DNA from: Pseudomonadota bacterium | Lineage (GTDB): Bacteria > Desulfobacterota > Binatia > Binatales > Binataceae | Reading direction: 5' to 3' | DNA length: 64,000 nt | Assembly: GCA_021323945.1 (NCBI GenBank) | Contig: JAJPKA010000002.1 | Coordinates: 354,923 to 418,922 of the forward strand | Part shown: positions 1 to 64,000 of the stretch, piece by piece | Layout: each line of letters begins with the position of its first letter | Position numbering within the stretch: position 1 is the first letter of the stretch | Program-made: the position numbers and the translations under genes | The notes under the pieces: generated by a model | Told to the model about the DNA's origin: nothing | The model's database searches: none | Seen by the model: the letters and a program-made list of their open reading frames with translations, nothing else

Positions 1-873
1 TGTCGCGCCCCAGACCGACACAACCGGGCAGCCCATTGCTGCGGCCAAGTGCATTGGTCCAGAGTCGGGACCAAATGCAACGGCGCATTCCTGAAAGATT
101 GCGATCAGATCGCGCAGGCTCGTGCGACCAGTAAGATCGAGTGCCGGCACCTGGTCGAGGTGCTTAATGACCGCTGCAGCTAACGGTGCTTCGTCGTGGC
201 TACCGAGCAAAACCGCAAAGAGTCCCGGGCGCCGATCGGAAGGAATCGCCAACTCGCGAATCACCGCGGCAATGGACTCAGGAAAATAGATTCGGCTCGG
301 CCATGAGGAGCCTAATATAATACCGACAATCGGCCGTGGAACCCCCGCGATAAGTTTGCGGGCGTGCTCATATTCTGAGGGCTGCAGTTCGAGCCCGAAC
401 TCGACCGGCGCTGCCGGCAGGTCGAGCGCATCGCCGAAGGCTTGATATTGCAAAAGCTTCAAACGCAGGGTTGGCTGAATAGCAATATGGCGCGTAGCAA
501 ATAGATAATTGAATTCTTTGCTGTTCGCCTCGGCGAAACCCAGGCGCTCGGAGGCGCCGGCCACAATCGAAATGATGCCACTTTTTAGATGACGCTGAAG
601 ATCGAGGACGAGATCGAAGCGTTCGGAGCGAATGGCCATCAAAAACGGAATGAATGCCCAGGGTGCTCGCGTGCGATCGTAAATGATCAGCTTGTCGAGC
701 CAGCGATGCCCACGAAGAACCGGCGCGGATTTAGGTTCCACCGCCCAGGCAATATAGGCATCGGGCCAGGCCCGGCGTATTCGGCCCAGAAGCGGAAGTG
801 CGCGAATTACGTCACCGATCGAGCCAGTTAAAAGAATAAGTATGCGTCGAGGGGTGAGCTTGCCGACGATCAT
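1..873 (-). CDS. Glycosyltransferase family 9 (LPS heptosyltransferase-like), 3' end truncated by window edge
   Basis: Reverse-strand ORF starting ATG (cat at 871-873) and running off the window (therefore absent from the ORF track). Translation MIVGKLTPRRILILLTGSIGDVIRALPLL...IYDRTRAPWAFIPFLMAIRSERFDLVLDLQRH... resembles the GT9 heptosyltransferase fold. Confidence 0.55.
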   Translation of the reverse strand, partial: MIVGKLTPRRILILLTGSIGDVIRALPLLGRIRRAWPDAYIAWAVEPKSAPVLRGHRWLDKLIIYDRTRAPWAFIPFLMAIRSERFDLVLDLQRHLKSGIISIVAGASERLGFAEANSKEFNYLFATRHIAIQPTLRLKLLQYQAFGDALDLPAAPVEFGLELQPSEYEHARKLIAGVPRPIVGIILGSSWPSRIYFPESIAAVIRELAIPSDRRPGLFAVLLGSHDEAPLAAAVIKHLDQVPALDLTGRTSLRDLIAIFQECAVAFGPDSGPMHLAAAMGCPVVSVWGAT

Positions 874-953
874 CAGCAAAGTATACCCGCACGCCACGGA
901 CGTGGAGCGCGTCCTGTCGATGGGAGCGCGACCGTGTTATTAGATCGTCGCAT

Positions 954-1322
954 TCATTCGAAATCGAGAGCCCCACGTTGCCAGGCGTAAACCAGGCCAA
1001 CTACGAGGACGGCGATGAAGATTAAGGCCTCGACAAAACCCACCATCCCGAGCTCACGCAGCTCGACCGCCCAAGGATAAAGAAACACGATTTCGACATC
1101 AAAAATAAGAAACAGGAGAGCGGTTAGGTAAAAGCGAATCGAGAAGCGGTTCCACGCGGACCCGCTCGGCGGATTGCCACATTCAAATGCCTCGCCCTTA
1201 ACCTTGTTGCGAGCCGACCGCGGCCCTAGCAAACGATTAACCGTTACCATCCCGCCAACGATTAGGGCCGAGACGACAATCGTAACTGCGATGGGGAACC
1301 AGGCCGAAACTATGGTGTCCAT
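954..1322 (-). CDS. nuoA: NADH-quinone oxidoreductase subunit A
   Basis: 122 aa, three TM helices. Hallmark NuoA/ND3 segment FYLTALLFLIFDVEIVFLYPWAV. No nuoB-N follow in this window. Confidence 0.85.
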   Translation of the reverse strand: MDTIVSAWFPIAVTIVVSALIVGGMVTVNRLLGPRSARNKVKGEAFECGNPPSGSAWNRFSIRFYLTALLFLIFDVEIVFLYPWAVELRELGMVGFVEALIFIAVLVVGLVYAWQRGALDFE

Positions 1323-1439
1323 CTCAATCCACTTGACTGTTCAGCTACCTGTTGCACGCGCTACCTGGGTCAGTGCCGAGCAACTCCCGTATACGCGTCA
1401 GGGGCGGTCGTGAGCCCGATCCTGCCGATAATCGTTTGA

Positions 1440-2609
1440 CTAGAGCGAAGCGTAGACCGCTTCAAACAATGCGCGTGCTCGCGGGTCGATCAGGATACCC
1501 GAACCCATCTTATTCATCGTATAACCAAAGCCAATCCTGGCGTCAGGATCCGCGAAACCCAGGGAACCACCAGCGCCTGGATGACCAAATGTATGGGCGT
1601 TCGGCCCCCATTTATCGTTGGTTTGCGTGAGCATGAAGCCGCTGCTGAACCGGGTGGAGATCATCAGCACTTCATCAGTCCCACAAGATTCCTCGCAGTA
1701 GCAATTCTCAATTTCTTCTGACGCCATGACGCGCACCCCATCAATCTGGCCACCGCGAGCAAGTGCTCCATAAAGCCGGGCGAGGGCGCGCGCTGTGGTA
1801 TGTCCATTGGCGGCGGGGATTTCCGCTCCCCGCCACCCGCGCGAGTTGATCACTTCGCTCCTTAATCCATCCGAGGGGTTAAGGAATACCTTGGCAGTCA
1901 ATGAGTCGCGGTTTTTGGTTGCGTAATCGAAGAGATTGAACTCCCCGGGCGCGGGCGGGGGTGCCTGACGAATTTCGGCACAACGATGATCTTGCGCAGG
2001 GTCAAGCCCGATATGACAATCGAGGCCCAGCGGTCCCGCTAATTCAGTTCTGAAATAGTGACCCGGGCTCTTACCAGTAATCCGCCGGATTACTTCACCG
2101 ACCAGCCATCCAAACGTTATCGCATGATAGCCGTGTTTGGTGCCCGGCTCCCAGAACGGTCGTTCGGCGGCAAGCAACTCGACCATGTAATTCCAGTCGT
2201 AATATGAGTCCACTTTGAGCCGCGTCCTGACCGCCGGCAGCCCCGCTCGGTGATTCAAGAGCTGGCGGACAGTAATATGACCTTTGTCATTCTGTGCAAA
2301 CTCCGGCCAATAGCGGCTGACAGGAGCATCGAAATCAAGCTGACCTTCGCCAGCCAGACGATGGGCACAAATGGCGGTTAACCCTTTGGTGGTGGAGAAG
2401 ACATTAACCAGGGTATCGCGAGTCCAGGGGCGAGTTTTAGCTTTGTCAGCATACCCGCCCCACAAATCGACTACCATGCGGCCGTCGACCATGACCGCAA
2501 CGGCCGCCCCATATTCGTTACGCTTCTCCAGGTTTTCTGCGAAGGCGTCTCTGACCAGCGCAAACCGCGGATCGCAATTCCCTTCAATGCGAACATCGGC
2601 CATGGGCAA
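1440..2609 (-). CDS. Serine hydrolase, beta-lactamase/esterase family (class C-like)
   Basis: 389 aa. S-x-x-K motif (FSTTKGLTA) near the N-terminus. Overall resemblance to AmpC/EstB-type transpeptidase-fold hydrolases. Confidence 0.85.
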   Translation of the reverse strand: MPMADVRIEGNCDPRFALVRDAFAENLEKRNEYGAAVAVMVDGRMVVDLWGGYADKAKTRPWTRDTLVNVFSTTKGLTAICAHRLAGEGQLDFDAPVSRYWPEFAQNDKGHITVRQLLNHRAGLPAVRTRLKVDSYYDWNYMVELLAAERPFWEPGTKHGYHAITFGWLVGEVIRRITGKSPGHYFRTELAGPLGLDCHIGLDPAQDHRCAEIRQAPPPAPGEFNLFDYATKNRDSLTAKVFLNPSDGLRSEVINSRGWRGAEIPAANGHTTARALARLYGALARGGQIDGVRVMASEEIENCYCEESCGTDEVLMISTRFSSGFMLTQTNDKWGPNAHTFGHPGAGGSLGFADPDARIGFGYTMNKMGSGILIDPRARALFEAVYASL

Positions 2610-2689
2610 CTCTCGATGTTATAAGCTTTAACTTGATTAGCATGGACGTCACTTTTGGAGAACCCGAAGTAAGGCGGAAACACGGCGCG

Positions 2690-3034
2690 TCATGGCGCGT
2701 TGTTTACCCTGAATCGTGAAGGAAATTCCTGTCCGAAGTGTCGATCGGGGTGGAGTGCGCGGGCTCTGGCGATCAGAGTGTCCTCGCTTTCCGGAATGTT
2801 CGGATCGGGGATACAGCAGTCGACCGGGCAGACCGCCGCACATTCCTCTCGGTCGAAAAATCCGACGCATTCGGTGCACTTGTCGGGTGCAATATAATAA
2901 ATGTCTTCGGCTAGCGGCGGGCGGATCACACCGTTCAATTCGGACGCTTGACCGCCTTCATAAATTGCGTTGTTAGGACACCGCGGTAGGCATGCCCCGC
3001 AATTGATGCATTCCTCTGTGATCAGGGTTGCCAT
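2690..3034 (-). CDS. YfhL-type 4Fe-4S dicluster ferredoxin
   Basis: 114 aa. Two CxxCxxCxxxCP motifs (CINCGACLPRCP ... CTECVGFFDREECAAVCP). Confidence 0.8.
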   Translation of the reverse strand: MATLITEECINCGACLPRCPNNAIYEGGQASELNGVIRPPLAEDIYYIAPDKCTECVGFFDREECAAVCPVDCCIPDPNIPESEDTLIARARALHPDRHFGQEFPSRFRVNNAP

Positions 3035-3041
3035 CCAACAG

Positions 3042-4097
<1,056 letters not shown>

Positions 4098-4180
4098 AAC
4101 GCATTATTTCAAATGCTCGAGACAGGTGAAACCCGCCGCCGGGTCTAGAAACTCATTGTCGCAGTCACTAAACGGTCGAG

Positions 4181-4528
4181 TTGAATCCAGCACAGCCAGG
4201 ACGTCAAATGCGCCAGTTCAATGAGCAGGCAGACGCCACCACGGTCCAGGTCACCGTGGGCGAAGTATTCCAGATTTACCTTGCTGAAAACCCCACAACA
4301 GGCTTTCGATGGCGGCTGGACTGCGCGGGGGCGCCGACTTGTTCACTCATAGATGATTACTTCTCGGTACCCGGTAGGCTCCCCGGGGGGCCGGGAATTC
4401 ATCATTGGAATTTCAAGGCAGTGGCCTCAGGCAGCACAACAATTTGCCTAAGCTACGCGCGGCGTTGGCAGAATAGCGCGCCGGCGCGAACCTTCCGATT
4501 GGAAATTCGCGCCGGTGGCCAAAGTTGA
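4181..4528 (+). CDS. Chagasin-family cysteine peptidase inhibitor (MEROPS I42)
   Basis: 115 aa. Diagnostic NPTTG(F/Y)xW motif (AENPTTGFRWRL). Size and beta-rich composition typical of chagasin/ICP. No signal peptide. Confidence 0.7.
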   Translation: MNPAQPGRQMRQFNEQADATTVQVTVGEVFQIYLAENPTTGFRWRLDCAGAPTCSLIDDYFSVPGRLPGGPGIHHWNFKAVASGSTTICLSYARRWQNSAPARTFRLEIRAGGQS

Positions 4529-4536
4529 TTGGGGTT

Positions 4537-5298
4537 CTAAAGCACGAGGCGGATGGTCCAGAAATCATCGGAAAGGTTCGGGTCAGTCAAATAGGTATAT
4601 GGCATGGTGAAGTACCCAGCCATTCCCCAGTCAGTACCCCAGGAGTTGCGCACGATAAATCTCTGTTGCGCATCATCATAGCCGACCGCCAGTACTGCAT
4701 GGCCACCTATCTCCTGTTCATTCGGACCCGGCATATTCACCTGGCCAGTCTGAGCAACTTGCTGACTCTCGAAGCTTTCATATACCGAGAAACCGAAAAC
4801 GAAGGGGTAGCCGGAAGCCAGGCAGCCTTTCATCTGAATGAGATTGCGCGAGACCCGCTGGTACTGAATCACCTTGTACTTCTTAGCGTCATTGTACACT
4901 TTCTGGGGTGGTTTTTCGGCAAACTTCGCAATGTCGTAGGGCCACTCAGTTTCGGGCACGTCGCCCTGCTTTGCCACGCTTTTAATGCCATCGCGGATCA
5001 TAGCGCCGCTGTCGGTATTCACCGTGCCCTCGATGACTCGTTCGTTGTAATAGATGAACAAACGAGAGGGTACAAAATTAGGCTTGTGTTCCTTCATCCG
5101 GTCGAACTGAATCGCCCCCGCGATCGCATTTGCCGTACAACTGCCCAGCTGTCCTTGGTCATAAACCGGCGGACAAGCGGGGCGCAGGTCGACCTGAGGG
5201 GGAAGCACTCCCAGGTTGACCAAAGGCGCCGCATATAGATGGTCTCGATGGTCCGGTAGGTCCGGAATCCATCCAAAGCGTTGAATCTTGTGCCCCAT
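4537..5298 (-). CDS. Papain-family (C1A) cysteine peptidase lacking signal peptide and prodomain
   Basis: 253 aa. Catalytic Cys motif QGQLGSCTANA, His motif GGHAVLAVGYD, Asn/Trp motif NSWGTDWGMAGYF. The mature domain begins about 25 aa from the start. Confidence 0.85.
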   Translation of the reverse strand: MGHKIQRFGWIPDLPDHRDHLYAAPLVNLGVLPPQVDLRPACPPVYDQGQLGSCTANAIAGAIQFDRMKEHKPNFVPSRLFIYYNERVIEGTVNTDSGAMIRDGIKSVAKQGDVPETEWPYDIAKFAEKPPQKVYNDAKKYKVIQYQRVSRNLIQMKGCLASGYPFVFGFSVYESFESQQVAQTGQVNMPGPNEQEIGGHAVLAVGYDDAQQRFIVRNSWGTDWGMAGYFTMPYTYLTDPNLSDDFWTIRLVL

Positions 5299-5428
5299 TT
5301 TTCTCTCCTTTTCTTGTGAGTGAACTCTACGTTACGCCGAGTCAATCACTGCTTTACTCCGAGTTGATCGGCGCAACAAGGGTGCCAATCGCGCAAGTGC
5401 CAATTCCGCGTATTTATCCGCCGCTGAG

Positions 5429-5446
5429 TGCAAAGGTATCTTTGCA
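5429..5446. promoter_or_regulatory. Palindromic operator candidate TGCAAAG-gtat-CTTTGCA about 130 bp upstream of the C1 peptidase gene
   Basis: Perfect 7-bp inverted repeat in the 445-bp intergenic region. Shares its core with the 33528-33547 palindrome. Confidence 0.4.
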
Positions 5447-5742
5447 TCGGCTCGAGAATGCGAAGAGTGCATAGCAGTGAGTTGCTACACTACGCTCGCA
5501 AGTTAACAGCTCGTTGGGCCGTGCCAGCGGTGCAGCAGAAGATCGGTTACTGTTTCGAAATGAACCTCTATGCCGGGAAGGCGGAGGCTCGAATGAGAGT
5601 GGCGCCGTCCAGCAAGCAAAAAACAGCTCGTAGGCGGCCTGGACTAAAGAGTCGAACTATGGATTCATTTGCTGGCGCCGCTGCACAATTTTCAAATCTG
5701 CGAACGATGAGTGGTTGCGACAAACCGGTTTCTACCGATGAT

Positions 5743-6762
5743 TTAGCGGATCAGCGGGCTCAATCGATGAGCTATCACTTGCGATGCCTCCGAGACGATT
5801 TGCCGTACGATTTCTCCTGCGGGAAGCAGCTCCTTCACCAGACCGCAGGACTGTCCTGCATAAAAGGGCAAGCGTTCGATCTCGCCTTCGGCGTAATCCG
5901 TCGGCGGCAAAACACTGTAGTTGACTAACGGTATCTCGACGTCGGAGCGACGCAGCGTCACAATTGTCACTCCTTCGCCGGGCCTATTGCCTGGCGCTGG
6001 TCGTCCCACCCGTTCCCATTCCTCAACCACTTGCGTGCGCAGCACGCGGTGGGGAGCATCCGGCCATCCGACATCGAACAGCGTGGTGTGAATCGTGTCG
6101 GCAGCCTGGGCCCCAATAACGCGTTCCTTGTACGAGTTATGTGCTGATGCTTCGATTGTAGCGAGGAATCGGGTACCCAAGGCCCCGCCATCCGCTCCGA
6201 GTGCTAGTGCCGCGGCAAGTCCGCGACCGTCACCGATCCCGCCAGCCGCGACTAGCGGCACTTCCGGGAGGGCATCTCGGATCGCGGGAATTAGCGCAAA
6301 GGTGCTGACCTGGCCTCGCACATGGCCGCCCGCTTCGAAACCCTGTGCCATCACTACATCAACCCCTGCGTCCACCGCCCGGCGCGCCTCGTCGACTCCG
6401 CCACATTGCCAAATGACCTTTGACCCTACGGCTTGGAATGCGCGGATAGCGCTCTCATGCTCCCGGGGGTCGCCCCAAAAAAACGTCACGGCCGCCAGCT
6501 TGCTCTCAGCGACTATTTCGAGGATCCCAGGGCGAAGAAAAGGGACTATCAGGTTGGCGGCCAAGGGCTTGCTTGTGCACCTCTGCGCTGAAGCGATCTC
6601 GTTGCGAATTCCGTCGCGAGTGAAGGCAGCCAGGCCGATAGTGCCGAGACCGCCGGCTTCGGAGACCGCCGCGGCCAAACCGGACCCTGCAATCCCGCCC
6701 ATTCCGGCAGACACGATTGGAAATTCGATCCCGAAAATGTCGCACAGGCGAGTATGTAACAT
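5743..6762 (-). CDS. Nitronate monooxygenase (NMO, 2-nitropropane dioxygenase-like FMN TIM barrel)
   Basis: 339 aa. N-terminus LCDIFGIEFPIVSAGMGGIAGSGLAAAVSEAGGLGTIG is typical of the NMO/FabK family. Confidence 0.85.
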   Translation of the reverse strand: MLHTRLCDIFGIEFPIVSAGMGGIAGSGLAAAVSEAGGLGTIGLAAFTRDGIRNEIASAQRCTSKPLAANLIVPFLRPGILEIVAESKLAAVTFFWGDPREHESAIRAFQAVGSKVIWQCGGVDEARRAVDAGVDVVMAQGFEAGGHVRGQVSTFALIPAIRDALPEVPLVAAGGIGDGRGLAAALALGADGGALGTRFLATIEASAHNSYKERVIGAQAADTIHTTLFDVGWPDAPHRVLRTQVVEEWERVGRPAPGNRPGEGVTIVTLRRSDVEIPLVNYSVLPPTDYAEGEIERLPFYAGQSCGLVKELLPAGEIVRQIVSEASQVIAHRLSPLIR

Positions 6763-6807
6763 GCTAGTCCTCAGGCAGAAGTCGCGATGTCAGTCCTTGC
6801 CGTAGTC

Positions 6808-7206
6808 CTAGGAAATGACGCGTTCAGGCTTGAAGCGGACAACCACCATCGGATGATTCTTGAACTGGGCAGCGTACTGGCGTCCGGCACGTTTGCCCAT
6901 GTAGGCGATCGACATTCGTTCAAGCATTTCATCTGCCACCTTTTCTTCCATACTGGCGCGGCCTTTGAGGATAACAGCTTTGTAATTGGGCGGTTTGCGC
7001 GTGTCGATACACAAGGTGACGCGTGGATCGTGTTGTAGACACTTGTACTTGAAGGCGCTCGATTCAGTGAGAAAAAATGCTTCACCCCGTCGATACTCAA
7101 ACCAAGTTGGCACTGCATGAGGAGAGCCGTCCGGTGCCGTCACGGCAACTACAGCGACGTTCGGTTCGCTTAAGAATTCCAGGATTTCACGTTTGGTCAT
7201 GCGCAT
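6808..7206 (-). CDS. Pyridoxamine 5'-phosphate oxidase family protein (FMN-binding split barrel)
   Basis: 132 aa. PNPOx-like fold signature (VAVVAVTAPDGSPHAVPTWFEYR...). Confidence 0.7.
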   Translation of the reverse strand: MRMTKREILEFLSEPNVAVVAVTAPDGSPHAVPTWFEYRRGEAFFLTESSAFKYKCLQHDPRVTLCIDTRKPPNYKAVILKGRASMEEKVADEMLERMSIAYMGKRAGRQYAAQFKNHPMVVVRFKPERVIS

Positions 7207-7286
7207 TTGCGGTCTCGTTCGTCGCCAACTGACCCTCGGAAAGGGAAATTTTCCAGATTCCGGACAGGACGCGGCAAGTGTCCTGC

Positions 7287-9755
7287 CTAGTTGCCAGCAG
7301 CCGTCGCAGCCTGCGCGGCGGGCGCTGGCCGCAGGTAACGGGTCACAAAGGCTGGCTTCCGCCAGGCAATGTATGCAGGCAGAATCACTACGCCTGCGAT
7401 CATATTGGTCGCCATCAGGAAGATTAACAGCACGCTCATCTCATTGTGGAACAGCAAGGGAGAAAACGCCCAAGGTAAAATTCCGCCGACCATCACAGCG
7501 AAAGTGCTAAACACCGCCGCGCCGGTGGTCCGCAGAGAGGTTGTGATTGAATCCTCGATGTTGGCGCCGCCTGCAACCTCATCCCGAATCCGTGCCACGG
7601 TGTAAATGCCGTAATCAACGCCGAGACCGATACCCAGAGAGATCACCGGTATGGTGTCGATGGTAAGACCAATACCGCGTGCGTTCATGTAGACGAATGC
7701 GCCGAAATTAGCCATTACGCACGACACAATAAAGAGCGCGCCCGCAGTCAACGAGCGGAAAGTAAAAGCGCAGCAGACAAAGATGACGAGCAATACGAAA
7801 GTAATGTTGATGAAGTCGAGTTGCTTCAGGACATCATTTGCTGCCAGAAACAGTCCGGCTTCACCTCCCAGATAGCGCATTTTGACCTGACGGAGCCGTG
7901 GGTCGGGACTAATGCGACGTTCGATAAACGTTCGAATATCGTCCCGGAGACGGTTGAGTCGGGAGTAAGTGTGGTCTGGGAGCAACAATCTAATGCAGGA
8001 GCTGTTGACGTGCGGACTGTGAGCGAAAAATCGTTCCATTTCGCCTGGAGCAGTTCCGCCCAGATACATAAACCATAGATTGCCCCCGAGCTCGATGCCC
8101 ACCGAGGTTCTTTGAAACTTTGACTGCTCGAACCCGGTTGGAATCGCGATAAACTTCGGATATCCATTGTGGAACATCGAATTAAGCGGCTTGATTACCG
8201 ACGCGAAGGAGACGGTTGCCAGGACATCGCCTCGGCTCACTAAATAGGCTCCCAGATCATCGGACATCCTGAGCACCTCGGGCCCGAGCCCTGATTCGGG
8301 GTCCGGATAGTCAGGGGTACTTAGCACCACCCATCCTTCATCGGTCGGGAAGAACCTGCCGATTTCAGCCGTATCAAGATTCACTTTCGCGTCAGGGCGA
8401 TACAGGGGAGTGCCTGGCGTTTCATACCCAACGTGCGCTCGCTGACCGGAGATCGCTCCCCAAACGATAAATAGTGCGCCCGCCAGCAGTAGCGCGCTGC
8501 GGGCGAATCCAGGCGTAACCGGCAGGCCAATCAGCCAATCAGTCAACCAGCGAAACCGGCTCTTGCGCTGGCGGCGCAGCGATGTGAGCCAGCTGTCCCG
8601 AATCCGTGGTCGCGGAAGGAAGCTCATAAAGATCGGCTGAAAGACGAAGACCATGGTGAGGCTTGACGCCAACCATACAGCGCCGCCGAGCCCAATCTCC
8701 TTGAGGACCGGAATTCCACCGAAAGAGATGAAGATAATGCCGGCGATATCCGCGAGAATCGACAACAGTCCCGGCGGCAGCATTACATCGGTGGTCGTCG
8801 CACAGGCCAGGATCTTGTCGTCCAGTCGGTCGAGTTCGTCGTAATAGCGCCCCTGCCATTGGATTCCATGGCTAAGGTCGCGGGCGGTGAGAATGAAGGG
8901 GATGACCAGCATTACGGGGTCGAAGTTGTAGCCCATCAGGCTCACGAACCCGAGACCCCATAAGGCCGAGAACGAGCCGGTTACGATCGGTGCCCACCAA
9001 CTGCTGCGATGACCGAGGCTTAAATAAAGAATGATGATCATCAACGAGAGCGACGTGAAAAAAATCGCGCTGATCCGGGGGAGGTAGTAATAGCCCCAAC
9101 CCGAAATAACCGGCTGACCCGAAACATAGATCTCGGTGTTCTGGTCCGAGTACCGCTCAACAATCTTCTGGATCTTGTCGAACAGATCACGATAGTCGAG
9201 CGCACCCTCGTTAAAGCTCGCTGTGATTAGGGCGCCTTTGTTGTCGGCGGTTACCAGCCCGGCTACCGGCTCGCGATGAGCAAAGACATTGTGCCTGAGT
9301 TCATCGAGCTGCTGTTGATTTTGCGGCACCTTCGGGTACATGTAGCAGCGCGTGATAATCGCGCCGGGCACCGCACTGGCGAAGGTCACGCGGTAGGAGG
9401 CCAGTGAAAAGATCTCGTTGTGATCCACCCCGGGCAGGATATTAACTGCCCGGGTGATGTCTTCGATCTTCTGCAGTGTGGAATAGTTGAAAATATCTCC
9501 ACGCTTCACCCGCAGCATCACCGCCAGCGTCTGAGCACCGCCGTAGTGGGTATGGTATTGGCGATACAGGAGCGTGTTGGGGTGATTGCTGGGAAAGAAA
9601 TTCTCGAACCGAGTCGCAATTCTCACGTGCACCGCCCAGTACGCCATGAATATCGTTACCGCGATCAGAAGGAATCCGATTGGCACGCGGAACTGGAGGA
9701 TGCTTCGGCCAATGCCGAGCTCGTTTCTTAGGCCGAGTGAGTTCATCTGCACCAC
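7287..9755 (-). CDS. MMPL/RND-superfamily membrane transporter (12 TM, two large periplasmic loops), possibly HpnN-like
   Basis: 822 aa. TM1 + loop + TM2-6, then TM7 + loop + TM8-12 topology. About 55-60% identical over long stretches to the ORF at 39789-42311. Confidence 0.8.
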   Translation of the reverse strand: MVQMNSLGLRNELGIGRSILQFRVPIGFLLIAVTIFMAYWAVHVRIATRFENFFPSNHPNTLLYRQYHTHYGGAQTLAVMLRVKRGDIFNYSTLQKIEDITRAVNILPGVDHNEIFSLASYRVTFASAVPGAIITRCYMYPKVPQNQQQLDELRHNVFAHREPVAGLVTADNKGALITASFNEGALDYRDLFDKIQKIVERYSDQNTEIYVSGQPVISGWGYYYLPRISAIFFTSLSLMIIILYLSLGHRSSWWAPIVTGSFSALWGLGFVSLMGYNFDPVMLVIPFILTARDLSHGIQWQGRYYDELDRLDDKILACATTTDVMLPPGLLSILADIAGIIFISFGGIPVLKEIGLGGAVWLASSLTMVFVFQPIFMSFLPRPRIRDSWLTSLRRQRKSRFRWLTDWLIGLPVTPGFARSALLLAGALFIVWGAISGQRAHVGYETPGTPLYRPDAKVNLDTAEIGRFFPTDEGWVVLSTPDYPDPESGLGPEVLRMSDDLGAYLVSRGDVLATVSFASVIKPLNSMFHNGYPKFIAIPTGFEQSKFQRTSVGIELGGNLWFMYLGGTAPGEMERFFAHSPHVNSSCIRLLLPDHTYSRLNRLRDDIRTFIERRISPDPRLRQVKMRYLGGEAGLFLAANDVLKQLDFINITFVLLVIFVCCAFTFRSLTAGALFIVSCVMANFGAFVYMNARGIGLTIDTIPVISLGIGLGVDYGIYTVARIRDEVAGGANIEDSITTSLRTTGAAVFSTFAVMVGGILPWAFSPLLFHNEMSVLLIFLMATNMIAGVVILPAYIAWRKPAFVTRYLRPAPAAQAATAAGN

Positions 9756-9963
9756 GTCCGTTAGGTTCTCGCAGGCAAGTTAGCAGAAGCAGACGCCGGC
9801 CGTCACGGCTTTGGTGACGCCCGATACCCAAGCGCCGGTGCAGATCCACGGCCCCTCACAGAATCGGGAGAGGTCGTGTTAGTTTGGCAGGAGACTCGTT
9901 CTCCGCGTTGGAACCTTGCCCGGCGGAATCTTTCCGCCGGGCAAAGGTGTGAGAAAACTCAGC

Positions 9964-11655
9964 CTAGCAGCTGCCAGAGCGTAGAACTTCGCCGTGTAGC
10001 TGCTCGTTGGTCCGACCGCGATCGTACAGCCACCGGCCATTGACAAAAACGTATTCAATGCCGCGCGCGGGCATTACGAGACGCCGCCCGCCTCCCGGCA
10101 GGTCGTTGCGCATCTCGCCACGCTTGTCGGAGCCAACGGTGTTGTAATCAAAAATCACGATATCAGCGGCCATTCCAGGCAACAACCGGCCGCGAGTCCG
10201 GATTCCAAAGAAGTCAGCTGGCTCGGAAGTGATACGTTTGATGGCATATTCGAGGGGCATCGCCTGGCGCTCGCGCACCCAGGTGCCCAGCAGATAGGTA
10301 CAATACCCCGCATCGCAAAGCATATCGACATGAGCGCCACCGTCGCTCAAACCGACCATTGTGCGTGGGTCTGTGATTAACTCCGGAATCCGATCCTCGT
10401 CGGCATTGAAGAGTGCCATTGTGAACTCGATGCCGAGATCGTCCTCGAGTCCGAGGTCGAGAAAGGCGTCGACGCCATCACATCCACGCTCACGCGCTAT
10501 ATCGGCGACGCTACGGCCGACCAAGCTCCGCAGACCAGGGGTCTTCACCTCCTTGATTTCCAGCCGCTCCCATTTGCCGTTGAATACGGCGGGCCGCTTT
10601 AGCGCTTCACGAAACTCGTTGCGAAAGTTGGTATCACGGTATATCGCTTTCTGGACTTCAGGCGGCTGATTGAAAACCGGGTTCCAGCTGCTCAGATTGG
10701 CAAAGATGAAGGGGTCGCGGAGATTAATTTGTACGGTTAATGGACGGCACGTTACTTGGGGAATACCGCCGCGCCGAATCAACGGTTCGGCTTTGCGCAG
10801 GGTCTCTTGGCATGCTTCAGGCATATCGTCGCGGTTAAGCAATGCCAGCCACGTGACCGGCCGGTTGCTCTCTCGAAGCAGCAGGTCGAGAAATTCATAC
10901 TCCTCGTCAGCCATCAGGGCCACGGACTTGGTCAGCGCCAGCTCGATTGTCCCCCGCCCGAGTTCTCTGAGCGCTCCACAATAGGCTTTGAATTCGTCAC
11001 GGCTGGCATTGCGACAGGCGATGGGCCTGCCTTTGTACCCGATATGTTGAGGCACCGCCGTGGTGGAGAAGCCAAAGGCTCCCGCCGCGACTGCATCCCT
11101 AATCAACGCAGCGATTTCGGCCGTCTCCTTGGGATTTGCCGCCCGTTCCATCGACTCCTCGCCCATCACGTAGTGCCGAAACGGCGTCAGGGCCGCCATG
11201 AAGCCCAGATTAATCGCGCAGCCGCGCCGTTGGGCGGCGTCGAGATATTGCGGAAAGGTTTCCCAGTCCCAGGTCACTCCCTTGCCCAAAACCTCGAACG
11301 GGATAGCCTCGACGTTGACCAGGTCCCAGGCCGCGATCTCGTGAACATCGGGTCTGCAGGGCGCGATACCTACGCCACAGTTGCCCATTATGACTGTAGT
11401 GACGCCGTGCCAGGACGAAGAAGTTATATAGGGATCCCAGCAAATCTGCGCGTCGTAGTGCGTGTGGGGGTCGATGAAGCCGGGGGCGACGATCAGATCA
11501 GAGGCATCAACAATTTGCTTGGCTGGCTCCGAGACTTTGCCAATTTCGACAATTTTGCCATCCCCAACCGCTACGTCCGCTCGGCGCGGCGAGGTACCGG
11601 TTCCGTCGACTACAGTTCCGTTTTTAATCAAAAGATCGTACGCCATTACCCACAT
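9964..11655 (-). CDS. N-acyl-D-amino-acid deacylase (D-aminoacylase) family amidohydrolase
   Basis: 563 aa. N-terminus LLIKNGTVVDGTG...IVAPGFIDPHTHYDAQICWDP with metal-binding HxH. Classic D-aminoacylase architecture. Confidence 0.85.
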   Translation of the reverse strand: MWVMAYDLLIKNGTVVDGTGTSPRRADVAVGDGKIVEIGKVSEPAKQIVDASDLIVAPGFIDPHTHYDAQICWDPYITSSSWHGVTTVIMGNCGVGIAPCRPDVHEIAAWDLVNVEAIPFEVLGKGVTWDWETFPQYLDAAQRRGCAINLGFMAALTPFRHYVMGEESMERAANPKETAEIAALIRDAVAAGAFGFSTTAVPQHIGYKGRPIACRNASRDEFKAYCGALRELGRGTIELALTKSVALMADEEYEFLDLLLRESNRPVTWLALLNRDDMPEACQETLRKAEPLIRRGGIPQVTCRPLTVQINLRDPFIFANLSSWNPVFNQPPEVQKAIYRDTNFRNEFREALKRPAVFNGKWERLEIKEVKTPGLRSLVGRSVADIARERGCDGVDAFLDLGLEDDLGIEFTMALFNADEDRIPELITDPRTMVGLSDGGAHVDMLCDAGYCTYLLGTWVRERQAMPLEYAIKRITSEPADFFGIRTRGRLLPGMAADIVIFDYNTVGSDKRGEMRNDLPGGGRRLVMPARGIEYVFVNGRWLYDRGRTNEQLHGEVLRSGSC

Positions 11656-11769
11656 CTCCTCGGGGTCCGGGGATAGCCCAAAAGCTCCGATAAATCGGGA
11701 CCAACGCGTCTTGGGCCAAAACTAAGTCGGCCGATTTTTCCCAACTCGACGTCTGCTCGGTCTGATTCA

Positions 11770-12570
11770 TTATCTCAGGTTCAGGCTGGTGATGAACTGG
11801 CTTACCGTCGAATTGAATTCCATCGGTTTTTCGAGTTGATAGAAGTGGCCGACCTCCTTAATCACGCTCAACCTGGCGCCGGGTATATTGTCGGCGAGCA
11901 ACTTGTTAGCCGCAACTGGAGTTGCCTGATCTTCTTCGCCAGCCAGCACTATCGTGGGTTTGCGAATCTCACTCAGACGATGCTTGATATTCCAGTTGAA
12001 TACCCCGTTCGGATCTGCGGTGGCCGAATCGAAGACATATTTGGGGAAATTTGACTGCACCATGAAGTGCGAGCGCATCACTTCGAGGATCTCCGGGCGC
12101 TCGCGTTTGGTACGCGCCGAGACTGCGCCCTCCAGCAGCGCAGCGAAGGTAGCCTCGAAGTTATTCTTGAAAGCCTCCGCCGCTTCTTTCGGCATGGTCT
12201 CGCCCAGGCCTGTACCTGAACTGAGTATCACATTGGCGAGTACGCGATCAGGATAATCGAGATTAAACTGCATCGCGATCATGCCGCCAATCGAGTTCCC
12301 CACCAGGATCGCCTTGTCGATCCGGGCCGCATCGAAGACCGCCGCAACATCGCGGGCGTGCTCCTGGATTGAGTAGCCGCTACGAGGCTTGTCCGAGCGG
12401 CCGTGACCCCGCTCATCGATCACGATTACGCGATTCGTACGCGCGAACGGGAAGACCTGAAAGTACCAGATATAACCGTTAGTCGTCCACGGATGGAGGA
12501 AAACGATAGGGATTCCCTCGCCGTAAACATCGTAAAAGGTCTTCACCCCCTGATTATCGGCATACGGCAT
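11770..12570 (-). CDS. Alpha/beta-fold hydrolase
   Basis: 266 aa. Nucleophile elbow GNSIGG, HGxxxS oxyanion region, late His (EVGHF). Confidence 0.8.
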   Translation of the reverse strand: MPYADNQGVKTFYDVYGEGIPIVFLHPWTTNGYIWYFQVFPFARTNRVIVIDERGHGRSDKPRSGYSIQEHARDVAAVFDAARIDKAILVGNSIGGMIAMQFNLDYPDRVLANVILSSGTGLGETMPKEAAEAFKNNFEATFAALLEGAVSARTKRERPEILEVMRSHFMVQSNFPKYVFDSATADPNGVFNWNIKHRLSEIRKPTIVLAGEEDQATPVAANKLLADNIPGARLSVIKEVGHFYQLEKPMEFNSTVSQFITSLNLR

Positions 12571-12695
12571 ACCTAAGCTCCTTAGTGATTGCCGCCAATA
12601 GGTCAGCGCTGGCGGTTCTTCGTTTCGATGAACGACGGGCGGACAGCTCTTCGGTAACCCGGCGAGCCAGGATTTAGCTCGCCGGGCTGATTAAC

Positions 12696-14417
12696 CTATG
12701 CGACACCGCCGCGGCGTAACAAAAGTCCCGGCGTCTCGCCGGTGCATCTGCCGTCTTCGAAAGTCAATCGACCGTTAACCAGTATCGCATGATAGCCTTC
12801 GGCGCGCTGTACCCTGCGCCATTCCCCAGCGGGAAAATCGTGGACGATCTCCATCGGCAGGATTTTCAAATTGTTCAGGTCATATACCACCACGTCGGCC
12901 CACGCGCCCTCGACCAGCGTGCCGCGATTTTTGAAGCCCGCACACATCGCCGGATGAGCACTCAGGCGCCAATGCGCCTCTTCGAGGGAAATGACCTCAT
13001 TGTCTCGCACGAACTTGATTAGGGCCTCGGTTGCGTAGCGGCCACCGGTGAAGAACTTGGTATGCGCACCGCCGTCGGAGACACCGAAAATGGCCAATCC
13101 CTCAGACTTGATTAGTTCGGCCATGTGATCGACGCGCACGTTAATGGGCGGCGTGTAGAACTCGGTATTCAGCCCGTCGGCGGTCGCGATGTCCAACATC
13201 GCATCGACCGGGTGCTTGTTTTCGAGCCGGGCGATTTCGCCGACCGTCATATTCTCATATTTCTTCAAACTCGGATCCTTGCACTCCAGGACGAAGATGT
13301 CAGAAACGTTGTTGGTGATGAGCCCGGTCTGTTCCACCTTGCGCAGCTCGGGCCGCCGTGCCGGGTCGGAAAGTTTGAGCAGACGATCCTCGATCGACCC
13401 GACAGTCACCTCACGCCACGCCGGCATATCATCCCAGAGGTTCCAGTCTTTGAACGTAAAGGCGAAGCCCACTTCCAGGGTTGCGCTTTGCCCATAAACC
13501 CGGATGCCGCGTTTCGCACAACTTTCAATCCAGCGCAACTGGCGGCGGAAGCGCTCAGGATATGCATCGTTGACCGCGATTGCGTTGTACAGAATCGGCC
13601 GGCCACTGACCAGGGCGAGTTCCTCGAAATGGCGCTCGGTATGGTCCTGGGCGTCGCCTTCGTACTTGCTGGCATCGGGTATATAGGACATTTGAATAAA
13701 ACCTTCGTTGCGTTCGCCCAAGACTTTGGCGAGCGCGAGCGCGGTCTCGTCCGCCATCAGGTCCGTCACCATGGGGGTGCCATCGTAATCGGCCTGTACG
13801 CTGTTGCGGCCGAAACGCTGCGCCGACCAGCCACAGGCTCCATGATCCATCGCCTCGTGGATGATTCGGCACATCTCCTTGGTCTCCGCCTCGGTCGGGA
13901 GTCTGCCGGATTTAGCTTCTTCGAGGCCCATTACCCAGGTCATCACCGGAGCCATTGGGACGAAGGGCAGCATGTTGACCCCCTTCGGTCGGCGGTCGAC
14001 ACTATCCAGGAATTCTGGGTAGGTAACCCAATCCCAGGGCAGTCCAGCCTTCATTGAAGCGTACGGAATCGCTTCCGTGCGGGTCATGGTGAGCATCGCA
14101 CGATCCCTCAACTCCGGCTTGACCGGGGCGAAGCCAAAGCCGCAGTTGCCTATCACGATCGAAGTGACACCATGCCAGCTCGAAATTGTACAGTAGGGAT
14201 CCCAAAACAGTTGTGCATCGTAATGCGTGTGAAGATCGACAAAACCCGGAGCTACGATCATGCCGCCGGCATCAATCACTTTGTCAGCCTGATGGGCTTT
14301 GAGATTGCCGATCTTTGCGATGCGGCCATTCTTGATACCGACGTCGGCCCTGTATCTGGGCATCCGCGTTCCGTCGACCACCATTCCGCCTCGGATAAGC
14401 ACATCGAATTCAGCCAT
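12696..14417 (-). CDS. N-acyl-D-amino-acid deacylase family amidohydrolase (paralog of 9964-11655)
   Basis: 573 aa. VLIRGGMVVDGT...IVAPGFVDLHTHYDAQLFWDP. Paralogous to the upstream D-aminoacylase. Strong RBS AGGGGAG before the ATG. Confidence 0.85.
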   Translation of the reverse strand: MAEFDVLIRGGMVVDGTRMPRYRADVGIKNGRIAKIGNLKAHQADKVIDAGGMIVAPGFVDLHTHYDAQLFWDPYCTISSWHGVTSIVIGNCGFGFAPVKPELRDRAMLTMTRTEAIPYASMKAGLPWDWVTYPEFLDSVDRRPKGVNMLPFVPMAPVMTWVMGLEEAKSGRLPTEAETKEMCRIIHEAMDHGACGWSAQRFGRNSVQADYDGTPMVTDLMADETALALAKVLGERNEGFIQMSYIPDASKYEGDAQDHTERHFEELALVSGRPILYNAIAVNDAYPERFRRQLRWIESCAKRGIRVYGQSATLEVGFAFTFKDWNLWDDMPAWREVTVGSIEDRLLKLSDPARRPELRKVEQTGLITNNVSDIFVLECKDPSLKKYENMTVGEIARLENKHPVDAMLDIATADGLNTEFYTPPINVRVDHMAELIKSEGLAIFGVSDGGAHTKFFTGGRYATEALIKFVRDNEVISLEEAHWRLSAHPAMCAGFKNRGTLVEGAWADVVVYDLNNLKILPMEIVHDFPAGEWRRVQRAEGYHAILVNGRLTFEDGRCTGETPGLLLRRGGVA

Positions 14418-14950
14418 GTTTGCATCTCCCCTTGTCTGAACCTACGCTCCAGTTGTGCCGGAACGAGTCGGCACGAATTCTCTCGCTGCCGTGCCACCCT
14501 ATGGCATTTCAATATCGCCGCCTTTGGTTGCCGCCGCCGGCGGCCTCCCGTCACGGGGATATTGAGCCTGTAAATAGTTGCGGCAGTTAACTTACCTTGA
14601 GGTTGTCCCGGTAAGGGGAAATTGTCAAACGGAAAAGGGCAGTTGCGATTGAAAGCAGAAGCCCATCGACGTAAAAAAGGTTGGCAGAGCTTGCTTCGAA
14701 CCTCGGTGCTGCCCTGAAGTTAGCCGACCGGAAAGAAGCAATAAGCGGGTACGACGGGTCGCGGGTTACCAGCGCGGCCAGGCGATCGAGACCGTTGATG
14801 AATCGAGTGCCGCCACTCCCACCTCATCCCCGCAGAAACGGGGGCAACTCTCAGGCCAGAAGCTCGGGGTTGGCTTCGACGCAGCAATTCCCGACAAAGT
14901 CCGCCTGGCCGCTTGGGGCCGAGGCACCACGCCTCCGGAGCTGAGACCGA

Positions 14951-16540
14951 ATGGCTGCGCCAGCCGGTGCATTACATCTCGAAGCACATCGGTCATCACA
15001 CAAGTGGCTTATTGCACTAGCCGTGATGTTGGGGACGACCCTGGAAGTCCTGGACAATTCGATCATCAACGTTGCTCTTCCTCATTTGCAGGGCTCTTTT
15101 TCTGCCGGGGTCGACGAGATCACCTGGGTCGTGACCAGCTACCTGGTGGCGAATGGGATCATGATTCCGATGACCGGTTGGATCTCCTCCCATTTTGGTC
15201 GCAAGCGCTACTTTCTCACCTCGGTAATGGTGTTCGTTCTCGCCTCCGCCGCCTGCGGTGCAGCTCAATCGCTGGCTGAGATCGTCATATTCCGGCTGGT
15301 TCAAGGGGCGGCCGGCGCGGCAATGATCCCATCGTCGCAGGCCATCTTGATGGAGACGTTCCCGCCTGAGGAGCAGCAGCTCGCGATGGCTTTGTGGGGA
15401 GTCGGCCTGATGGTGGCGCCAATCGCTGGTCCCACTTTGGGGGGCTGGATCACTGATAACTGGAGCTGGCGCTGGAACTTTTATATCAACGTTCCGATCG
15501 GTGCGCTTGCATTCGTGATGGTGTCAGCTTTTGTTCATGATCCAGCGTTTATGAGAGAACGGCGAGCACGCGGAGGCCGGGTTGATTACCTCGGCATTGT
15601 TTTGCTGGCCTTAAGTCTGGGGCTCCTGCAAATCGTGCTGGATCGCGGGCAGCGGGCCGATTGGTTCAACGCCCCATGGGTGGTGTACGCAACCAGCTGT
15701 TCGGTTACCGCCTTTCTGCTTCTCATCCTGCGCGAGTTACGTTTCAGTGAACCGATCCTCGATCTTCGCATCTTCAAAGAGCCGGTTTTTATTGTGGCTA
15801 CCACTCTTACCGTCTCGATGAGTTTTGTCCTGTTTGGTGTCATCTTGATGACCCCCCTCTTCTTGCAGGAGCTAATGGGCTATAGCGCCTGGCGCGCCGG
15901 ACTTGTCCTGGCTCCGCAGGGTTTCGGCGCGATGTTCTCGATGATGCTAACTGGGCAACTGGCGCGTGCCGGAGTTAACACGCGGCCAATGGTGGGGCTC
16001 GGCTTTGCGCTGGCCTCGCTGGGTGCTTGGCTGACCTCTGGGTGGGACCTTCAAATTAATGCGTGGACGGTGATCTGGAACCGAACAGTAATGTCACTGG
16101 GCTTCGGTATGATATTCCCCAATACTTCGGCGGCTGCGCTGTCGTGTGTTCCACCCCAGCGAATCGGCTACGCTTCAAGCCTCTTCAACATGCTGCGCAA
16201 TACTGGAGCCGCAATTGGGATCGCCTTCATGACCAACACCCTGCTCAGCCGCCAGCAAGTACATCAATCACGGCTGGTCGAGCATTTCTCGGTCTTTGAT
16301 GCTTGGCGATTACACGAGGTGGGCCAGCGTTTACCGAATTCACCAGTCTTCAGCTATCTGCCGCAGATGCCGGCTGCCCACCAGCAACTCGGGATACTTT
16401 ATGGGGCGGTGCAGGCTCAGTCGGCGATGCTTTCCTTCAATGACATTTACTGGGTGATTGCGATCGGAGTGATTCCCCTCATCCCGCTTTGCGTGCTGCT
16501 TCCCAGTTCGAAACATGCAGCTACGGCTGCGGCTCATTGA
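14951..16540 (+). CDS. MFS transporter, DHA2 (EmrB/QacA) family, 14 TMS
   Basis: 529 aa. Typical DHA2 N-terminus (LEVLDNSIINVALPHLQGSFSAG). 14 hydrophobic segments. Precise start uncertain. Confidence 0.85.
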   Translation: MAAPAGALHLEAHRSSHKWLIALAVMLGTTLEVLDNSIINVALPHLQGSFSAGVDEITWVVTSYLVANGIMIPMTGWISSHFGRKRYFLTSVMVFVLASAACGAAQSLAEIVIFRLVQGAAGAAMIPSSQAILMETFPPEEQQLAMALWGVGLMVAPIAGPTLGGWITDNWSWRWNFYINVPIGALAFVMVSAFVHDPAFMRERRARGGRVDYLGIVLLALSLGLLQIVLDRGQRADWFNAPWVVYATSCSVTAFLLLILRELRFSEPILDLRIFKEPVFIVATTLTVSMSFVLFGVILMTPLFLQELMGYSAWRAGLVLAPQGFGAMFSMMLTGQLARAGVNTRPMVGLGFALASLGAWLTSGWDLQINAWTVIWNRTVMSLGFGMIFPNTSAAALSCVPPQRIGYASSLFNMLRNTGAAIGIAFMTNTLLSRQQVHQSRLVEHFSVFDAWRLHEVGQRLPNSPVFSYLPQMPAAHQQLGILYGAVQAQSAMLSFNDIYWVIAIGVIPLIPLCVLLPSSKHAATAAAH

Positions 16541-16621
16541 CGGTTAAGCAGTTGCGGTTGCCGTACCAGCCAAAACATGGAAACGTGCAGGATCGCTCGA
16601 TTTCAATGACAGGAGCACCGA

Positions 16622-17341
16622 ATGAAAACCGAGACAATTGAATATCGCGACGGCGACGTAACCCTCAAAGGATTTCTGGCCTACGATGAGCGTCAATCGG
16701 GCAAACGACCGGGGATTCTGGTGATGCCAGAAGCGTTCGGGCTGGGTACCCACGCCAAGCAGCGCGCCCAGCGCCTGGTCGAACTCGGCTATGTGGCGTT
16801 TGCCGGTGATCCCTATGGCAACGGAGTCGAGGCAAAGGACCTGCAGGAAGCAATGAAATTGGCTGGTCCTCTAACGCAGGATCCGACGAAATTTCGCCAA
16901 CGCGGACGAGCCGCACTCGACAGGCTGGCTGCATTTGACCAGGTTGACGCGACGCGCCTTGGTGCCATTGGCTTCTGTATGGGGGGTACCTTTGGCCTTG
17001 AACTGGCACGGGACGGTGCACCCCTCAAGGGCGTAGCCACCTTTCACGCTGGCCTGCAGACCCAGCGCCCAGCCGTAGAAGGTCAGGTCAAAGCCAGTAT
17101 TCTGGTTTTGACCGGGGCCGACGATCCCTTCGTGCCTGCCGATCAGGTGGTCAAGTTTCAGGAAGAAATGACCAAGGCGAAGGTCGATTGGCAAGTTATC
17201 AGCTATAGTGGCACCGTTCATAGTTTCACGAATCCTGATGCGGCAAGCGTCGGCAATCCAGGTCTTGCTTACAACAAGCGAACCGACGAACGCTCGTGGA
17301 GAGCGATGGCGTCCTTCTTCGAAGAAATCTTCCGCGCGTGA
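16622..17341 (+). CDS. Dienelactone hydrolase family protein
   Basis: 239 aa. Nucleophile motif GFCMGG. DLH-like alpha/beta fold. Confidence 0.85.
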   Translation: MKTETIEYRDGDVTLKGFLAYDERQSGKRPGILVMPEAFGLGTHAKQRAQRLVELGYVAFAGDPYGNGVEAKDLQEAMKLAGPLTQDPTKFRQRGRAALDRLAAFDQVDATRLGAIGFCMGGTFGLELARDGAPLKGVATFHAGLQTQRPAVEGQVKASILVLTGADDPFVPADQVVKFQEEMTKAKVDWQVISYSGTVHSFTNPDAASVGNPGLAYNKRTDERSWRAMASFFEEIFRA

Positions 17342-17367
17342 GGGTTTTCCGCGACGTTCGCAGTCCC

Positions 17368-17403
17368 GGGCCTTGATTTCGTTATTGCTGAGAATCAAGG
17401 CCC
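17368..17403 (+). terminator. Perfect 11-bp stem hairpin (GGGCCTTGATT / AATCAAGGCCC, 14-nt loop) 27 bp after the DLH stop
   Basis: Read directly from the sequence. No U-tract follows, so it may be a U-tract-less intrinsic terminator or an RNA processing/regulatory element ahead of hpnJ. Confidence 0.4.
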
Positions 17404-17487
17404 AACTCGCCCGCAGCTCAATTCCACAAGGCGTTTCTTGAACCGACAAATAGCGGTTTGTATAGTGGGCACTAACCTCTCGGACAG

Positions 17488-18960
17488 GTGGGGAAGCTGT
17501 TGCGCATGGATGCGATGAAAACCTTGTTCCTGAACCCTCCTTCCTATGACGATTTCGATGGAGGGGCCGGGTCACGTTACCAGGCGACGCGCGAAGTCTG
17601 GTCGTTCTGGTATCCTACCTGGTTGGCCTACCCAGCAGGTTTGGTGCCCCAAGCCCGCTTGCTCGATGCTCCGCCGCACGGCTACACGCCCGAGCAAACA
17701 GTGGCTGAAGCCAAAAACTATGAATTTGTGGTCGTTCACACTTCTACGCCGTCGCTGAAAAGAGACATACGGACGGCGGAAGCCATCAAAGCGGCCAACC
17801 CGGATTGCATCATCGCCTTCGTCGGTGGCCATCCCACTGCGCGTCCCGAGGAGACTTTGCAGCTGTCCGAGGCAATCGATATCGCCGCCCGCAAAGAATT
17901 TGACTATTCCATGGCCGAGGTGGCGTTCGGCAAGGAATGGAAAACTATCGGTGGCATCAGCTACCGGCGCAACGGCACGATCCATCACAATCCCGACCGT
18001 CCGGTCTTGACCAATGAAGAGCTGGATCGATTGCCATTTGTGACGGAGGTCTACGAAAAGAATCTCGACTATCTCAAGTACAATAGTCCTTACTGCCAGT
18101 ATCCATATGTGTCGATGTACACCGGGCGCGGCTGTCCGGCACGATGCACCTTTTGCCTGTGGCCCCAGGTGACCCAGGGCCACCGCTATCGCGTGCGCAG
18201 TCCGGAGAATGTATACGAGGAAGTCGCCGCGATGAGAGCGAAGTTCCCCAAAATGAAGGAGCTCTTCTTCGACGACGACACCTTTACTGCCGATCCGGCG
18301 CGAGCACGGAAGATTGCTCAATTATTGAAACCACTCGGCATTACCTGGTCGACCAACTCGCGCGCCAATGTCGACTACGAGACCCTCAAGGTGATGAAGG
18401 AAGGCGGGCTTAGGCTGTTGGTCGTCGGCTATGAAAGCGGCAATGCGGAAATTCTCAAAAACATCAAAAAAGGAGTCAGGCTCGAGCGTGCGCGCCGCTT
18501 TACTCGCGACTGCCACGAGCTCGGCATCCTGATCCACGGGACCTTTATTCTGGGTCTCCCCGGGGAAACTCGCGAAACTATCGAAGAATCAATGCGTTTC
18601 GCCCAGGAGATGGATTGCGAAACTATTCAGGTTTCGCTCGCCTCGCCATATCCTGGCACCGAGTTGTTTGAGTACGTTACGAATCACGGTTACCTGGCTG
18701 TCGACCCACTGCTCGACGAGGCGGGCTATCAGAAGTGTACCGTGCAGTATCCCCACCTGAGCGCCGATGAAATTTACCGTTCGGTCGAACGCTTCTATCG
18801 CAGTTTTTATTTTCGTCCGCGCTATATCTTCAAATCGGTACGTAAAATGCTCTCCTCATCTGAAGAATGTAAAAGGTTGCTCAAGGAGGGGATGCAGTTC
18901 CTGTCTACAATGCGGCAACGGCGGGTCCAACTTCAGCGTCCCACTATGACCCAGGCCTGA
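17488..18960 (+). CDS. hpnJ: Hopanoid biosynthesis-associated B12-binding radical SAM protein HpnJ
   Basis: 490 aa. N-terminal MKTLFLNPPSYDDFDGGAGSRYQATREVWSFWYPTWLA matches the conserved HpnJ opening as I recall it. CxxxCxxC (CPARCTFC) radical SAM core. True start probably an internal Met at 17506 or 17515. Confidence 0.7.
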   Translation: MGKLLRMDAMKTLFLNPPSYDDFDGGAGSRYQATREVWSFWYPTWLAYPAGLVPQARLLDAPPHGYTPEQTVAEAKNYEFVVVHTSTPSLKRDIRTAEAIKAANPDCIIAFVGGHPTARPEETLQLSEAIDIAARKEFDYSMAEVAFGKEWKTIGGISYRRNGTIHHNPDRPVLTNEELDRLPFVTEVYEKNLDYLKYNSPYCQYPYVSMYTGRGCPARCTFCLWPQVTQGHRYRVRSPENVYEEVAAMRAKFPKMKELFFDDDTFTADPARARKIAQLLKPLGITWSTNSRANVDYETLKVMKEGGLRLLVVGYESGNAEILKNIKKGVRLERARRFTRDCHELGILIHGTFILGLPGETRETIEESMRFAQEMDCETIQVSLASPYPGTELFEYVTNHGYLAVDPLLDEAGYQKCTVQYPHLSADEIYRSVERFYRSFYFRPRYIFKSVRKMLSSSEECKRLLKEGMQFLSTMRQRRVQLQRPTMTQA

Positions 18961-19036
18961 TTGCTGATCACCACAGGAAAACACGCTCGAGGATGCTGCT
19001 TATTGCCGCAACTATTACGACGTTCAGCGTTGCGCA

Positions 19037-20260
19037 GTGAATCTCATTGTCGGCTTTGCTGCTGCGTGTTGTGCGCTTTCGGTTGCCTACTACCTGCTTA
19101 GCACGGCAATTGGCTTGCGCTTCGCCCGCCGGGCGGCACAGCTACCAGGATCTTCGCCAAAGATTGCGCCTCGGCTTGCGGTGCTGAAGCCGCTGCACGG
19201 CTCTGACGATTATCTAGCTGACAACCTGGTCAGCTACCTGGAGGTGGACTACTCAAAGGTGGATTTTGTTTTCGGCGTATCCGATTACGAAGACCCGGCC
19301 GCCTCGGTAGTGGTTGCACTTAAACCCCGATATCCGTTCAGACACATAACTTTAAATATCGGTGAGCGACCCAACTGCGCCAATCGCAAAGTAGCCAAGC
19401 TCATCGAAATGGCGCAACGGGTTCCCCGTGCGGAAATTCTGGTCCTAAGCGATGCCGATGTTGCAGTCGAACGCGATCATCTGTGGCGGCTGGTGAATGA
19501 ACTCGAGGCTGACCCTGAGCTAGGGCTGGTTACCTGCCTTTACCGAGCGAAGGCCGGTGGTGGGATGGTCTCGCGTCTTGCCGCGCTCTTCGTAAATACC
19601 GATTTCGTGCCGCTGATCATGATCTCGAAGACGATTGAGCCTATGCGGTACGCAATGGGCGCAACGATAGCGATCAGGCGCGAAGCGCTGGCCTCAATTG
19701 GCGGCTTCACGCGGGTCAAGGACCTGCTGGCGGATGACTACTATCTGGGTAAATTCGCCAGCGACCAAGGCTACAAAATCGGGCTGTCCAGTTCGATTGT
19801 GACGGTCAGGACCGACGAGCCTGATTTTACTGCGTTTTGGAACCATCAATTGCGGTGGATGCGCACCTATCGCAACACGCGCCCCATTAGCGTGGCGACT
19901 ATTGTCCTGCATGGTCCCTTCTGGGCCTCGATGCTTCTACTGCTGACGAACTGCAGTAAACTCGCGCTAACCGTTTTTGCTGCTGTTGTCGCTGTCCGCA
20001 TACTCACCGCGCGTTTGCAGATAAGCCAGGTTCTCGGACTGCCGGAGCAGCGCAATGACTCCTGGTTAACTCCGGTTAAGGATTTGGTTATGACCGCGGC
20101 ATGGGTGGCCAGTCTGTTGAGTAACAAGGTGCTGTGGGCGGGGCGACGGCTGCGGGTCAGATCCGATGGCACGATGGAGGAAATCGTGAGCTCGCCGGTG
20201 GTAGGCTGGCCGGGCCCGTCGCGAACTGCCGCAATTGACCAGCGTCATAGCGGCGACTGA
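19037..20260 (+). CDS. hpnI: GT2 glycosyltransferase, ceramide-glucosyltransferase-like; probable HpnI (bacteriohopanetetrol N-acetylglucosaminyltransferase)
   Basis: 407 aa. N-terminal TM, LKPLHGSD, DAD motif (VLSDADV), QxxRW (QLRWMR). Sits 77 bp downstream of hpnJ. Confidence 0.6.
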   Translation: MNLIVGFAAACCALSVAYYLLSTAIGLRFARRAAQLPGSSPKIAPRLAVLKPLHGSDDYLADNLVSYLEVDYSKVDFVFGVSDYEDPAASVVVALKPRYPFRHITLNIGERPNCANRKVAKLIEMAQRVPRAEILVLSDADVAVERDHLWRLVNELEADPELGLVTCLYRAKAGGGMVSRLAALFVNTDFVPLIMISKTIEPMRYAMGATIAIRREALASIGGFTRVKDLLADDYYLGKFASDQGYKIGLSSSIVTVRTDEPDFTAFWNHQLRWMRTYRNTRPISVATIVLHGPFWASMLLLLTNCSKLALTVFAAVVAVRILTARLQISQVLGLPEQRNDSWLTPVKDLVMTAAWVASLLSNKVLWAGRRLRVRSDGTMEEIVSSPVVGWPGPSRTAAIDQRHSGD

Positions 20261-20326
20261 TCTTCCGTCGACCCCCCGCCGACTGCCTTCTTCGCTCCGG
20301 ATCGGCCGCAATCTTGTGGAGCGTAC

Positions 20327-21247
20327 GTGGGACTTCAATGCTACAACTGCCCTGAATCGCGTTTTGTTGGTGGTCTGCTGGTGGCTCTGATCGCCAGCAT
20401 CATGCTGGCAGCCGGCCTGGCGATTATGAAAGAACGCGCCCCAGCGCTGCCAGCGATTCGCGCGTCCTCACCCGTCAAAGCTCTTCTATGCTGGATCTGC
20501 GATTTGCCCTGGCTCGCAGCGCTGATCATCGAAGCCGCGGGTTATGCGCTATATTTCGTGGCTTTGGCACGCGCCCCAGTATCGCTGGTGGCCGTGGTGA
20601 TGCAGGGCGGTATTGCGGTGTTTGTGCTGATCGCGGTGGTTTTTCTCGGGGAGCGAGCCAACTACCTGGAGGCAAGCGGAATCGCCGCTATTATCCTGGC
20701 GATGGTTCTGCTGGCGCTGTCGTTTGATAATGTTCCGGTTCGTGGTCAACTTGATTCAGATACCCTGTGGATGGTTTCGGCGGTTACGCTGGCTGGCACG
20801 GTCGTCTTGTGGTCGGCGCGCCGATTGCGTTCGAACGGCTCAGCGGAGGCGATCGCATCGGGCATCGCTTTCGGCCTGAGTACGCTATACACCAAAGCGT
20901 TGGCCGATGTTCTCGCGACTCGGACCGACTACCCAGCGGCGCTTGCCTTGCTCGCCAGTCCCTGGCTGTACCTGACAATGATTGCCAACATCGGTGGTCT
21001 CGTGCTTTTACAAAATTCTTTTCATCACACCCGCGGACTGATCGCGATGCCTCTGTCGTCGGCAATATCCAATGTGGTACCCATAGCCGGCGGTATGCTG
21101 GCTTTCGGCGAACGTCTGCCGCAGGAGTCGCTGCCTGCGGCTTTTCGTTCCGCCGCATTCATCTTAACGATCGTGGGCAGTATGTTGCTGGCAGGTGCAG
21201 AAACTATCACTGACGACAGCCATCAAGTCCAGCGCCGTCGCCATTGA
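20327..21247 (+). CDS. Polytopic inner-membrane protein (DMT/EamA-like or HpnL-like), probably co-transcribed with hpnJI
   Basis: 306 aa, about 9-10 hydrophobic helices, 67 bp after hpnI. Family cannot be decided by eye. Confidence 0.5.
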   Translation: MGLQCYNCPESRFVGGLLVALIASIMLAAGLAIMKERAPALPAIRASSPVKALLCWICDLPWLAALIIEAAGYALYFVALARAPVSLVAVVMQGGIAVFVLIAVVFLGERANYLEASGIAAIILAMVLLALSFDNVPVRGQLDSDTLWMVSAVTLAGTVVLWSARRLRSNGSAEAIASGIAFGLSTLYTKALADVLATRTDYPAALALLASPWLYLTMIANIGGLVLLQNSFHHTRGLIAMPLSSAISNVVPIAGGMLAFGERLPQESLPAAFRSAAFILTIVGSMLLAGAETITDDSHQVQRRRH

Positions 21248-21310
21248 CGAACACGCGTCCGCACGACAGAGCTCAACCAGGCGACTATTGATACATCGGA
21301 TGGGGGTATC

Positions 21311-22321
21311 ATGAAGATTAAACGAATGGGACGTACCGGCCTCAAGGTCTCGGAGATCTGCCTCGGAACAATGACCTTCGGCTTACAATGCGACGAGCAA
21401 ACCAGCTTCGCTATCATGAACGCGGCATTGGAACACGGCGTAAATTTTATCGACACGGCCGACGGCTATCCGATGGGCGGCAATCTGGAGACCGTGGGAC
21501 GGACAGAAACCATTGTCGGTCAATGGCTTAAAGGCCGACGCGACAAAATTGTGCTTGCCACCAAGTGTTGGGTACCGATGAGTAGCGAGCCCAACGACCG
21601 CGGCCTTTCACGCAAACACATTTTTGACGCCGTAGAGGCCAGCCTGCGGCGACTCCAGACCGACTACATCGACCTCTATCAGGCTCATGCACCTGACCCG
21701 GAAACCCCGCTGGATGAAACGTTGCGCGCGTTCGATGACTTGGTCCACCAGGGCAAGGTCCGCTATCTTGGCTGCTCAAACTTCAAGGCGTGGCTGCTCG
21801 CAACGGCGCTTGCTATCAGCGATAAGCATGATTTGGCGCGGTTCGATTGCGTCCAACCCCGCTACAATCTGCTGTTTCGCGAAATCGAAAATGAATTGCT
21901 GCCCTTATGCCATCATTTCGGTATCGGTGTGATTGCCTATAACCCACTGGCAGGCGGCTTCCTAACCGGCAAATACAAACGCGACACTCCGCCGTCACGC
22001 GACACTCGCTTTGGATTTCTCTCGGGCCGAACCCGCTCGATTTACCACAAACGGTATTGGCAGGATGAGCAATTCGAGGCTGTTGAACACCTGCAGGACT
22101 TCTTCTCACGCCGCAATAAGTCCCTCACACAGGTGGCGATCGCGTGGGTTCTGGCACAACCCGACGTGACATCTGCCATAGTCGGAGCCACCTCTCCTGC
22201 CCAAATCCATCAATCCCTGCCGGCCGTAGAACTGAAGCTCGAGGCCGATGAAATGGAGGTTTGCAACGACGTCTGGTTCAGACTCCCTCGGCTCCGCGAT
22301 CCCGAGGTGGCGTTCCGCTGA
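21311..22321 (+). CDS. Aldo/keto reductase
   Basis: 336 aa. MGRTGLKVSEICLGTMTFG N-terminus, typical AKR. Confidence 0.85.
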   Translation: MKIKRMGRTGLKVSEICLGTMTFGLQCDEQTSFAIMNAALEHGVNFIDTADGYPMGGNLETVGRTETIVGQWLKGRRDKIVLATKCWVPMSSEPNDRGLSRKHIFDAVEASLRRLQTDYIDLYQAHAPDPETPLDETLRAFDDLVHQGKVRYLGCSNFKAWLLATALAISDKHDLARFDCVQPRYNLLFREIENELLPLCHHFGIGVIAYNPLAGGFLTGKYKRDTPPSRDTRFGFLSGRTRSIYHKRYWQDEQFEAVEHLQDFFSRRNKSLTQVAIAWVLAQPDVTSAIVGATSPAQIHQSLPAVELKLEADEMEVCNDVWFRLPRLRDPEVAFR

Positions 22322-22388
22322 GAAGGTCCCGGTGCGGAAAAGTGCCGAAAATGCTTCACTGACCGAACCTTCCCGATGGCAGGGCTTC

Positions 22389-24083
22389 ATGTTAACGTCC
22401 CAGATTGCCTATCGTTTGAAATCTGCGGTATGGATTAGTGCCTTTTCCTTCCTGCTTTGCGTTGTCGCTGATCTCGTTTCGCCGACGCGCTCACAAGCCT
22501 CGGACGCTCGTCACGAGATGGTTGCCGCCGAGGGCGCGCTGGCTGCCGACGCTGGCCTCGAGGTTATGAAACATGGGGGGAATGCCGTCGACGCTGCAGT
22601 CGCAACTTCTCTGGTCCTGGGCGTCACCAACGCGGCGTCGTGCGGCATCGGTGGCGGCGGTTTCATGCTGATCTATTGGGCCCAAGACCACAAACTTTAT
22701 GGTCTGGACTACCGCGAAAGGGCACCGATGACGGTGACCCCAGCTAGTTATTTACGCGACGGCAAACCCGACGAACGGCTGGCGCGCACGGGGGCGCTTG
22801 CGGTAGCCGTACCCGGCGAGCTTGCCGGTCTCGACGCGGCGCTGCGTCGCTTTGGCTCCATGCGATTTTCGCAGCTGAGCCGGCAAGCGATCAGGCTGGC
22901 GCGCGATGGATTTCCCATCTCACCGCACCTGGCCAAGGATATCCGCCTTACCGCCGCTGATATCTCTCATCAACCCGGGTTTCGCACGGTTTTTTTTAAT
23001 GATGCCGGTTTGCCGTTGCAGGCGGGCGCGATCGCACACAATCCCGCCCTTGCGGCCCTGCTCGAGCGATTGGGCAACGATCCGGTTCAGGACTTCTACC
23101 ACGGTAAGAGCGCACATCAACTGGTCGACTACCTGGCCCGCAATGGAGGCCTCCTGACGTTGCGCGATCTGGCCGAGTACCGTCCAATCTGGCGCAGCCC
23201 GATCAGTGTCGAATATCGAGGATATCAGGTCTACACGATGCCGCCGCCATCCTCGGGCGGGATCGTGCTCGAAATTCTGAAGATGATCGAGTCGGAACCT
23301 ATCGCTCATCTGGCGGCCGACTCGCCGCGATATCTCGCCTACCTGGTTCCAATGATGCGCCAGGGTTTCGTTGATCGGAGCGCCTACGCCGACCCGGCTT
23401 ACGTCAAGGTGCCGGTGGCGCAGTTACTGTCGGCGAGTCACATCTTGCAGGCACGTGAAGTCGCCCTACGAAAAAATCGCGCTGTGCCGGCAATCGCAGT
23501 CGTGCACGACCACGGAACATCCAATTTTTGCGTAGTTGATCGCCACCGCAACGTTGTTGTCGTTACCACAACGATTAACACGATTTTTGGCGCAAAAATG
23601 ATGGTTCCGGAAATGGGCGTGGTGCTTAACAACGAAATGGATGACTTTACCGTCGCGCCGGGCGTGCCCAATGCCTTCAAGTTAACTCAGTCGGCGGCGA
23701 ATGAAATCGCCCCCGGCAAACGCCCGCTTTCGAGCATGTCTCCGTTGATTGCCTTCCGGGATGGGCGGCCGGTACTGGCGGCTGGGGGCTCTGGCGGGCC
23801 TACCATCATCAGCAGCGTGCTTCAAGTAACGCTCAATCAGCTCGATTTTCGTCTGACCCCAGCTCAGGCGATTGCTCAACCACGAGTCCATGATCAGGCC
23901 GATCCCGATATGGTGCTGGCGGAGTCGAATCTACCTGCGGCGACCTTCAGCGCGCTTCGCCAGATGGGTTACCGGGTCAAGAGCGTGAGCGAACTCGGTG
24001 CTGTCAATTCAATCAGGATAGATCCGGAAGTCCTGATGGGAGCTTTCGATCAGCGGAAGGGTGGTGGCGTGGCCGGCGATTAA
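22389..24083 (+). CDS. ggt: Gamma-glutamyltransferase (secreted; N-terminal signal peptide)
   Basis: GGT family, autoprocessing Thr region HGTSNFCVVD and GGSGGPTIISSVLQV. Start chosen at the Met that precedes a signal-like segment (MLTSQIAYRLKSAVWISAFSFLLCVVA). The 22248 start would overlap the AKR. Confidence 0.85.
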   Translation: MLTSQIAYRLKSAVWISAFSFLLCVVADLVSPTRSQASDARHEMVAAEGALAADAGLEVMKHGGNAVDAAVATSLVLGVTNAASCGIGGGGFMLIYWAQDHKLYGLDYRERAPMTVTPASYLRDGKPDERLARTGALAVAVPGELAGLDAALRRFGSMRFSQLSRQAIRLARDGFPISPHLAKDIRLTAADISHQPGFRTVFFNDAGLPLQAGAIAHNPALAALLERLGNDPVQDFYHGKSAHQLVDYLARNGGLLTLRDLAEYRPIWRSPISVEYRGYQVYTMPPPSSGGIVLEILKMIESEPIAHLAADSPRYLAYLVPMMRQGFVDRSAYADPAYVKVPVAQLLSASHILQAREVALRKNRAVPAIAVVHDHGTSNFCVVDRHRNVVVVTTTINTIFGAKMMVPEMGVVLNNEMDDFTVAPGVPNAFKLTQSAANEIAPGKRPLSSMSPLIAFRDGRPVLAAGGSGGPTIISSVLQVTLNQLDFRLTPAQAIAQPRVHDQADPDMVLAESNLPAATFSALRQMGYRVKSVSELGAVNSIRIDPEVLMGAFDQRKGGGVAGD

Positions 24084-24089
24084 AGAACT

Positions 24090-24452
24090 TCAACCACTAT
24101 GCTTTGGCCGATCGGCTCGTAACAATTCATCGACGCGGGCCGCGTTCTCGATTCCAGCATCAAATTCAAAATCCAATTCCGGAGTGTAGCGCAGCTGGAG
24201 CACGCGGCCGATTTGCCGTCGAATAAAGCCGCTGGCGCTGCGAAATCCTTTGACCGATTCGGTGGCAACCTGGTGACCCTGGAAATGAGAGAAAAAAATG
24301 CGGGCGTGCCGCAGATCGTCGCTCATCCTGACCCGAGTTAGGGTTACTCCCCGCAAGCGCGGATCTTTCAGGTCGCGCAGCAGCAGCTGCGAGAGTTCTC
24401 TTAGCACCATCTCGGCCACCCGCTCTTGCCGCCTGTCGTCGCCTTCCACCAT
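24090..24452 (-). CDS. rbfA: Ribosome-binding factor A
   Basis: RbfA KH-like signature (GVTLTRVRMSDDLRHARIFFS). Start set at internal Met to give about 120 aa. The longer ORF would overlap miaB. Confidence 0.75.
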   Translation of the reverse strand: MVEGDDRRQERVAEMVLRELSQLLLRDLKDPRLRGVTLTRVRMSDDLRHARIFFSHFQGHQVATESVKGFRSASGFIRRQIGRVLQLRYTPELDFEFDAGIENAARVDELLRADRPKHSG

Positions 24453-24546
24453 GCCTTGAATAATAGTCCCAGTTCCTGCTGTACCTAAAACCAAGCCTGA
24501 TGATCTCCACCCGGCGAATGAGGTCCGGCAATCCCGATTGCCCGCC

Positions 24547-25872
24547 TCAGGGTACCGTCGAGAGTAACGAATGAGCTGTCGCCGAAGCGATGCGAACGTT
24601 GACTGTATCACCGATGTTGATAGAGGGAGAGGCGGGGAAGAGCGCCGTCTTGAATTGCGGCGTCTTGCCGACCATCATGCCGCCGCCACGTCGTGCGGGA
24701 CCTTCAACGAGCACTGGGAACTCGCGCCCGATCAGCGCGCGGTTACGTTCGAGCGAGAGCGATTCCTGAAGCGCAATAACCTCAGCCAGGCGGCGGCTCT
24801 TTTCTTCGTTACTGACAGTGTCGCCAAGTTTAAAAGCGCGCGTATGCTCGCGCACCGAATACTTGAACATAAACGCCGAGTCGTAACCGACCCTCCGCAT
24901 GAGGTCGAGCGTGGCGGCGAAATCACTTTCCTCCTCACCATGAAAACCCACGATGATATCGGTCGACAGGGCCAGATTTGGAATAGCGGACCGTAAACGC
25001 TCCACCAACCTGAGATATGCCTCAGTGGTGTATCCGCGGCCCATTGCTGCCAGGATCCGATCCGAGCCAGACTGCACCGGCAGATGAAGATATGGCTGCA
25101 CCTTGGGCTCTTGCGCCATTGCCTCGATCACGTCTGCGGTCATGTCGGAGGGGTGGGGCGAAGTGAACCGAATCCGGGTAATGCCATCCACCGCGGCTAC
25201 CATTCGGAGCAATTGGCCAAATCCGACTTGATTGTAACGATAAGCGTTTACCGTCTGGCCGAGCAGGACGATCTCTTTGGTCCCGCGTTCCGCCAGACGC
25301 TCAACTTCGCGCAAGATGGCAGGGAGGGGGACACTGCGTTCGCGTCCTCGAACGTAAGGCACTACACAGAACGCACAAAACTTGTCGCAGCCCCGCATGA
25401 CCGTGACATAAGCCCGCACACCAGAATCATATGCGGGCGAGATATCACTGTAAGTCTCGGCGCGGTCCAACCGCACGTCGACGGTCGGATCACCGGCTAC
25501 GCCGGCAAGCAGTTCAGGTAGCCGCCGATAGCTGTCTGGACCAGCGACAACGTCGAGCCACGGCGCCTTTTTTAACAATGAAGCACGATTGTGCTGGGCC
25601 ATACAGCCGAGCAATCCGAGCTTACGCCTCGGGCGCGCGTCCTTGAGTCGTGCGAGATCGCTCAACCGCCCAAGAACACGGTCTTCGGCGTGCTCGCGAA
25701 TCGCACACGTATTGAGCAGGATAATGTCCGCCTCATTGGCATCGCTGGTGGTCGCGTATCCTGCCTGCTGCAGGATAGCAGTCACCATCTGCGAATCCGC
25801 AATATTCATCTGGCACCCGTAGGTCTCCAGATAGACCCGCGGCGCACGGCAGGCGTTGTTCTCGACAATCAT
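24547..25872 (-). CDS. miaB: tRNA-i6A37 methylthiotransferase MiaB (radical SAM, C-terminal TRAM domain)
   Basis: 441 aa. MTTase N-terminal domain (YLETYGCQMN), radical SAM CxxxCxxC (CDKFCAFC), TRAM C-terminus. Confidence 0.85.
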   Translation of the reverse strand: MIVENNACRAPRVYLETYGCQMNIADSQMVTAILQQAGYATTSDANEADIILLNTCAIREHAEDRVLGRLSDLARLKDARPRRKLGLLGCMAQHNRASLLKKAPWLDVVAGPDSYRRLPELLAGVAGDPTVDVRLDRAETYSDISPAYDSGVRAYVTVMRGCDKFCAFCVVPYVRGRERSVPLPAILREVERLAERGTKEIVLLGQTVNAYRYNQVGFGQLLRMVAAVDGITRIRFTSPHPSDMTADVIEAMAQEPKVQPYLHLPVQSGSDRILAAMGRGYTTEAYLRLVERLRSAIPNLALSTDIIVGFHGEEESDFAATLDLMRRVGYDSAFMFKYSVREHTRAFKLGDTVSNEEKSRRLAEVIALQESLSLERNRALIGREFPVLVEGPARRGGGMMVGKTPQFKTALFPASPSINIGDTVNVRIASATAHSLLSTVP

Positions 25873-26168
25873 CGTAGGGCGGCTATCAAGCTTAGAACAA
25901 CGCTGACCGGTGGCTCAACCTGGTTTTCCGCAAGCCGCATAACCCAGTGACGAAACAAGGCCAAGCCCGCCGGTGTTTGGCACGAGGCCAACACATTGTA
26001 GTATGCTTTAGGCGCAGAATGGCTTTTTTGGTCGTTGCCAGCAAATTTGGAACCGCACGTGACCGGATTTCAACTCAAGGTTGGCCCGTGGGTCGGGGCT
26101 GGATTGCCCACATAAGCTGCCAATTGAAAGACCGGTCGCGTTAGAGCGTCGTCGGAGGAAACCCGGTT

Positions 26169-27299
26169 ATGGCTTTCGAGTACAAGCGCATTGATGCCGA
26201 CAGTCATTGCCAGGAAAAACCGGATACCTGGACCAGCCGGATGTCGAAAACCAAATGGGGCGACCGCATCCCGCAGATTCGCGAGAAGGACGGACGCGAA
26301 TACTGGGTTTGCGATGGCAGAATAATGATGAACGGATGGCTCGCGCTGTGTCACGGGGTTATTCCGGATCGCAAAACCCTGCCGACCCATTGGCGCGACG
26401 TCCCATCGATGATCTATACGGCCGACGGTCGTATGCGCGCGATGGATCGCGACGGCGTTTCGGCCCAGGTGCTCTTTCCCAATACGGCGGGGGTTGGTGG
26501 CGAGGGCTTCATGATGAAAATGGACCCCGAGTTCCAAAAGGACTGTGTGCGGGCGTATAACGACTATTTGGCCGAAGAATTTTTCGACGTTGCCCCTCAC
26601 CGGTTCATCACCCTGGCGATACTGCCGCTTTCGAGCGTGGAGGCAGCGGTCGCCGAATTGAAGCGAGCCGCCAAGCGGGGCCATCGCGGTTTCCTCATGA
26701 TCAGCGCCACTGAGCAGTATCACCTGCCTGCCTTCGCCGACCATTATTGGGACCCACTCTGGGCAACTGCCCAGGAGCTCGATATGCCGGTGCATTTCCA
26801 CAATGTGGCTGGCGCCAAACGGCTTACCTTGGGCTCGGAACCCGGCTCGAGCGACATGAAGATGCTTGCGATGGCGAGCGCCAATTCTTTTGCGCTCTCT
26901 GCGCAGATCTTTGCCAATCTGCTGCTGAGCGGCGTGCTCGAACGATTCCCTAGGCTGACCTTTGTCGGCGCCGAGAGCGGGATCGGATGGGTGCCCTACG
27001 TGCTTGAAGCGTGCGATTACGAATGGGAGCGCAACCAGCTCTACAAAAACGGTCTCAAGCGCAAGCCGAGCGACGCCTTCCGCCAGCAATGCTACGTGGA
27101 TTTCTGGTACGAGCAGGCCGGGATTAAACTTCGTGACTACATCGGCATCGACCGGATCCTGTGGGAAACGGACTTCCCGCATCCGACCTCGATTTGGCCG
27201 GCCGCGGACAAGTGGCTCAAATGGAGCTTTGAAGGAGTTCCCGAAGAGGACCAGCATAAGATTCTGGTTGAAAATCCCAAACGGCTCTACAAGCTGTAG
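26169..27299 (+). CDS. Amidohydrolase-2 (PF04909-type) TIM-barrel metal-dependent hydrolase
   Basis: 376 aa. IDADSH metal-binding start and HFHN, typical of the ACMSD/Amidohydro_2 superfamily. Confidence 0.75.
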   Translation: MAFEYKRIDADSHCQEKPDTWTSRMSKTKWGDRIPQIREKDGREYWVCDGRIMMNGWLALCHGVIPDRKTLPTHWRDVPSMIYTADGRMRAMDRDGVSAQVLFPNTAGVGGEGFMMKMDPEFQKDCVRAYNDYLAEEFFDVAPHRFITLAILPLSSVEAAVAELKRAAKRGHRGFLMISATEQYHLPAFADHYWDPLWATAQELDMPVHFHNVAGAKRLTLGSEPGSSDMKMLAMASANSFALSAQIFANLLLSGVLERFPRLTFVGAESGIGWVPYVLEACDYEWERNQLYKNGLKRKPSDAFRQQCYVDFWYEQAGIKLRDYIGIDRILWETDFPHPTSIWPAADKWLKWSFEGVPEEDQHKILVENPKRLYKL

Positions 27300-27362
27300 C
27301 GGATAAAAAGTTACCGCTCGGTTTGACTCGCTGCTCTGCTCCAGGCCAGGAAGGACGATGCT

Positions 27363-28505
27363 GTGGCACTGCGATTTGGTGTGATCTCTGCTGACGACCA
27401 TGTGGTGGAACCGCCTGATCTGTGGACCAGTTGCCTGTCGCAGGCAAAATGGGGCGACCGCATTCCGCACGTGGCTGTGCAGTCGGACGCGACCGAGCGT
27501 TGGGTAATCGATGGCCAGGTCAGGCTGTCAACTTCGCTGGTCTCGACCGGGGCGTTATCCACAGACCGAGGTTCGGAGCCGCAGCACTGGAGTGAGGTGC
27601 CCAAGGCCGCGTACGACCCGGCGGCGCGGCTGGCCGCGATGGATTCAGACGGCGTCGATTGCTCGGTGCTATTCCCGTCAGCCGCGGGCGTGAGCGGCGA
27701 GGCGATTGGCGCAATCAAAGACCTCGAGCTTCAAGTCCAATGCGCGCGTGTCTATAACGACTGGATTATTGACGTTTGGGGCGCATCCAGTCCGCGTTTC
27801 GTGCCCCAGGCCATCCTCCCCGCAGGATCGGTTGAGGCGGCGGTGGCGGAAGCCATGCGCGCGGTGGGCCGGGGCCATAAGGGATTAATCATGCCCGCGC
27901 AGCCCTCGCAAATAAATCCAGCCGTACCTCATCTCTACAAGCCTGACTGGGATCCGCTATGGAAGACAATCGAGGAACTCGGGGTCCCCGTATGCTTCCA
28001 CGCGGGCAGCGCTCCCAGCGTTATGTTCGAGATAAGCCCGGCCTACGACTCAGCCGGGGCCCGCGCATTCGACAACGTCCGCCAGTCGGCCGGCAGTGCA
28101 GCATTGATCAATGGGATGGTGCTGTCGGGAATTCTGTACCGGTTTTCGCGACTGCAGGTTGTCTTTCCGGGTAGTGCGATTGATTATGTGCCGTTTGCGC
28201 TCGAAGCACTGGACCATCAGTGGGAACGTCAGCGTCTGGCGGAGAACGAAGGCTTCCTGCAGCGGCCCTCTGAGATTTTTCATCGACAGTGTTACGTGAC
28301 GACGTGGAAAGAAAGGGTCGGACTGCGCAATCGCAACTATGTCGGTGTGGAGCGCATCCTCTGGCAATCGGAGTTTCCCCGCTCGACGTCGACCTACCCC
28401 GAAACCACGCGCATGATCGCCAACAACTTCGCTGACGTACCTGCTCAGGAGCGCGACCTGATCCTCTGGCGCAACGCCGCTCGACTTTACCAGCTGTCAA
28501 CCTGA
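27363..28505 (+). CDS. Amidohydrolase-2 family hydrolase (tandem paralog)
   Basis: 380 aa, collinear similarity to the preceding gene (ISADDHVVEPPDLWTS...KWGDRIPHV...DSDGVDCSVLFPS...). Confidence 0.75.
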   Translation: MALRFGVISADDHVVEPPDLWTSCLSQAKWGDRIPHVAVQSDATERWVIDGQVRLSTSLVSTGALSTDRGSEPQHWSEVPKAAYDPAARLAAMDSDGVDCSVLFPSAAGVSGEAIGAIKDLELQVQCARVYNDWIIDVWGASSPRFVPQAILPAGSVEAAVAEAMRAVGRGHKGLIMPAQPSQINPAVPHLYKPDWDPLWKTIEELGVPVCFHAGSAPSVMFEISPAYDSAGARAFDNVRQSAGSAALINGMVLSGILYRFSRLQVVFPGSAIDYVPFALEALDHQWERQRLAENEGFLQRPSEIFHRQCYVTTWKERVGLRNRNYVGVERILWQSEFPRSTSTYPETTRMIANNFADVPAQERDLILWRNAARLYQLST

Positions 28506-28805
28506 AAGTCGGGCTGCAATTTAGCAGTTCCCGCGCAGCTGCCACGTGGACGGGAAACCCCGTGGGCTGCTGGAGCTGAAGTCTGCCGAGTGCAATGACG
28601 TGCTCGTGGCCGTCTCGACGCAGAACGCAAATGACGGAGACACTGATTACAGCGGATCGGAAATGCTCGAGCTTAAGGTTTCAAGAGCTGCGAATCGCAA
28701 GTCCACGCAGGCTCTGGCACCGGGACGTGCGTAAAGAGAAGAGCAGGTCGAAGGCACGGGGATAGTTGCGTCGCAAGACTGCGTTTGCTGTTAGAAGGAG
28801 AAGCC

Positions 28806-28979
28806 GTGAAGCCGATCAGCGTCACGCTGGAGAAAAGCAAAGAGACCAAGGGAACGTACCGGTTCGATTCGCCCGATCCGAACGCCGTCATCACCAGCGT
28901 GTACGTGAGAAAGAGCGCGTTCGACGACGGCGCCGTTCCAAAACGTATCGTCCTCACGGTGGCCGAGGCGGGAAGCTGA
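28806..28979 (+). CDS. Small hypothetical protein (57 aa, GTG start with AAGGAG RBS)
   Basis: AAGGAG 5 nt upstream of GTG. ORF ends 20 bp before the next gene, suggesting an operon. Confidence 0.35.
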   Translation: MKPISVTLEKSKETKGTYRFDSPDPNAVITSVYVRKSAFDDGAVPKRIVLTVAEAGS

Positions 28980-28998
28980 ATCCTAGGTACTTCCCGCG

Positions 28999-30003
28999 AT
29001 GGAGGTCAACAGGAAACAATTCAAGGTACAGGCCGGCGAGAAGTTCGCTTGTGCGGCTCTCCCAACCACCGCGCTGGAAATTTGTGATCTGCCGCCCAAC
29101 GAACCCGCTTGCTTGGGTCACAGCTGTTGGGCTTCTTCGGGCCTCCCTTTTCGGCTGAACGACCGGTGGAAACTCCAACTAGGGGAGTTTGAGGCAAATT
29201 GGCTCGAGCGAGGCAAGAAGTTCGTTTTTACCACGAAGATGCCATCGGCGGAGCCCGAGATCCTGAATGAGCAGGACACGCGTCTGCTTGAACGTTTGAA
29301 CTTACTGCTCTGGGGCATCGCTATAGTTGCGGGCGTGCCATCGATAGAGTTCGGCTCCATCCTGTCCGGTGGAAGAACCGCACAGGATGCGCTTCTACGG
29401 CGCGTGGCGCCAATCGAGTCGTTTTACCGAACTCCGGGAACTTCAATACCGTCGACCACTGTTTCGGAACTGCGCAGCGCGGCGCGATTCGTGGAGCGCT
29501 TCGAGAAGATTGTTCAACGGAGACAACGGGAACAGCGCTCGTATTGGCGACCAGTGAGTGGGCTCTACGCTTTCGTTGCTGCAATGAAGGCCCCGCAAGC
29601 GGAGATTCGACTCCACCAGTTTGTAAGGGCGATCGAGTCCTTTTTGTCGCCCTCCGTTTTTGGGGCCAAAAAATTCTGCAAGTATGCCTGCAAATTTCTG
29701 AGAGATGCTCCGCGCGCTCAGACGACTCTGCGGCAGATGTACGACTTGCGCAGTGCCGCCGAACACCACCGTCTTTTTGACACGCGCACGCTCCGTGGCA
29801 TCCAAACACCAGAAAAGGTAGCTATGCAGCGTGCGAGGCAGGCCGAGGCCTTCGCCCGCGAACTCTATCGACGGTTCTTCGCGGAGCAAGAAGATTACCT
29901 TGAGTACTTCAAAGACGACAAATCGCTCAACACCCTATGGTCTGACGCCGATAAGCTAGCGACCGTGTGGGGAGAACCTTTTGACATCGATGGGGTTGCG
30001 TAG
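28999..30003 (+). CDS. Hypothetical protein, 334 aa, with candidate Rx4H (HEPN-like) motif LRSAAEHHRLF
   Basis: Long ORF in a region of locally lower GC. No recognisable family. Rx4H motif near the C-terminal third. Confidence 0.55.
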   Translation: MEVNRKQFKVQAGEKFACAALPTTALEICDLPPNEPACLGHSCWASSGLPFRLNDRWKLQLGEFEANWLERGKKFVFTTKMPSAEPEILNEQDTRLLERLNLLLWGIAIVAGVPSIEFGSILSGGRTAQDALLRRVAPIESFYRTPGTSIPSTTVSELRSAARFVERFEKIVQRRQREQRSYWRPVSGLYAFVAAMKAPQAEIRLHQFVRAIESFLSPSVFGAKKFCKYACKFLRDAPRAQTTLRQMYDLRSAAEHHRLFDTRTLRGIQTPEKVAMQRARQAEAFARELYRRFFAEQEDYLEYFKDDKSLNTLWSDADKLATVWGEPFDIDGVA

Positions 30004-30283
30004 CTGTTGGGTGAGACATGGCACAGGCAATAACATCGCGACCGAAGCGCAATCTTGAGGCATATCAGCATATGCGCAAGGAGCGGCTGAATAACCCGCC
30101 GTCGGGCCTTGCGACGCCGAAGACGGACCCGCCGGCAAGAAGCATGAGTGCGAGGCTCCGGTCCCGTCGAAGCTGAAAAAGGTGACCCACTAAGATTCAC
30201 CTCTCGATCCGCCAGGCTACTCTCGCGAGCATCTAGGTCGCGTTGCGGCGCAAAACAGCGGCAATCAAGGTCTCGTTCGTGAA

Positions 30284-30793
30284 CTAAATCCTACTGGCCT
30301 GGGCGGTTGTCATTCTTCTCCGACAGATTGAAGTGAGAGTGAGGATTCGATTTTTATAAACAAATTCATAATGCTCACCATGCACATCGTCACACTCAAC
30401 GACCGCATGGAAGCGTGGATCGTCAAGAATCGACACGCCGGAAACGCCGCATTGAGTTGCTGCCAAGGCGTACACCTTCTCAGTCGGTCCCAAGGCGCCG
30501 AGCGCGAAAGCCTTATCTCTATCGCACACGACAAAATTCGGTGCGTCGAGCACCTTTCGAACGATATTAAGGGCTGGACCATAGCCGATGTTCTTGACGT
30601 AGACGTCACGCCAAGTGCCACCCGGGCCTAACTGCTCTTCAAACGTGAGTATGGGCATACGAGCCGCTTTCTCCCTTCTCTTCTCAAAACTGACTATACG
30701 AGCATTTATGCACGACGCGACGGCAATCACCACCGTGGCGACGGCGGTTACCGCGGCGGAGTTCTGGTTTAGAAATGCGAGCAGCCAAGCCAT
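30284..30793 (-). CDS. Hypothetical protein with single N-terminal TM anchor (169 aa)
   Basis: N-terminal hydrophobic helix (AAVTAVATVVIAVASCINA). Local GC is about 50%, against about 60% elsewhere. Confidence 0.5.
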   Translation of the reverse strand: MAWLLAFLNQNSAAVTAVATVVIAVASCINARIVSFEKRREKAARMPILTFEEQLGPGGTWRDVYVKNIGYGPALNIVRKVLDAPNFVVCDRDKAFALGALGPTEKVYALAATQCGVSGVSILDDPRFHAVVECDDVHGEHYEFVYKNRILTLTSICRRRMTTAQASRI

Positions 30794-31070
30794 AAGTTAT
30801 TTTAAATGCCGACTTATTCCGCCTCGTCAACCGGAATATCACCCCATGTGCGCTCATATGATGCGCCGCGGCTGGCGTGCGCGGCCCGAACCTGACAATG
30901 GTCTGCTGCAAACAAACCCTCGGTCATGAAGCCGAAAAAAGCTAGACCCGCATCGCAAGGGAAAGTTGGGAAGAGAAGCGAGGCAAATGTCAGGAACGCA
31001 TGCCCGTGGCGCTCGCGAATTGTCGAGCTCGCTGTGGATGTTTGGTTTCAGAGCGACGCCCCGGATGTCT

Positions 31071-31460
31071 TCAAGCGATCGCGGCGCAGCACTGGATTTC
31101 CAGCAACAGCCCCGGAATCATCAGTGCCGACACTCCAATTGTCGCGCTGGTGTAGGCGGGCGTCCGCAAGATTCGCTTGCGCGTCTCCACGTATTTTTGA
31201 CCGTTAGCGGCTAGATCCACTACGAAACTGGTCATCTGTAGGATGCGGTCGAGCCCACTTCCCGCGGCGCGCAGGATTTGCTCGATATTGCGGAAAGTCT
31301 GGATAGTCTGAGTTTCGATCTCGTCACCTACCACCTTGCCCCTGTCGTCCAGCGCGGAAATGCCCGACAAATACAACACGTCGCGGTAGCGCACGCAGTT
31401 GGTAAAGCCGAAAGGTTCGTATGCCAATACACCGGCCGGAGTTGGAACGACTTCGATCAT
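31071..31460 (-). CDS. RidA/YjgF family reactive-intermediate deaminase
   Basis: 129 aa with a YjgF/RidA-like profile (…VRYRDVLYLSGISALD…TSATIGVSAL…). Confidence 0.75.
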   Translation of the reverse strand: MIEVVPTPAGVLAYEPFGFTNCVRYRDVLYLSGISALDDRGKVVGDEIETQTIQTFRNIEQILRAAGSGLDRILQMTSFVVDLAANGQKYVETRKRILRTPAYTSATIGVSALMIPGLLLEIQCCAAIA

Positions 31461-32132
31461 TTTCCGGTCACGCCTCCACCGGTCGAAATTATCGCTGATG
31501 ACTTAATCGGGCGTCCACCGCCCATCTTTGCGCTATGCAGTTCCGAACGCGTACTCGAACCGGACTAATGCGACTGGCAAGTTCGCTATCAGTCCATGTC
31601 GGTTAACTTTAAGTTACCAGACTTTGGTGGAGAGGTGTTAGGTAGATGAATGTTCTGATCGTCGCCGGAGCCATCCACCATACCGCCGCAGTACCAACGG
31701 TGGGTCGTCGAGCAGGCGCCGCCTCACCAGAACGATTACCGCTTTTGGAGTGATGCTCTGCGCGTCCCGCCCGTCTGATCGCGTCGTTCGCCGCTGTGCG
31801 TTCAAAATGCCTGTTAGCCCGCTTGCAGTTGGCGTCGGCCCTGGCTTTCAGGGTGAGGCCGATTACTCAATAAGTCTTGGCACCAACTCGTGGAGCTTCT
31901 GCGACCTCCTTGATTGCGGTATGGTTCCCGACGAGTCAGACGCCATTCATCGAGCATTAAGTTGGCCGGTACGTTTACCCAGGGATCTACCGATTGCAAG
32001 GTCGCCCGATGGCCAGGATTACGGATCTCAAAGGGTTTTTAGTCTGCCCGAGGAAGGCCGCGATCATACACGACACCGCAGCAGAGTCTCATCAAATGAG
32101 CCACGGACCTGTCCAAGTTTCGCGGATCCTAA

Positions 32133-32170
32133 CCACCGGAGACGGACGCTCCGGTGGTTACGATTTTGAT
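32133..32170 (+). terminator. Intrinsic-terminator-like hairpin CCACCGGAG-N7-CTCCGGTGG followed by TTACGATTTTG
   Basis: 9-bp perfect GC-rich stem plus a T-rich tail on the + strand. Lies in a roughly 770-bp stretch with no convincing CDS, 3' of the S1 peptidase gene. Confidence 0.45.
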
Positions 32171-32228
32171 GAACTCGCTCCGCCGAAAACGCTTACTCGA
32201 TCAGGCTGACCGAAGCCGCAGGATATCT

Positions 32229-33515
32229 CTAGCCCCAGTTGTTCCGGGCCCACAACACGAGGTCGATCATAGGTGATCCAGCTGCAGCGACATTATTGTC
32301 TTCGGGCCCATTCCACAAGGGAAAATCCCATTCCTGTTCCTCGGCGGAGGCGACGCCGACCAGCGACGGATAGTCCTCGCCGTCCCACCACCCGAAAAAC
32401 GGGCCGCCAGAGTCGCCGGCGGTCACATCGCCGTTGTCGGTCTCGAGCTCCATCGCAGCGCCATCTTCGTCGTCATCGTGGAAGCTGATCCCTCCTTGCC
32501 ACGAGGGCCGCTCGCCTTTAGCGATGGCGCTTGCATAACCCACGAAGCTCCAGTAGTTACCGTCGTTCCAACTGTCGTCGTAGGTCTCGCCGCCGAACCA
32601 TCCGAGGAAGTCACCCAGCGGATCGATAAGATGCAGCACCGCAAAGTCCCAAGCGGGTCGGTCCACATCGGGGGCGGGCTCCTGGTAGTAGGCCGCCGCT
32701 GCGTCGACGTAGGAGTAGACATTCGGACCCAGCGTTGAGACGCCATTGAAGTAGGCCGGCACAAACTGGATCATTCCCGGGTTTGCACCCCACGGCACCG
32801 CGTGCGAAGCTGTCAGCACGATATCGCGCGACACCAGCACGCCAGTTGCTCTCCACGACGGCACGAAACTGTACGGGTCGTTGTAAGAAAAGATTCGGCC
32901 AATGCATTGCCATGGATAGCCGGTGGGGTAAAAGGGCTGGCGTACGTCGTTGCCGAAAATATACAGCGGTCGCACACGTTTGCCGTTCACCCGCCGCATG
33001 GTTGGGCGAGGCAGACGCGCTGCCATTTTGGGATGGTAAATTATGTCGGCCCACTCGGGAATTTTGGGCGGCGGAAGCGGCAGGGTGGGTGAGCTGACCT
33101 TGAGCTCGTCCCGTTTGAGGCGCCGGGTTTCCGTGAGCGGCAGACCCCGCATCAGCTTGTGTTCGCGACAAATCTGAAAAGATCGCATGCCGTTTACACT
33201 GCTGATTTCGTGGATGATCGTGTCGGTGTTTACCGAGCCTGCTACTGTGAAGCTGTTGGCGGACTTCAGCTTATGCAGTGCGGTCGGCAAAGGTTGGTGT
33301 TTGATAATGTTCTCCAGCCTGAGGATGGCGTCCGCGCGCATCGGCGGCGGCACCTTTGTCCCCGTGTTTACCTGGGTTTTGCTCATTGCTCTTTCCTCCG
33401 ACCGTGACCAGCGGCCTCGCACTTCTTCCACTCGAAGGGGGAGCAACGCGGGTGCCATTGTCGCGCCCTTGATCTGTGGGGCTACGTGGCCAAGAGCTGA
33501 TGATCTCCATTGCAA
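32229..33515 (-). CDS. Trypsin-like (S1/chymotrypsin-fold) serine peptidase with ~200-aa N-terminal extension, no signal peptide
   Basis: Catalytic triad motifs in order: His (VLTASHAV), Asp (DFAVLHL), Ser (GDSGGPFF). The start codon is uncertain (TTG at 33515, or internal Met at residues 19 or 44). Confidence 0.75.
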   Translation of the reverse strand: MQWRSSALGHVAPQIKGATMAPALLPLRVEEVRGRWSRSEERAMSKTQVNTGTKVPPPMRADAILRLENIIKHQPLPTALHKLKSANSFTVAGSVNTDTIIHEISSVNGMRSFQICREHKLMRGLPLTETRRLKRDELKVSSPTLPLPPPKIPEWADIIYHPKMAARLPRPTMRRVNGKRVRPLYIFGNDVRQPFYPTGYPWQCIGRIFSYNDPYSFVPSWRATGVLVSRDIVLTASHAVPWGANPGMIQFVPAYFNGVSTLGPNVYSYVDAAAAYYQEPAPDVDRPAWDFAVLHLIDPLGDFLGWFGGETYDDSWNDGNYWSFVGYASAIAKGERPSWQGGISFHDDDEDGAAMELETDNGDVTAGDSGGPFFGWWDGEDYPSLVGVASAEEQEWDFPLWNGPEDNNVAAAGSPMIDLVLWARNNWG

Positions 33516-33527
33516 ACGCAGTTAGCA

Positions 33528-33547
33528 CTGCAAATTGTGGTTTGCAG
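33528..33547. promoter_or_regulatory. Palindromic operator candidate CTGCAAA-ttgtgg-TTTGCAG upstream of the S1 peptidase gene (additional TGCAAA half-site at 33511-33516)
   Basis: Perfect 7-bp inverted repeat seen directly. Same TGCAAA/TTTGCA core as the palindrome upstream of the C1 peptidase gene. Confidence 0.4.
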
Positions 33548-34008
33548 GGTTGCTCGAGGTCGCTTCGTCGTTGGCAGGCAATCTCCGCTCTTCCGCTTCC
33601 AATCCAACGTTACACTGAGCTGATTTGTGCACCTGGAGTTGCGCGCCGTTTGAATTTGAGCATCGCAGCGACGCAGCGGGTGCCTCACCTTCAAAGAAAC
33701 GGTTTGATCAGAAAGCACAAGCGGCCGCCGAGGCACCTCTCCGCTAACCGCCGGTCTAGCTCGAGCCGCAGGCTCGAAGCTGTCTCGGCTTGGCTAACGT
33801 GATTCAGGCCGAGCGGCATCGCCCGATACCGATCGCCTGCACTAACCCCGCCGCGCCAAACCGAGAGACACTAGCTCCGACCTCTCTGGACTGAGTCGAG
33901 CCTGGGACGAAAGAACTTTCTCAGAGGTCTTTTGTGGTCTGCCAAAAATGGTTCTCGTCCCGAGCGGTTCCGAGCATCGGAGTCCGCTCCCTCAGCGAAT
34001 TGCGGTTA

Positions 34009-34854
34009 TCAACGCAGTTTGCTGACCAGCGATGCCCGCCTATCCAGGGCTGCCAGTGCTTTGTCCCGTGGTTCGCTGGCCACGCCCAGGACCAGATGCG
34101 AAAAGCCCAGATCGATCATTCGTTTACAAGAATCCTCATTGGGGGTGATTGCGGCCACCGCCAGCTCGATTGTGTCGAAGCGCCGGCCCGCTCGATCGGC
34201 AGCCTCCCGCAGTGCGCGCAAGCGTCGGTTCAGAGCCTCATAATCCGCCGCAACCGGGTACCAGCCATCGCAGTAATCGACAACTCGTTCGAGAGCTTTC
34301 ATCGACAGCGAGCCGAGCCAGACTGGTGGCCCGCCAGGACGCACCGGCTTGGGCCAGCACCAGATCGGATCGAAGTTTACGAACTCGCCATGGAATTCGG
34401 CTACGTCCTGCGTCCAGATGCGGCGCATTGCCTTGACGCGTTCGCCGGTTACGCGCCAGCGCTTTTTAAACGGCACGCCGTGATTTTCCATTTCCTCGGC
34501 GTTCCATCCAGCACCGATTCCCAGGATCAGGCGCCCATTGGAGAGTGCGTCCAGTGACGCGGCCTGCTTGGCGAGAACGATGGGATCGTGCTCTGTGACC
34601 AGGCATACGCCGGCGCCAATTTTTATGCGGGTCGTTGCCATCGCCGCCGCCGTCATCGCTACGAACAGATCGTGGATGTGTGAATACTCGGTCGGCAGGT
34701 CGCCGCCCATCGGGAAAGGAGTTTTACGGCTGGTTGGAATATGGGTGTGCTCGGGAAAAAACACTGAGTCGAAACCGCGCTCCTCGGCAGCGCGAGCGAA
34801 TTCATCGGGCCGAATCGAGTAATCAGTGGCGAAGAGCGAAACTCCAAAATTCAT
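34009..34854 (-). CDS. LLM-class (luciferase-like) flavin/F420-dependent oxidoreductase
   Basis: MNFGVSLFATDYSIRPDEFARAAEERGFDSVFFPEHTHIP... is typical of the LLM family. Start set at the internal Met. Confidence 0.8.
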   Translation of the reverse strand: MNFGVSLFATDYSIRPDEFARAAEERGFDSVFFPEHTHIPTSRKTPFPMGGDLPTEYSHIHDLFVAMTAAAMATTRIKIGAGVCLVTEHDPIVLAKQAASLDALSNGRLILGIGAGWNAEEMENHGVPFKKRWRVTGERVKAMRRIWTQDVAEFHGEFVNFDPIWCWPKPVRPGGPPVWLGSLSMKALERVVDYCDGWYPVAADYEALNRRLRALREAADRAGRRFDTIELAVAAITPNEDSCKRMIDLGFSHLVLGVASEPRDKALAALDRRASLVSKLR

Positions 34855-34961
34855 AAGGTCACCTCGTCCGGATCCAGGTAATGGTGAATGTAATCTAGAT
34901 GGTCGACGACCTTTTTTGAAACCGGAAAAACGCCGATAGGCTGGCCGTAAAATAAGACGGG

Positions 34962-35756
34962 ATGCAGCTGTTCGACCGTAAGCGGCGTCATTTAACAAAG
35001 CCCCGCAAGTGGTGTTTTACTGGTTGGATGATGCCAGCGGCGAGGGGTCTCACAATCACCGAACGTATCAACCGATTGGACTGGCAGTCGATTCTCGAGG
35101 CGGTCAATGCCGAAGGTTTTGCCACCGTGCCCCCGCTGCTTTCTGCGCAGGAATGCTCCGAGCTGCGGCTCATGTACGGCGTCAGAGAGCGCTTTCGGAG
35201 TCGCGTCGAGATGGCGCGATTTCGGTTCGGGGTGGGCGAGTACAAGTATTTTGCTGCTCCGTTGCCACCCATCGTTGCTGAATTACGCTGCTCGCTGTAC
35301 CGCTGCGTTGTGCCGGTTGCCAACCATTGGATGAAGGTATTGCGGAGCGGAATTAGATTTCCCCCGACGCTCGATGATTTCCTCGACCAATGCCGTCGCA
35401 GCGGCCAGAACAAGCCGACCCCGCTTCTGCTGCGCTACGAAGCCGGCGGTTATAACTGCCTGCACCAGGACCTCTATGGTGAAGTCGTCTTTCCCCTCCA
35501 GTTTACGTTCATGCTGAGCCGTCGGAACGTCGATTACAGTGGTGGCGAGTTTCTAATGCTTGAACAGCGGCCGCGCGCGCAATCGAAATGCGAAGCGATT
35601 TCGCTGGACCTCGGTGCGGCGGTTCTCTTCGCAACTCGCTACAGGCCAGTCAGAGGGACTCGCGGATTCCATCGGGTTACCTTGCGGCATGGGTTAAGTC
35701 GCGTTCATAGTGGCCAGCGTTTCGCACTGGGAATAATTTTTCACGACGCGAAGTAG
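34962..35756 (+). CDS. 2OG-Fe(II) oxygenase superfamily protein (prolyl-hydroxylase-like)
   Basis: HxD (LHQDLYGE) and a distal His (RVHSG), PF13640-like. Start may be the internal Met at about 35028. Confidence 0.65.
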   Translation: MQLFDRKRRHLTKPRKWCFTGWMMPAARGLTITERINRLDWQSILEAVNAEGFATVPPLLSAQECSELRLMYGVRERFRSRVEMARFRFGVGEYKYFAAPLPPIVAELRCSLYRCVVPVANHWMKVLRSGIRFPPTLDDFLDQCRRSGQNKPTPLLLRYEAGGYNCLHQDLYGEVVFPLQFTFMLSRRNVDYSGGEFLMLEQRPRAQSKCEAISLDLGAAVLFATRYRPVRGTRGFHRVTLRHGLSRVHSGQRFALGIIFHDAK

Positions 35757-35781
35757 CCTCCGATTGCCTGCGCCTGGTAAC

Positions 35782-36603
35782 CTACAATTCCTGGTGCCTG
35801 AGATATGTCAGCGGCGGCGGCGATGCCCTGAATTCTTCGTACACCTTGTTGTAACCGTCGAGATCGTCGACAGTTCGGAAGAAGGCTTCGTGCACATAGC
35901 CAAAAACCGGCATCCCTTTCGAGACCATGGGGGCGACCAGGTCGACAATTAAGCCAAAAGGTGCGGCTGCCGGCGTATGATCAAACACTGCTGGCTCACA
36001 GATCATCGCCCCGCAATACATCAACGGTCTTAAGTTGACGCCAGGGTGGGCGGGAACTGCTGCTGGATAATCTTGATAACTGCCAGATAAGCGGTCAGTC
36101 AGCAGACGAATCCGTCGCACTCGCCCTTCATTGTCGATCTCGATCTGGCTGTATGCATCCGATTTGGCTGGATCACGCAGCACCATTGTTATGATTGCGT
36201 TCCGTCGCCGATGGGACGCGATCATGGCGGGCAAATCGAGGTCCATGATGGTATCACTGTTTAGGATCAGAAATGACTCGCTGCCGAAGTAACCGCGCAA
36301 GCGAAGCAGAGGGCCGCCCGTACCCTGCAGAATCGCCTCGGGCAAATAGGTTATCTCGACACCCAGCTTGGCGCCGGAGCCGAGAGCTGCGGTGATTTTG
36401 GCCGCAAGATGATGCACGTTGATCGCTATCTCGCGGATTCCCGCCTCTCGTAGCAGCAGCAGCGGATAATGGATTAGCGGGTGGCCACCGATTTCGAGCA
36501 ACGGTTTCGGTATCGCGTTGGTTAACGGCCGCAGACGCTCGCCGTAACCTGCCGCCAGTACCAATGCCTTCATGCTTGTTCGATTCCGGCTGTTGCGGTT
36601 CAC
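35782..36603 (-). CDS. murU: Sugar-1-phosphate nucleotidyltransferase (MurU-like N-acetylmuramate-1-P uridylyltransferase)
   Basis: NTP-transferase N-terminus MKALVLAAGYGERLRPLTNAIPKPLLEIGG. Immediately downstream of a phosphotransferase-fold kinase. Confidence 0.7.
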   Translation of the reverse strand: MNRNSRNRTSMKALVLAAGYGERLRPLTNAIPKPLLEIGGHPLIHYPLLLLREAGIREIAINVHHLAAKITAALGSGAKLGVEITYLPEAILQGTGGPLLRLRGYFGSESFLILNSDTIMDLDLPAMIASHRRRNAIITMVLRDPAKSDAYSQIEIDNEGRVRRIRLLTDRLSGSYQDYPAAVPAHPGVNLRPLMYCGAMICEPAVFDHTPAAAPFGLIVDLVAPMVSKGMPVFGYVHEAFFRTVDDLDGYNKVYEEFRASPPPLTYLRHQEL

Positions 36604-36624
36604 CCGGAGATTGGCGGCTGGCTT

Positions 36625-37731
36625 TCAAAGTTGAGAAGTTCGTTCGAACTCATCGATGACTTCGCGCAGTATGGGAAACTCCGGTGTAAGCATTCGCTTG
36701 GCTTGTTGCAGTGCGGATGGAATGTAATTGAGGTATTCACGTTTGCCTTGATGCGCCAGGGAGGTGAAACGGCCGATGATCTTGAGCGCGTGTTGCAGCA
36801 CGCAATAGCGGTAGCTTGTAAGGAAGTCCGCGTAGCTGAGTTTGCTCGCCCCTCGCCTCAGCAAAGTCGCGTGGTAGTAATCGAGCAGCCGGCGCTCGAG
36901 TCTCGGCGTAATCACGCGTCCAGTATCGCGCGTGGTCAGCAACACGGCGAGATCCTGTGCCGCAGGCGCCAGGAGCGCATCCTGGAAATCGATGACTCGA
37001 ATCCGAAGACTCCCGCCATCGCGCTGAATGAAGAGATTGTGGCCGTGATAGTCACGATGAGAAAAGACGCGTGGAAAGGCATCCAACCGAGCCGCGAGTT
37101 CATCAAGTTCTTCAGTGAGTCCCTGGTAATTGGCCGCCGCTGTGATTGCGCCTAATCCACTCTTAACGAATTCCTGCAGCTCCCAGCGGAACAGTCGCCG
37201 ATCATAAGCGATTTCACTCGCTAGACAATTGCTATTGAGCTGCTCAGTCCCGCGGATATGGAAAATCAACAGTTCGTCTACAGCTAGCCGGTAAAGATCG
37301 CCGGCGTTGGCCGTCTGGGCGGCTTCGAATAATGGAAGCTGGCCGACATCTTCGACCAGCAGCATGCGGGCGTCTGTATCCGCAACGTAGATCTCAGGCA
37401 CCGCGACGCCGATTTTCTGGAGAAAGGCGTGGACATTGAGCCATGGCGGATTAGGTAATGGCTCGCGCAGTAACCCGAGGGCGCGAACGTACGACGGAAC
37501 ATCATCCGGTCCGAGGTCGACCGCGATCGCGGAAGGGGGCCGAGCGCCGTCCGGGTTGAGCCTTATTCGCCAAAAGCGCCTGCTCGAAGCATCACCTTTA
37601 AGTGGCTCTAGCCCGAGCAGCGCGCCTTGTCCCCAGAGGCGGTCAACGGCGGTGGAAATCCAGGCATGCGGCTCCGTTCGGTCCATCAAGCGTTGCGATT
37701 TCGCCGATCTCAAGTCAGGGCTGGTATGCAT
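36625..37731 (-). CDS. amgK: Phosphotransferase (APH/CHK-fold) family kinase, AmgK-like anomeric MurNAc/GlcNAc kinase
   Basis: Brenner motif HRDYHGHNL and Mg-binding IDFQDA. Operonic with the nucleotidyltransferase, 21-bp gap. Confidence 0.65.
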   Translation of the reverse strand: MHTSPDLRSAKSQRLMDRTEPHAWISTAVDRLWGQGALLGLEPLKGDASSRRFWRIRLNPDGARPPSAIAVDLGPDDVPSYVRALGLLREPLPNPPWLNVHAFLQKIGVAVPEIYVADTDARMLLVEDVGQLPLFEAAQTANAGDLYRLAVDELLIFHIRGTEQLNSNCLASEIAYDRRLFRWELQEFVKSGLGAITAAANYQGLTEELDELAARLDAFPRVFSHRDYHGHNLFIQRDGGSLRIRVIDFQDALLAPAAQDLAVLLTTRDTGRVITPRLERRLLDYYHATLLRRGASKLSYADFLTSYRYCVLQHALKIIGRFTSLAHQGKREYLNYIPSALQQAKRMLTPEFPILREVIDEFERTSQL

Positions 37732-37919
37732 CCGTTCTGCTACAAAGCTTAGTCTGCCGCTTGGGGAGCGCCAAGTATAGCACTTTCCTCTGCTCGGAAA
37801 ATCGCGTCCATTAGCGCTTGTCTGCGCTCTCGAGCTATCCTCCCGTAAGCGGCCAATTCAAAGAATCAAATAGCTAGCAAAGTTCTTCTAATCCTCAGTG
37901 GCTTGAGGCTGCAATCAAG

Positions 37920-39773
37920 ATGTTACTCGAAACGCGAGTGTCCTATCGCGATGCGACAGGCGCGGAGCGGGTGCTCCGGATGGCTGACCAGACGCGTAGT
38001 GAGCGGGGCAGCATCACAATTTCGCAATCAGTCGAACCGATTGAGAGCGGCGAGATCGTTTTTGCGACGGTCCAAAATCGGGGTCGGGAACCGGCCCGTT
38101 TAAGATGGGTTGGCTTTGACGTTGACACTGGTTTCGAGGCTTCGTCAGCGGCGCGATTCTTCAAGCATGGATACCAATCCTGGAGCCCATCCTACCCTGT
38201 CGTTATCGGTCGCCCTGTACCGAGACCGTTAAGGTCACGATTCGCACGCATTAGCCATCAAAGCGAAGCCGACCGGCCAGAGATTGCTCCCGAGGGCGTA
38301 ACTTCGGAACTCTTCACGGTTATTGAAGCTGACCAAGCGCGAGAGCGCCTGCTTTGCGGATTTATCGCGGCAGCCAATCAACTCTCTACCATAACTGTCA
38401 ACTCCCCGGCTCTGGTTACTGCGCGCGCACTGTTTGATGACGTATGGTTGGAGCCGGATGAGACAGTGGAGGTTGAGCCGCTCCTTTGCTGGCGTTCGCA
38501 ACAGGAAAGCGCGCGCATGGCAGCCCGGTGGGCGGAGCTGCTGGGGAAGCGAATGAAAGCACGCATCGCCGCCCCTTATCAGCGCGGTTGGTGCTCCTGG
38601 TATCACTATTTCGACACAATCAGCGAAAGCTCTCTATGCTCAAATCTGGATAGGCTCAGAGAGGTTCGGGCCGAACTTCCGGTCGATATCGTTCAGCTCG
38701 ACGATGGTTTTCAGCTGGCGCTGGGCGACTGGGAGCGCGCTAACGCAAAGTTTCCCAGCGGCCTTAAAAAGGTTGCTGACAGGATTCGCCAGGCAGGGTT
38801 CACCCCGGGCTTATGGACCGCACCTTTTTTGACCGCGGCCGATTCTGAGCTCATGCGCACCCATCCGGATTGGGTCATCCGCGATGACGAGGGAGAGCCG
38901 CTCGCGGTCATCAAGAATCCGGCGTGGACGAGCGCCGCGGGAGGTTATGCTTACGCACTTGATCCAAGCAATCCGTATTTTTGTGAATACCTCGAACGAC
39001 TGTTTGACAGACTTGTCCATGAATTCGGCTATTCGTACCTGAAGCTTGATTTCCTGTTTGCCGGTGCCGCGCAAGGCCGTCGTTACAGTAGCAAACTGAC
39101 ACGAGCGCAGGCTTTACGCCGCGGTCTGGAGGCGGTTCGACGCGGCGCCGGCGACGACGCTTTCCTCCTGGGTTGTGGCTGTCCGCTTGGACCAGCGGTC
39201 GGCATTGTTGACGGGATGCGGATCGGTCCCGATGTTGCCCCTTATTGGGGCGACGACACCGAGCCTGGAGCAAGAGTGGCCATCGAAGCTATCTTCGCGC
39301 GCAGTTTTATGCATCGTCGTCTCTGGCTTAACGACCCTGACTGTCTGATGTTGAGGAGGAAGGAGACCCGCCTTTCATCAGAGGAACGTTTCGCCCTTGC
39401 ATCGGCGATTGCGATCTCAGGCGCAATGCTCATTCTGTCCGACGATATGAGCCTTCTCGACGAGGTCGATTTCAGACTGTTTCGCATGGTGACGGAAATC
39501 GGGCAGGAGGTCGACAGTCTTGCCTCCAAACAGCCAGTTATCGCCAAAACCATGATGAGCAGCAGCTCGATTCGAATCGCTACTGCTCCAGCGCATAACG
39601 GTCGTTGGTATCTTTTGCTCAACGCCGGGGAAACTCGGCAGCGCGTCTCAACTGCTGGTTTTCTGGCCGCCGGGAAGCGTGCGCGGATGATCGATCGGGA
39701 CGGCGAACGGGATGCGCTGCATGAAATTGAACTTGCGCCGCATTCGGCATGCCTGATTCATTCCCTCAGTTGA
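37920..39773 (+). CDS. Glycoside hydrolase, clan GH-D (GH36/GH27-like alpha-galactosidase family)
   Basis: LDDGF(Q/W) motif (VQLDDGFQ), nucleophile-region KLDF, DPD acid/base region (NDPDCLML). 617 aa. Confidence 0.6.
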   Translation: MLLETRVSYRDATGAERVLRMADQTRSERGSITISQSVEPIESGEIVFATVQNRGREPARLRWVGFDVDTGFEASSAARFFKHGYQSWSPSYPVVIGRPVPRPLRSRFARISHQSEADRPEIAPEGVTSELFTVIEADQARERLLCGFIAAANQLSTITVNSPALVTARALFDDVWLEPDETVEVEPLLCWRSQQESARMAARWAELLGKRMKARIAAPYQRGWCSWYHYFDTISESSLCSNLDRLREVRAELPVDIVQLDDGFQLALGDWERANAKFPSGLKKVADRIRQAGFTPGLWTAPFLTAADSELMRTHPDWVIRDDEGEPLAVIKNPAWTSAAGGYAYALDPSNPYFCEYLERLFDRLVHEFGYSYLKLDFLFAGAAQGRRYSSKLTRAQALRRGLEAVRRGAGDDAFLLGCGCPLGPAVGIVDGMRIGPDVAPYWGDDTEPGARVAIEAIFARSFMHRRLWLNDPDCLMLRRKETRLSSEERFALASAIAISGAMLILSDDMSLLDEVDFRLFRMVTEIGQEVDSLASKQPVIAKTMMSSSSIRIATAPAHNGRWYLLLNAGETRQRVSTAGFLAAGKRARMIDRDGERDALHEIELAPHSACLIHSLS

Positions 39774-39788
39774 CTAGCAAAAAGCGTA

Positions 39789-42311
39789 TTGGCGGGCAGT
39801 GGAAGGATTGATAGAAAACGGTCACGCTTTTACAGCCTGAGCCCCGGGGGAGCTAATTCTGCGGCGAGGATTGAGAGTATGGGTCTCGACACGGAGGTAA
39901 GACCTCAGACGTTTGGCAGATACATTCTTGCCCATCGCAAACCACTGGCGGCCATTTTGATCGCAATCACCGCGTTTATGGCCTACTGGGCGACGCGTGT
40001 GCCAGTGGCGACGCGCTTCGAGGATCTGTTTCCCAGCAAGGATCCCAACGTCCTGCTGTATCGAGAATATCGGCGGCAATATGGGGGAGCGCAGACTCTG
40101 GTGCTGCTGCTGCGCGTACGTGACGGCGATATTTTCAACATGAAAACCCTGCGGGCGATTCAGGACCTGACTCGGCAAGTCGATATCTTGCCCGGTGTCA
40201 ACCATAACGAGGTGTTTTCGCTCGCCTCTTATCGGCTGGTTTATGCGCGCGCGATCCCTGGCGCTTTGGTGTCGCGTCCCTACATGTATCCCAAAATTCC
40301 CCAGAACCAGGCCGAACTCGAAGACTTGAAGAAAACGGTCATGGCCCATCGTGAGGAATTGGCTGGCTATGTTACGCCGGATTTTAAAGGGGCCCTGATC
40401 GTTGCCGCATTCAACGAACGGGGGCTCGATTACAAAGCGCTGTTCGATGCAGTGCAGTCACTAATCGCTAAATACCAGGATGCAAACACCACAATCTACG
40501 CGAGCGGTGCCGCGATGTTTGCGGCCTGGGGCTATCATTATTTGCCGCGAATTTCGCTCATCTTTCTGATTTCCGTGGCGCTGATGGTGCTCATTCTATA
40601 CCTGGCTCTTGGCCGCCGGAGCACCTGGTGGGCGCCGATTGTCACCGGGCTCTGCTCGACAATATGGGGGCTCGGGTTCGTTGGTTTGATGCGATTCAAC
40701 TTCGATCCGGTGATGTTGGTTATACCATTTATTCTAACCGCCCGAGACCTGAGCCACGGGATCCAATGGCATGGCCGCTACTACGACGAGCTCGATCGGA
40801 ACGCTGACAAGATGGCGGCCTGCGCAGCCACCGCCGACCTGATGCTGCGGCCGGGGTTGTTGGCGGTAGTGGCGAACATCGCCGGAGTCATATTTCTGGT
40901 TATCGGCAATATTCCTCTGCTCCGGCAGATCGGCTACGGAGGTGCGGTCTGGCTCGGCGCCAGTTTGGCAATGGTGTTTGTGTTCCAGCCTATCCTCATG
41001 AGTTATCTGCCGCGGCCACAGATTTATCCATCGCGCCAGAAGCAGGGCGAAGGCCTTCGCGGCTCCTTCTTGGGTTCAGTTATGGCGCGGTTCGAGCAGA
41101 TACCCGTGACGCACGGGGTAATGCGGACGGCATTGGTCGTTGCGGCAGCGGCATTAATGATCGCGGGTGTCGTCGCCAGCCAGCATGTGCCGATAGGGTA
41201 CCAGACCCTGGGAACACCGCTTTACCGCGAGAACGCCAAGATCAACCAGGACACGGCTGAAATTGGCAGGTTCGTGCCCACCAATATGGCGTGGGTGGTG
41301 ATTGAGGCTCCGAATTTCCCCAAGCCGGAAAACCCGATTTCGGTCAAGACCCTTCGAATGGCCGATGATCTGGCAACCTACCTGCTCGATCGGGGAGACG
41401 TCCTGGCGGTGCTGGGTTTCGCTGAGATCGCATCCAAACCCATGAACATGTTGCTTCACAATGGCGATCCGAAATACTATGCGCTGCCCGATACCGATAC
41501 CTTGAGCGGGACCTTGTGGTTCTTCTTTTTCAGCGGCAGTGCCCCGGATGAGGTCTACACCTTCTTTGGCCGGTATCCTAGTGTCACAAGTATGAGTGTG
41601 CGGCTCCTGCTTGCAGATCATACTTATCGTCGGCTACAGCGCCTGCATGCTGATTTGGACAATTTCGTCAAAAGTCGCGTGATCAACGATCCGGACCTCA
41701 GTCAGGTGAAAGTGCGCTACGTCGGCGGTGACGCGGGCCTTTACCTGGCCAGTGACAATGTTGTGCAGCGGCTCAATACAATAAATCTGGCGTTGACTCT
41801 GGCTGTCATTTTTCTCACGACCACATTGATCTTTCGCTCGCTTACGGCCGGGCTGCTGCTGGTAATTGCCGCCGTAATGGCTAACTTCGGTGCCTTCATT
41901 TACATGAATCGCGAGATCATAGGTCTGACCATCGACACCATCCCTGTCATCTCGCTAGGTATCGGCCTCGGCATCAACTATACAATCTACACCTTGGGAA
42001 GGATTCGCGATGAGGTAGCCTCCGGGGTCGTGCTCGATACTGCGATTACCACCGCCTTGCATACGACCGGCTGGTGGGTATTTGCCACATTTGCGGTGAT
42101 GGTAGGTGGAATAATCCCATGGGCGTTTTCCCCGCTCTTATTCCATAACGAAATGAGCGTACTGTTGATTCTGTTGATGGTGGCGAACCTGCTGGTTGGC
42201 TTGTTGATCCTCCCCAGCTATATCGCATGGCAGCGCCCGCGCTTTCTGACTGATTATTCCGTCTCGATCGGATTACCAGGCCGGGAGGCAGCGGGACGGG
42301 CGGTCTCGTAG
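39789..42311 (+). CDS. MMPL/RND-superfamily membrane transporter (paralog of 7287-9755)
   Basis: 840 aa, collinear with the first copy (…FEDLFPSKDPNVLLYREYRRQYGGAQTL… vs …FENFFPSNHPNTLLYRQYHTHYGGAQTL…). 16 bp after the glycosidase stop. Confidence 0.8.
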   Translation: MAGSGRIDRKRSRFYSLSPGGANSAARIESMGLDTEVRPQTFGRYILAHRKPLAAILIAITAFMAYWATRVPVATRFEDLFPSKDPNVLLYREYRRQYGGAQTLVLLLRVRDGDIFNMKTLRAIQDLTRQVDILPGVNHNEVFSLASYRLVYARAIPGALVSRPYMYPKIPQNQAELEDLKKTVMAHREELAGYVTPDFKGALIVAAFNERGLDYKALFDAVQSLIAKYQDANTTIYASGAAMFAAWGYHYLPRISLIFLISVALMVLILYLALGRRSTWWAPIVTGLCSTIWGLGFVGLMRFNFDPVMLVIPFILTARDLSHGIQWHGRYYDELDRNADKMAACAATADLMLRPGLLAVVANIAGVIFLVIGNIPLLRQIGYGGAVWLGASLAMVFVFQPILMSYLPRPQIYPSRQKQGEGLRGSFLGSVMARFEQIPVTHGVMRTALVVAAAALMIAGVVASQHVPIGYQTLGTPLYRENAKINQDTAEIGRFVPTNMAWVVIEAPNFPKPENPISVKTLRMADDLATYLLDRGDVLAVLGFAEIASKPMNMLLHNGDPKYYALPDTDTLSGTLWFFFFSGSAPDEVYTFFGRYPSVTSMSVRLLLADHTYRRLQRLHADLDNFVKSRVINDPDLSQVKVRYVGGDAGLYLASDNVVQRLNTINLALTLAVIFLTTTLIFRSLTAGLLLVIAAVMANFGAFIYMNREIIGLTIDTIPVISLGIGLGINYTIYTLGRIRDEVASGVVLDTAITTALHTTGWWVFATFAVMVGGIIPWAFSPLLFHNEMSVLLILLMVANLLVGLLILPSYIAWQRPRFLTDYSVSIGLPGREAAGRAVS

Positions 42312-42355
42312 GAGGTGGAAAAATCAGCCGAGGCTAGAGGATGGGTACCCGCGCT

Positions 42356-42835
42356 TCAAGCCACCCGCAATGTAACCAGGCTGGCGCGCAACTCCTTGCC
42401 ACTTATGTCGGGTTTAATTGCGAGTTCGAGTATACCGACGTCGCTCAGATTGACCCGGTAATCCTCGATTTCGCTAGTGGATCCGTTGGGGCTGAAAGTC
42501 CACTGCTGACGTACGATCTCGCTGAAGGATGCCGTCTGGTCACTGGGAGCCCAGCGCAGAACAAATTCCTGGGTACGTTCAGCGTGGGTTTCGGCGAACT
42601 CCAGTCTGATTCGATGCAAGGTGGCCGGTGTCGCGAAAACGAGTCGAATGAGTTGTTCGCCTGGTTCAGCAGCTCTCCACCCTTGGCCTCCGCTGGCCAG
42701 CATCAATGCAGATTCTATCGGAAACGCCGCATCCTCAGATGTCAGTTCGACTTCGGCTAGGGTTTCGAGGTTGAGCCAGTTCTCCGATTCGGGCCCTGCT
42801 GCCGTGCGATTTTGGCCAATGATCCGTTTGCGCAT
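42356..42835 (-). CDS. Hypothetical protein (159 aa)
   Basis: ORF only. No recognisable motifs. Confidence 0.35.
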   Translation of the reverse strand: MRKRIIGQNRTAAGPESENWLNLETLAEVELTSEDAAFPIESALMLASGGQGWRAAEPGEQLIRLVFATPATLHRIRLEFAETHAERTQEFVLRWAPSDQTASFSEIVRQQWTFSPNGSTSEIEDYRVNLSDVGILELAIKPDISGKELRASLVTLRVA

Positions 42836-42862
42836 GGCAATGCGTCCTGGGTTGTTTTCCGA

Positions 42863-43747
42863 TCATAGCTTAAGCGCGGGTTCAACCCACTTGCGCGCCA
42901 ATTCTTCGATTAGTTGCCTGACTTCCGCCTCGTTCGACATTGAGCGTTGAAACACCGGTGTGAGGTATAGTTCGTCAACGCCGGCATCGCGATATCGGGC
43001 GAGGTCATCGGGAGTCGCCTCAACCGTGGGAGAAACTGCGAATTCGAACTTTTGTTGGTCGCGCCCGTTGGCTGCGAGCAATTCACGAAGTCGGTTGATC
43101 GCCTGGGAGGTTTCGTCAGGCGTTAGATTGAAGCCGCACCAGCCGTCGCCATAGGACGCGGCGCGCTTGAGCGCTGCCTCAGTCTGGCCGCCTACCAGCA
43201 CCCGCAGTCCTGCGCCTTGAGTCGGTTTTGGATAGCTAACCACGCCCTCAAAGTTGACGAATTCCGCGCTATAACTGCGCCCATTTCCCCAGACGCATCG
43301 CATCGCCTCCACGTACTCCCTGGTGCGCTGCGCTCGGCGCTCCCATGGAATTCCGAGTGCGTCGAATTCTTCTCGGAGCCATCCAACGCCGATGCCGAGC
43401 GCCAGGCGTCCACCACTCAAAAAATCAAGGCTGGCGCAAATCTTGGCGAGCAACAGCGGATTGTACTCTGGAACGAGACAGATTCCGGTTGCGAGCCGAA
43501 TGCGTTTGGTATGCGCTGCCGCATAAGTGAGCGCCACGAAGGGGTTGAGCAGCGCAACGTCAGTACGGATGGGAAGGCTGTGTCCCCGTGAGTAGGGATA
43601 TTGAGAGGCAAACCGCTCCAGGAAGACAACATGCTCCGGTGCCCAGAGCGTGGCGAAGTGCAGCCGCTCGGCATGAGCGGCTACGGCCGTGATCAAATCG
43701 GGCCGCGCGAGATTGCCAATCCCGATGGCAAAGAAGCCGATCCTCAT
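42863..43747 (-). CDS. LLM-class flavin/F420-dependent oxidoreductase
   Basis: MRIGFFAIGIGN...ATLWAPEHVVF… luciferase-like TIM barrel. An alternative start lies 21 bp upstream. Confidence 0.8.
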   Translation of the reverse strand: MRIGFFAIGIGNLARPDLITAVAAHAERLHFATLWAPEHVVFLERFASQYPYSRGHSLPIRTDVALLNPFVALTYAAAHTKRIRLATGICLVPEYNPLLLAKICASLDFLSGGRLALGIGVGWLREEFDALGIPWERRAQRTREYVEAMRCVWGNGRSYSAEFVNFEGVVSYPKPTQGAGLRVLVGGQTEAALKRAASYGDGWCGFNLTPDETSQAINRLRELLAANGRDQQKFEFAVSPTVEATPDDLARYRDAGVDELYLTPVFQRSMSNEAEVRQLIEELARKWVEPALKL

Positions 43748-43772
43748 GGTTCTTCCCCTGGTTCGCAAACTT

Positions 43773-44771
43773 TCATTCGGTTTCCAGCCAGACCGATGGC
43801 TTCGTTACCACTCCGTGACGTGCGAAAATTGCATCGATCTCCTTCATGTCGGCCTCCGAAATTGACCAGCCAAGGGCACCAAGATTGTCTTCGACTTCAT
43901 GTGGATTGCGACAACCTACTAAAGCGGTGCTGATCACCTGATTAGACAAGGTCCAGCGCAGGGCAAATTGGGGCAAGGTCTTGCCGTACCGTTGGGCAAT
44001 GGTTTTCAGCTCAGCAACCGCCCTCAAATTCTTGAGATAATGCTCCGGTCCGAACAGATGCTGGAAGAGGTTGAGATTGGCGAGCTGTCCGCGCTTCGAA
44101 CGCCAGTCACTTTTGTCGAAGGTCATTTCCTCGGTAAACGCGCCTGTCAGCATGCCGTAGGCGAGCGACCCGTAGGCCATCACTCCGATATTGTGCTCGC
44201 GGCAGTAGGGAAAGATTTCGGTTTCCATTCGGCGGTCGAGCATGTTCCAGCAGTACTGAACCACATCCACCCGCCGCGCGCTCATGCACCGTTTGATCTC
44301 TTCAAGCTTGAAGTTCGACAGGCCAACCGCTCGCACTTTGCCCTGCTTAACGAGGTCGTCAAGCGCGCCCATTGTCTCTTCAAACGGCGTGTTACGATCG
44401 GGCCAGTGAACCAGGTAAACGTCGACAAAATCGGTCTCGAGATTTCTGAGGCTTTTCTCGATCGATTCCATCACACGTTTGCGGCTGCCGTCGCGAAAAT
44501 TCGGCGCGTCCTGGTAGCCGACGCCGAACTTGGTTGTGATGACAGCTTCCTTGCGACGCTTGCCCAATGCTTTGGCCAACGACTTCTCGGAAGCACCGAA
44601 ACCATATGCCTCGGCCGTATCAAAGCAGTTGATGCCCCGATCGAGGGCGTAATTGACCGCTTTAATAAACTCCGCCTCTTCGATGCTGCCGTAGCCTCCG
44701 CCGATTTCCCAGCAGCCGATCCCGATGGCAGAGATTTGGATGCCGGTTTGGCCGAATGAACGATATTCCAT
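43773..44771 (-). CDS. Aldo/keto reductase
   Basis: MEYRSFGQTGIQISAIGIGCWEIGG... AKR signature. Confidence 0.85.
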   Translation of the reverse strand: MEYRSFGQTGIQISAIGIGCWEIGGGYGSIEEAEFIKAVNYALDRGINCFDTAEAYGFGASEKSLAKALGKRRKEAVITTKFGVGYQDAPNFRDGSRKRVMESIEKSLRNLETDFVDVYLVHWPDRNTPFEETMGALDDLVKQGKVRAVGLSNFKLEEIKRCMSARRVDVVQYCWNMLDRRMETEIFPYCREHNIGVMAYGSLAYGMLTGAFTEEMTFDKSDWRSKRGQLANLNLFQHLFGPEHYLKNLRAVAELKTIAQRYGKTLPQFALRWTLSNQVISTALVGCRNPHEVEDNLGALGWSISEADMKEIDAIFARHGVVTKPSVWLETE

Positions 44772-45098
44772 CGCCGTATCCTCCCGAAAATTCGAAAGCC
44801 GCTCACGCCGGACATCCTCGCAAGAGTGCGAATGCCATTAGCTTGAGCTTGCTGTCGCTGGCTCGCCTGGCAAGTATCGGGGCTTGGTGCGATCTTGCCC
44901 GGCGCACGACTGATGATGATGTAGCACGAATCGGAGCCCTGCGTCTTGAGTTGCCGAATAAAATCGCATCAAAGCGCGCAGCATTTTGCCGCCGTTCACT
45001 CGGCAGCGAGTCTGAAAGGCTGCTAAAGTATGCTGGATTGCTCAGCGCTACCGGCGGGCAGTTCAGCCGGACAGTGACAAACTGTGGAGAGGCATTGT

Positions 45099-45124
45099 GC
45101 GGCAGCGCGTTGAATCGCTGCCGC
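45099..45124 (-). terminator. GC-rich hairpin GCGGCAGCG-N8-CGCTGCCGC downstream of the DUF1329-like gene
   Basis: 9-bp perfect stem about 45 bp 3' of the stop of the minus-strand gene. No clear U-tract. Confidence 0.35.
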
Positions 45125-45169
45125 ACGGTCCCTCGTCGGTAGGATCGCGGCCGCGCCGCGGGACAATCT

Positions 45170-46519
45170 TTAGCGTAGAATCTGCATCAGGCCGGCCGGA
45201 GTCCCGTACTTGACGCCGTTGAAGAACTCCTTCGGCGCCTGAAAGTTGATGTAAGGCTTTCTTCGCCAGGGATTCGCGAAACCGCACCACACTGTCATGT
45301 GCGTATTCTGCAGATCATACGCGACAGACGCCACCCCGTTACCGCTATGGCCTAGTCCCGGGATATCTGTGAAATAGCCGTAGTAGTAGATGGCCTTCCA
45401 CAGTTTCCGATTGGCGTCGTATAGGTCAACCCAGCCGGCACCCCAGAGCTCTTTGTCGACATACATTATGCGGCTTGAGTAGCAGTAACCGGCGGCTTCA
45501 CTCGGAATTCGATGGACATCAATGATGGAGACCGGGCGCAGCGACCATTTACCCCATGATGGTTTCGGCCAGGCAATCGGCATATCGTAGTCGGCAGGGA
45601 AATTCGCTCCCTCGGAGGTGTCGGAAAAGTTTGTCATACCGATGATCTTGCGGTCAGCGAGGAAGTCCGCAGTATACACTGCCGTGCTGCCATTGAAGCC
45701 GTTGCCATTGGCGTCGTCGTAAGCCCAGTCAAAGCCAAACACCGGTGAGCAGCGCGACGAGGTTGACAGGCGCAAGGACCGCCTGAGCGCCGGTACAAAT
45801 ACGAACGTGTCTGGATAGGGATTTTTCTCTTGATCCTGGTAAAACATCGAAAGCGACGCCGTGTAGCGAGCCTGCTCGGGCGACAGTTGCATTCCATATT
45901 GGGTCTGCCAAGTGCCTGGTGCGTAACTTTCCTCGTGAGGAAAACCCGGGTCGCTAATGAAGGCGGTCTGTCGATAGACTACATCGAAAGATGACGGTGC
46001 TATGTCACCAAAGCGATCTACCGACCATACAGATCCGTAATTCTGCTCGGTGTTGACATACAAAGCGGGACGCACGAACCAGAAGTTATTTGCCAGGATC
46101 TTCCACCCCTTGTGTGGTTCCGTCGGATTAGGGAATGGAGTCCCTGCATAATAATTCTTGATTCGGTAGTGGCCGTTGGGCAGAACCTCAACCTGAGTCT
46201 GCGAACCGTATTTTTCAGTCGCCTCAGTCCAGCTCTTGGGAATCAAGTCGAAGCGCGGCGGACCTACTGGCATCTGTACGTCAGCGGGCATTTTCCAGCC
46301 ATAAACGCCTTGGAACAGCTTGATCATCCCGAGCGGCATGACACTTTTGTACTGCTGCCAGTTCGCCATGGTTATTGTGGTCCCGACCGGCGGTTCGGTT
46401 TGATGCTCGGTGTCTTTGATCCACTGGTCCATCTCGCTGCGGTCGGTGCTTTGGGCTAACACCAACGACGGCATCAGACCAAGCACCAGGCTGATTACCA
46501 ACACGCTAAGTTTCCTCAT
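45170..46519 (-). CDS. Secreted protein with signal peptide, DUF1329-like
   Basis: Signal peptide MRKLSVLVISLVLGLMPSLVLAQS. Tyr/Trp-rich 449-aa protein of the size and composition of DUF1329. Family assignment is from memory only. Confidence 0.55.
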   Translation of the reverse strand: MRKLSVLVISLVLGLMPSLVLAQSTDRSEMDQWIKDTEHQTEPPVGTTITMANWQQYKSVMPLGMIKLFQGVYGWKMPADVQMPVGPPRFDLIPKSWTEATEKYGSQTQVEVLPNGHYRIKNYYAGTPFPNPTEPHKGWKILANNFWFVRPALYVNTEQNYGSVWSVDRFGDIAPSSFDVVYRQTAFISDPGFPHEESYAPGTWQTQYGMQLSPEQARYTASLSMFYQDQEKNPYPDTFVFVPALRRSLRLSTSSRCSPVFGFDWAYDDANGNGFNGSTAVYTADFLADRKIIGMTNFSDTSEGANFPADYDMPIAWPKPSWGKWSLRPVSIIDVHRIPSEAAGYCYSSRIMYVDKELWGAGWVDLYDANRKLWKAIYYYGYFTDIPGLGHSGNGVASVAYDLQNTHMTVWCGFANPWRRKPYINFQAPKEFFNGVKYGTPAGLMQILR

Positions 46520-46765
46520 TGATGGTCCTCCGTTGCTCTCAATCTGTTACCCGCTCCCCTGAAAATCACAGCTATGACGGAGCCGAGTGGCCACCCTCGC
46601 GGTCCCCGAGGACGAAGTGAAACAACACTTAGGCTTATCCGACTCAGTAACCGAGGCTGTCAAGCACCAAATTTTGGGCTAGTGCAATTTCGGCCTCTCC
46701 GATGCGAAGATATTGTCAGGTCTTAGGGATGCACGGCTGGAGCTATAACCGACAGTGCGGCTTGC

Positions 46766-47578
46766 GTGCGGAAAACAATCGAGTTTTATTGGCGAAGGAG
46801 GCGGTCCCACAGCGCCAGGTTGCGGAATCCCAGGATTTATCGAGTCGGTGAGCAGCGTCTGTTTCGCCTTCAACGGATCGGGGGTAGTTTGGGACGGGAA
46901 TTCAAAGCAATTTTCTTCGATTTGGATGGCACCTTGGTTGATATCCATGGACCGCTGTACATCGCGGCACGCAATGCGCTCGACAATTTAGGTCACCGCC
47001 CGCCGCTCACCCGCGAGCGATATCTCCAGGCGATAGCCAGCGCCGATCCGTGGGTAGAGGTTCCCAAACCGATCCGCTCCGATTATCTAAAACTTGTTTT
47101 CGCTTATCTCATCACCGAACTCGATCGTACCGAGCGGCTCGAGATCCTGCCCCATGTTCAGGAGACCTTGGCCGAGCTAAAGCGACGCGGGTACAGGATG
47201 GGGATCGTGACGAGTCGCCCCGGGGCTCCCAGGCCGTTAGTCGAGAAGCTGGCGATGGTCGGTTTGGCTGCCTATTTCGACCAGGTCGTCACCCAGGAGA
47301 CTGCCTCGTTGCAGGCCTTGGATAAGACTGAAGCTCTGCGGCGCGCCGCGATGCGCGCCTCAGTAGTGCCCCAGGCTTGCATGTATGTCGGGGACGAACC
47401 GCGCGACGTTATGGCAGGAATCGGGGCGGGCTTCGGCGCGACTGTTGCCGTGCCGACCGGGCCGGCCAGTGCCGAGCTGTTGCGTAAACACCCGCGCTAT
47501 CGGCCCGATTTTCTCATCAACTCGTTGGACCAACTGGTAGATTTGCTAGATCGACTGAAGCACGAAACACCCTCGTAG
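46766..47578 (+). CDS. HAD-superfamily hydrolase (phosphatase)
   Basis: Motif I FFDLDGTLVD. Later motifs S/T and K, then GDEPRD. Start codon uncertain (possible TTG nearer the DxD motif). Confidence 0.75.
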   Translation: MRKTIEFYWRRRRSHSARLRNPRIYRVGEQRLFRLQRIGGSLGREFKAIFFDLDGTLVDIHGPLYIAARNALDNLGHRPPLTRERYLQAIASADPWVEVPKPIRSDYLKLVFAYLITELDRTERLEILPHVQETLAELKRRGYRMGIVTSRPGAPRPLVEKLAMVGLAAYFDQVVTQETASLQALDKTEALRRAAMRASVVPQACMYVGDEPRDVMAGIGAGFGATVAVPTGPASAELLRKHPRYRPDFLINSLDQLVDLLDRLKHETPS

Positions 47579-47742
47579 GGTGCTTCGTGCTTGGGGTGAA
47601 ACTCCGAGGCCCGGGCTAGGCAGTGTCGTTCGGCCAGGGACGAATTCTCTCGCCGCACAAGCCGAAATGAGCTGGCCGCTCTCATTGCCTGCGCTCACCC
47701 TCGAACTGTATTGCAACCGTTCCCAGGCCGGTGCGCAAGATC

Positions 47743-49395
47743 TTATTGGAGCAGGAAGCCCTCGTATCCCTTTTCCGCTACCTCCGCAATCTTTGCCCGA
47801 TAAGCCGGAGCGGTATTTGCGTATAGAAGAATCGCGTGGGCTTTGCCTGGAATATTGTCGCCCACGAACCAGGACTTTGTCCCACTCAGCAGTGTTTGGC
47901 TGCCAACTTCGTTGACATGTTTTACCCACGCATCCTCGGCTTCGGGGCTGGGGGCGATGCGTGAATAGTTGTGGTCTCGCACATAACGGATACAGTCAGT
48001 GATCCATTCGACAACTTTTTCTGCGCAGACCGTATAATTGCAGAAGGCGGTATTGGTGGCGATAAAGAAATTGGGAAAACCTGCAGTCTGTAGACCAAGG
48101 TAAGTCCGTGGGCCACCTGCCCATTTTTCCTTAAGTGTCTGTCCTGTCTCACCGCGAATATCGATTCGGGTGAGCGCTCCGGTTATTGCATCAAAGCCAG
48201 TTGCATAAATGATGATGTCAAATTCGTATTCTCTATCGGTCGTCTTGATACCTTTGGGCGTAATACGTTCGATCGGCGTCTCACGCACATCCACCAGGAG
48301 TACATTGTCGCGGTTGTAAGCCTCGTAGTACTCGGTTTCGAGTGGAATTCGTTTCGCGCCGAAGGGATGATCTTTCGGTACCAGCTTTTCGGCGACCGCC
48401 GGGTCTTTGACTCGAGCACGGATCTTATTGCGCACAAATTCGGCAAAGTCCTCGTTGGCCACCGGGTCAGTCATGATGTCGCGAAAATTGCCCAGCCATT
48501 TCTTGAAACCGGGCAATGCCCATAACTCTTCATAAAATTTCAGACGCTCCTCCTTGGGCACCTCCATGGCTCTGCGGCGATCGAAATCATAGGGGAATCC
48601 GGCGGGTGTCTCGAGGCATTTCTTGTGAATTTCGTCGTAGGTAGCCTTAAACCTCCGTTGCGTCTCCTCGCTGACCTCCGAATTGCGCAAAGGCGCACAA
48701 TAGTTGGGTGTCCGCTGGAACACGGTCAGATGAGCAACCTCTTTGGCGATTATGGGTATGAGCTGAACGGCCGTTGCTCCGGTGCCAATGACCGCGACGC
48801 GCTTGCCGCTGAAATCGACCTTTTCTTTGGGCCATCTGGAAGTGTGGTACGACTGGCCGCGGAAGCTGTCGATGCCCTCAAAAGGAGGTATATAGCGGGC
48901 GGACAGGATACCGACCGCCGCCACCAGAAACTGACAACGCATGCGCTGTCCACTTTCAAGCTGCACTTCCCAGAGGTTAGCTGCTTTGTCGTAGGTCGCC
49001 GCTGTGACATGCGAATTGAATTGAATGTTGCGACGCAGATCGAACTTATCGGCGACGAAATTCAAATACCGCTCATTTTCCGGTTGACCCGAATAGTGCT
49101 CCTTCCAGTCCCATTCCTGTTGCAATTCCTTGGAAAAGGAATATCCGTAGGTTTCGCTTTCAGAATCGAATCGGCAGCCGGGATAGCGATTCCAATACCA
49201 TGTCCCGCCCACCCCGCCTCCATCCTCGAGACAGAGCACCGACAGACCTAACTCCCGCAAGCGGTACAGCTGGTAGAGACCGGCGACGCCGGCACCAATC
49301 ACGATCGCGTCGAATTGTTTGATCGGCTCCGCCCCCGTTGCGCTGTGGGGCACTGATTCGCTGCGTATGGGGGTGCTCTCAATCGAACTTGCCAT
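47743..49395 (-). CDS. Type I Baeyer-Villiger monooxygenase (FAD/NADPH flavin monooxygenase)
   Basis: GxGxxG FAD site (IVIGAGVAG). BVMO fingerprint FxGxxxHxxxW(P/D) = FRGQSYHTSRWP. Second Rossmann motif GKRVAVIGTGATA. Confidence 0.85.
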   Translation of the reverse strand: MASSIESTPIRSESVPHSATGAEPIKQFDAIVIGAGVAGLYQLYRLRELGLSVLCLEDGGGVGGTWYWNRYPGCRFDSESETYGYSFSKELQQEWDWKEHYSGQPENERYLNFVADKFDLRRNIQFNSHVTAATYDKAANLWEVQLESGQRMRCQFLVAAVGILSARYIPPFEGIDSFRGQSYHTSRWPKEKVDFSGKRVAVIGTGATAVQLIPIIAKEVAHLTVFQRTPNYCAPLRNSEVSEETQRRFKATYDEIHKKCLETPAGFPYDFDRRRAMEVPKEERLKFYEELWALPGFKKWLGNFRDIMTDPVANEDFAEFVRNKIRARVKDPAVAEKLVPKDHPFGAKRIPLETEYYEAYNRDNVLLVDVRETPIERITPKGIKTTDREYEFDIIIYATGFDAITGALTRIDIRGETGQTLKEKWAGGPRTYLGLQTAGFPNFFIATNTAFCNYTVCAEKVVEWITDCIRYVRDHNYSRIAPSPEAEDAWVKHVNEVGSQTLLSGTKSWFVGDNIPGKAHAILLYANTAPAYRAKIAEVAEKGYEGFLLQ

Positions 49396-49573
49396 TTCTC
49401 CTCCTGAGTTCCTGTACCATGGACCAAGTAAGCCGGTAGCGGCGGTGACTTCGCCATATAATCGGCAAAGATTTATTGGTTGTCAAAGGGCAACGGTTTC
49501 TGTTTGAAACCTTATGAGCAGGTCTGATTTCGAGGCCACAAGCGCTCGGTGCGCTTGTCGCAAAGGCGAACTG

Positions 49574-49611
49574 GGCGTAAGCCCTGCGGCGCGCCGCGCA
49601 CGGCTTACGCT
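49574..49611. terminator. Hairpin GCGTAAGCC-N18-GGCTTACGC between the lytic transglycosylase 3' end and the BVMO 5' end
   Basis: 9-bp perfect inverted repeat read from the sequence. Confidence 0.3.
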
Positions 49612-49646
49612 CAGGTGGCGCAGAGGCGTTTAAGGATATTCGTTTT

Positions 49647-50651
49647 TCAGGAGTTGTTCAGCGCCGGCTTGGTATCAGAAGGATTCCGAGGGATCCGGAT
49701 CGGGTAACTCTGCAGTCCAGGTGGCGTACGGTCGCTTAACAAAGCTGGATTCAGTCGCTGGAGGGCTTCAACCGTCGTGTGGTTCGACTCGGCTATTTGC
49801 CTGAGGGTGGTACCACCCTCGACTGCGATTACCTTATAGGGACGAGGTCCGGTCCAATGGACACGCCCGAGCCCATACTCCTCGAGGTGATGTGCAATCA
49901 GGGCCACTGCCATGAAACGATTCATCAGCGCCCGTGTGCGACGTGGCAATCGCTGCATTAGCTCTTCGTAGGGGGCTGTCATAAGCTGCAAGTAACGGTA
50001 GACCCCTTCATCGCCGTTATTCCAGGCAACCAGGGTCATCCGCCAATCAGCGGGGGTTTGGTCGTGTAATTCCGCCAAGTAATTGGCCGCCGCCTCTGTG
50101 GATTTGATGGGGTCCCGGCGCTCGTCCAGCCATTGGTTCATTTTCAAGCCATATCGGCGAGCGGTAGCTCGGCTCAATTGCCATGGTCCCGAGCCTCCCG
50201 GGGCAAAGGCACTCTCGGCAAAGGCCAGGTAGACCAAGTCCTGCGGCAGTCCGTTATCGGCAAAAACCGACAGCATTTCGGGCATAAACGGGCTGCTCCG
50301 CTCAAAAGACAGACGCAGAGTTTGCGGGCGCGCCAAATAGCTATTGATGTAACTTTGGACGGTACGGTTCAGAACCAATGGAAACGGAGGCACCGATTTT
50401 GGCTGGCTGCGGACAAACGGAAGCTTTTCGATTGGTTGGTCCGGCGTCAGCAGGGGCTTGGCAACAACAGGATCGGGCAAAACCTCTGCCGCTATCACCG
50501 GCACGGGGGTTGCGCTCGAAGCCACTTGAGGAAGTGAGATCGGGTTGGTCGTAGCTGTGGGTTCGAGCGACGTACCGCAACCACACAGCGGCACCAGAAT
50601 CAGCACGAAGAGAGCGGGTATAAGGAACCAGTCTCGCCGCATCACTATCAA
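49647..50651 (-). CDS. Lipoprotein lytic transglycosylase (SLT domain) with C-terminal LysM
   Basis: Lipobox LCGC. SLT catalytic region LAFAESAF. C-terminal LysM-like segment (YKVIAVEGGTTLRQIAESNHTTVEALQRLNP). Confidence 0.75.
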   Translation of the reverse strand: MIVMRRDWFLIPALFVLILVPLCGCGTSLEPTATTNPISLPQVASSATPVPVIAAEVLPDPVVAKPLLTPDQPIEKLPFVRSQPKSVPPFPLVLNRTVQSYINSYLARPQTLRLSFERSSPFMPEMLSVFADNGLPQDLVYLAFAESAFAPGGSGPWQLSRATARRYGLKMNQWLDERRDPIKSTEAAANYLAELHDQTPADWRMTLVAWNNGDEGVYRYLQLMTAPYEELMQRLPRRTRALMNRFMAVALIAHHLEEYGLGRVHWTGPRPYKVIAVEGGTTLRQIAESNHTTVEALQRLNPALLSDRTPPGLQSYPIRIPRNPSDTKPALNNS

Positions 50652-50874
50652 CCCCCAGCCCGGCTACCCTAGCTGTCACGAGCACCATAATCAACGCAAT
50701 TGCGATTAAAAAGACTAATATTTGTCAGCAGCTATCCACAGGGTCAGACAAGTAGTCGAATAGCTCGTGAGGCGAAAACCTTGGCTTGTCTGACGCAATT
50801 CGGCTCCCACTCAGCCCCTGCCAAGGGCGGCCAAAGGCTCCGCCTGATACCGATTTGTGGTAATTTGAGGCCTC

Positions 50875-52047
50875 ATGGCGATTCAGGAAGGCGATGAGCT
50901 GTGGCGAGAAATCGTCGACAGCCTGACCGTTGGGATCGTTGCGGTCTCGCCCGAGCGCCAGGTGATCGCAATAAACTCGGCTGCAGAGACTCTGCTCGGG
51001 GTCTCACGTCTGCGGCGAACCCGGTTTGATTCCGTATTTCGACGCAACCAATGGCTGGCCGCCATGGTGGACAGGTGTCTCACTTCGGGTCAAAGCCTGC
51101 ATTATCCGGAAACCCCACTGGTACTCGGCCAACGTGAGGCACTGGTGACCGCAGCCGTGTCACCCCTGACGACCCAGACTGGAGAGACCAGCGGCGTGGT
51201 AATCTTGCTGCAAGACCTTTCCTATCAGCAGACGGCCGAACCCGGTCTCCGCGCCGAGCCTGAGGCGTTAAAGTTGTCGTCAGTTGGCCTTGCGCATGAG
51301 CTTAAAAATCCGTTGACCGGGATCAAGGGTGCCGCCGAACTGATCGCCGCAATGCTGCCCACGGATCCGCGAGCTCAGCAATATTGCCGACTTATCCTCG
51401 ATGGAGTGCAACGAATCACCTCATTACTTGAAGAGGCTTTAGCTGTGTCAGGACCCTTGCGGCTGCGTACCGAGCCGGTGAATATTCATCAAGTCCTGCA
51501 TCAAGCACTCAGAATGGCGGGCGCATATCCGGTTCCTCCCCAGGGGATTGCGATAGAACAGTTATTTGACCCCAGTTTGCCCGAGGTTATGGGTGATCCT
51601 GTCGCCCTTGAGCGCGTCTTTCTCAATTTGATCCGCAACGGGCTCGAGGCAATCGCTGCCGTTTCCGACGCGTCCGCCAAAGACACCGGCTCGGCAGTTG
51701 AACGGCCTGCCCGGCCACTGCGCAAGCTTATCCTAAAGACCGGCTTGGAGCCTCAACTACGGATGAACGCGCAGGGGCGTAGGGTGCAATTTCTGCGCGT
51801 TGAGATCAGCGACTCGGGGAAGGGCATGGCACCGGAGCAGTTCCAACAGCTCTTTACCCCTTTTTTTACTACCAAGCCCTCAGGTACAGGCCTCGGACTC
51901 GTGCTTAGTCGCCGGATCGTCGAGCAGCACGGCGGCAGGTTATGGGCGCAGCTGGGTGGTACCGGTCTTAGGGCGCCGAATGCGCGGGGCGAACAGCCGG
52001 CAGCCGGCATGACGTTCTGTGTTACTTTACCTATACGTTCAGATTAG
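50875..52047 (+). CDS. Sensor histidine kinase (PAS-HisKA-HATPase; NtrB/AtoS-like)
   Basis: H-box HELKNPLTGIKGAAELI, N/G1/G2 boxes (ISDSGKGMAPE…GTGLGL). No TM segments, so likely cytoplasmic. Confidence 0.8.
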   Translation: MAIQEGDELWREIVDSLTVGIVAVSPERQVIAINSAAETLLGVSRLRRTRFDSVFRRNQWLAAMVDRCLTSGQSLHYPETPLVLGQREALVTAAVSPLTTQTGETSGVVILLQDLSYQQTAEPGLRAEPEALKLSSVGLAHELKNPLTGIKGAAELIAAMLPTDPRAQQYCRLILDGVQRITSLLEEALAVSGPLRLRTEPVNIHQVLHQALRMAGAYPVPPQGIAIEQLFDPSLPEVMGDPVALERVFLNLIRNGLEAIAAVSDASAKDTGSAVERPARPLRKLILKTGLEPQLRMNAQGRRVQFLRVEISDSGKGMAPEQFQQLFTPFFTTKPSGTGLGLVLSRRIVEQHGGRLWAQLGGTGLRAPNARGEQPAAGMTFCVTLPIRSD

Positions 52048-52187
52048 ACAGCGAAGCCCGCATTCGCATCGGACGTGGTCAAGACCCGGGAGGTAGCGTT
52101 CAGGCAGAGCTTGCACCATATCGGATATTGCCCATAATCTGCGTTGACTTCGGTTAGATGTGCTGAACCGGTTATACTGGCAACGAT

Positions 52188-53705
52188 ATGAGTTGCGCCC
52201 CATCCAACGACTCGCTGCGAGCCGGCGAATCTAGACCACTGGTTCTTATTGCCGACGACGACCCCGGAATACGGTTGGTCTTGCGGCATCGGCTGGACGC
52301 TGCGGGGTACGAAGTCGAAGAGACGGCTGATAGCGCCACCACACTCCGGGCCCTCATCAGCAATCGTTACGATGTTGCCCTTGTCGACATCATGATGCCG
52401 GGTGCCGGCGGCCTCGAGATACTCTCCAAGGCTCGAGATGAGGGGACACGCACGCTGGTAATCGTGATTACCGCGGCCAACACGATGAACAACGCAGTTG
52501 AGGCGATGAAGCGGGGCGCTCACGATTATCTGACCAAGCCTTTCGAGAACCTTGATCTGGTCGCTGCCGCGGTCGGGCGGGCAATCGAGGTGGCAGGGCT
52601 CGAGAAGTTCGTGCGCGGGCTGGCCGGTTCTGCCACTGATTTCTCACGTCTGCGCGAGGAGGTGAACCGTCAGCTCGTCGGCGGGGAAATCATTGGGCGC
52701 AGTCCCGCCATGCAGGAGGTCTATAAGCTCATTGGGCGCGTCGTAACCAATGAGGCCACCGTGCTGGTGTGCGGTGAGAGTGGCACCGGCAAAGAGTTGG
52801 TAGCCCGCGCGATTCATTTCAAGTCGCCCCGCTGGCGAGGTCCGTTTGTTGCCGTCAACTGCTCGGCGATCCCGGCAGGTCTGCTCGAAAGCGAACTTTT
52901 TGGCCACGAACGGGGTGCCTTTACCGGGGCTAACGAGCGGCGAGCGGGCAAATTCGAACAGGCTGCTGGCGGCACTCTCTTCCTGGATGAGATCGGCGAC
53001 TTGCCGCTCGAGTTGCAACCCAAACTGCTGCGGGTACTGCAAGAACGGGAATTTTCGCGGGTCGGTGGTTTGGAGGTTTTGCACGCCCAGGCACGGATTA
53101 TAGCCGCTACCAATCATGATCTCGAAGCAGCAGTTGCGGCAGGTAGGTTCCGTGAAGATCTATACTTTCGCTTGCGTGTGATTCCTATCAACCTGCCGCC
53201 TTTACGACACCGCCGCGAGGATATTCCCGAACTAACCGACTACTTTATATCCAAGGCTGTGCGTGAAATGGGAGCGCACGCACGTTACGTCGCTCCTGAA
53301 GCTCGTGCCAAACTTCAGGCCTACGACTGGCCGGGCAATGTCCGCGAACTGGAGAATACCATCTTGCGCGCCGCGCTACTTACACCGAGCAATACCATCA
53401 GGGCCGAAGACATCGAGCTGCGGCACAGTCCGCTCCATTCGCGCTCAGAGCATCAGGCGGCCCAAGCTTCACTAACTGACCTGATTGGCCAGCGGATAAA
53501 TGAGATGTTGGAAAACAACAGTACCGAGCCGCGTGATCTCTACCAGAAGCTGATCGGTGAACTGGAGCGCCCGCTGATTGAAATGACGCTGCGGCGCGCT
53601 CGCGGTAATCAAGTTCACGCAGCTCGTATCCTGGGGCTCAATCGCAACACGCTGCGCAAGAAACTGGTTGAACACGGCATTCCGATCACCAAGCTCCCCA
53701 TATAA
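52188..53705 (+). CDS. Sigma-54-dependent Fis-family response regulator (NtrC-like: REC + AAA+ + HTH)
   Basis: REC with phospho-acceptor Asp. Walker A GESGTGKE, GAFTGA sigma-54 contact motif, C-terminal Fis-type HTH. Confidence 0.9.
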   Translation: MSCAPSNDSLRAGESRPLVLIADDDPGIRLVLRHRLDAAGYEVEETADSATTLRALISNRYDVALVDIMMPGAGGLEILSKARDEGTRTLVIVITAANTMNNAVEAMKRGAHDYLTKPFENLDLVAAAVGRAIEVAGLEKFVRGLAGSATDFSRLREEVNRQLVGGEIIGRSPAMQEVYKLIGRVVTNEATVLVCGESGTGKELVARAIHFKSPRWRGPFVAVNCSAIPAGLLESELFGHERGAFTGANERRAGKFEQAAGGTLFLDEIGDLPLELQPKLLRVLQEREFSRVGGLEVLHAQARIIAATNHDLEAAVAAGRFREDLYFRLRVIPINLPPLRHRREDIPELTDYFISKAVREMGAHARYVAPEARAKLQAYDWPGNVRELENTILRAALLTPSNTIRAEDIELRHSPLHSRSEHQAAQASLTDLIGQRINEMLENNSTEPRDLYQKLIGELERPLIEMTLRRARGNQVHAARILGLNRNTLRKKLVEHGIPITKLPI

Positions 53706-53794
53706 GGGTGATTTGGTATTTCTCGTGTCAACGCGAAGGGCCCGCGCACGTCGGCCACAGCGGGAATTTTCTCAGCGGGCGAGCTTCTCATGAA

Positions 53795-54418
53795 ATGAAA
53801 CGATTGCCTTCTCATTTCTACGCAATTGTAGACCCCGCGGGTGGGCACGAGCCGGTTGCCTTGGCCAAAACCCTGCTGGATGCGGGAGTCAGGATCATGC
53901 AATTGCGTCTGAAGAACGCAACCGCCAGAGATTTCCTCAGCGCGGCACGTGCCATCGCTAGCCTCTGTGAGGCCCATGAGGCAATGCTGATCGTCAATGA
54001 CCGCGTTGATGTAGCCAAGCTGGCGGGCGCTGCGGGAGTGCATTTGGGACAGGAAGATTTGCCTTTGCGCGAGGCACGACAAATCCTGGGTCCGGATAAA
54101 CTGATCGGCATTTCCACGCACACCGTCGAGCAGGCCCTGGCTGCCGCACGTGGAGGCGCCGATTACATCGGGTTCGGCGCTATCTACCGAGGAGGTCTGA
54201 AAAACGTCCAGAATCCTCGGGGACTCGAGCTGCTGCGCCAAGTCCGAACGGCGGTAGATTTGCCCATCGTTGCAATCGGTGGAATCACTGAAAGTACTGT
54301 AGGCGAGGTGCTTGCCGCTGGAGCCGACGCGGTCGCTATTATTAGCGATGTCGTGTTTGCCGCCGATATCAAAGCCAAAGTGCGCTCGATTCTGTCCCGC
54401 GCAGGGGCTGCATCTTAA
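53795..54418 (+). CDS. thiE: Thiamine-phosphate synthase
   Basis: FYAIVD…RIMQLRLKN…LIVNDRVDVA…HLGQED…ISTH…GADYIGFGAIY…VAIGGI are ThiE motifs. Start at the internal Met. Confidence 0.8.
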   Translation: MKRLPSHFYAIVDPAGGHEPVALAKTLLDAGVRIMQLRLKNATARDFLSAARAIASLCEAHEAMLIVNDRVDVAKLAGAAGVHLGQEDLPLREARQILGPDKLIGISTHTVEQALAAARGGADYIGFGAIYRGGLKNVQNPRGLELLRQVRTAVDLPIVAIGGITESTVGEVLAAGADAVAIISDVVFAADIKAKVRSILSRAGAAS

Positions 54419-54452
54419 TCGTTCCTGTCGGGGCTCGGACCTGTCTCGCAAT

Positions 54453-55208
54453 TCACAAGACACGAACGCTATACCCGGTCCACTCTTCATGTCCTCGAGG
54501 AAATGAACCCGGAGGGCTGGGTTGATCGACGAAACCGATATGCCAGCCCTGAATCAAAGGTGCTCCTTTCGGTCCCCAGACCTTGGTCCGCCAACGGCGT
54601 GGCAACGGTAACTGTTGAACCAGGGCCCATTTGGCTCGAGTGAACCAGTCCCGATCATGATGGCCATAAAACTTGTGGGACCGCAGTGGTGCGTCCTCTC
54701 CATAGCGTGCGATAAAATCCACGGTTTCGGTGGGCGAGTAGACAAAGGCATCGCCGTCGTAAACGCTCCAATGGGCGCAAACGCCGGAAACATTGCCGTG
54801 CCAGTCGATCAGCTCGATCTCCTGACACACGATTTGTTCGCTAAAGACCGCAGTAGGCGAGGCTGTTCCGTTATGCCAGACATTGTAAAAATAGTGGAAC
54901 AGATAGCTTTCGTGGAACCGGCCCGTCAACGGATTCGGGATCGCTGAGGGCATCTTGATGACCTTGACGCGAGCATTTGGAGGAGCATTGACAGGTCGTT
55001 CGCTCACTTGAGCGGTGACGACCGACTCGTCGCCGCTTAGCGTAACACCGCCCAGACCTTGCTTTACCATCGAGTTCTTTTCCATCCGCCTGACTTCGTG
55101 CGGTAAGCGCCAGTCAGGTAGCTGATAAAGCGGGGTAAACGTATAGTGAATGTAAACTTCGTTGATTCCCGGTGCTTCGTCCAGCCAGGTTTTCTTGAGG
55201 TACCACAT
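54453..55208 (-). CDS. Hypothetical protein (251 aa)
   Basis: Long ORF, His/Trp-rich, no family recognised. Confidence 0.45.
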   Translation of the reverse strand: MWYLKKTWLDEAPGINEVYIHYTFTPLYQLPDWRLPHEVRRMEKNSMVKQGLGGVTLSGDESVVTAQVSERPVNAPPNARVKVIKMPSAIPNPLTGRFHESYLFHYFYNVWHNGTASPTAVFSEQIVCQEIELIDWHGNVSGVCAHWSVYDGDAFVYSPTETVDFIARYGEDAPLRSHKFYGHHDRDWFTRAKWALVQQLPLPRRWRTKVWGPKGAPLIQGWHIGFVDQPSPPGSFPRGHEEWTGYSVRVL

Positions 55209-55537
55209 CGCTTCGGTTTGCTTACTCCTGTTCGCTAGTCGAACAATGGCGAATACGCAGTCAAGGTCGGCAATCCGTCACATCTGGAGCGCCTTTGATG
55301 TTACTCAGCTTGCCGCTCTATTGCGGCATGCGGAGCAAGTTTAAGCTCCTGACGGTAATCGCGAGCTCGGTCCTTATAGCATCGATGACCCTGGTAGCGC
55401 AGCAGTGAATAAGTCAGCTGGGTGACAAAATTAAACGCTTGCTTGAAAGCGATCGGGCAAGACCTGGCCACCGGACTGTTTCACACCCGAAACCCGAGAT
55501 ACTCTGGTGACGAGAGTCAGGATCGTTACGCAATCAG

Positions 55538-55906
55538 ATGGCTAGAATCCGCGTTATCTACGAGAATGGCAGTCCTGAACGGACCATTGAGTTCGATCCT
55601 GCCGCGGCGCCTTTTCAACATGACGGCCAGCCTGGGTCGGTCCTCGACGTGCTTCTCGGCCACGGGATCCATCTCGAGCACGCATGCGGTGGCAACTGCG
55701 CGTGCACGACCTGCCACGTTATCGTGAAACAGGGCATCAATTCGCTCTCCGAAGCGACCGAGCAAGAAGAAGACATGCTGGATCGGGCTCCTGGCTTGAC
55801 ACCAACTTCTCGGCTTGGGTGTCAGGCGGTAATCGAAGATGCAGATGCCGATATCGTCATCGTGGTGCCCCGTTATACCATCAATCAGGTAAGTGAATCG
55901 CGCTGA
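55538..55906 (+). CDS. fdx: 2Fe-2S ferredoxin (adrenodoxin/Fdx type)
   Basis: CGGNCACTTCHV…LGCQ cysteine pattern. Confidence 0.8.
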   Translation: MARIRVIYENGSPERTIEFDPAAAPFQHDGQPGSVLDVLLGHGIHLEHACGGNCACTTCHVIVKQGINSLSEATEQEEDMLDRAPGLTPTSRLGCQAVIEDADADIVIVVPRYTINQVSESR

Positions 55907-55919
55907 CTGACTGCCACAA

Positions 55920-56624
55920 ATGGAAAGACCGGCTTATAGAGCCAGGGTGGAGCGGATCCTGGAGCACTCAGCCGATACACGCTCATTATTTTTACGCACG
56001 GTCACGGGAAGGATGCCGTTCTATTCGCCCGGCATGTTCATTTCAGTGAAGATTCCTTTACCAGAGGAGCTGCGCATCCGACCCTACACAATTGCTACCA
56101 GCCCTGAGGATGGTGAGCCGTTCGAGTTGATCTTCAACCTCGTACCGAATGGCCGCGGCGCTGCCTGGATGTTCGAACGAAAAGTCGGCGACCTGCTCGA
56201 CTTCACGGGTCCGTTTGGTGCTTTTACTCTAGAGCGAGCGCCTGACCGCGAAACCGTGTTCATTGCGGAGGGAACAGCGGTTGCGCCAATTCGTCCCATG
56301 CTCCGTCGGGCACTGTCGCAGCCATGTTCTCATTCGGTTCATTTTATCTATGCGGCCGCCAAACCTGAGCGTTTGCTGTATCGTGCTGAGTTTGAGTCTT
56401 TGGCCGTGACTAACTCCAGGTTTCGGTTCGAACCGTTGATTGTTCAGGGCAAAGAGCTCTACGAGTCGTTGTCAGATGAGGTCGCGCGCCGATGGGTGCA
56501 CGGTGACGGTGAGCGGCGCCGGGACTTTTTCCTGTGCGGCATCGGTTCGGGGGTTCTCAAGCTTCGCGATCTGCTACGCGGGGCTGGCTACGAACGGCGA
56601 GCCATCCATTACGAGCGATGGTAA
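55920..56624 (+). CDS. Ferredoxin--NAD(P)+ reductase-like FAD/NAD-binding oxidoreductase
   Basis: RxY(T/S) FAD motif (RPYTIATS) and GTAVAP NAD(P)-binding motif. 14 bp after fdx. Confidence 0.75.
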   Translation: MERPAYRARVERILEHSADTRSLFLRTVTGRMPFYSPGMFISVKIPLPEELRIRPYTIATSPEDGEPFELIFNLVPNGRGAAWMFERKVGDLLDFTGPFGAFTLERAPDRETVFIAEGTAVAPIRPMLRRALSQPCSHSVHFIYAAAKPERLLYRAEFESLAVTNSRFRFEPLIVQGKELYESLSDEVARRWVHGDGERRRDFFLCGIGSGVLKLRDLLRGAGYERRAIHYERW

Positions 56625-56917
56625 GGTCGCGAAGGCTTCGCGGCTTGTTCTTCCGGGCGAGAGTCTAATTCGTTTGAGTCATACTCGGTTCGCTGCGCCA
56701 GGCGCCCCGGGTCCAGCAGAGGTGACAGTTCCTCGTGGCGAGTCCAGGCCAGTGCCGCCAACTCGAGAGGATCCAAATAAATTTCCTGGCCGGTCTGCAA
56801 ATCTCGGATGAGCAGGCGGGGGCCGTTGCCGTTTTCATCGCTGGCTATTTCGACGGCGGCAAATTCGTTGCTCAATTTTATTCGCATGGCTTCGGCAAAA
56901 ATGAAATCTATCGTCAA
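56609..56917 (-). CDS. Hypothetical protein (102 aa)
   Basis: ORF only. Overlaps the FNR 3' end by 16 bp. Low support. Confidence 0.3.
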   Translation of the reverse strand: MTIDFIFAEAMRIKLSNEFAAVEIASDENGNGPRLLIRDLQTGQEIYLDPLELAALAWTRHEELSPLLDPGRLAQRTEYDSNELDSRPEEQAAKPSRPYHRS

Positions 56918-57122
56918 TCAAATTCTGGTCGCATTAGTCAGATAGCGGCTTGCCAACCGGCTCACTTCGGTAGCAGGATACAAACCACTACTACGAGCGT
57001 ATGTTTGCATAGGTGGGCGAAGGAACTGCATCGATTGGGACAACTCAGACGCTTCATACAGGGTTTGTAATCGCTTTTCACTCGATTTTAGGCAAGAATC
57101 GAAAGAGGTAGGTCAAGGCTGC

Positions 57123-58295
57123 TTGAGTGTCAGCGCCGAGGCTATTTCGATGAAACCAAGTGCAAGGTTCCGCCCAGTCGCAGCCCTAGTCCTGGTTGCT
57201 GAAATGCTAACGTGGGGGATTTTCTCCGGCTCTGCATTCTCCCAGCAGAGCGAGCTTACTCTACCCCCGGCGATTCGACCCAATCAACGGCAGAGTGGCT
57301 CGGTGCTGGAAGTGCCGACCGTGCCCCGAGGCCAATTTGGGGCAACCGAGAGTATTCCCCGGATGGTTCCTCAGCAGGGTCAGGAGTTGACCTTGCCCTC
57401 TCGCCAGCTAACTCGCCAGCCCGGCTTCAAGGAGCTCACGGTTACGATTACTGACCAGCAGGGGCGCTACGTTACGGGACTGCAGAAGAGCGATTTCAAG
57501 CTCTATATCGACGGCCAGCAGCGGCCAATCGAGTTCTTTCGCCAGGATCTGAATACGCCGGTTTCGATCGGAATCTTGGTGGATACGTCCGGCAGCATGG
57601 AGCCCAAATTGATGCAGGCACGGGCAGCGATTACCGAATTCATTAACGACCTCAATCCGCGTGACGATGTCTTTTTGTTCGCTTTTTCGAGTCAACCTTT
57701 CCTGCTGCAGCCTTTCACTACCGACCATCAGGCGGTAATCGGGCGTCTTAGCCTGCTCTATGCTCAGGGTGAAACCGCCATTTTCGACACCATCATAGAT
57801 GGGCTTCTAATGGTTCGTCACGGCCGATGGGACAAGAAGGCGTTGCTAGTTGTAACTGACGGCCAGGACAACGCCAGCGAGCAGAATCTGCAACAAGTGA
57901 TCGCATATGCACGGCAGATGGGAGTGCTGATTTACTCCATTGGCATCGGCAACTCCAATATCGACAGTTCAGCGATTAGTTTTGGCCCGTTCGGACTCGG
58001 ATTAATCGCCCAGGATGCGGTTGACGCGCGAACTCTGGAGTTGCTTTCCAGCGAAACCGGGGCCAAAACCTTTCTACTGCGCACTATCGGCGACGGCAGC
58101 GCGATGCGTGAGGATTGCGCCCAAATCAGCCGTGAACTGCGCGAACAGTACACCTTGGGTTTTCTTGATGCCGACCCCAGCCGTGGCGGCTATCGCAACG
58201 TCCGGGTGGATGTTCCGGCTCACCCCGAATATAAGATTCGTGTCCGCAAGGGCGTTGAGGTCGGAGGCACCGAGTCCGCTTCGGCGGAGCCCTAA
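57123..58295 (+). CDS. von Willebrand factor A domain protein (VWFA-related acidobacterial-type) with signal/TM N-terminus
   Basis: MIDAS DTSGS, then T and D residues of the vWA fold. N-terminal hydrophobic segment. Confidence 0.8.
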   Translation: MSVSAEAISMKPSARFRPVAALVLVAEMLTWGIFSGSAFSQQSELTLPPAIRPNQRQSGSVLEVPTVPRGQFGATESIPRMVPQQGQELTLPSRQLTRQPGFKELTVTITDQQGRYVTGLQKSDFKLYIDGQQRPIEFFRQDLNTPVSIGILVDTSGSMEPKLMQARAAITEFINDLNPRDDVFLFAFSSQPFLLQPFTTDHQAVIGRLSLLYAQGETAIFDTIIDGLLMVRHGRWDKKALLVVTDGQDNASEQNLQQVIAYARQMGVLIYSIGIGNSNIDSSAISFGPFGLGLIAQDAVDARTLELLSSETGAKTFLLRTIGDGSAMREDCAQISRELREQYTLGFLDADPSRGGYRNVRVDVPAHPEYKIRVRKGVEVGGTESASAEP

Positions 58296-58328
58296 AAAGG
58301 GCCTTGAGTGAGCTGGATGCGAAGAAGA

Positions 58329-58352
58329 GCGAGCGGGCCCCATTCCGCTCGC
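58329..58352 (+). terminator. Hairpin GCGAGCGG-N8-CCGCTCGC 34 bp after the vWA stop, upstream of rpsO
   Basis: 8-bp perfect stem followed by GCTTTACTTG. Confidence 0.4.
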
Positions 58353-58433
58353 CGCGCTATCCGCTTTACTTGCCAGGGGTGGTCTGTTATCTTCGAAACG
58401 AAGTAAATAAAAAGGGAAAGAATAATAGACCTG

Positions 58434-58703
58434 ATGCCCTTGGAGGCCGCCCGTCGGCGCACGATCATTGCCGACCACGCGCGAGGCGTAAACGATACGG
58501 GGTCACCCGAAGTCCAGGTTGCCTTGTTCACCGCCCGTATCGAGCAGCTCACCGAACATCTCAAAACGCATGCGAAGGACCACCATTCGCGGCGTGGATT
58601 GCTCCGCTTGGTCGGAAAGCGCCGCCGTCTGCTCGACTATTTGCGCGCCAAGGATTTCGCGCGCTACCAAGGCCTCATCGACAAGCTGGGCATCCGGCGA
58701 TAG
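58434..58703 (+). CDS. rpsO: 30S ribosomal protein S15
   Basis: 89 aa. [49 protein letters not shown] is a canonical S15. Confidence 0.95.
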
Positions 58704-58891
58704 CTCATTTCGCGGCGAATTCGCGACGACCGTTCGCCCGAACAAATGGGCCAGCCCACCTAAGGTGCGCCGAACGGGAAATTTCGGCGACGCGTTGGCA
58801 CGGCGCAAGTGTCGGAACGACCGCGTCGCGAAGAGTCGGTGCGAGATGACGTGTCCCGTTGAGACTTCTCCTTTCCCCCAGGTGTACCCGA

Positions 58892-60988
58892 ATGTACCGT
58901 AAGTTGGAGATTGAGTTCGCAGGCAGGCCCCTTTCACTGGAAACGGGACGCCTCGCCAAGCAGGCCCATGGCGCAGTGCTCGCTCAATACGGCGAGACCA
59001 TCGTGCTGGCCACCGTGGTCGCGGCTTATCAAAGTCGTGAAAGCGTCGATTTTCTGCCTTTAACCGTCGATTACCAGGAGCGGACATTTGCCGCAGGGAA
59101 GATTCCCGGCGGTTTTTTTAAGCGCGAAGGACGTCCTTCGGAGAAGGAAATTCTAACCTCGCGGCTTATCGATCGTGCCATGCGTCCCCTCTTCCCCAAG
59201 GGATTCGATCAGGAGACGCAGATCCTGGTTACGGTCCTCTCTGCTGACCGAGACAACGACCCGGACATGTTGTCGTTGATTGCAACCTCAGCGGCACTGG
59301 AATTGTCCGACATCCCTCACAACGGTCCGGTGGCCGCAGTGCGGATGGGCCGAGTGGGCGGTAAATTGATCGTGAATCCTCGTTTTAGCGAAATGGAAAC
59401 CAGCGACATGTCGCTCGTGGTTGCCGCCAAGCCCGACTCAATCGTGATGCTGGAAGGTGGCGCCCAGATCGTTGACGAGGAATCCGTGCTCGAGGCGCTG
59501 TTTAGCGCACATGAAGAAATGCGGCCGATTTTCGAATTGCAGGAGGAGCTGCGTCGGCTTGCAGGCAAGCCCAAACGGCAATTCAAGCCAAAACAGTATG
59601 ATCCTGCCTTGCTGTCGGCGGTTAGCGAGCGGATGTCTCGCGAGCTCGACGAGGTCCTGAAAATTGCCGGCAAACGGGAAAGGAACACTGCAATTCATGC
59701 GCTTTCGACGCAGGTTGTTAATGACTTGACCCCCAGTTTTCCCGACCGCGGCAATGAGTTGGCAGAAGCAGCCGAAAAGGTGCTGCGCGATCGCGTCCGG
59801 CGAATGATCCTGGAGGAGGACCGCCGGATAGATGATCGCACTTCGACCGAGATTCGCCCCTTAAGCGCCCAAGTGCAGGTGCTGCCGCGAACACACGGGT
59901 CGGCCTTATTCACCCGGGGCGAGACGCAGGTTTTGGCCACCGTGACCTTGGGCACCTCATCCGACGAACAGAAAATCGACGCCTTGCTGGGCGAACGCTT
60001 CAAGAAGTTCATGCTACACTACAACTTCCCGCCTTTTTCAACCGGCGAAGTGAAGTTTCTCCGCGGACCGTCGCGCCGCGAAATTGGCCATGGCGCGCTG
60101 GCAGAGCGGGCGTTGGCGCCAGTGCTGCCGCCCGAAGATACCTTCCCCTATACGATTCGGGTAGTTTCTGAGGTTCTTGAGTCGAATGGCAGCTCTTCGA
60201 TGGCCACAGTCTGTGGGGGAAGTTTGGCCCTTTTTGACGCGGGCGTACCCGTCAAGGCGGCGGTGGCCGGCATCGCCATGGGGCTTGTGAAGGAAGGCGA
60301 TCAGGTGCGGGTTTTGACTGATATTCTGGGCGATGAAGATCACCTCGGCGATATGGATTTCAAGGTCGCCGGTACGGCCCAGGGCGTGACCGCCATCCAG
60401 ATGGACAATAAGGTCGGCGGTATAACGCGCGACATTATGCGGCAAGCGCTGCTTCAAGCTCGCGATGCTCGCCTGTTTGTGCTCAGCGTGATGGAAAAAG
60501 CTTTGGAACGACCGCGAAAGGAAGTTTCGTCCTATGCTCCGCGGATCGTTACAATGCATATCAAGCCCGATAAGATTCGTGACCTGATCGGGCCCGGCGG
60601 AAAAGTCATTCGAGGTCTGGTCGAAGAGACCGGCTGCAAGATCGATATTCAGGACGATGGCACCGTCTTAATTGCCTCGGCTGATGGCGCCGCGATGGAG
60701 AAAGCGGTGGCTGCTATTGAAGCGATTACCGCCCAGCCGGAGGTCGGACGCACTTACCGGGGCAAGGTGCGGAGGATCGTCGATTTCGGCGCATTCGTCG
60801 AGATCTTACCCGGTACAGACGGGCTGCTTCATATCTCGCAAATCTCCAAGGATCGGGTCCGGCGCGTCGAAGACGAATTGAGCGAAGGTGACGAAATCAT
60901 GGTCAAAGTGCTCGACATCGACCGCAACGGCAAGATTCGTTTGTCGATGCGCGAGGCCCTACAGGAAGCGGAACAAAAGGCAAAATAG
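58892..60988 (+). CDS. pnp: Polyribonucleotide nucleotidyltransferase (PNPase)
   Basis: Two RNase PH domains + KH + S1. Start at MYRK…, the usual PNPase opening. Confidence 0.95.
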   Translation: MYRKLEIEFAGRPLSLETGRLAKQAHGAVLAQYGETIVLATVVAAYQSRESVDFLPLTVDYQERTFAAGKIPGGFFKREGRPSEKEILTSRLIDRAMRPLFPKGFDQETQILVTVLSADRDNDPDMLSLIATSAALELSDIPHNGPVAAVRMGRVGGKLIVNPRFSEMETSDMSLVVAAKPDSIVMLEGGAQIVDEESVLEALFSAHEEMRPIFELQEELRRLAGKPKRQFKPKQYDPALLSAVSERMSRELDEVLKIAGKRERNTAIHALSTQVVNDLTPSFPDRGNELAEAAEKVLRDRVRRMILEEDRRIDDRTSTEIRPLSAQVQVLPRTHGSALFTRGETQVLATVTLGTSSDEQKIDALLGERFKKFMLHYNFPPFSTGEVKFLRGPSRREIGHGALAERALAPVLPPEDTFPYTIRVVSEVLESNGSSSMATVCGGSLALFDAGVPVKAAVAGIAMGLVKEGDQVRVLTDILGDEDHLGDMDFKVAGTAQGVTAIQMDNKVGGITRDIMRQALLQARDARLFVLSVMEKALERPRKEVSSYAPRIVTMHIKPDKIRDLIGPGGKVIRGLVEETGCKIDIQDDGTVLIASADGAAMEKAVAAIEAITAQPEVGRTYRGKVRRIVDFGAFVEILPGTDGLLHISQISKDRVRRVEDELSEGDEIMVKVLDIDRNGKIRLSMREALQEAEQKAK

Positions 60989-62257
60989 GTGGTCTATAAA
61001 AGCACTCTTTCGAATGGCGTACGCGTTCTGAGCGAGCCGATGCCCCAAATGGTTTCGGCAACCATTGGGATCTGGGTCGAAAATGGGTCCCGCTACGAAG
61101 AACCGAGCCAAAATGGTGTCTCGCACTTTATCGAGCATCTTTTATTCAAAGGAACCAGGCGCCGAACGGCAGCCCAGATTGCTGAACAGATCGATGCGGT
61201 TGGCGGCGTTCTGAATGCCTTCACCGGCAAGGAATATACGTGTTATTACGCCAAGGTTTTAGGCGAGGACGTCAAGGCGACGACCGAGCTTTTAGCCGAC
61301 ATTTTCCTCGAATCAGTGTTTGCCCCTGAGGAGATCGATCGCGAGCGACAGGTGGTACTTCAGGAAATCTCCCAGGCTGAAGACACCCCCGATGATTTCA
61401 TTCACGACCTCTTCAATCTTCACTTTTGGGAGGGCCATCCTTTATCGTTGCCGATCTTTGGCTCAGTCGAAACGGTTAATGCGATAGACCGCGAACTAAT
61501 GGTCTCCTTCATGGCTGACCGCTACCGTGCGGAGCGAGTTCTCATCGCTGCTGCGGGCGCAGTCGACCATGATCGGCTGGTGGCCGATTGCGAACGGCTG
61601 TTTGGTTCGATTCCTGGGGATGGCAGGCCTACCAAAATCGACGCACCACGCGAGCGGCTAATCGTGGTGAACCATCCGAAAAAACTTGAGCAGGCACACC
61701 TGTGCTTCGGCGCTCCGGGCCTGAGCCAGGTGGCGCCTTTGCGGTATGCCGCTTATCTGCTGAACACAGCGCTGGGCGGGGGTATGTCATCGCGCTTGTT
61801 TCAGGAGGTTCGTGAGAAGCGAGGGCGCGTCTACAGTATCTACTCATTCCTTTCGTCGTTTCTCGATTGTGGTTACTTCGGCATATACGCTGGAACGTCG
61901 CCCGAATGGGTCGACGAGGTGATCGAGGTTTCATTACGGGAAATTGCGAAAGTGGCGCGCGAAGGTCTTGGTCAACAGGAGTTGGCTCGAGCCAAGAGTC
62001 AGCTCAAGGGCAACATGCTGCTAGGAATGGAATCTACGGACAGCCGCATGAACCGGCTCGCGCGCAATGAGATCTATTTCCGCCGAGATATTCCCTTGGA
62101 GGAGATCGCACGCGGTATCGAGGCTGTTACGAACGAGCAGGTGATTGAACTCGCGTCCTCCTGCTTCCGGCCTGAGCGGATGGGTTTGGTAATGTTGGGT
62201 GATCTAAAGGGACGCAAGCTCGGTCCGGAAGTGTTTGAGCCTCTGGCTTCACTCTGA
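60989..62257 (+). CDS. M16-family zinc peptidase (insulinase-like)
   Basis: Inverted zinc motif HFIEHLLFKG (HxxEH). GTG start immediately after the pnp stop. Confidence 0.85.
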   Translation: MVYKSTLSNGVRVLSEPMPQMVSATIGIWVENGSRYEEPSQNGVSHFIEHLLFKGTRRRTAAQIAEQIDAVGGVLNAFTGKEYTCYYAKVLGEDVKATTELLADIFLESVFAPEEIDRERQVVLQEISQAEDTPDDFIHDLFNLHFWEGHPLSLPIFGSVETVNAIDRELMVSFMADRYRAERVLIAAAGAVDHDRLVADCERLFGSIPGDGRPTKIDAPRERLIVVNHPKKLEQAHLCFGAPGLSQVAPLRYAAYLLNTALGGGMSSRLFQEVREKRGRVYSIYSFLSSFLDCGYFGIYAGTSPEWVDEVIEVSLREIAKVAREGLGQQELARAKSQLKGNMLLGMESTDSRMNRLARNEIYFRRDIPLEEIARGIEAVTNEQVIELASSCFRPERMGLVMLGDLKGRKLGPEVFEPLASL

Positions 62258-62323
62258 AGACTCGTTTGCGAAGTCATCAGCTGCTCAGCGTGCGACACTG
62301 CTGGAGGGCCAAGAAAGACTGTT

Positions 62324-62764
62324 TTGGTCGTTCCGGTCGTCAAAATTCAACGTCTACGTGGCTCGATGCCGCGCTATCAGAGCGATCACGCATCAGGTAT
62401 TGACCTGGCCGCGGCGCTCGACGAGCCCCTGGTGCTGGCGCCATTCCAACGTGCAGGCGTACCTACCGGGATTGCGCTCGAGATACCTCAAGGATTCGAG
62501 GGCCAGGTAAGGCCCCGAAGCGGTCGCGCGCTTGACGAAGGACTAACAATCATTAACTCGCCAGGTACCATAGACGCCGACTACCGAGGTGAGATTAGGG
62601 TAATACTTATAAATCTGGGCCAACAGCCCGTCACAATCAATCCGGGAGAGCGCATAGCTCAGCTCGTTATTGCTCCGGTTGCCCACGCAGAATTGGTCGA
62701 AGTTGAGAAGCTCGCCTCTACAAAGCGCGGTGCTGGTGGCATCGGCCACACTGGGAGAGCTTGA
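62324..62764 (+). CDS. dut: dUTP diphosphatase
   Basis: dUTPase motifs (SGIDLAAAL…RSGRA…[11 protein letters not shown]…GERIAQL…[10 protein letters not shown]). N-terminus VKIQRL like E. coli Dut. Confidence 0.85.
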
Positions 62765-62904
62765 CCAAGGAGCCTCGCTCGTAACAGCTGCCTGTGAGTA
62801 AACCCGCGGCGGTGAAAGCGATGATAGGTAACTTGGCCTTGCTGTGGCTGGCGGTCCCGGTACAATGATGACGTGCTGCTGCCCTTGGGAGGAAAAAGGC
62901 CGCC

Positions 62905-63621
62905 GTGGAAACTGCCCCACAGAAGCTCGAAATGTTCTACGAAGGAAAGGCTAAGAAGCTTTATGCTACTTCCGATCCGGATTTGGTGATCTGTTATTTC
63001 AAAGACGATGCGACCGCGTTCAACGCCAAGAAGCGGGGCACTATCGAAGACAAGGGCGTCATTAACAATCGAATGTCGGAGCTGTTTTTCCGCTTGTTGG
63101 AGGGTCAGGGAGTTAAAACTCATTTCGTCCGAAGACTAAACGAGCGGGAAATGCTCTGTAAGCGACTCGAAATCATTCCGGTCGAGACCGTGGTGCGGAA
63201 TATCGTCGCGGGCTCGATGGCGAAGCGGCTGGGCCTTGAGGAAGGTCGCGAACTTCCTTCCCCAGTGGTCGAATACTACTACAAATCCGATCCGCTCGAC
63301 GATCCACTCATTTATCCGGAGCACGCTATCATGTTCGGCTGGGCGAGCGCTGGTGAAATTGAGGCCATTCGCTCACTGGCGCTGAACGTGAATGACATTC
63401 TTCGCCGGTTTCTAGACGAAAGAGGTATTATCCTGGTCGACTTCAAGCTCGAGTTCGGTCGTCATCACGGCGAGGTGCTGCTCGGGGATGAAATCTGTCC
63501 CGATACGTGTCGGTTCTGGGATAAGGCTAGTCGCCGCAAACTCGACAAGGATCGCTTCCGCCGTGATCTCGGCGATGTTGAGGAAGCTTACCAAGAAATG
63601 TTGCGGCGAGTGGAGAGTTAG
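62905..63621 (+). CDS. purC: Phosphoribosylaminoimidazole-succinocarboxamide synthase
   Basis: [10 protein letters not shown]-type N-terminus ([13 protein letters not shown]). SAICAR synthetase length. Confidence 0.9.
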
Positions 63622-63866
63622 TGCGCGTTAGGATCTTTGTCACGCCGCGCCAGGGTATACTCGACCCACAAGGGCGTGCGGTAGAGACCGCACTAGGGAA
63701 CCTTGGCTTCTCTGGGGTAAGTGATCTTCATGTGGGGCGCTACATCATCCTGACTCTCGAGGCACCTTCCAAGGCAGCGGCGGAGGAGACCGTGCGTCAG
63801 ATGTGCGAGCAGCTGCTCGCTAATCCGGTGATCGAAGACTATCGCTTTGAGGTTGAGCCCGGATGA
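63621..63866 (+). CDS. purS: Phosphoribosylformylglycinamidine synthase subunit PurS
   Basis: 81 aa. RVFVTPRQGILDPQGRAVETAL is typical of PurS. Start overlaps the purC stop. Confidence 0.85.
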   Translation: MRVRIFVTPRQGILDPQGRAVETALGNLGFSGVSDLHVGRYIILTLEAPSKAAAEETVRQMCEQLLANPVIEDYRFEVEPG

Positions 63867-64000
63867 AGTGGGTTGTCGTGCGTTTTCCGGGCTCGCTTGA
63901 TGACGATGACGTAGTCTACGCCCTCCGCGAAGTGCTGGCCCAGGACGTTTCGATCGTCTGGCATAGGACTGAAAGCCTCGGTGCAGCTGATTGTGTGGTA
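63863..64000 (+). CDS. purQ: Phosphoribosylformylglycinamidine synthase glutaminase subunit PurQ (5' fragment, continues beyond window)
   Basis: ATG at 63863 overlapping the purS stop (ATGA). MKWVVVRFPGSLDDDD is a PurQ N-terminus. Confidence 0.7.
   Translation, partial: MKWVVVRFPGSLDDDDVVYALREVLAQDVSIVWHRTESLGAADCVV

Follow-up and report, generated by a model that had tools for sequence, protein, structure and literature searches.

Introduction

Chagasin and the ICPs of trypanosomatids and Entamoeba are signal-less inhibitors of MEROPS family I42 that are thought to regulate endogenous papain-family enzymes, as in the chagasin/ICP-cruzipain type. Their protozoan target enzymes carry signal peptides and I29 prodomains and are endo-lysosomal. 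The motifs of the contact loops L2, L4 and L6 have been defined, and L2 is the chief active-site-blocking loop (PMC2607524); chagasins are broad-spectrum inhibitors of C1A enzymes (PMC7863939). The same I42 family is found in bacteria, where the characterised members, Pseudomonas aeruginosa ICP (2WGN), P. syringae Cip1 and P. putida Cpi1, are exported as secreted proteins or lipoproteins, occur in genomes without C1A enzymes and have host proteases as targets. An earlier note on the DNA studied here had described bacterial chagasin homologues as usually periplasmic or lipoproteins, which agrees with these Pseudomonas proteins. A 2016 paper states that the role of bacterial chagasins has not been elucidated.

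Bacterial cysteine peptidases with a dedicated, endogenous and signal-less inhibitor are also known from other families. Staphostatin and staphopain have an operon organisation, and Spi and SpeB are a linked inhibitor-peptidase pair. As inhibitor, these systems use a lipocalin-like I57 barrel or a propeptide homologue, and their peptidase belongs to family C47 or C10. Staphopain and SpeB are secreted zymogens with signal and propeptide, their genes being co-transcribed with those of the inhibitors on one strand. Staphostatins (I57) act as endogenous inhibitors of the secreted staphopains (C47) (PMC7863939). Type II toxin-antitoxin systems, another possible comparison, are co-transcribed, autoregulated operons with a DNA-binding antitoxin and are associated with mobile elements or defence islands.

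On the peptidase side, the closest solved relative of the enzyme described here is xylellain from Xylella fastidiosa (PDB 3OIS), a single-domain protein with neither an I29 prodomain nor a signal peptide. The xylellain-type short bacterial C1A peptidases, single-domain enzymes of about 250-290 aa, form a widespread group whose horizontal transfer has also reached large phages (PMC10380794). Xylellain itself has been discussed as a plant-pathogen factor whose substrate is not known (PMC12090721). Here we describe a convergent pair of genes for an I42 inhibitor and a xylellain-type peptidase, located in a 64-kb stretch of DNA from a soil bacterium that was analysed as a whole and is referred to as the window. 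No published bacterial I42-C1A gene pair, and no link between xylellain and chagasins, was found in the open-access subset of the literature that was searched.

Organization of the locus

The pair consists of the following elements:

4208 to 4528, forward strand: gene of a 106-aa chagasin/ICP-family (MEROPS I42) inhibitor lacking a signal peptide (PF09394, PDB, AF2/Foldseek)
4529 to 4536, no strand: 8-bp spacer between the convergent stop codons (sequence)
4537 to 5298, reverse strand: gene of a 253-aa single-domain xylellain-type C1A (papain-family) cysteine peptidase (PF00112, 3OIS)

Both open reading frames singled out in the earlier note are real and were correctly placed. They are arranged tail-to-tail, with the inhibitor TGA at 4526-4528 and the peptidase TAG (reverse complement) at 4537-4539, so that the convergent stops are indeed 8 bp apart. 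As this spacer has no room for a terminator, the two transcripts must overlap or end within the partner gene. A promoter and terminator scan of 3900-5800 gave nothing beyond shuffled expectation and no terminator-like site. Rfam had no match at gathering score in the whole window, and in the region 4000-5800 a single chance-level match (E 0.1) was obtained. No further I42 or C1 gene is present in the 64-kb window.

The neighbours of the pair are housekeeping genes, mobile-element genes are absent, no secretion-system genes were seen near the pair, and synteny around it is stable in the sister genome. PADLOC matched neither protein, and PHROGs returned only a match to a generic phage peptidase family. 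We also considered a horizontal-transfer island; the GC content of the pair (0.52-0.55) is hardly lower than that of the flanks (~0.56) and is not diagnostic.

The inhibitor

The chagasin-family identity proposed from the letters alone was established by profile search, with a PF09394 Inhibitor_I42 match far over the cutoff (E 1e-20, 74.2 bits against 27.2) that covers profile positions 2-91 of 91. Phmmer against the PDB matched chagasin, ICP and amoebiasin chains at E ~5e-10. The AF2 model of the 106-aa protein has a pLDDT of 92 and eight strands, and its top Foldseek matches were EhICP2 (3M88/3M86) and chagasin (2NQD/2NNR), with E values of 1e-10 to 1e-8 and TM scores of 0.79-0.85. According to this model, the inhibitor has the immunoglobulin-like eight-strand beta fold, and the protein shares family, fold and, with variants in L4 and L6, the L2/L4/L6 set with its protozoan relatives. 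No domain beyond I42 was found by profile search, and a DNA-binding domain is absent.

The earlier note had read the inhibitor as a 115-aa protein. Its frame was right, and a TTG at 4181 is a possible start in a frame shut by a stop 3 codons further upstream, but the length was not: the most likely start by sequence is the ATG at 4208, which gives 106 aa, because AGGA lies 6 nt upstream of it, gene callers chose it, and both a 79%-identical orthologue and homologues opening with MRQFNEQ agree with it. The contact loops are encoded as follows:

4289 to 4303, forward strand: L2 loop, NPTTG codons, followed by FRW (90-100% conserved in 62 partner inhibitors)
4385 to 4396, forward strand: L4 loop, G-G-P-G codons, a variant of the chagasin GxGG (sequence, partner alignment)
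4460 to 4468, forward strand: L6 loop, R-R-W codons, a variant of the chagasin RPW/F (partner alignment)

The NPTTG(F)xW signature reported earlier is present exactly, as NPTTGFRW (aa 37-44 in the 115-aa reading). The other two loops differ from those of the protozoan chagasins, with GGPG for GxGG and RRW for RPW. L4 in the window inhibitor reads R-L-P-G-G-P-G, which keeps three of the four motif positions with Pro replacing the third; the consensus of the partner inhibitor family is P-G-x-G-G-x-H-x-W. In L6, where R is conserved in 100% and W in 95% of partner inhibitors, the window protein retains both of these and lacks the Pro. Across the 62 partner inhibitors the contact loops are the best-conserved parts of a fast-evolving protein.

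The peptidase

The peptidase matches PF00112 Peptidase_C1 (E 1.3e-17, 65 bits against a cutoff of 20.7) and 156 C1A chains in the PDB at E <0.01. The best of these is xylellain (3OIS, E 7e-78, query residues 6-252), and by sequence the enzyme is a member of the xylellain-type short bacterial C1A group. Its homologues number more than 8000, the best 120 being 72-99% identical and 248-266 aa long. An AF2 model built with 30 homologues reached a mean pLDDT of only 53, too poor to judge the fold or the N-terminal segment. The relevant sites, all on the reverse strand, are:

5303 to 5310, reverse strand: Shine-Dalgarno sequence AAGGAGAG, 4 nt upstream of the peptidase ATG (sequence)
5206 to 5298, reverse strand: codons 1-31, N-terminal extension RFGWIPDLPDHRDHLYAAP..., before the papain-like mature start LPPQVDLR (candidate mini-propeptide)
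5137 to 5139, reverse strand: codon of catalytic Cys54, in QGQLGSC, with Gln48 as oxyanion hole (invariant)
4699 to 4701, reverse strand: codon of catalytic His200, in GGHAV (invariant)
4645 to 4647, reverse strand: codon of Asn218, in RNSWG, followed by Trp220 (invariant)

The catalytic motifs are kept as claimed before, with Cys54, His200 and Asn218 in canonical order and Gln48 in addition; Q48, C54, H200, N218 and W220 are all invariant in 30 homologues. The window enzyme contains just 3 Cys residues and lacks all three of the disulfides of papain. Among the homologues, covarying Cys114/Cys134 (in ~70%) and C42/C159 (in 95%) may be disulfides, and the Cys114/Cys134 pair is missing from the window enzyme, which has V/V at these positions.

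The enzyme also lacks an I29-type inhibitory prodomain, as had been proposed: the 253 aa are the maximal ORF, the frame is interrupted by a stop 12 codons ahead of the ATG, and just 31 residues precede the mature-domain start, which leaves no room for one. Such a prodomain and a signal peptide typify eukaryotic C1A enzymes but do not define the subfamily. In this respect, and in lacking a signal peptide, it resembles xylellain and differs from the target enzymes of the protozoan chagasins. The 31 residues are strongly conserved. Their motif, GWxPDxPDxRD, has G9, W10, D13, P15, D16, R18, D19, Y22 and P25 invariant in 30 homologues, the extension is present at 49 of 49 genome loci, and 3OIS aligns with it over an N-terminal segment that includes GW/YxPDxxDxRD. 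In the work of Leite et al. 2013 on 3OIS, this matching segment of xylellain is said to occlude the active site, and the enzyme reportedly is regulated by the segment together with a bound ribonucleotide. By analogy, the ~31-residue extension may be a short intramolecular blocker, a candidate mini-propeptide contained within the 253 aa. The earlier description of the enzyme as constitutively active was therefore overstated, because the segment corresponding to this invariant extension reportedly blocks xylellain.

Export signals

Neither protein has a hydrophobic N-terminal stretch, the highest Kyte-Doolittle mean over 10 residues within the first 55 aa being 1.8 (peptidase) and 1.3 (inhibitor). 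As both ORFs are closed upstream, sequence makes an N-terminal export signal impossible on either protein in the source genome, and the earlier view of a peptidase without signal peptide beside a cytoplasmic-type inhibitor stands. Revision of the peptidase start could uncover neither a propeptide nor a secretion signal, since no longer ORF is possible. The inhibitor differs from the Pseudomonas chagasins, because those are secreted or lipoproteins, whereas the window protein is signal-less, not exportable by Sec, and linked to an endogenous C1A gene.

More than 100 peptidase homologues were examined and none has a signal peptide. The I42 partners are less uniform: an in-frame hydrophobic or lipoprotein-like N-terminal extension is found on 4 of 15 genomic and ~11 of 80 metagenomic ones, including the lipoprotein-like signals of the partners at loci L027, L030, L032 and L038. 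In this feature a minority of the partners resembles the Pseudomonas chagasins. Together with the covarying Cys114/Cys134, such partners hint at extracytoplasmic life in parts of the family, and judged by sequence the compartment across the family is uncertain.

Distribution and co-evolution of the pair

The peptidase is adjacent in 71 of the 73 metagenomic loci that carry the I42 subtype and enough flank. Searching from the peptidase, we found an adjacent I42 gene at 15 of 46 genome loci. The two genes lie on opposite strands in all 71 metagenomic pairs and in 13 of the 15 genomic ones. The earlier note had suggested surveying their co-occurrence across Acidobacteriota, and all 10 Acidobacteriota loci with downstream flank carry the adjacent I42 gene. 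Other paired taxa are Chloroflexota, Verrucomicrobiota, one deltaproteobacterium and one Nitrosocosmicus archaeon. About two thirds of the genome loci with the peptidase have no adjacent I42, among them those of Actinobacteria and Betaproteobacteria and the phage copies, so the enzyme is evidently tolerable without a linked inhibitor. Clustering of neighbouring ORFs identified I42 as the sole neighbour conserved across phyla. The same clustering was used to look for another inhibitor family at the I42-less loci and gave no further cross-phylum neighbour; the small convergent ORFs that adjoin the homologues of Streptomyces pKVP1 and phage FLC9 match neither I42 nor any other Pfam family.

The pair occupies unrelated contexts in different lineages. 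Pairwise peptidase and inhibitor identities are correlated (Mantel r 0.75, with none of 999 permutations as high), and the two proteins co-diverge. Both genes are under purifying selection, the peptidase having a dN/dS of 0.03 and the inhibitor one of 0.14; the constraint on the peptidase equals that on NuoA, and its mean identity across phyla is 66%. The pairing is not due to chance, and the two genes are a conserved functional pair.

Promoter elements

Two elements upstream of the peptidase are candidates for its regulation:

5373 to 5387, reverse strand: candidate sigma-54 promoter TGGCACCCTTGTTGC (-24/-12), ~75 nt upstream of the peptidase ATG (consensus match)
5429 to 5446, no strand: perfect palindrome TGCAAAGGTATCTTTGCA, 42 nt upstream of the sigma-54 element, candidate activator enhancer site (sequence)

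The 64 kb contain two exact matches to the sigma-54 consensus, where 0.13 are expected. The element is kept in the sister genome (L134) despite a dS of ~1, and the palindrome is partly conserved there. The window's other sigma-54 match has a similar sequence, TGCAAA-N6-TTTGCA, on its upstream side. As a family-wide feature the promoter was rejected, since none of 101 other peptidase loci has the element.

Proposed function and alternative explanations

We consider it probable that the locus is a single instance of a widespread module of two genes, in which a cognate protease and inhibitor are independently transcribed and work inside the cell. What the inhibitor holds in check is most likely a protease of the cell itself, since export signals are absent and the same pairing recurs in many bacteria and some archaea. 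Both proteins, made without such signals, would meet in the cytoplasm, where L2 (NPTTG), L4 (GGPG) and L6 (RRW) of the inhibitor would insert into the active-site cleft of the neighbouring peptidase. From homology and linkage, inhibition would be tight-binding, 1:1 and reversible, like that of chagasin on cruzipain, and would buffer the activity of the peptidase. The protozoan counterparts share the inhibitor fold; the window genes, in contrast, are linked tail-to-tail. Location on opposite strands implies separate promoters, through which the protease-to-inhibitor ratio would be settable by the cell. In this lineage the candidate sigma-54 promoter and the upstream palindrome would keep the peptidase silent until an activator fires, and the inhibitor promoter would lie within a 110-bp region shared with a divergent Mrp/NUBPL gene. 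The tail-to-tail spacing would further produce overlapping (antisense) transcripts, and the N-terminal extension, if it blocks the active site as reported for xylellain, would add a second layer of latency. A physiological role in starvation or stress proteolysis is our guess.

A rather unlikely alternative is that the peptidase acts outside the cell, which it would reach by non-classical secretion, vesicles or lysis, and that the cytoplasmic inhibitor is a mere safety catch against enzyme that becomes active prematurely in the producer cytoplasm. This would be a staphostatin-like guard, staphostatins being endogenous inhibitors of the secreted staphopains (PMC7863939). Secretion has been proposed for the xylellain-like peptidases of plant pathogens, which score as non-classically secreted proteins (PMC12090721). 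The lipoprotein-type I42 partners (4 of 15 genomic and some metagenomic) would be expected if the enzyme crosses the envelope, and the possible disulfides Cys114/Cys134 and C42/C159 point the same way. The window enzyme, however, has V/V in place of Cys114/Cys134 beside an inhibitor that is not exportable, its homologues are devoid of signal peptides, and secretion-system genes were not found nearby; a dN/dS of 0.03 with 66% mean identity across phyla would also be unusual constraint for an extracellular effector. The window pair shares only the cytoplasmic inhibitor with the staphostatin guard pair, from which it differs in its protein families, its opposite strands and a peptidase without export signal. 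That the inhibitor is instead aimed at foreign papain-like proteases of protists, plants or competitors, its adjacency to the peptidase being co-regulation or chance, seems to us highly improbable. The characterised bacterial chagasins do act on host proteases in organisms without C1A enzymes, and the broad spectrum of the family (PMC7863939) would suit such targets, but the window inhibitor has no export signal and an endogenous C1A target encoded 8 bp away, and the adjacency in 71 of 73 loci and the co-divergence of both proteins speak against it.

The toxin/antidote-like logic suggested in the earlier note, in which the peptidase would be a self-toxin and the inhibitor its antidote, whose loss or titration (e.g. 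by phage) would kill or arrest the cell as in abortive infection, is improbable. [quoted passage not shown] The idea nevertheless fits poorly, because the two genes do not share a strand, housekeeping genes surround the pair, no defence system was matched and many homologues are unpaired. Type II systems are autoregulated operons, whereas the window pair is convergent and such pairs lie on opposite strands in 71 of 71 metagenomic and 13 of 15 genomic cases; their antitoxins bind DNA, whereas the inhibitor has only the I42 domain; and they are associated with mobile elements or defence islands, whereas the window pair stands in stable synteny away from mobile-element genes. A peptidase constrained as strongly as NuoA likewise argues against a toxin.

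The most far-reaching reading, which we put forward as unlikely, is a widespread prokaryotic 'protease switch'. In soil bacteria and some archaea, a cytoplasmic papain-like enzyme held by its dedicated inhibitor would be released by a signal for programmed self-proteolysis, such as starvation turnover, entry into dormancy or cell death. The lineage studied here would use as this signal a sigma-54 activator, which would also induce a second peptidase, trypsin-like and likewise signal-less. The ratio of enzyme to inhibitor would be set by mutual antisense control, made possible by the obligatory opposite-strand and often 3'-overlapping arrangement of the genes. If true, this would amount to a bacterial version of the logic known from caspase/IAP or calpain/calpastatin and would give prokaryotic chagasins an endogenous function.

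Conclusions

Work on the chagasin homologues of bacteria has so far treated them as exported inhibitors that act on host proteases. The locus in the window and ~85 related loci define a signal-less I42 subfamily that is nearly always found beside a papain-type peptidase which is likewise signal-less and is highly conserved; the pair occurs in one archaeon and in bacteria from at least four phyla. The paired peptidase offers a directly testable endogenous target for prokaryotic chagasins, and the pair provides a handle on the xylellain-type peptidases, which have homologues in plant pathogens and in jumbo phages. Should the enzyme truly be intracellular, a regulated papain-like protease would join the few known intracellular proteolytic systems of bacteria.

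Gene prediction and family assignment

The pair consists of two convergent genes, whose stop codons lie 8 bp apart, as the earlier note had described:

4181 (TTG) or 4208 (ATG) to 4528 (TGA), plus strand: inhibitor ORF, Pfam Inhibitor_I42
4537-5298, minus strand: peptidase ORF, Pfam Peptidase_C1 (E 1.3e-17)

In the Pfam search the inhibitor ORF covered the whole Inhibitor_I42 profile (E 1e-20; 74 bits, cutoff 27), and its PDB matches were chagasin, trypanosomatid and Pseudomonas ICPs and the amoebiasins (E about 5e-10). The AlphaFold2 model of the 106-aa protein (pLDDT 92) has eight strands, with EhICP2 and chagasin as top Foldseek matches (TM about 0.8). Three contact loops, L2, L4 and L6, are defined for chagasin, with GxGG as the family motif of L4 and RPW/F as that of L6 (PMC2607524). 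The window protein has an exact NPTTG in L2, GGPG in L4 and RRW in L6; apart from these two variant loop motifs, every sequence and fold feature tested places it in I42. The family named in the earlier note therefore stands, while its length of 115 aa probably does not: ATG 4208, giving 106 aa, is the most likely start because it is preceded at six bases by AGGA, gene callers predict 106 aa and orthologues share the N-terminus MRQFNEQ. A stop codon three codons 5' of the TTG prevents any extension of the frame.

The peptidase carries the canonical motifs with Gln48, Cys54, His200, Asn218 and Trp220, including the Cys/His/Asn residues noted earlier. Among solved structures, xylellain of Xylella fastidiosa (3OIS) is by a wide margin the best match (E 7e-78), with cathepsins next at about 1e-9, and every sequence feature tested places the window enzyme among xylellain-type C1A peptidases. 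Kordis and Turk (PMC10380794) reported that such short bacterial peptidases are widespread, have moved by horizontal transfer and have been taken up by large phages as well. The family is very large, with more than 8000 clusters found, and strongly conserved; the 120 best matches have 72-99% identity and lengths of 248-266 aa. Homologues with the N-terminal motif were also found on two jumbo phages, a 595-kb uncultured phage (LR756511.1, L132 2977-3762, 59% identity) and Burkholderia phage FLC9 (L133 2962-3753, 44%), and on the 1.7-Mb linear plasmid pKVP1 of Streptomyces viridifaciens (L131 2983-3795, 60%). None of these three loci has an adjacent I42 gene, and the small convergent ORFs beside the Streptomyces and FLC9 copies matched no family. 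In one Acidobacteriota clade (L027, L030, L032, L037, L038, L047) the peptidase ends in an Ala/Lys-rich tail of about 15 residues (...TEAGAKSHAGAAKANA).

The peptidase ATG is preceded at 4 nt by a Shine-Dalgarno sequence, AAGGAGAG, and a stop codon 12 codons upstream leaves no longer frame, so that no start-codon revision can add a propeptide or secretion signal. The I29 prodomain, typical of papain-like enzymes, is absent, which agrees with part of the earlier claim that an inhibitory prodomain is lacking; the protein nevertheless has a short N-terminal extension, conserved as highly as any part of it. About 31 residues precede the point (LPPQVDLR) aligning with the mature N-terminus of papain, the motif YGW(I/V)PDxPDxRD is invariant, and the proteins of all 49 genome loci start a few residues before it. 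The alignment with 3OIS spans residues 6-252 and thus includes this region. The active site of xylellain is reportedly blocked by part of its N-terminal sequence, and its activity is said to be modulated by a bound ribonucleotide. By analogy the extension may act as an active-site blocker, which is a lead, not a result. Given the conserved extension and the reported block in xylellain, the description of the peptidase as constitutively active was unsafe. The AlphaFold2 model of the peptidase (mean pLDDT 53) was too poor for placing the N-terminal segment.

Linkage and co-divergence

For the peptidase-led scan one genome per species was retained, giving 49 loci, 46 of them with usable downstream flank, and adjacent I42 genes were called with a profile built in this analysis. 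An I42 gene adjoins the peptidase at 15 of the 46. The earlier note had looked to Acidobacteriota for co-occurrence, and there the two are adjacent in all ten loci with downstream flank; one Dehalococcoidales, one Ktedonobacteraceae, one Verrucomicrobiota and one deltaproteobacterial locus also have the pair. Among these genome loci I42 is the only neighbour of the peptidase found across phyla. Linked I42 genes are absent from the actinobacterial and betaproteobacterial peptidase clades, and the I42-linked peptidases are spread across several clades of a neighbour-joining tree.

For the inhibitor-led scan, metagenome contigs were searched with the inhibitor alignment and the pattern NPT[TA]GFRW, yielding 80 loci. 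A xylellain-type peptidase adjoins I42 at 71; seven have flanks too short to judge, and only two have full flanks and no peptidase. Because two independent scans, one from each partner, show the linkage, the pairing is beyond chance. There are signs of partner decay or loss at three loci: an archaeal Nitrosocosmicus MAG, one of the 15 linked loci of the peptidase-led scan, has at a distance of 205 nt from its peptidase gene only a decayed 79-aa I42 ORF that lacks the NPTTG region (L006 5974-6210, minus strand); one locus (L081) is the same as another (L080) through nt 3312 and then differs where the peptidase is expected; and in L120 the I42 gene has full flanks and the peptidase is absent.

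The partners also diverge together (62 non-redundant pairs, Mantel r 0.75, with none of 999 permutations as high). Mean identity across these pairs is 0.44 for the inhibitor against 0.66 for the peptidase, the inhibitor evolving faster, with the conserved columns of its alignment falling in the three loops and the positions that support them. Synteny in the sister genome (L134) is the same as in the window, and comparison with it shows purifying selection on both genes, with dN/dS at 0.14 in the inhibitor and 0.03 in the peptidase, a value as low as that of NuoA. Contexts in other lineages are unrelated, for example next to secE-nusG-rplKA, and the pair therefore behaves as a two-gene cassette.

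Gene arrangement and regulation

All 71 metagenomic pairs lie on opposite strands: 54 converge across gaps of 12-321 bp, most below 80 bp (by tblastn match coordinates), and 17 diverge, 286-312 bp apart. Among the genomic pairs 13 of 15 are convergent and two on the same strand; in six convergent ones (L027, L030, L032, L037, L038, L047) the 3' ends of the ORFs overlap by 26-41 nt, measured between the stop codons (-26 to -41). No terminator was detected around the window pair and the 8-bp gap is too small for one, from which we infer overlapping transcripts and independent regulation of each gene. A GC-rich hairpin at 4479-4517 (12-bp outer stem, z-score only -2.3) lies within the last 16 inhibitor codons. 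Its minus-strand form stands about 20 nt 3' of the peptidase stop, followed by UAUUCU, and could possibly terminate the peptidase mRNA from within the inhibitor gene. Divergent pairs of an AT-rich clade (L057, L064-L066, L070, L072, L085, L087, L092, L096, L097, L105) share an intergenic region of about 290 bp, in which the conserved blocks include a TATAAT some 55 nt 5' of the inhibitor ATG and, roughly 130 nt 5' of the peptidase start, an invariant CACCTCCTT (peptidase-strand reading AAGGAGGTG).

The 444-bp region upstream of the peptidase was aligned with the sister genome, revealing a conserved block. The following features bear on regulation:

5387-5373, minus strand: sigma-54 -24/-12 element TGGCACCCTTGTTGC, perfect consensus, in the conserved block about 75 nt before the peptidase ATG
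5429-5446: perfect palindrome TGCAAAGGTATCTTTGCA, 42 nt further upstream
33457-33443, minus strand: second sigma-54 element, with a TGCAAA-N6-TTTGCA palindrome upstream (33529-33546)
32229-33386, minus strand: trypsin-like ORF preceded by the second element, 385 aa, no signal peptide (Pfam Trypsin, 22.5 bits)
50875-52047, plus strand: NtrB-type kinase, PAS-HisKA-HATPase, partner of the next gene
52188-53705, plus strand: NtrC-type regulator following the kinase, receiver, sigma-54 activator and Fis-type HTH

The exact consensus (TGGCAC-N5-TTGC) occurs twice in the 64 kb against 0.13 expected, each time with a TGCAAA...TTTGCA palindrome 42-72 nt upstream. As each element precedes a signal-less peptidase gene, the two may form a small sigma-54 'protease regulon', and the NtrB/NtrC-type pair at 50875-53705 shows sigma-54 activators to be in use in this organism. 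No sigma-54 element was found upstream of the peptidase at any of 101 other loci, ruling out such a promoter as a family feature; as a lineage-specific means of silencing the peptidase gene until an activator fires, the candidate promoter is plausible. A 166-aa ORF at 5428-5928 (plus strand), which one pipeline annotates in the source assembly with a length of 156 aa, has no Pfam match and overlaps both the 5' flank of the peptidase gene and the 3' end of NMO; it is probably spurious because the conserved promoter block lies under it.

Localization and proposed mechanism

We consider it probable that the two genes form a cognate peptidase/inhibitor module. The inhibitor's three loops would block the cleft of the C1A peptidase encoded next to it, reversibly and 1:1, and the short N-terminal blocker would be an additional restraint. 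Separate promoters, and possibly antisense overlap, would set the peptidase to inhibitor ratio, and activity would appear once induced peptidase exceeded inhibitor capacity or the inhibitor was removed.

As the earlier note had it, signal peptides are lacking: both frames are closed upstream and neither window protein has a hydrophobic N-terminal segment, so that, judged by their reading frames, both must be synthesised in the cytoplasm. The window peptidase contains three cysteines and lacks every papain disulfide. Signal peptides are absent from all peptidase homologues examined (49 genome loci), as from intracellular prokaryotic C1A enzymes (PMC10380794). The family-level picture is mixed, and for that reason the main rival is a 'guard' model, with a peptidase that works outside the cell and an inhibitor that protects its producer, which we regard as unlikely. 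Non-classical secretion has been supposed for plant-pathogen homologues (PMC12090721), and lipoprotein-type signals occur in 4 of 15 genomic I42 partners (L027 5746-6195, L030 5758-6210, L032 5758-6255 and L038 738-1532, all minus strand), with similar extensions in about 11 of 80 metagenomic ones, including L116, L118 and L119. The lipoprotein-like extension, MVRERLILGAGLLILASC in L027, is in frame and ends just 5' of an internal Met at the start position of the signal-less inhibitors; these genes may produce exported and cytoplasmic forms by alternative initiation, or may recently have gained export. Residues 114 and 134 covary strictly among 215 peptidase homologues (Cys/Cys in 150, about 70%; neither in about 50; mixed in 13), and 204 of them have Cys at both 42 and 159. 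Either pair may be a family-specific disulfide or redox pair bearing on the site of action. Retention of Cys114/Cys134 would suit work outside the cell, against which stand the signal-less peptidases and the Val/Val of the window clade (codons 4957-4959 and 4897-4899, minus strand).

That the pair is a toxin/antidote or abortive infection module is improbable: its opposite-strand arrangement is the reverse of a type II toxin-antitoxin operon, to which it does not belong on the features tested, and the earlier framing of the peptidase as a naked, constitutively active toxin is unsupported. Very improbable, too, is an inhibitor aimed at a foreign target. The characterised Pseudomonas chagasins, unlike the window inhibitor, are exported, come from genomes without C1A enzymes and have host proteases as targets.

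Comparison with known systems

The cognate module proposed here resembles chagasin-cruzipain in its inhibitor family and in the expected endogenous C1A target; it differs in that this target has neither signal nor prodomain and that the genes are linked. In the staphostatin-staphopain and Spi-SpeB operons the genes are co-transcribed. Those proteins belong to other families and their enzymes are secreted zymogens, unlike the window pair, which does not have the staphostatin-type arrangement on the features tested. The logic is alike, a dedicated signal-less inhibitor of the cell's own cysteine peptidase (PMC7863939). In the open-access literature searched we found no description of a cross-phylum, opposite-strand module of a signal-less I42 subfamily and a xylellain-type peptidase. 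Each protein family is already known, as is the pairing of a protease with its inhibitor, and the module is no surprise of principle; its value is as a solid and testable comparative lead to an endogenous target for prokaryotic chagasins.

Follow-up and report, generated by a model that had tools for sequence, protein, structure and literature searches.

Two peptidase genes that lie 28 kb apart in the genome of a member of the Binatota are each preceded by a palindrome with TGCAAA and TTTGCA half-sites, which raises the question of what these palindromes do and whether one regulator reads both. Here, the whole 64-kb stretch of DNA analysed (64,000 nucleotides; "the window") was examined together with related loci. 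We consider, at a probability of about 0.8, that both palindromes serve as enhancers (upstream activator sequences) of sigma-54-dependent promoters of the peptidase genes. The genes concerned are as follows.

4537-5298, minus strand: C1 (papain-family) cysteine peptidase gene, 253 aa (translation; Pfam PF00112 [Peptidase_C1], E 1.3e-17)
4181-4528, plus strand: chagasin-type (I42) peptidase inhibitor gene (translation; PF09394, assigned in the source contig and at orthologous loci)
32229-33386, minus strand: S1 (trypsin/V8-like) serine peptidase gene, 385 aa (translation; Pfam PF00089 [Trypsin], with an exact-sequence cluster and a JGI cluster name)

Both peptidase genes are monocistronic, and the C1 gene is convergent with the I42 inhibitor gene. 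Catalytic motifs are retained in both peptidases, including TASHAV and GDSGGP in the S1 enzyme, and no signal peptide was found in the C1 peptidase, the S1 peptidase, or the I42 inhibitor. The S1 gene starts with an ATG at 33386 after a GGAGGA ribosome-binding site, both of which are conserved. PADLOC returned no defense-system family for the peptidases or their neighbors. Homologues of the C1 peptidase with 60 to 74% identity occur in very distant phyla (hosts include Betaproteobacteria, Terriglobia, Sinomonas, Nocardia, Ktedonobacteria, Planctomycetes, and the archaea Nitrosocosmicus and Thermoplasmata), a spread across phyla that points to extensive horizontal transfer. Elsewhere, the window carries two luciferase-like monooxygenase genes (34009-34998 and 42863-43768), two large MMPL-family transporter genes (7287-9755 and 39789-42311), and many oxidoreductase and amidohydrolase genes.

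Three sites were delimited upstream of the peptidase genes.

5429-5446, no strand: predicted upstream activator sequence of the C1 peptidase promoter, TGCAAAGGTATCTTTGCA, i.e., TGCAAAG-N4-CTTTGCA (equally TGCAAA-N6-TTTGCA)
33529-33546, no strand: predicted primary upstream activator sequence of the S1 peptidase promoter, TGCAAA-N6-TTTGCA (as first drawn, CTGCAAATTGTGGTTTGCAG, 33528-33547)
33511-33527, no strand: secondary, weaker 17-bp site abutting the primary S1 site, TGCAAA-N5-TTAGCA on the plus strand and TGCTAA-N5-TTTGCA on the coding strand

A preliminary description of this DNA had placed TGCAAAGGTATCTTTGCA at 5429-5446, CTGCAAATTGTGGTTTGCAG at 33528-33547, and an additional TGCAAA at 33511-33516, and all three were recovered at those positions; the last, described as an extra half-site, is part of the weaker 17-bp site. 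Its suggestion that different spacers could mean distinct regulators came from a misparsing of the arms, as the hexamers are spaced by N6 in both palindromes and the C1 copy has one additional complementary pair (7-N4-7). The C1 promoter has one clear site and the S1 promoter a primary site plus the abutting weaker one. A possible extra C1 copy with 3 mismatches lies at 5459-5476, 30 bp upstream of the C1 palindrome.

In the 64-kb window, TGCAAA-N2-8-TTTGCA was matched twice against 0.03 matches expected; with the spacer fixed at N6, the expectation fell to 0.005, and a count of 2 was reached in none of 1,000 dinucleotide shuffles. Allowing up to two mismatches in TGCAAA-N6-TTTGCA added a single further site in the window, which is intragenic, and the lone hexamer TGCAAA is rarer there than expected (20 observed versus 37.8). 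The hexamer that had been noted next to the 12696-14417 gene was located at 14419-14424. The accompanying claim that the core is otherwise missing from intergenic DNA held for the palindrome, of which there is no further copy, but not for isolated hexamers, which occur at 30907, 56796, and 57004, outside the open reading frames taken as genes.

Between each palindrome and its peptidase gene lies a predicted promoter.

5373-5387, minus strand: predicted sigma-54 promoter of the C1 peptidase gene, TGGCACCCTTGTTGC, with -24 GG and -12 GC; predicted transcription start, ~5361
33443-33457, minus strand: predicted sigma-54 promoter of the S1 peptidase gene, TGGCACCCGCGTTGC; predicted transcription start, ~33431

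These are the only two exact matches to TGGCAC-N5-TTGC in the 64 kb (5387-5373 and 33457-33443; 0.19 expected), and both are on the coding strand of the peptidase genes, the minus strand. They begin 89 nt (C1) and 71 nt (S1) before the start codons, their GG and GC doublets are exactly 10 nt apart, and they lie downstream of the palindromes at gaps of 41 nt (C1) and 71 nt (S1). The composite of palindrome, 41 to 71 nt, and promoter has 2 matches in the window versus 0.00 in shuffles. The S1 palindrome had previously been assigned to the leader of its gene; its position is upstream of the predicted promoter, outside the transcribed leader.

With the C of the -12 GC set as position -12, the site centers fall at about -76 (C1), -88 (S1 secondary), and -106 (S1 primary) from the predicted starts. 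Measured to the -24 GG, the centers are 52 bp (C1), 63.5 bp (S1 secondary), and 82 bp (S1 primary) away, distances that would amount to about 5, 6, and 8 turns of the helix. The coordinates (49 to 52, 63.5, and 82 bp from the -24 GG) suggest sites roughly on a single helical face. Neither intergenic region yielded a sigma-70-like promoter (promoter scan), a terminator-like site (simple terminator scan), an Rfam match, or a long inverted repeat.

Other elements were seen in the same intergenic regions. A second TGGCAC (5397-5402, minus strand) sits 15 nt upstream of the C1 -24 element without a matching -12 element; it reads CGGCAC in the sister strain and is lost in more distant lineages. The start of the predicted C1 5' untranslated region (5320-5362, minus strand) holds a lineage-conserved block, AGTAAAGC-N3-5-GATTGAC, for which neither a consensus RNA fold nor an Rfam match was found. 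On the S1 side, a GC-rich imperfect inverted repeat, AGCTCGAGCC-GC-AGGCTCGAAGCT (33758-33781), lies downstream of the luciferase-like monooxygenase gene at 34009-34998 and is kept in the sister strain; it may be a terminator or insulator between the monooxygenase gene and the S1 promoter and was not called by the terminator scan because it has no T-run.

Conservation of the C1 elements was followed in five syntenic lineages including the window, with coding DNA 74 to 84% identical to that of the window and a shared gene order of NMO, C1, I42, and Mrp/NUBPL-type ATPase. Their elements, on the coding strand, are listed by locus.

Window: palindrome TGCAAAGATACCTTTGCA, gap of 41 nt, promoter TGGCACCCTTGTTGC
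L075-78: palindrome TGCAAAGAAGGATTTGCA, gap of 40 nt, promoter TGGCACCCTTGTTGC
L083: palindrome TGCTAAGCCTTATTAGCA, gap of 40 nt, promoter TGGCACCCTTGTTGC
L081/82: palindrome TGATAAGCCAGATTAGCA, gap of 40 nt, promoter TGGCATCCTGCTTGC
L069: palindrome TGCAAAGCATTATTGGCA, gap of 38 nt, promoter TGGCACTATTGTTGC

Pairwise comparison of the five gives mean identities of 85% (half-sites) and 96% (sigma-54 core), against 25% for the four bases at the center of the spacer and 30 to 37% for the flanks, and the gap from palindrome to promoter stays within 38 to 41 nt in all five. Conserved half-sites amid drifting spacer and flanks are, on the evidence of this alignment, the signature of a protein-binding site. 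In L083, both half-sites carry a symmetric change (TGCTAA...TTAGCA), as expected of a site read by a dimer.

The S1 layout of palindrome and promoter is the same in three lineages. In the sister strain (L079/L080), the palindrome is CGCAAACAACAATTTGCA (CGCAAA-N6-TTTGCA) and the promoter is identical to that of the window; in L072, whose protein is 81% identical, TGCAAGTCCTGGTTTGCA (TGCAAG-N6-TTTGCA) precedes the promoter TGGTACGTACTTTGC (TGGTAC-N5-TTTGC, one mismatch), with positions that match those of the window when measured from the true ATG. The secondary S1 site (33511-33527) is partially conserved in L079 and L072. Relative to the window, L079/L080 has a 77-bp insertion directly upstream of the S1 palindrome, and the segment from palindrome to promoter is intact. 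Pooling 16 half-sites gave T15 G16 C15 (A11/T4/C1) A16 A15, i.e., TGCWAA. The shuffles and this conservation exclude chance as the origin of the palindromes. Promoter and palindrome sequences, rarity, fixed geometry, and selective conservation in orthologous loci are direct observations on the DNA, and all of the supporting lineages are fairly close relatives.

Farther out, the elements disappear. In named genomes (Betaproteobacteria, Terriglobia, Actinobacteria, Archaea, and others), the 500 nt upstream of the gene contained neither element at any of 49 loci with a C1 homologue, so the gene moves without this regulatory DNA; these loci are uninformative on the motif itself. An S1 homologue at 71% identity (L073/L074) has neither palindrome nor sigma-54 promoter. 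With both elements missing from the more distant homologues of either gene, the wiring is confined to a narrow clade. A nonsyntenic C1 homologue (L071, 77% identity) has a perfect TGGCACCACACTTGC 197 nt upstream of the gene (L071:2804-2818), and its upstream region contains no TGCWAA palindrome and no other short inverted repeat; this C1 gene may be sigma-54-controlled via a different activator.

From this arrangement, we infer that transcription depends on sigma-54 and starts at the positions given, that an activator binds, and that the two genes are co-regulated. In the mechanism proposed, a dimeric enhancer-binding protein with a helix-turn-helix would recognize TGCWAA-N6-TTWGCA at sites whose centers precede the -24 element by ~50 bp (C1) or by ~82 and 63 bp (S1); once activated, it would oligomerize and use ATP to remodel sigma-54 holoenzyme at TGGCAC-N5-TTGC, and the two monocistronic peptidase genes would be turned on together. 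Enhancer-binding proteins as a rule have dyad-symmetric sites no more than about 100 to 150 nt upstream of the sigma-54 promoter, a range into which the gaps here fall. Many act through two or three sites, and the C1 promoter has one clear site. The host is taken to use a sigma-54 system because a GAFTGA-bearing activator is encoded in the window. Known sigma-54 systems with upstream activator sequences (glnAp2/NtrC; Desulfovibrio vulgaris) share the promoter core TGGCAC-N5-TTGC, a palindrome <100 nt upstream, and a GAFTGA activator in the host, but differ in that the targets here are two signal-peptide-less peptidases of an uncultured phylum, with one clear C1 site. Most D. vulgaris activator sites are <100 nt from the sigma-54 promoter (PMC4641369), and the geometry in the window is consistent with those distances.

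Which activator would bind was considered from the sites and from the proteins encoded nearby. A tentative candidate, on the doubtful side, is a one-component enhancer-binding protein of the TyrR/PhhR/GcsR type encoded outside the window, which would switch on the peptidases in response to an amino acid. TyrR and GcsR are amino-acid-sensing activators; the TyrR box (TGTAAA-N6-TTTACA) and the GcsR site (TGTAACG-N4-CGTTCCG) are 18-bp palindromes; in Pseudomonas, the GcsR site precedes a sigma-54 promoter, and GcsR acts through three tandem sites (PMC4894688). The window sites share their 18-bp architecture of 7-bp arms and a 4-nt spacer, keep G2 and C17, and have an inner arm of AAA/TTT, differing by one base per half-site (PMC4894688). 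Amino-acid-responsive control of peptidases would also be physiologically coherent. Against this candidate, no TyrR-like activator gene (ACT, PAS, AAA+, and HTH domains) was found in the 64-kb window, and the sites depart from the TyrR consensus: spacing and 5 of 6 positions of the half-site agree, but 15 of 16 half-sites carry C instead of T at position 3. GcsR differs further in its three tandem sites.

Also to be weighed is a two-component pair encoded in the window itself.

50875-52047, plus strand: histidine kinase gene (PAS, HisKA, and HATPase domains), preceding the candidate activator gene as its partner
52188-53705, plus strand: sigma-54 enhancer-binding protein gene, the only one in the window (REC, AAA+ with GAFTGA, and Fis-type HTH_8 domains); candidate activator

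That this NtrB/NtrC-like pair (50875-53705) activates the promoters, placing the peptidases in a nitrogen-scavenging response, we judge unlikely, at lower odds than a TyrR-like protein. It encodes the only enhancer-binding protein in the 64 kb, with the motifs GESGTGKE, ESELFG, and GAFTGA, and JGI gives relatives of this protein the name GlnG. Its named relatives all come from Candidatus Binataceae or "Deltaproteobacteria" metagenome-assembled genomes, on which the placement of the host in the Binatota (Binataceae) is based. The best NCBIfam match is the ntrC equivalog TIGR01818, but its 527.3 bits fall short of the curated cutoff (558.6), and the kinase scores far lower than the cutoff for NtrB (142.6 versus 240). 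No nitrogen-assimilation genes adjoin the pair, no copies of the motif were found near the activator gene in the window, and the gene is 19 and 47 kb from its would-be targets. The DNA-binding domain is Fis-like: the C-terminal 90 aa align over the whole Fis fold (E 2e-14, versus 1e-3 for the NtrC domain 1NTC), and the recognition helix reads NRNTLRKKL versus NRGTLRKKL in Fis. Characterized Fis and NtrC sites are of odd length (15 to 17 bp), and the enterobacterial NtrC site is TGCACC-N5-GGTGCA. The window sites have its outer TGCA...TGCA in common, and the secondary S1 site has the NtrC-type length of 17 bp, but the primary palindromes are 18 bp, with inner AA/TT in place of CC/GG, and thus diverge from the NtrC consensus; their 18-bp geometry fits the TyrR and GcsR boxes better. 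The rest of the probability, beyond these two candidates, goes to another activator.

The same composite was sought in metagenome contigs (gap range, 41 to 71 nt). The exact pattern gave 18 matches at about 11 loci, none orthologous to the window, and no locus of this lineage and no further regulon members were returned; the lineage was missed partly because the gap at C1 in the sister strain is 40 nt, outside the 41 to 71 nt range, and the S1 site of that strain begins with CGCAAA. Downstream genes encode FlgK, FlgL/flagellin, FlgJ, a type II/IV secretion ATPase, a PilZ-HlyD protein, and an M24 peptidase. These are typical sigma-54 targets of other bacteria and lend qualitative support, from a collection that carries no chance expectation, to TGCAAA-N6-TTTGCA as a recurring enhancer type. 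An activator gene adjoins the motif at only one match (L065, a response-regulator activator beside the PilZ-HlyD gene); it was considered as a guide to the cognate activator by adjacency and rejected, as its helix-turn-helix differs from that of the activator in the window. Four flagellar promoters (FlgL/flagellin-like, FlgJ-like, and FlgK; L057, L061, L064, and L067) from one low-GC community (Ga0268262) have in common an extended module, with TGCAAACA-N4-TGTTTGCA at its end, that precedes sigma-54 promoters, probably the regulon of a flagellar activator with the same palindrome type. The literature that could be searched contained no sigma-54 system with TGCWAA half-sites at N6 spacing.

Two further readings dispense with an enhancer. 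The preliminary description proposed that the two peptidase genes share an operator for one dimeric transcription factor. Its notion of a common site for one dimeric factor is well supported by the rarity of the palindromes, their identical half-sites and spacing, and their conservation in orthologues; the term "operator" is not, given palindromes 41 and 71 nt upstream of perfect, conserved sigma-54 promoters and no sigma-70 promoter. Arms of 6 to 7 bp are typical of many helix-turn-helix regulators, and a common conserved site would suit any dimeric factor, such as a conventional repressor or activator at sigma-70 promoters. Neither intergenic region has a sigma-70-like promoter, however; the sigma-54 promoters follow at a fixed 38 to 41 nt (C1) or ~71 nt (S1), and a site 50 to 80 bp upstream of the -24 element has no overlap with the polymerase footprint, unlike a repressor operator, which would overlap it. 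Since neither a sigma-70 promoter nor a terminator, an Rfam element, or a conserved hairpin was found, upstream activator sequences are the best reading of the sites, and an operator role is improbable. That the palindromes act as nucleic acid hairpins (to end or process the transcripts of upstream genes, or as part of a structured RNA) is hardly credible: a 7-bp stem (-7.5 kcal/mol) is possible in the window C1 copy and the symmetric change in L083 preserves pairing, but the arms carry 2 mismatches in L081 and 2 in L069, where the best folds (-1.4 and -3.1 kcal/mol, respectively) bypass them, the stems of the S1 copies are AT-rich and weak (~-3.5 kcal/mol), and there is no T-run, terminator call, or Rfam match.

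If the palindromes are upstream activator sequences, a more speculative extension, which we hold to be quite improbable, is that the signal-peptide-less peptidases and a cytoplasmic chagasin-type inhibitor form a sigma-54-triggered program of intracellular proteolysis under an undescribed, Binatota-specific enhancer-binding protein for TGCWAA-N6-TTWGCA, with two foreign protease genes captured into one enhancer regulon. Such a program could be, for example, a starvation or stress self-digestion module restrained by the inhibitor.

The mechanism proposed is standard and the control is ordinary in kind for bacteria, so that the value of the finding is incremental. Its interest comes from the uncultured host phylum, a motif for which the literature search gave no sigma-54 context, and mobile, apparently cytoplasmic proteases that would have been captured in one regulon. 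The C1 gene occurs in many phyla (60 to 74% identity) and the sigma-54 promoter and palindrome only in the clade of the window, a pattern that suggests regulatory capture. For the Binatota, a phylum without cultured members, the papain-like and trypsin-like peptidase genes would constitute a concrete, testable candidate regulon, and TGCWAA-N6-TTWGCA can seed a genome-wide search for its other members and the assignment of its activator.

Follow-up and report, generated by a model that had tools for sequence, protein, structure and literature searches.

The three genes described here are likely to decorate extended hopanoids at a late stage in Binataceae. The pathway itself is known, and reportedly the one that Schmerk et al. 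set out in 2015 for the module of the BHT cyclitol ether: the first two genes are hpnJ and hpnI, and the third, which encodes a DMT-type membrane protein, is a new putative partner. The unit lies in a window of 64 kb (the whole stretch of DNA that was analysed, 57% GC) from a MAG of an uncultured soil bacterium of the family Binataceae, phylum Binatota. In acidic peat and forest soils this uncultured family is reported to be common (PMC8262859). The features of the locus are as follows.

17362..17407, plus strand: stem-loop in the spacer that separates hpnJ from the dienelactone-hydrolase gene upstream, core stem of 11 bp GGGCCUUGAUU / AAUCAAGGCCC
17438..17466, plus strand: weak candidate for a sigma-70-like promoter, TTGAAC-17-TATAGT, about 40-50 bp 5' of the hpnJ start
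17488..18960, plus strand: hpnJ, predicted radical SAM enzyme with a B12-binding domain, for the cyclitol-ether step of hopanoid synthesis (TIGR03471)
19037..20260, plus strand: hpnI, predicted membrane-anchored GT2/GT21 glycosyltransferase of bacteriohopanetetrol glucosamine biosynthesis (TIGR03472)
20327..21247, plus strand: DMT-superfamily membrane protein with about 9-10 TM helices, Binatia-specific, candidate flippase or exporter, not HpnL

All three ORFs were recovered at exactly the positions given in the initial annotation. They are separated by 76 and 66 bp and probably form an operon. The stem-loop in front of hpnJ has a minimum free energy of -28.7 kcal/mol (z = -2.4 against shuffled sequences) and no T-tract; it probably terminates the upstream transcript. 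The promoter candidate agrees with the consensus at 9 of 12 positions, but as the region holds 2 such sites where 3.3 are expected by chance it is not significant on its own. A search of 16500-21400 with Rfam returned no riboswitch or other RNA.

Judged by its sequence, the first ORF is HpnJ, as had been proposed. It scores 726.3 bits against TIGR03471 (E 1.7e-218, cutoff 577.6), covers profile positions 1-471 of 472, and this is its top match by more than 580 bits. The initial annotation had left room for a best match to a methylase of the BchE/HpnP type; the search did not return one, with 107.3 bits for the BchE model (cutoff 481) and 60.5 bits for HpnR (cutoff 650). The protein combines an N-terminal B12-binding domain (PF02310) with a Radical_SAM domain (PF04055), and has one CxxxCxxC motif (CPARCTFC, residue 207 counted from the start at 17515). 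Translation probably begins at one of the ATG codons at 17506 and 17515 and not at the GTG of 17488: the profile match does not open before residue 10, and gene calls in public records are 484 or 481 residues long. Among 80 Binataceae species HpnJ is 84-90% identical, and it is therefore under strong constraint. The window protein is 54% identical to HpnJ of Paraburkholderia, and in general Binataceae HpnJ is as far from that of other Binatia (52-53%) as from that of Burkholderia (54%).

The second ORF can be called HpnI, although the call is marginal, since its score of 323.2 bits against TIGR03472 (E 1.8e-96) clears the cutoff of 310 by 13 bits only. The paralogous HpnB model gives 43.5 bits, and Pfam reports a Glyco_transf_21 (GT21) match. 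Two of the motifs on which the assignment had been based are present, LKPLHGSD (KPLHG at 51) and DAD at 139, while the third is not a literal QxxRW but reads HQLRW (at 270), an H/RxxRW variant that is also seen in reference HpnI proteins. Identity to annotated HpnI is 33-41%, and within Binataceae 46-57%.

The third gene is real: it has 344 homologs, including a 100% identical one on public contigs. It does encode a polytopic membrane protein. The suggestion that it might be HpnL-like had to be given up: there is no TIGR03476 match, and the AlphaFold model (mean pLDDT 90) has a DMT/SMR-type fold made of two SMR-like helical halves, not the LPG_synthase_TM fold of HpnL. Its structural neighbours Gdx, LicB, TPT and SLC35 are solute transporters. 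All sequence profiles stay below their gathering thresholds: NIPA (PF05653) at 25.4/26.2 bits, EamA (PF00892) at 16.9/28.2 and TMEM234 at 19.5/30.1, and a sister protein reaches 30.9 bits on DMT_1 where the threshold is 50. The subfamily is small, with 175 representatives at E<=1e-10 among 1.84 billion.

The order of the three genes is conserved. Among 70 Binataceae species loci, hpnI comes next after hpnJ in 69 and the DMT gene then follows in 61, while the flanking genes vary; those in the window differ from those of its relatives on both sides. The DMT gene is absent after hpnI in the other 9 loci, one of which also lacks hpnI and in one of which the sequence ends after 2.5 kb downstream. 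In sister genomes a pair of genes, one ArnT-like and one flippase-like, is found 5' of hpnJ. We do not count this pair as part of the unit, as it is absent from the window, and its LPG_synthase_TM protein was rejected as HpnL (20.5 bits, cutoff 195.65).

A homolog of the DMT gene (35% identity) is also found on three deeply divergent Binatia contigs (L090-L092), on the same strand as HpnJ (760 bits) and about 80 bp 3' of it. There it is convergent to HpnK (329 bits, cutoff 233) and to an HpnL-like gene (161 bits), and one of the contigs has HpnB upstream; hpnI was not found within 10 kb on these contigs. Further along, the clusters contain genes for a CDP-alcohol phosphatidyltransferase, an inositol-dehydrogenase-like enzyme, an aminotransferase and a nucleotidyltransferase. 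In proteobacterial hpnL/I/J/K loci no homolog of the DMT gene was found. Because the homolog sits between hpnJ and the pair of hpnK and HpnL-like genes in distant Binatia, the DMT subfamily is a lineage-specific gene tied to the hopanoid cluster.

The products of the unit would act as follows, with substrates and reaction order carried over from Burkholderia cenocepacia genetics, as summarised in PMC12583986 and PMC13459092. HpnI would transfer GlcNAc from UDP-GlcNAc to bacteriohopanetetrol at the cytoplasmic face. A deacetylase would then free the amine; it would be encoded outside the unit, either by an hpnK at another locus of this genome or by a non-orthologous enzyme. HpnJ, as a B12-dependent radical SAM enzyme, would form the cyclitol ether by contraction of the glucosamine ring. 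Finally, the DMT protein would most likely bring either the bulky polar-headed end product or the glucosamine form that precedes it to the other side of the inner membrane, in analogy with ArnE/ArnF.

We know of no established protein for the transport of polar-headed hopanoids. By this analogy the DMT protein may tentatively be seen as a flippase for an aminosugar or cyclitol hopanoid. It is rather unlikely that it is instead an unrelated transporter of small molecules or Mg2+ (of NIPA/EamA type) that is merely co-transcribed and has no hopanoid role. Such a transporter would fit the top Pfam family, the NIPA Mg2+ transporters just below threshold, as well as the solute transporters among the structural neighbours and the 9 loci in which the gene does not follow hpnI; further, the more distant relatives occur in unrelated contexts with no hopanoid genes nearby. 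However, the gene stays next to hpnJ in two Binatia lineages that have only 52% identity in HpnJ and otherwise different neighbours. In addition, the subfamily is small and every examined member of its two closest tiers adjoins hpnJ.

The deacetylase is the step for which the unit holds no gene. The initial annotation had seen no hpnK in the window, and this was confirmed in two ways: a Pfam scan of all window ORFs of at least 200 residues gave no HpnK/YdjC, and six-frame tblastn with two proteobacterial and three Binatia queries (E<=1e-3) gave none across the window and 84 Binataceae loci. The same queries were positive in control loci from other Binatia and Proteobacteria. Amidohydrolases, an alpha/beta hydrolase and the dienelactone hydrolase encoded in the vicinity were dropped as substitutes, because they match generic families only and in most relatives none of them stays next to the cluster. 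The lack of hpnK had been presented as a novelty, but hpnI and hpnJ without hpnK are already described from Acidobacteria of subdivisions 1 and 3, which lack it genome-wide and are predicted to be unable to make the cyclitol ether (PMC5462960).

It is quite improbable that the module works without HpnK and that its product differs from the canonical BHT cyclitol ether. HpnI could then draw on a different donor, UDP-glucosamine or some other aminosugar; alternatively, HpnJ could act on the N-acetylated sugar, or synthesis could end at a glycosylated hopanoid. This would agree with the absence of hpnK from all Binataceae loci by queries that readily find it elsewhere, with an HpnI that is divergent from the references and within the family and barely over its cutoff, with the distance of Binataceae HpnJ from that of other Binatia, and with the identical genotype of the Acidobacteria. 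However, only about 20 kb per genome was covered, so hpnK may sit elsewhere in Binataceae genomes; hopanoid genes are often spread over several clusters (PMC5462960). Further, the very strong conservation of HpnJ fits an unchanged reaction, and in B. cenocepacia deletion of hpnK reportedly blocks cyclitol ether formation, the HpnK step being required before HpnJ acts. It seems doubtful that two things hold together: that the DMT protein is dedicated to the flipping or export of aminosugar and cyclitol hopanoids, and that Binataceae need no YdjC-type HpnK to make BHT glucosamine or cyclitol ether.

Genes for the earlier steps are likewise missing from the surroundings. None of shc, hpnC/D/E, hpnH, hpnG, hpnK and hpnN was found in the 64-kb window or in the 10 kb past its right end, a stretch with purine and housekeeping genes only, nor within 10 kb of hpnJ in the 84 Binataceae loci, that is in about 20 kb per genome. 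As no core gene is present in the window or these loci, hopanoid core synthesis in Binataceae, and in this genome, is something we assume. The two MMPL/RND genes of the window (7287-9755, minus strand, and 39789-42311, plus strand), once considered HpnN-like, turned out to encode HAE3-type RND pumps: they score 111 and 116 bits with TIGR00921, their best family, and 22.3 and 19.2 bits with TIGR03480 (HpnN), whose cutoff is 751.85. A search of 5.8 billion proteins with SHC of A. acidocaldarius (checked against PDB 1GSZ) gave none named Binatia among the matches listed; the best 120 come from Alicyclobacillus, Bipolaricaulota, Chloroflexota and Streptomyces. One SHC match, P0165, lies in a canonical hpnCDE-ispH-hpnH-hpnG-shc cluster. 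With 67% GC against 57% it was rejected as kin of the window, and its cluster served only as a source of reference queries.

A survey of 62,143 genomes (10.1101/2025.07.29.667474) reports HpnG, HpnI and HpnJ domains only where SHC and HpnH are present. The survey includes no Binatales, finds SHC in one and HpnH in none of five Binatia genomes, and assigns SHC to one Binatia order. The literature searched contained no link between Binatota and hopanoids, and no mention of hopanoids, squalene or bchE occurs in the supplements of the Binatota genome paper.

It is highly improbable that the acceptor is a non-hopanoid lipid and that Binataceae, lacking SHC, run a glycolipid or aminocyclitol-lipid pathway derived from hopanoid enzymes: the absence of core genes around 84 loci, the silence of the literature, the scarcity of SHC and HpnH in the surveyed Binatia and the CDP-alcohol phosphatidyltransferase, inositol-dehydrogenase-like and aminotransferase genes next to the hpnJ-DMT-hpnK cluster of other Binatia would allow it, but HpnJ and HpnI pass hopanoid-specific equivalog cutoffs, their domains are confined to genomes with SHC and HpnH in the survey, which also places SHC in one Binatia order, and the related Binatia clusters carry the hopanoid-associated HpnB, HpnK and HpnL-like genes.

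Hopanoid side-chain chemistry serves as a tracer of bacterial sources in soils and sediments. The present result places genes of the glucosamine/cyclitol-ether branch in Binataceae. Binataceae are the second lineage, after Acidobacteria, to keep hpnI and hpnJ without a neighbouring hpnK, which gives more weight to the question of whether HpnK is indispensable. The DMT protein is a small and testable candidate for the transport of polar-headed hopanoids. If it were a flippase and synthesis were free of HpnK, a new component of hopanoid trafficking would be added, and Binataceae would be an unrecognised source of composite hopanoids in the acidic wetland and forest soils that they prefer. Further, B12 radical SAM genes of Binatota that are labelled 'bchE' by KEGG-type annotation may partly be hpnJ.

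One of the closest known counterparts is the hpnI-hpnJ-hpnK(-hpnL) module of Burkholderiaceae and Alphaproteobacteria, compared here through loci of Mycetohabitans, Paraburkholderia and Methylobacterium. Both consist of adjacent co-directional genes with that of an integral membrane protein last, HpnJ aligns over its full length, and the HpnI proteins have KPLxG, DxD and H/RxxRW in common at the identities given above. The order of J before I, taken at first for an inversion, is not unusual: it is fixed in Binataceae and also occurs on a plasmid of Paraburkholderia graminis, where the membrane protein that follows is of HpnL type, while in Binataceae it has the DMT fold. In contrast to the proteobacterial module no hpnK adjoins the Binataceae unit, and shc and hpnH, which lie within about 10 kb in Methylobacterium, are not nearby. 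The Acidobacteria of subdivisions 1 and 3 resemble Binataceae in having the glycosyltransferase and the radical SAM enzyme and in lacking the YdjC deacetylase, an absence that refers to whole genomes there and to the window and about 20 kb per relative here; compared by description only, no DMT partner is reported for them in PMC5462960.

For the DMT protein itself, the NIPA and EamA families give the best profile matches and are similar in length and helix count, at sub-threshold scores from which no substrate can be read. A functional analogy for the flipping of a cationic sugar-lipid is ArnE/ArnF, the flippase of undecaprenyl-phosphate-aminoarabinose, which belongs to the SMR-like DMT branch and has two four-helix subunits. 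As in the Binataceae unit, a DMT/SMR-type fold goes with enzymes for a lipid aminosugar at the cytoplasmic face; the Binataceae protein differs in being one chain of about 9-10 helices with another lipid carrier, and no membership at the sequence level was found. Compared with the Binataceae unit, the clusters of the other Binatia contain hpnK and the HpnL-like gene in addition; in both the DMT gene lies directly 3' of HpnJ.

The initial annotation had described three adjacent genes in the window. They are present and co-directional on the plus strand, with intergenic spacers of 76 and 66 bp:

17488-18960 (+), hpnJ, assigned by TIGR03471 and Pfam domains
19037-20260 (+), hpnI, assigned by TIGR03472 and Pfam GT21
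20327-21247 (+), the DMT gene, encoding a polytopic membrane protein of 306 residues

The annotation of the first two genes as hpnJ and hpnI is correct. The first matches the NCBIfam equivalog TIGR03471 (HpnJ) end to end with 726.3 bits (cutoff 577.6), while the runner-up families, BchE and HpnR, reach only 107 and 60 bits. It has B12-binding and radical SAM domains and a single CxxxCxxC motif. The profile match sets in only at residue 10 and the gene is 484 or 481 residues long in public gene calls, which makes the ATG at 17506 or 17515 the probable true start. The second gene passes TIGR03472 by a small margin (HpnI; 323.2 bits, cutoff 310), scores just 43.5 bits for HpnB, and belongs to Pfam family GT21. 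Two of the motifs first reported for it, LKPLHGSD and DAD, are there, but the literal QxxRW is not: the protein reads HQLRW, an H/RxxRW variant that annotated HpnI proteins also have.

Two hpnI paralogs are found on a single plasmid of Paraburkholderia graminis, pPHS1_P (locus L085, 20001-28703). One lies within hpnJ-hpnI-LPG synthase and has the motifs KPLHG and HELRW; the other, within hpnI-hpnK, has KPLCG and RETRW. The window HpnI shares its motif variants with the first copy and is overall slightly nearer the second.

The third gene is a real gene for a polytopic membrane protein, as first described, and has hundreds of homologs. It has no match in NCBIfam, and so none to HpnL (TIGR03476), and its Pfam matches all fall short of threshold (NIPA with 25.4 against 26.2, followed by EamA and TMEM234). 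An AlphaFold model based on 40 homologs has a pLDDT of 90.1 and about 9-10 long helices; a Foldseek search of this model against PDB was uninformative. We therefore assign the protein a DMT-superfamily fold built of two SMR-like halves. HpnL has a different fold, LPG_synthase_TM, and the idea that the third gene is HpnL-like is refuted. The DMT subfamily has few members: of 1.84 billion representative proteins, just 175 are found at E<=1e-10 and 10 at E<=1e-30.

Next, we studied the conservation of the three genes. A scan for HpnJ in one genome per prokaryotic species gave 80 loci with 84-90% HpnJ identity, most of them titled Candidatus Binataceae or Binatus and the rest labelled generically as delta-proteobacterium, proteobacterium or Thermodesulfobacteriota MAGs. 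In addition, soil metagenome contigs of up to 874 kb carry proteins identical to those of the window. These results assign the window to an uncultured member of the Binataceae, in the phylum Binatota. Among the 70 Binataceae species loci with enough sequence 3' of hpnJ, hpnI directly follows hpnJ in 69 and is itself followed by the DMT gene in 61. The flanking genes vary between loci, and those of the window differ on either side, so that the three genes move as one unit. Identity within the family is very uneven, at 46-57% for HpnI and 43-63% for the DMT protein against 84-90% for HpnJ (L001-L080, the related Binataceae loci). Further, Binataceae HpnJ is no closer to HpnJ of other Binatia (52-53%) than to that of Burkholderia (54%), while the other Binatia and Burkholderia proteins are 58-60% identical.

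Two genes lie immediately upstream of hpnJ, and on its strand, in most Binataceae genomes (L004, L013, L018, L046, L075 and about 45 others). One encodes a GT-C glycosyltransferase of about 588 aa that resembles ArnT (PMT_2 and Arnt_C; its 207 bits do not reach the cutoff of the ArnT model), the other an LPG_synthase_TM protein of 336 aa described as "flippase-like" (TIGR00374 76.6 bits, HpnL just 20.5). Beyond them there is often a gamma-glutamyltransferase gene. Neither the ArnT-like gene nor the upstream LPG_synthase_TM gene has a homolog in the window. A single Binataceae genome (L036, 6057-11443) keeps this pair and hpnJ and is missing hpnI and the DMT gene downstream, which could be due to gene loss, rearrangement or mis-assembly.

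The DMT homologs that come next in similarity, at about 35% identity, include a protein labelled Candidatus Binatia bacterium by NCBI. In all three of the more distant Binatia contigs examined (L090-L092), a B12 radical SAM gene is followed after about 80 bp by the DMT gene, and convergent to the latter are a YdjC gene and an LPG_synthase_TM gene. The NCBIfam assignments, and the position of an adjoining gene set, are:

B12 radical SAM gene: HpnJ, 760 bits (cutoff 577.6)
YdjC gene: HpnK, 329 bits (cutoff 233)
LPG_synthase_TM gene: HpnL-like, 161 bits (under the cutoff of 196)
upstream glycosyltransferase, in one contig only: HpnB, 414 bits (cutoff 379)
conserved co-directional gene set adjoining hpnJ-DMT-hpnK-hpnL-like: L090 11736-18689, L091 11769-18607, L092 11732-18703

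Given these HpnJ, HpnK and HpnL-like neighbours, the DMT subfamily is located inside hopanoid-associated clusters of two Binatia lineages with just 52% identity between their HpnJ proteins. Still more distant relatives have unrelated gene contexts, and no DMT homolog was found in proteobacterial hpnL/I/J/K loci.

The adjoining gene set includes a CDP-alcohol phosphatidyltransferase that weakly resembles inositol-phosphate synthases. It also contains an iolG-like GFO/IDH/MocA dehydrogenase, a class III aminotransferase, a 269-aa protein without an assigned family, a sugar-phosphate nucleotidyltransferase and a HAD phosphatase. Together these genes resemble a pathway for a polar head group of amino-cyclitol or inositol type.

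Pfam or NCBIfam profiles, run on every window ORF of 200 aa or more, detected no YdjC deacetylase, squalene-hopene cyclase (SHC), HpnH-type radical SAM, HpnG nucleosidase or squalene synthase. In six-frame tblastn, the window gave no match to five HpnK queries (Paraburkholderia, Mycetohabitans and three Binatia) or to A. acidocaldarius SHC (PDB 1GSZ), nor did the window match HpnC/D/E/G/H and SHC queries from a canonical hpnCDE-ispH-hpnH-hpnG-shc cluster (L095). All these queries recovered their own targets in control loci. A protein-database search with the A. acidocaldarius SHC gave no Binataceae protein among the matches listed. The reported absence of hpnK from the window thus holds, and neither hpnK nor hopanoid core genes were found within 10 kb of hpnJ in 84 Binataceae loci.

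An Amidohydro_3 metallohydrolase gene is located about 6 kb upstream of hpnJ, at 9964-11655 (-), and a 78-80% identical copy immediately follows the DMT gene in four close relatives (L003, L005, L009 and L039; at about 13.8-15.5 kb). We considered it as a possible deacetylase and rejected it: it has generic amidohydrolase matches alone and, in most genomes, is not kept beside the cluster.

We propose that the unit decorates extended hopanoids, which presupposes a hopanoid core pathway in the window's genome. HpnI would glycosylate bacteriohopanetetrol (BHT) at the cytoplasmic face, a deacetylase encoded elsewhere (either an unlinked hpnK or some other enzyme) would free the amine, and HpnJ would form the cyclitol ether. 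The DMT protein could then plausibly flip or export the polar-headed product, much as undecaprenyl-phosphate-aminoarabinose is flipped by ArnE/ArnF, which are SMR-like DMT proteins. An HpnK-independent pathway, or one whose product is altered, would also fit the missing hpnK; we regard this alternative as improbable. A non-hopanoid lipid as acceptor, which would agree with the lack of core genes near hpnJ, is less likely still; in a recent survey (10.1101/2025.07.29.667474), HpnG, HpnI and HpnJ domains occur solely in genomes with SHC and HpnH.

The MMPL/RND paralogs of the window were initially proposed as possible HpnN-like lipid exporters. These two genes, and a lipoprotein gene near the second, are:

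7287-9755 (-), MMPL protein 1, HAE3-type RND transporter
39789-42311 (+), MMPL protein 2, HAE3-type RND transporter
45170-46519 (-), DUF1329/LolA-like lipoprotein gene, about 3 kb from the second MMPL gene

The HpnN proposal fails: the two MMPL proteins score 22 and 19 bits on the HpnN model (cutoff 752), and their best match is HAE3-type RND. Together with the LolA-like gene they suggest export of a hydrophobic compound, unrelated to HpnN. The longest ORF at 26070-27470 (-), 466 aa without a family match, is probably spurious; opposite it, public gene calls place tandem Amidohydro_2 paralogs at 26169-27299 (+) and 27363-28505 (+). Adjoining genes for a MurU-like nucleotidyltransferase and an AmgK-like kinase at 35782-37731 (-), both under equivalog cutoffs, suggest by similarity a peptidoglycan amino-sugar recycling route.

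The canonical route was defined in B. cenocepacia: as summarised in PMC12583986 and PMC13459092, HpnI transfers GlcNAc to BHT, HpnK deacetylates it and HpnJ contracts the ring to the cyclitol ether. The gene order is hpnI-hpnJ-hpnK-LPG synthase in Mycetohabitans, while the Paraburkholderia graminis plasmid has hpnJ-hpnI-LPG synthase and, close by, a second hpnI paired with hpnK. The J-before-I order followed by a membrane protein, initially taken as notable, is thus not new. Nor is the missing hpnK: subdivision 1 and 3 Acidobacteria have hpnI and hpnJ and no hpnK genome-wide (PMC5462960), from which those authors inferred, beyond their power to test, that such Acidobacteria are unable to make the cyclitol ether.

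Our literature search found no paper tying Binatota or Binatia to hopanoids. In a Binatota genome survey (PMC8262859), "bchE" homologues are reported as ubiquitous within an incomplete bacteriochlorophyll pathway; as the window HpnJ scores 107 bits on BchE (cutoff 481) against 726 on HpnJ, some of these calls may, judging from such scores, be hpnJ. The sample of the hopanoid survey (10.1101/2025.07.29.667474) includes five Binatia and zero Binatales, and the transport candidates named there are hpnL, hpnM, hpnS and hpnT, none of them a DMT protein. Compared with these systems, what is modestly new is that hpnJ has a DMT partner, conserved and specific to the lineage, and that this pathway branch is placed in Binatota.

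Follow-up and report, generated by a model that had tools for sequence, protein, structure and literature searches.

Metal-independent RNase activity of the dimer is a trait of the HEPN superfamily, and controller (C) proteins of restriction-modification (RM) operons and BrxR/CapW serve as portable defence regulators. The linkage of HEPN genes to RM systems is a described pattern for which PrrC is the paradigm, and the hallmark of the superfamily is an Rx4-6H motif, commonly with a polar residue after the arginine (PMC3710099). The HepT-MntA pair is distinguished by an Rx4HxY motif and an AMPylated tyrosine (PMC7641770). These proteins, together with the RnlA/LsoA (RNase LS) anti-phage toxins, are among the closest systems to a pair of proteins, of 57 and 334 aa, encoded in the stretch of 64,000 nucleotides analysed here (the window). 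The features of the locus are as follows.

28520-28760, plus strand: all that is left of a PIN_3 (VapC-like) toxin gene, its frameshifted 3′ ~250 nt
28795-28800, plus strand: Shine-Dalgarno sequence AAGGAG of the 57-aa gene, read from the sequence, 5 nt before the GTG
28806-28979, plus strand: gene for a conserved 57-aa protein, MKPISVTLEKSKETKGTYRFDSPDPNAVITSVYVRKSAFDDGAVPKRIVLTVAEAGS, first in the operon, with a GTG start
28999-29448, plus strand: N-terminal alpha/beta domain of the 334-aa protein (residues 1-150), a putative sensor or regulatory domain
29461-30003, plus strand: C-terminal helical HEPN-type domain of the 334-aa protein (residues 155-334), a predicted RNase
29749-29766, plus strand: codons of the Rx4H motif R251-S-A-A-E-H256, with R251 and H256 invariant
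30284-30793, minus strand: gene for a 169-aa membrane-anchored protein with one TM helix, a neighbour outside the module

The reading that we favor, with a probability of roughly 0.55, is that positions 28806-30003 are a two-gene operon left from a mobile defence cassette flanked by toxin-antitoxin (TA) genes and inserted just after an Amidohydro_2 gene, and that this operon encodes a HEPN RNase effector and a generic small partner.

The first-pass annotation had described an island of three genes, lower in GC than its flanks, between metabolic genes. The flanks are indeed an Amidohydro_2 pair on one side and a RidA/L-PSP gene (31071-31460) on the other. The nearer Amidohydro_2 gene, 380 aa long, occupies 27363-28505, and 15 nt separate its stop from the PIN remnant. 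The open reading frames also lie where they had been placed (28999-30003, plus strand, 334 aa; 30284-30793, minus strand, 169 aa). Homologues form 39 clusters for the 334-aa protein, 76 for the 57-aa protein and 32 for the 169-aa protein, and by this comparison all three are judged to be real genes. None of the three proteins has a match in Pfam, NCBIfam, PHROGs or PADLOC, in keeping with the earlier remarks that the 334-aa protein carries no family signature and that the locus is matched to no known system; in PADLOC-DB v2, none of the segment's four open reading frames had a match with E ≤ 1.

The claim about base composition fared differently. The GC content of 28506-31070 is 56.2% versus a window mean of 56.8%, which places the segment at the 30th percentile among equal-sized windows, and low GC was rejected as an island marker. 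By gene, the values are 56.2% for the 334-aa gene, 59.8% for the 57-aa gene and 52.7%, rather than the ~50% first estimated, for the 169-aa gene, which is the sole low-GC gene in the segment (5th percentile, GC3 0.57). As had been noted, this gene is oppositely oriented and its product is membrane-anchored through an N-terminal hydrophobic helix, after which come the conserved motifs RMPILTF, KNxGYGPALNIVR and ECDD. The family is rare, and at loci L051-L054 its members lie among other genes without small or HEPN-like genes. In the loci examined, a 169-aa homologue was never found beside 334-aa homologues, nor do the other two genes adjoin it elsewhere. On this comparative evidence, the 169-aa gene is best regarded as an independent rare gene rather than part of the module, and the proposed three-gene layout is not upheld.

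A 52-aa basic open reading frame suggested at 30018-30176 has no counterpart in homologous loci, which share nothing past the 334-aa stop codon. The spacer after the 334-aa gene was also considered as a methyltransferase remnant, a candidate rejected because homology is absent there. Direct and inverted repeats flanking the segment amount to short, chance-like matches. The conserved unit is 28520-30003, comprising the PIN/VapC remnant, the 57-aa gene and the 334-aa gene, and the genuine operon consists of the 57-aa and 334-aa genes only, two of the three genes first grouped together.

The structure model of the 334-aa protein is confident (pLDDT 92.6, pTM 0.91), and in it the C-terminal half is predicted to be an all-alpha helical bundle resembling solved HEPN domains. 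The string LRSAAEHHR, which had been singled out as a HEPN catalytic motif, occupies residues 250-258, and R251 and H256 are invariant both in 26 close relatives and in 58 diverse relatives of 20-40% identity, which have six invariant columns in all. Because of this invariance, the Rx4H motif is more than a chance occurrence. Residue 252 is S or N across relatives, as in active HEPN families. Model and alignments together show that the protein is built of two domains and that a predicted HEPN fold with an invariant Rx4H motif makes up its C-terminal half, in agreement with the initial HEPN-type assignment, and the protein probably cuts RNA.

At E ≤ 1e-3 the family numbers 1,298 representative clusters (clustered at 50% identity), and the best-scoring 150 of these match over almost the full length. 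Pfam searches with the 26 and 58 family members gave a few weak matches (E 1e-4 to 0.24), none of them to HEPN, and a sequence-profile search of the PDB returned chance-level matches only. The Foldseek check recommended in the first-pass annotation was carried out with the 334-aa model against PDB and BFVD, and nothing emerged with E < 0.2. Profile alignment with hhalign gave a probability of 0.2 against single ApeA and PF05168-HEPN sequences, and no signal against a 237-aa Binatus neighbour.

In several respects the protein resembles the RM-linked HEPN RNases, such as PrrC, which accompanies the PrrI type I system, ApeA, and DUF3644/EC042_2821 (PMC3710099). It likewise has a conserved Rx4-6H motif, the genes of its relatives likewise lie within type I and type III RM operons or are attached to them, and a second-line defence role is likewise predicted. 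However, it shows no sequence relationship to the PrrC, ApeA or DUF3644 families, its N-terminal domain differs from those of PrrC and ApeA in having neither an ABC ATPase nor an ApeA_NTD, and no RM system adjoins its gene in the window. The protein also differs from HepT. HepT is about 130 aa long, whereas the 334-aa protein has an extra N-terminal domain, no PF01934 match, and a motif (RSAAEHHR) with no Y at H+2. Furthermore, its partner in the window is a 57-aa non-MNT protein with no NTP_transf_2 match.

Genes of this family have been located both within RM operons and within defence islands. One closes a single-strand HsdM...HsdS-DUF3644...HsdR operon at its 3′ end (L062), another has an RHH-PIN pair on one side and a type III Mod/MNT-HEPN/ResIII block on the other, in an element that also carries a primase-polymerase gene (L011), and a third lies between SIR2_2, ApeA-HEPN and HsdR-SLFN genes (L055). 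A conjugative plasmid of Bradyrhizobium carries a member beside HEPN/Toprim-associated, AbiV and CBASS genes. No copy was found in viral contigs. Near the module, the window holds no RM or other defence genes, and the adjoining genes are metabolic, as they are at family loci L056 and L060. An Amidohydro_2 gene also adjoins a Binatus homologue (L010); at 34% identity it is not an orthologue of the gene in the window, and that locus is therefore uninformative on synteny.

Horizontal acquisition had been proposed at the outset, and the left end of the unit speaks for it. Positions 28520-28760 are collinear, at 71-73% nucleotide identity, with L011 positions 4535-4780, where a gene assigned to Pfam PIN_3 has its 3′ part. 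The open reading frame at 28546-28734 aligns by BLASTP with the L011 PIN protein (39% identity, 44 aa, E 5e-6), and homology is lost 5′ of about 28520. This truncated remnant marks the left edge of the presumably acquired block. A deviant base composition, which might be expected of a genomic island, is not seen in the segment. Two other signs of an island were found: its border carries an addiction-module remnant, and the block recurs elsewhere in unrelated surroundings, the pair of 57-aa and 334-aa-type genes being present in three different neighbourhoods (the window, L011 and L062). The module does look horizontally acquired, given that the PIN remnant aligns collinearly with part of an RHH-PIN/type III RM element of another genome; the presence of relatives on a conjugative plasmid as well as in RM operons and defence islands is consistent with this view.

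The 57-aa gene has the ribosome-binding site ascribed to it, and GGAGG-type sites are found at an equal distance from the start codon in other small-gene loci. Each of the 16 loci compared uses GTG or TTG as the start codon. The 76 clusters of homologues are 68-98% identical, 71% of the nucleotide differences fall at third codon positions, and codon differences are synonymous-only in 769 cases versus non-synonymous in 351. This pattern indicates a protein-coding gene under strong purifying selection. Constraint at the nucleotide level, such as that of an RNA element, was considered and rejected, third positions being free to vary. Truncated copies of the small gene are frequent elsewhere.

The genes directly downstream of the small gene, as assigned with Pfam and PADLOC, encode HsdM, type III Mod, SIR2, an SNF2/DpdE-like helicase, HEPN proteins and PD-(D/E)XK nucleases, among others, and at least eight unrelated gene types are preceded by it in tight linkage, at spacings of -4 to about 27 nt. 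Copies with the same partner are no closer to each other than copies with different partners. The small gene is an unusual element because the same gene heads many unrelated defence operons. In the window, the spacer between the 57-aa and 334-aa genes measures 19 nt, on the same strand and without a terminator-like site, and a sigma-70 promoter scan found no plus-strand site upstream of the small gene.

Like C proteins and BrxR/CapW, the 57-aa protein is small and its gene heads RM and other defence operons of unrelated systems. In contrast to those regulators, it has no helix-turn-helix, WYL domain or family match, and its sequence looks strand-rich. The structure model is poor (pLDDT 64) and unfit for structure search; because no usable model is available, the role of the protein is a guess from genomic context. 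Plasmids gave zero matches, and viral matches comprise one phage and one IMG/VR sequence, with distant copies in phages. A literature search for the protein's motif or comparable operon leaders found nothing.

Perhaps the operon works as follows. Two copies of the 334-aa protein would pair, as in other HEPN effectors, so that a single RNase site, independent of metal, is built from their Rx4H motifs. The N-terminal domain peculiar to the family might keep the enzyme inactive until infection or RM failure is signalled, and RNA cleavage would then halt growth of the infected cell in an abortive-infection or second-line defence response like that of PrrC or ApeA. The 57-aa protein would be a generic partner rather than a dedicated antitoxin, because a nearly unchanged protein precedes methyltransferase, SIR2, helicase and nuclease genes. 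Most likely it would control whether the gene that follows is expressed or armed, acting through a nucleic acid or through a shared factor of host or phage origin. A tentative variant makes this protein, which has no recognizable DNA-binding fold, a new portable leader of defence operons that gates the expression or activation of any effector that follows, with the 334-aa HEPN protein as one interchangeable cargo; such a leader might bind, for example, the leader RNA with GGAGG that these operons share, or else some factor common to phages or hosts.

The idea of a TA cassette, also raised in the first-pass annotation, has been weakened because the small protein heads many unrelated operons. 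In a classical type II arrangement, the 57-aa protein would bind and neutralize a HEPN toxin, and its degradation would free the RNase. What stands is a tight, co-oriented small gene 19 nt upstream of the presumed toxin gene and the recurrence of this pairing at L005/L062 and L011. What does not stand is specificity for the toxin family, since the small proteins are 80-87% identical between loci whose HEPN partners share only 36-52%, and the same protein precedes the non-toxic HsdM and type III Mod. Among ten family loci, moreover, the upstream partner is the small gene in three and another gene in two, is lacking in tight linkage in at least four, and is cut off by a contig end in one. The two different genes are a 237-aa open reading frame and, at L007, an MNT gene, a known antitoxin type for HepT toxins. 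This last case was downgraded as proof of HepT-like pairing after DNA comparison, because the L007 MNT is 88% identical to that of the L015 MNT-HepT pair and homology ends at the stop codon; the adjacency is probably a deletion product. Overall, we consider the type II reading doubtful.

It is also rather improbable that the operon is a functionless relic of an eroded RM/TA element kept by drift, or that its HEPN-like protein has a non-defence role in RNA processing. The truncated, frameshifted PIN gene, the absence here of the methyltransferase and restriction genes found next in L011, the metabolic neighbours and the commonness of truncated small-gene copies would all suit decay. However, both open reading frames are intact, the small gene retains its full length and Shine-Dalgarno sequence, and every conserved residue is kept, including those of Rx4H. 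Several data sources moreover contain the identical locus, on 24 contigs or more, all recovered contigs being of the same species. We give still less credence to a helical domain that shares no more than its shape with HEPN and, like non-catalytic HEPN domains, serves to bind a protein or ligand, with R251 and H256 conserved for binding and no cleavage of RNA. Both residues are invariant and S or N follows the arginine, as in active families, whereas the conserved R or H is missing from the non-catalytic families, Parep1/8 and AbiV among them (PMC3710099, Table 1).

If the favored reading of an effector operon with a generic small partner is correct, the restriction-linked HEPN effectors would gain a family of ~1,300 clusters for which Pfam, NCBIfam, PHROGs and PADLOC v2 have no annotation, and its new N-terminal domain could point to a new trigger. 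In addition, a tiny and extremely conserved protein would appear to accompany many different immune genes. The taxonomic range observed is narrow, chiefly soil Binatia and ‘Deltaproteobacteria’ MAGs, which limits generality. To our knowledge, few portable regulators are common to unrelated defence systems. Such regulators reveal how cells restrain toxic immunity genes, and one of 57 residues, with no known fold, would lend itself to simple tests.

The first-pass annotation proposed a three-gene island between metabolic genes, and the ORF list and the sequence itself bear out the genes:

28806-28979, + strand: small gene with a GTG start, encoding 57 aa (ORF list and sequence reading)
5 nt before that GTG, + strand: Shine-Dalgarno sequence AAGGAG (sequence reading)
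28999-30003, + strand: HEPN-like gene encoding 334 aa, after a 19-nt spacer
30284-30793, convergent to the other two: gene for a 169-aa protein with an N-terminal hydrophobic helix

Pfam matches confirm that the segment is flanked by two Amidohydro_2 genes and a RidA/L-PSP gene. The 57-, 334- and 169-aa proteins and a proposed 52-aa ORF (30018-30176) have no matches in Pfam, PADLOC, NCBIfam or PHROGs, in agreement with the annotated lack of a known system. The lower GC content ascribed to the island does not hold up: positions 28506-31070 have 56.2% GC versus 56.8% for the window (30th percentile among equal-length windows), and the dip is confined to the 169-aa gene (52.7%, 5th percentile). 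The segment has no noteworthy flanking repeats or terminators. Elsewhere in the window, a 428-aa ORF (32229-33515) has a weak match to trypsin-like peptidases (E 1.5e-4); metagenome annotations call it as 385 aa, without a Pfam family.

The family of the 169-aa protein is rare (32 clusters) but well conserved, with a TM helix and the motifs RMPILTF, KNxGYGPALNIVR and ECDD. Homologues at four other loci (L051-L054) occur in other contexts that lack the small and HEPN-like genes; one (L051) is near DUF433 and DUF3368/UPF0175 TA-type genes. The 169-aa gene is an independent accessory gene, and the module comprises two genes rather than three. Likewise, the 52-aa ORF gains no support from related loci, which share nothing with the window past the 334-aa stop.

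The origin of the module can be read from its upstream edge. The Amidohydro_2 gene stops at 28505. Immediately beyond it, positions 28520-28760 are collinear with the 3′-terminal ~250 nt of the PIN_3 gene of L011, a locus with type III RM genes, and are 71-73% identical to them. Both loci share the order PIN_3 3′ part, spacer, small gene. The RHH-PIN pair is intact in L011, whereas the PIN_3/VapC toxin gene in the window is a remnant with a truncated and frameshifted frame. Beyond the stop codon of the 334-aa gene, the window shares no homology with L005, L011, L015 or L018. Because the PIN remnant is collinear upstream and homology is absent past this stop, the shared block is 28520-30003. 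Judged by these alignments, the window module looks like an L011-type cassette minus its 5′ TA genes and whatever came after. The PIN remnant and this collinearity uphold the proposed horizontal acquisition.

A word-indexed search found 39 relatives of the 334-aa protein, and an exhaustive profile search with its family reached 1,298 clusters (50% identity) at E ≤ 1e-3, 454 of them at E ≤ 1e-30. The 150 best-scoring clusters listed align across almost their whole length; most of these proteins have ~320-340 aa. Invariant residues in 26 close relatives include R184, H206, Q207, E213, R251, E255, H256 and R292. Among 58 diverse members (20-40% identity), only six columns are invariant, two of them R251 and H256, which substantiates the Rx4H motif of the first-pass annotation. 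The position following R251 is S or N, as it is in active HEPN families (PMC3710099). An AlphaFold2 model built from the family alignment is confident (pLDDT 92.6, pTM 0.91) and shows two domains, one alpha/beta (residues 1-150) and one helical (155 onward). Structural evidence is limited, with moderate scores (≤ 6.8), and Foldseek of the model against PDB and BFVD gave no match. Sequence and profile comparisons tie the family to no described HEPN family. Given the model, the Rx4H motif and the absence of a known-family link, we treat the protein as the representative of a divergent, newly recognised HEPN family whose N-terminal domain is its own. A HEPN fold is likely, and we infer RNase activity as a prediction. 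Separately, a 237-aa protein encoded upstream of the HEPN-like gene in Candidatus Binatus (L008-L010, 4266-4979) contains RDKAAFH (Rx5H) and may be a second HEPN-like protein.

The names attached to relatives (Candidatus Binatus, Binataceae, 'Deltaproteobacteria' MAGs) point to a soil bacterium of Binatia type as the probable source of the window. We read ten distinct neighbourhoods. In L062/L005, the small and HEPN-like genes are the last two of a one-strand operon ordered HsdM, DUF4258/MqsA-like TA, HsdS, DUF3644, DUF6978, DUF1828/9, HsdR. This long type I RM operon spans L062 1-10208 (GCA_041643075.1), with embedded TA, DUF3644, DUF6978 and DUF1828/1829 genes; DUF3644 is itself a HEPN family. 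In L011-13, the two genes have an RHH-PIN pair on one side and, on the other, a type III methyltransferase gene followed by MNT-HEPN and ResIII genes; the element also encodes a primase-polymerase. The HEPN-like gene also lies amid SIR2_2, ApeA-HEPN and HsdR-SLFN genes (L055), adjoins HEPN/Toprim-associated, AbiV and CBASS genes on a Bradyrhizobium conjugative plasmid, precedes Metallophos and AAA_15/23 genes (L008-10), and adjoins a terminase gene (L061). Its neighbours are metabolic in L007, L056, L060 and the window, and IMG/VR yielded no copies. Such a distribution is typical of an accessory gene with frequent links to defence, and it agrees with the known attachment of HEPN genes to RM systems (PMC3710099).

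The small protein is the most conserved element of the module (76 clusters, 68-98% identity), with HEPN-like partners at the same loci just 36-52% identical. Third codon positions take 934 of the 1,313 pairwise nucleotide differences, and 769 codon differences are synonymous-only versus 351 non-synonymous; by this pattern the gene is protein-coding. Because third positions vary freely along the whole gene, what is constrained is the protein rather than any RNA or DNA element. At all 16 loci compared (L005, L011, L014-L016, L019, L021-L024, L026, L028, L029, L031, L034 and the window at 28806), the start is GTG or TTG, never ATG, after a strong GGAGG-type site, which suggests selection for low or regulated initiation. 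The small protein's AlphaFold model is poor (pLDDT 64), and a search of its distant members for family matches found none.

Between the window (28776-28880) and L011 (4796-4900), the ribosome-binding site and first 25 codons share ~90% DNA identity, falling to 68-73% on either side, a mosaic that suggests recombination within the small gene. Many copies are truncated or frameshifted (L017, L018, L033, L035/L036, L037/L039, L044). Since several of these share a metagenome or MAG with intact copies, individual genomes seem to have several copies at different stages of decay.

Among loci retrieved with the small protein, what follows its gene, at a distance of -4 to ~27 nt, varies widely. By Pfam and PADLOC, these downstream genes encode the HEPN-like family, type III Mod, type I HsdM, an SNF2/DpdE/ZorD-like helicase, a SIR2_2 protein, a PD-(D/E)XK Cas4-like nuclease and an APH-like protein; several belong to families without identification. 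L011, L015 and L018 have the same type III Mod gene downstream, separated from the small gene by the HEPN-like gene, by a 261-aa gene or by no gene at all, and by this comparison the slot is optional. Similarity among copies does not follow partner type: those that share one are no closer to each other than those with different partners. Just upstream there are often TA genes (RHH-PIN, MNT-HepT or a divergent RHH gene).

One recurrent downstream family (127-216 aa, N-terminus like MLKKIEDLFRCADAENDKMGAEEYL) occurs at three or more distinct loci (L024/L025 351-734; L031/L032 6208-6858; L035/L036) and matches nothing in Pfam or PADLOC. The cultured Shewanella phage S0112 has an unannotated 49-aa ORF that is distantly related to the small protein, at 49% identity:

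L057 5001-5150 (MK675901.1 24713-24862): phage small-gene relative, among hypothetical early-region genes

One IMG/VR contig has a distant copy ahead of a SLOG-family gene. On a viral and a phage-like contig, proteins with YAcAr/SLOG-type N-terminal domains follow distant relatives (L059 4965-5527; L045 6001-8898, assigned to SLOG solely by visual likeness of its N-terminus), a class distinct from the defence-gene partners.

In the best-supported reading, the 334-aa protein is a predicted HEPN RNase effector kept off by its own N-terminal domain; an infection-related signal would free it and bring about growth arrest, with the 57-aa protein acting as a generic regulator or partner. A classical TA pair, in which the 57-aa protein is the dedicated antitoxin of a HEPN toxin, fits poorly, because the small protein also partners non-toxic genes and at least four loci of the HEPN-like family lack it. 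The sole relative with an adjacent MNT gene (L007) offers this alternative little: its MNT has 88% DNA identity to that of L015, part of an MNT-HepT pair upstream of the small gene, and homology stops at the MNT stop codon, so the adjacency may be a deletion product. The module may by now be a functionless relic, but both ORFs are intact with each conserved residue kept, and several data sources contain the identical locus, on at least 24 contigs in all.

Thus, of the horizontally acquired defence or TA cassette first proposed, the acquired HEPN-type module stands, and the simple TA pair, the third gene and the GC signature do not. The gated effector, with the small protein as its generic regulator or partner, remains our preferred reading of this two-gene module, and of its two products the small leader protein most merits experiment.
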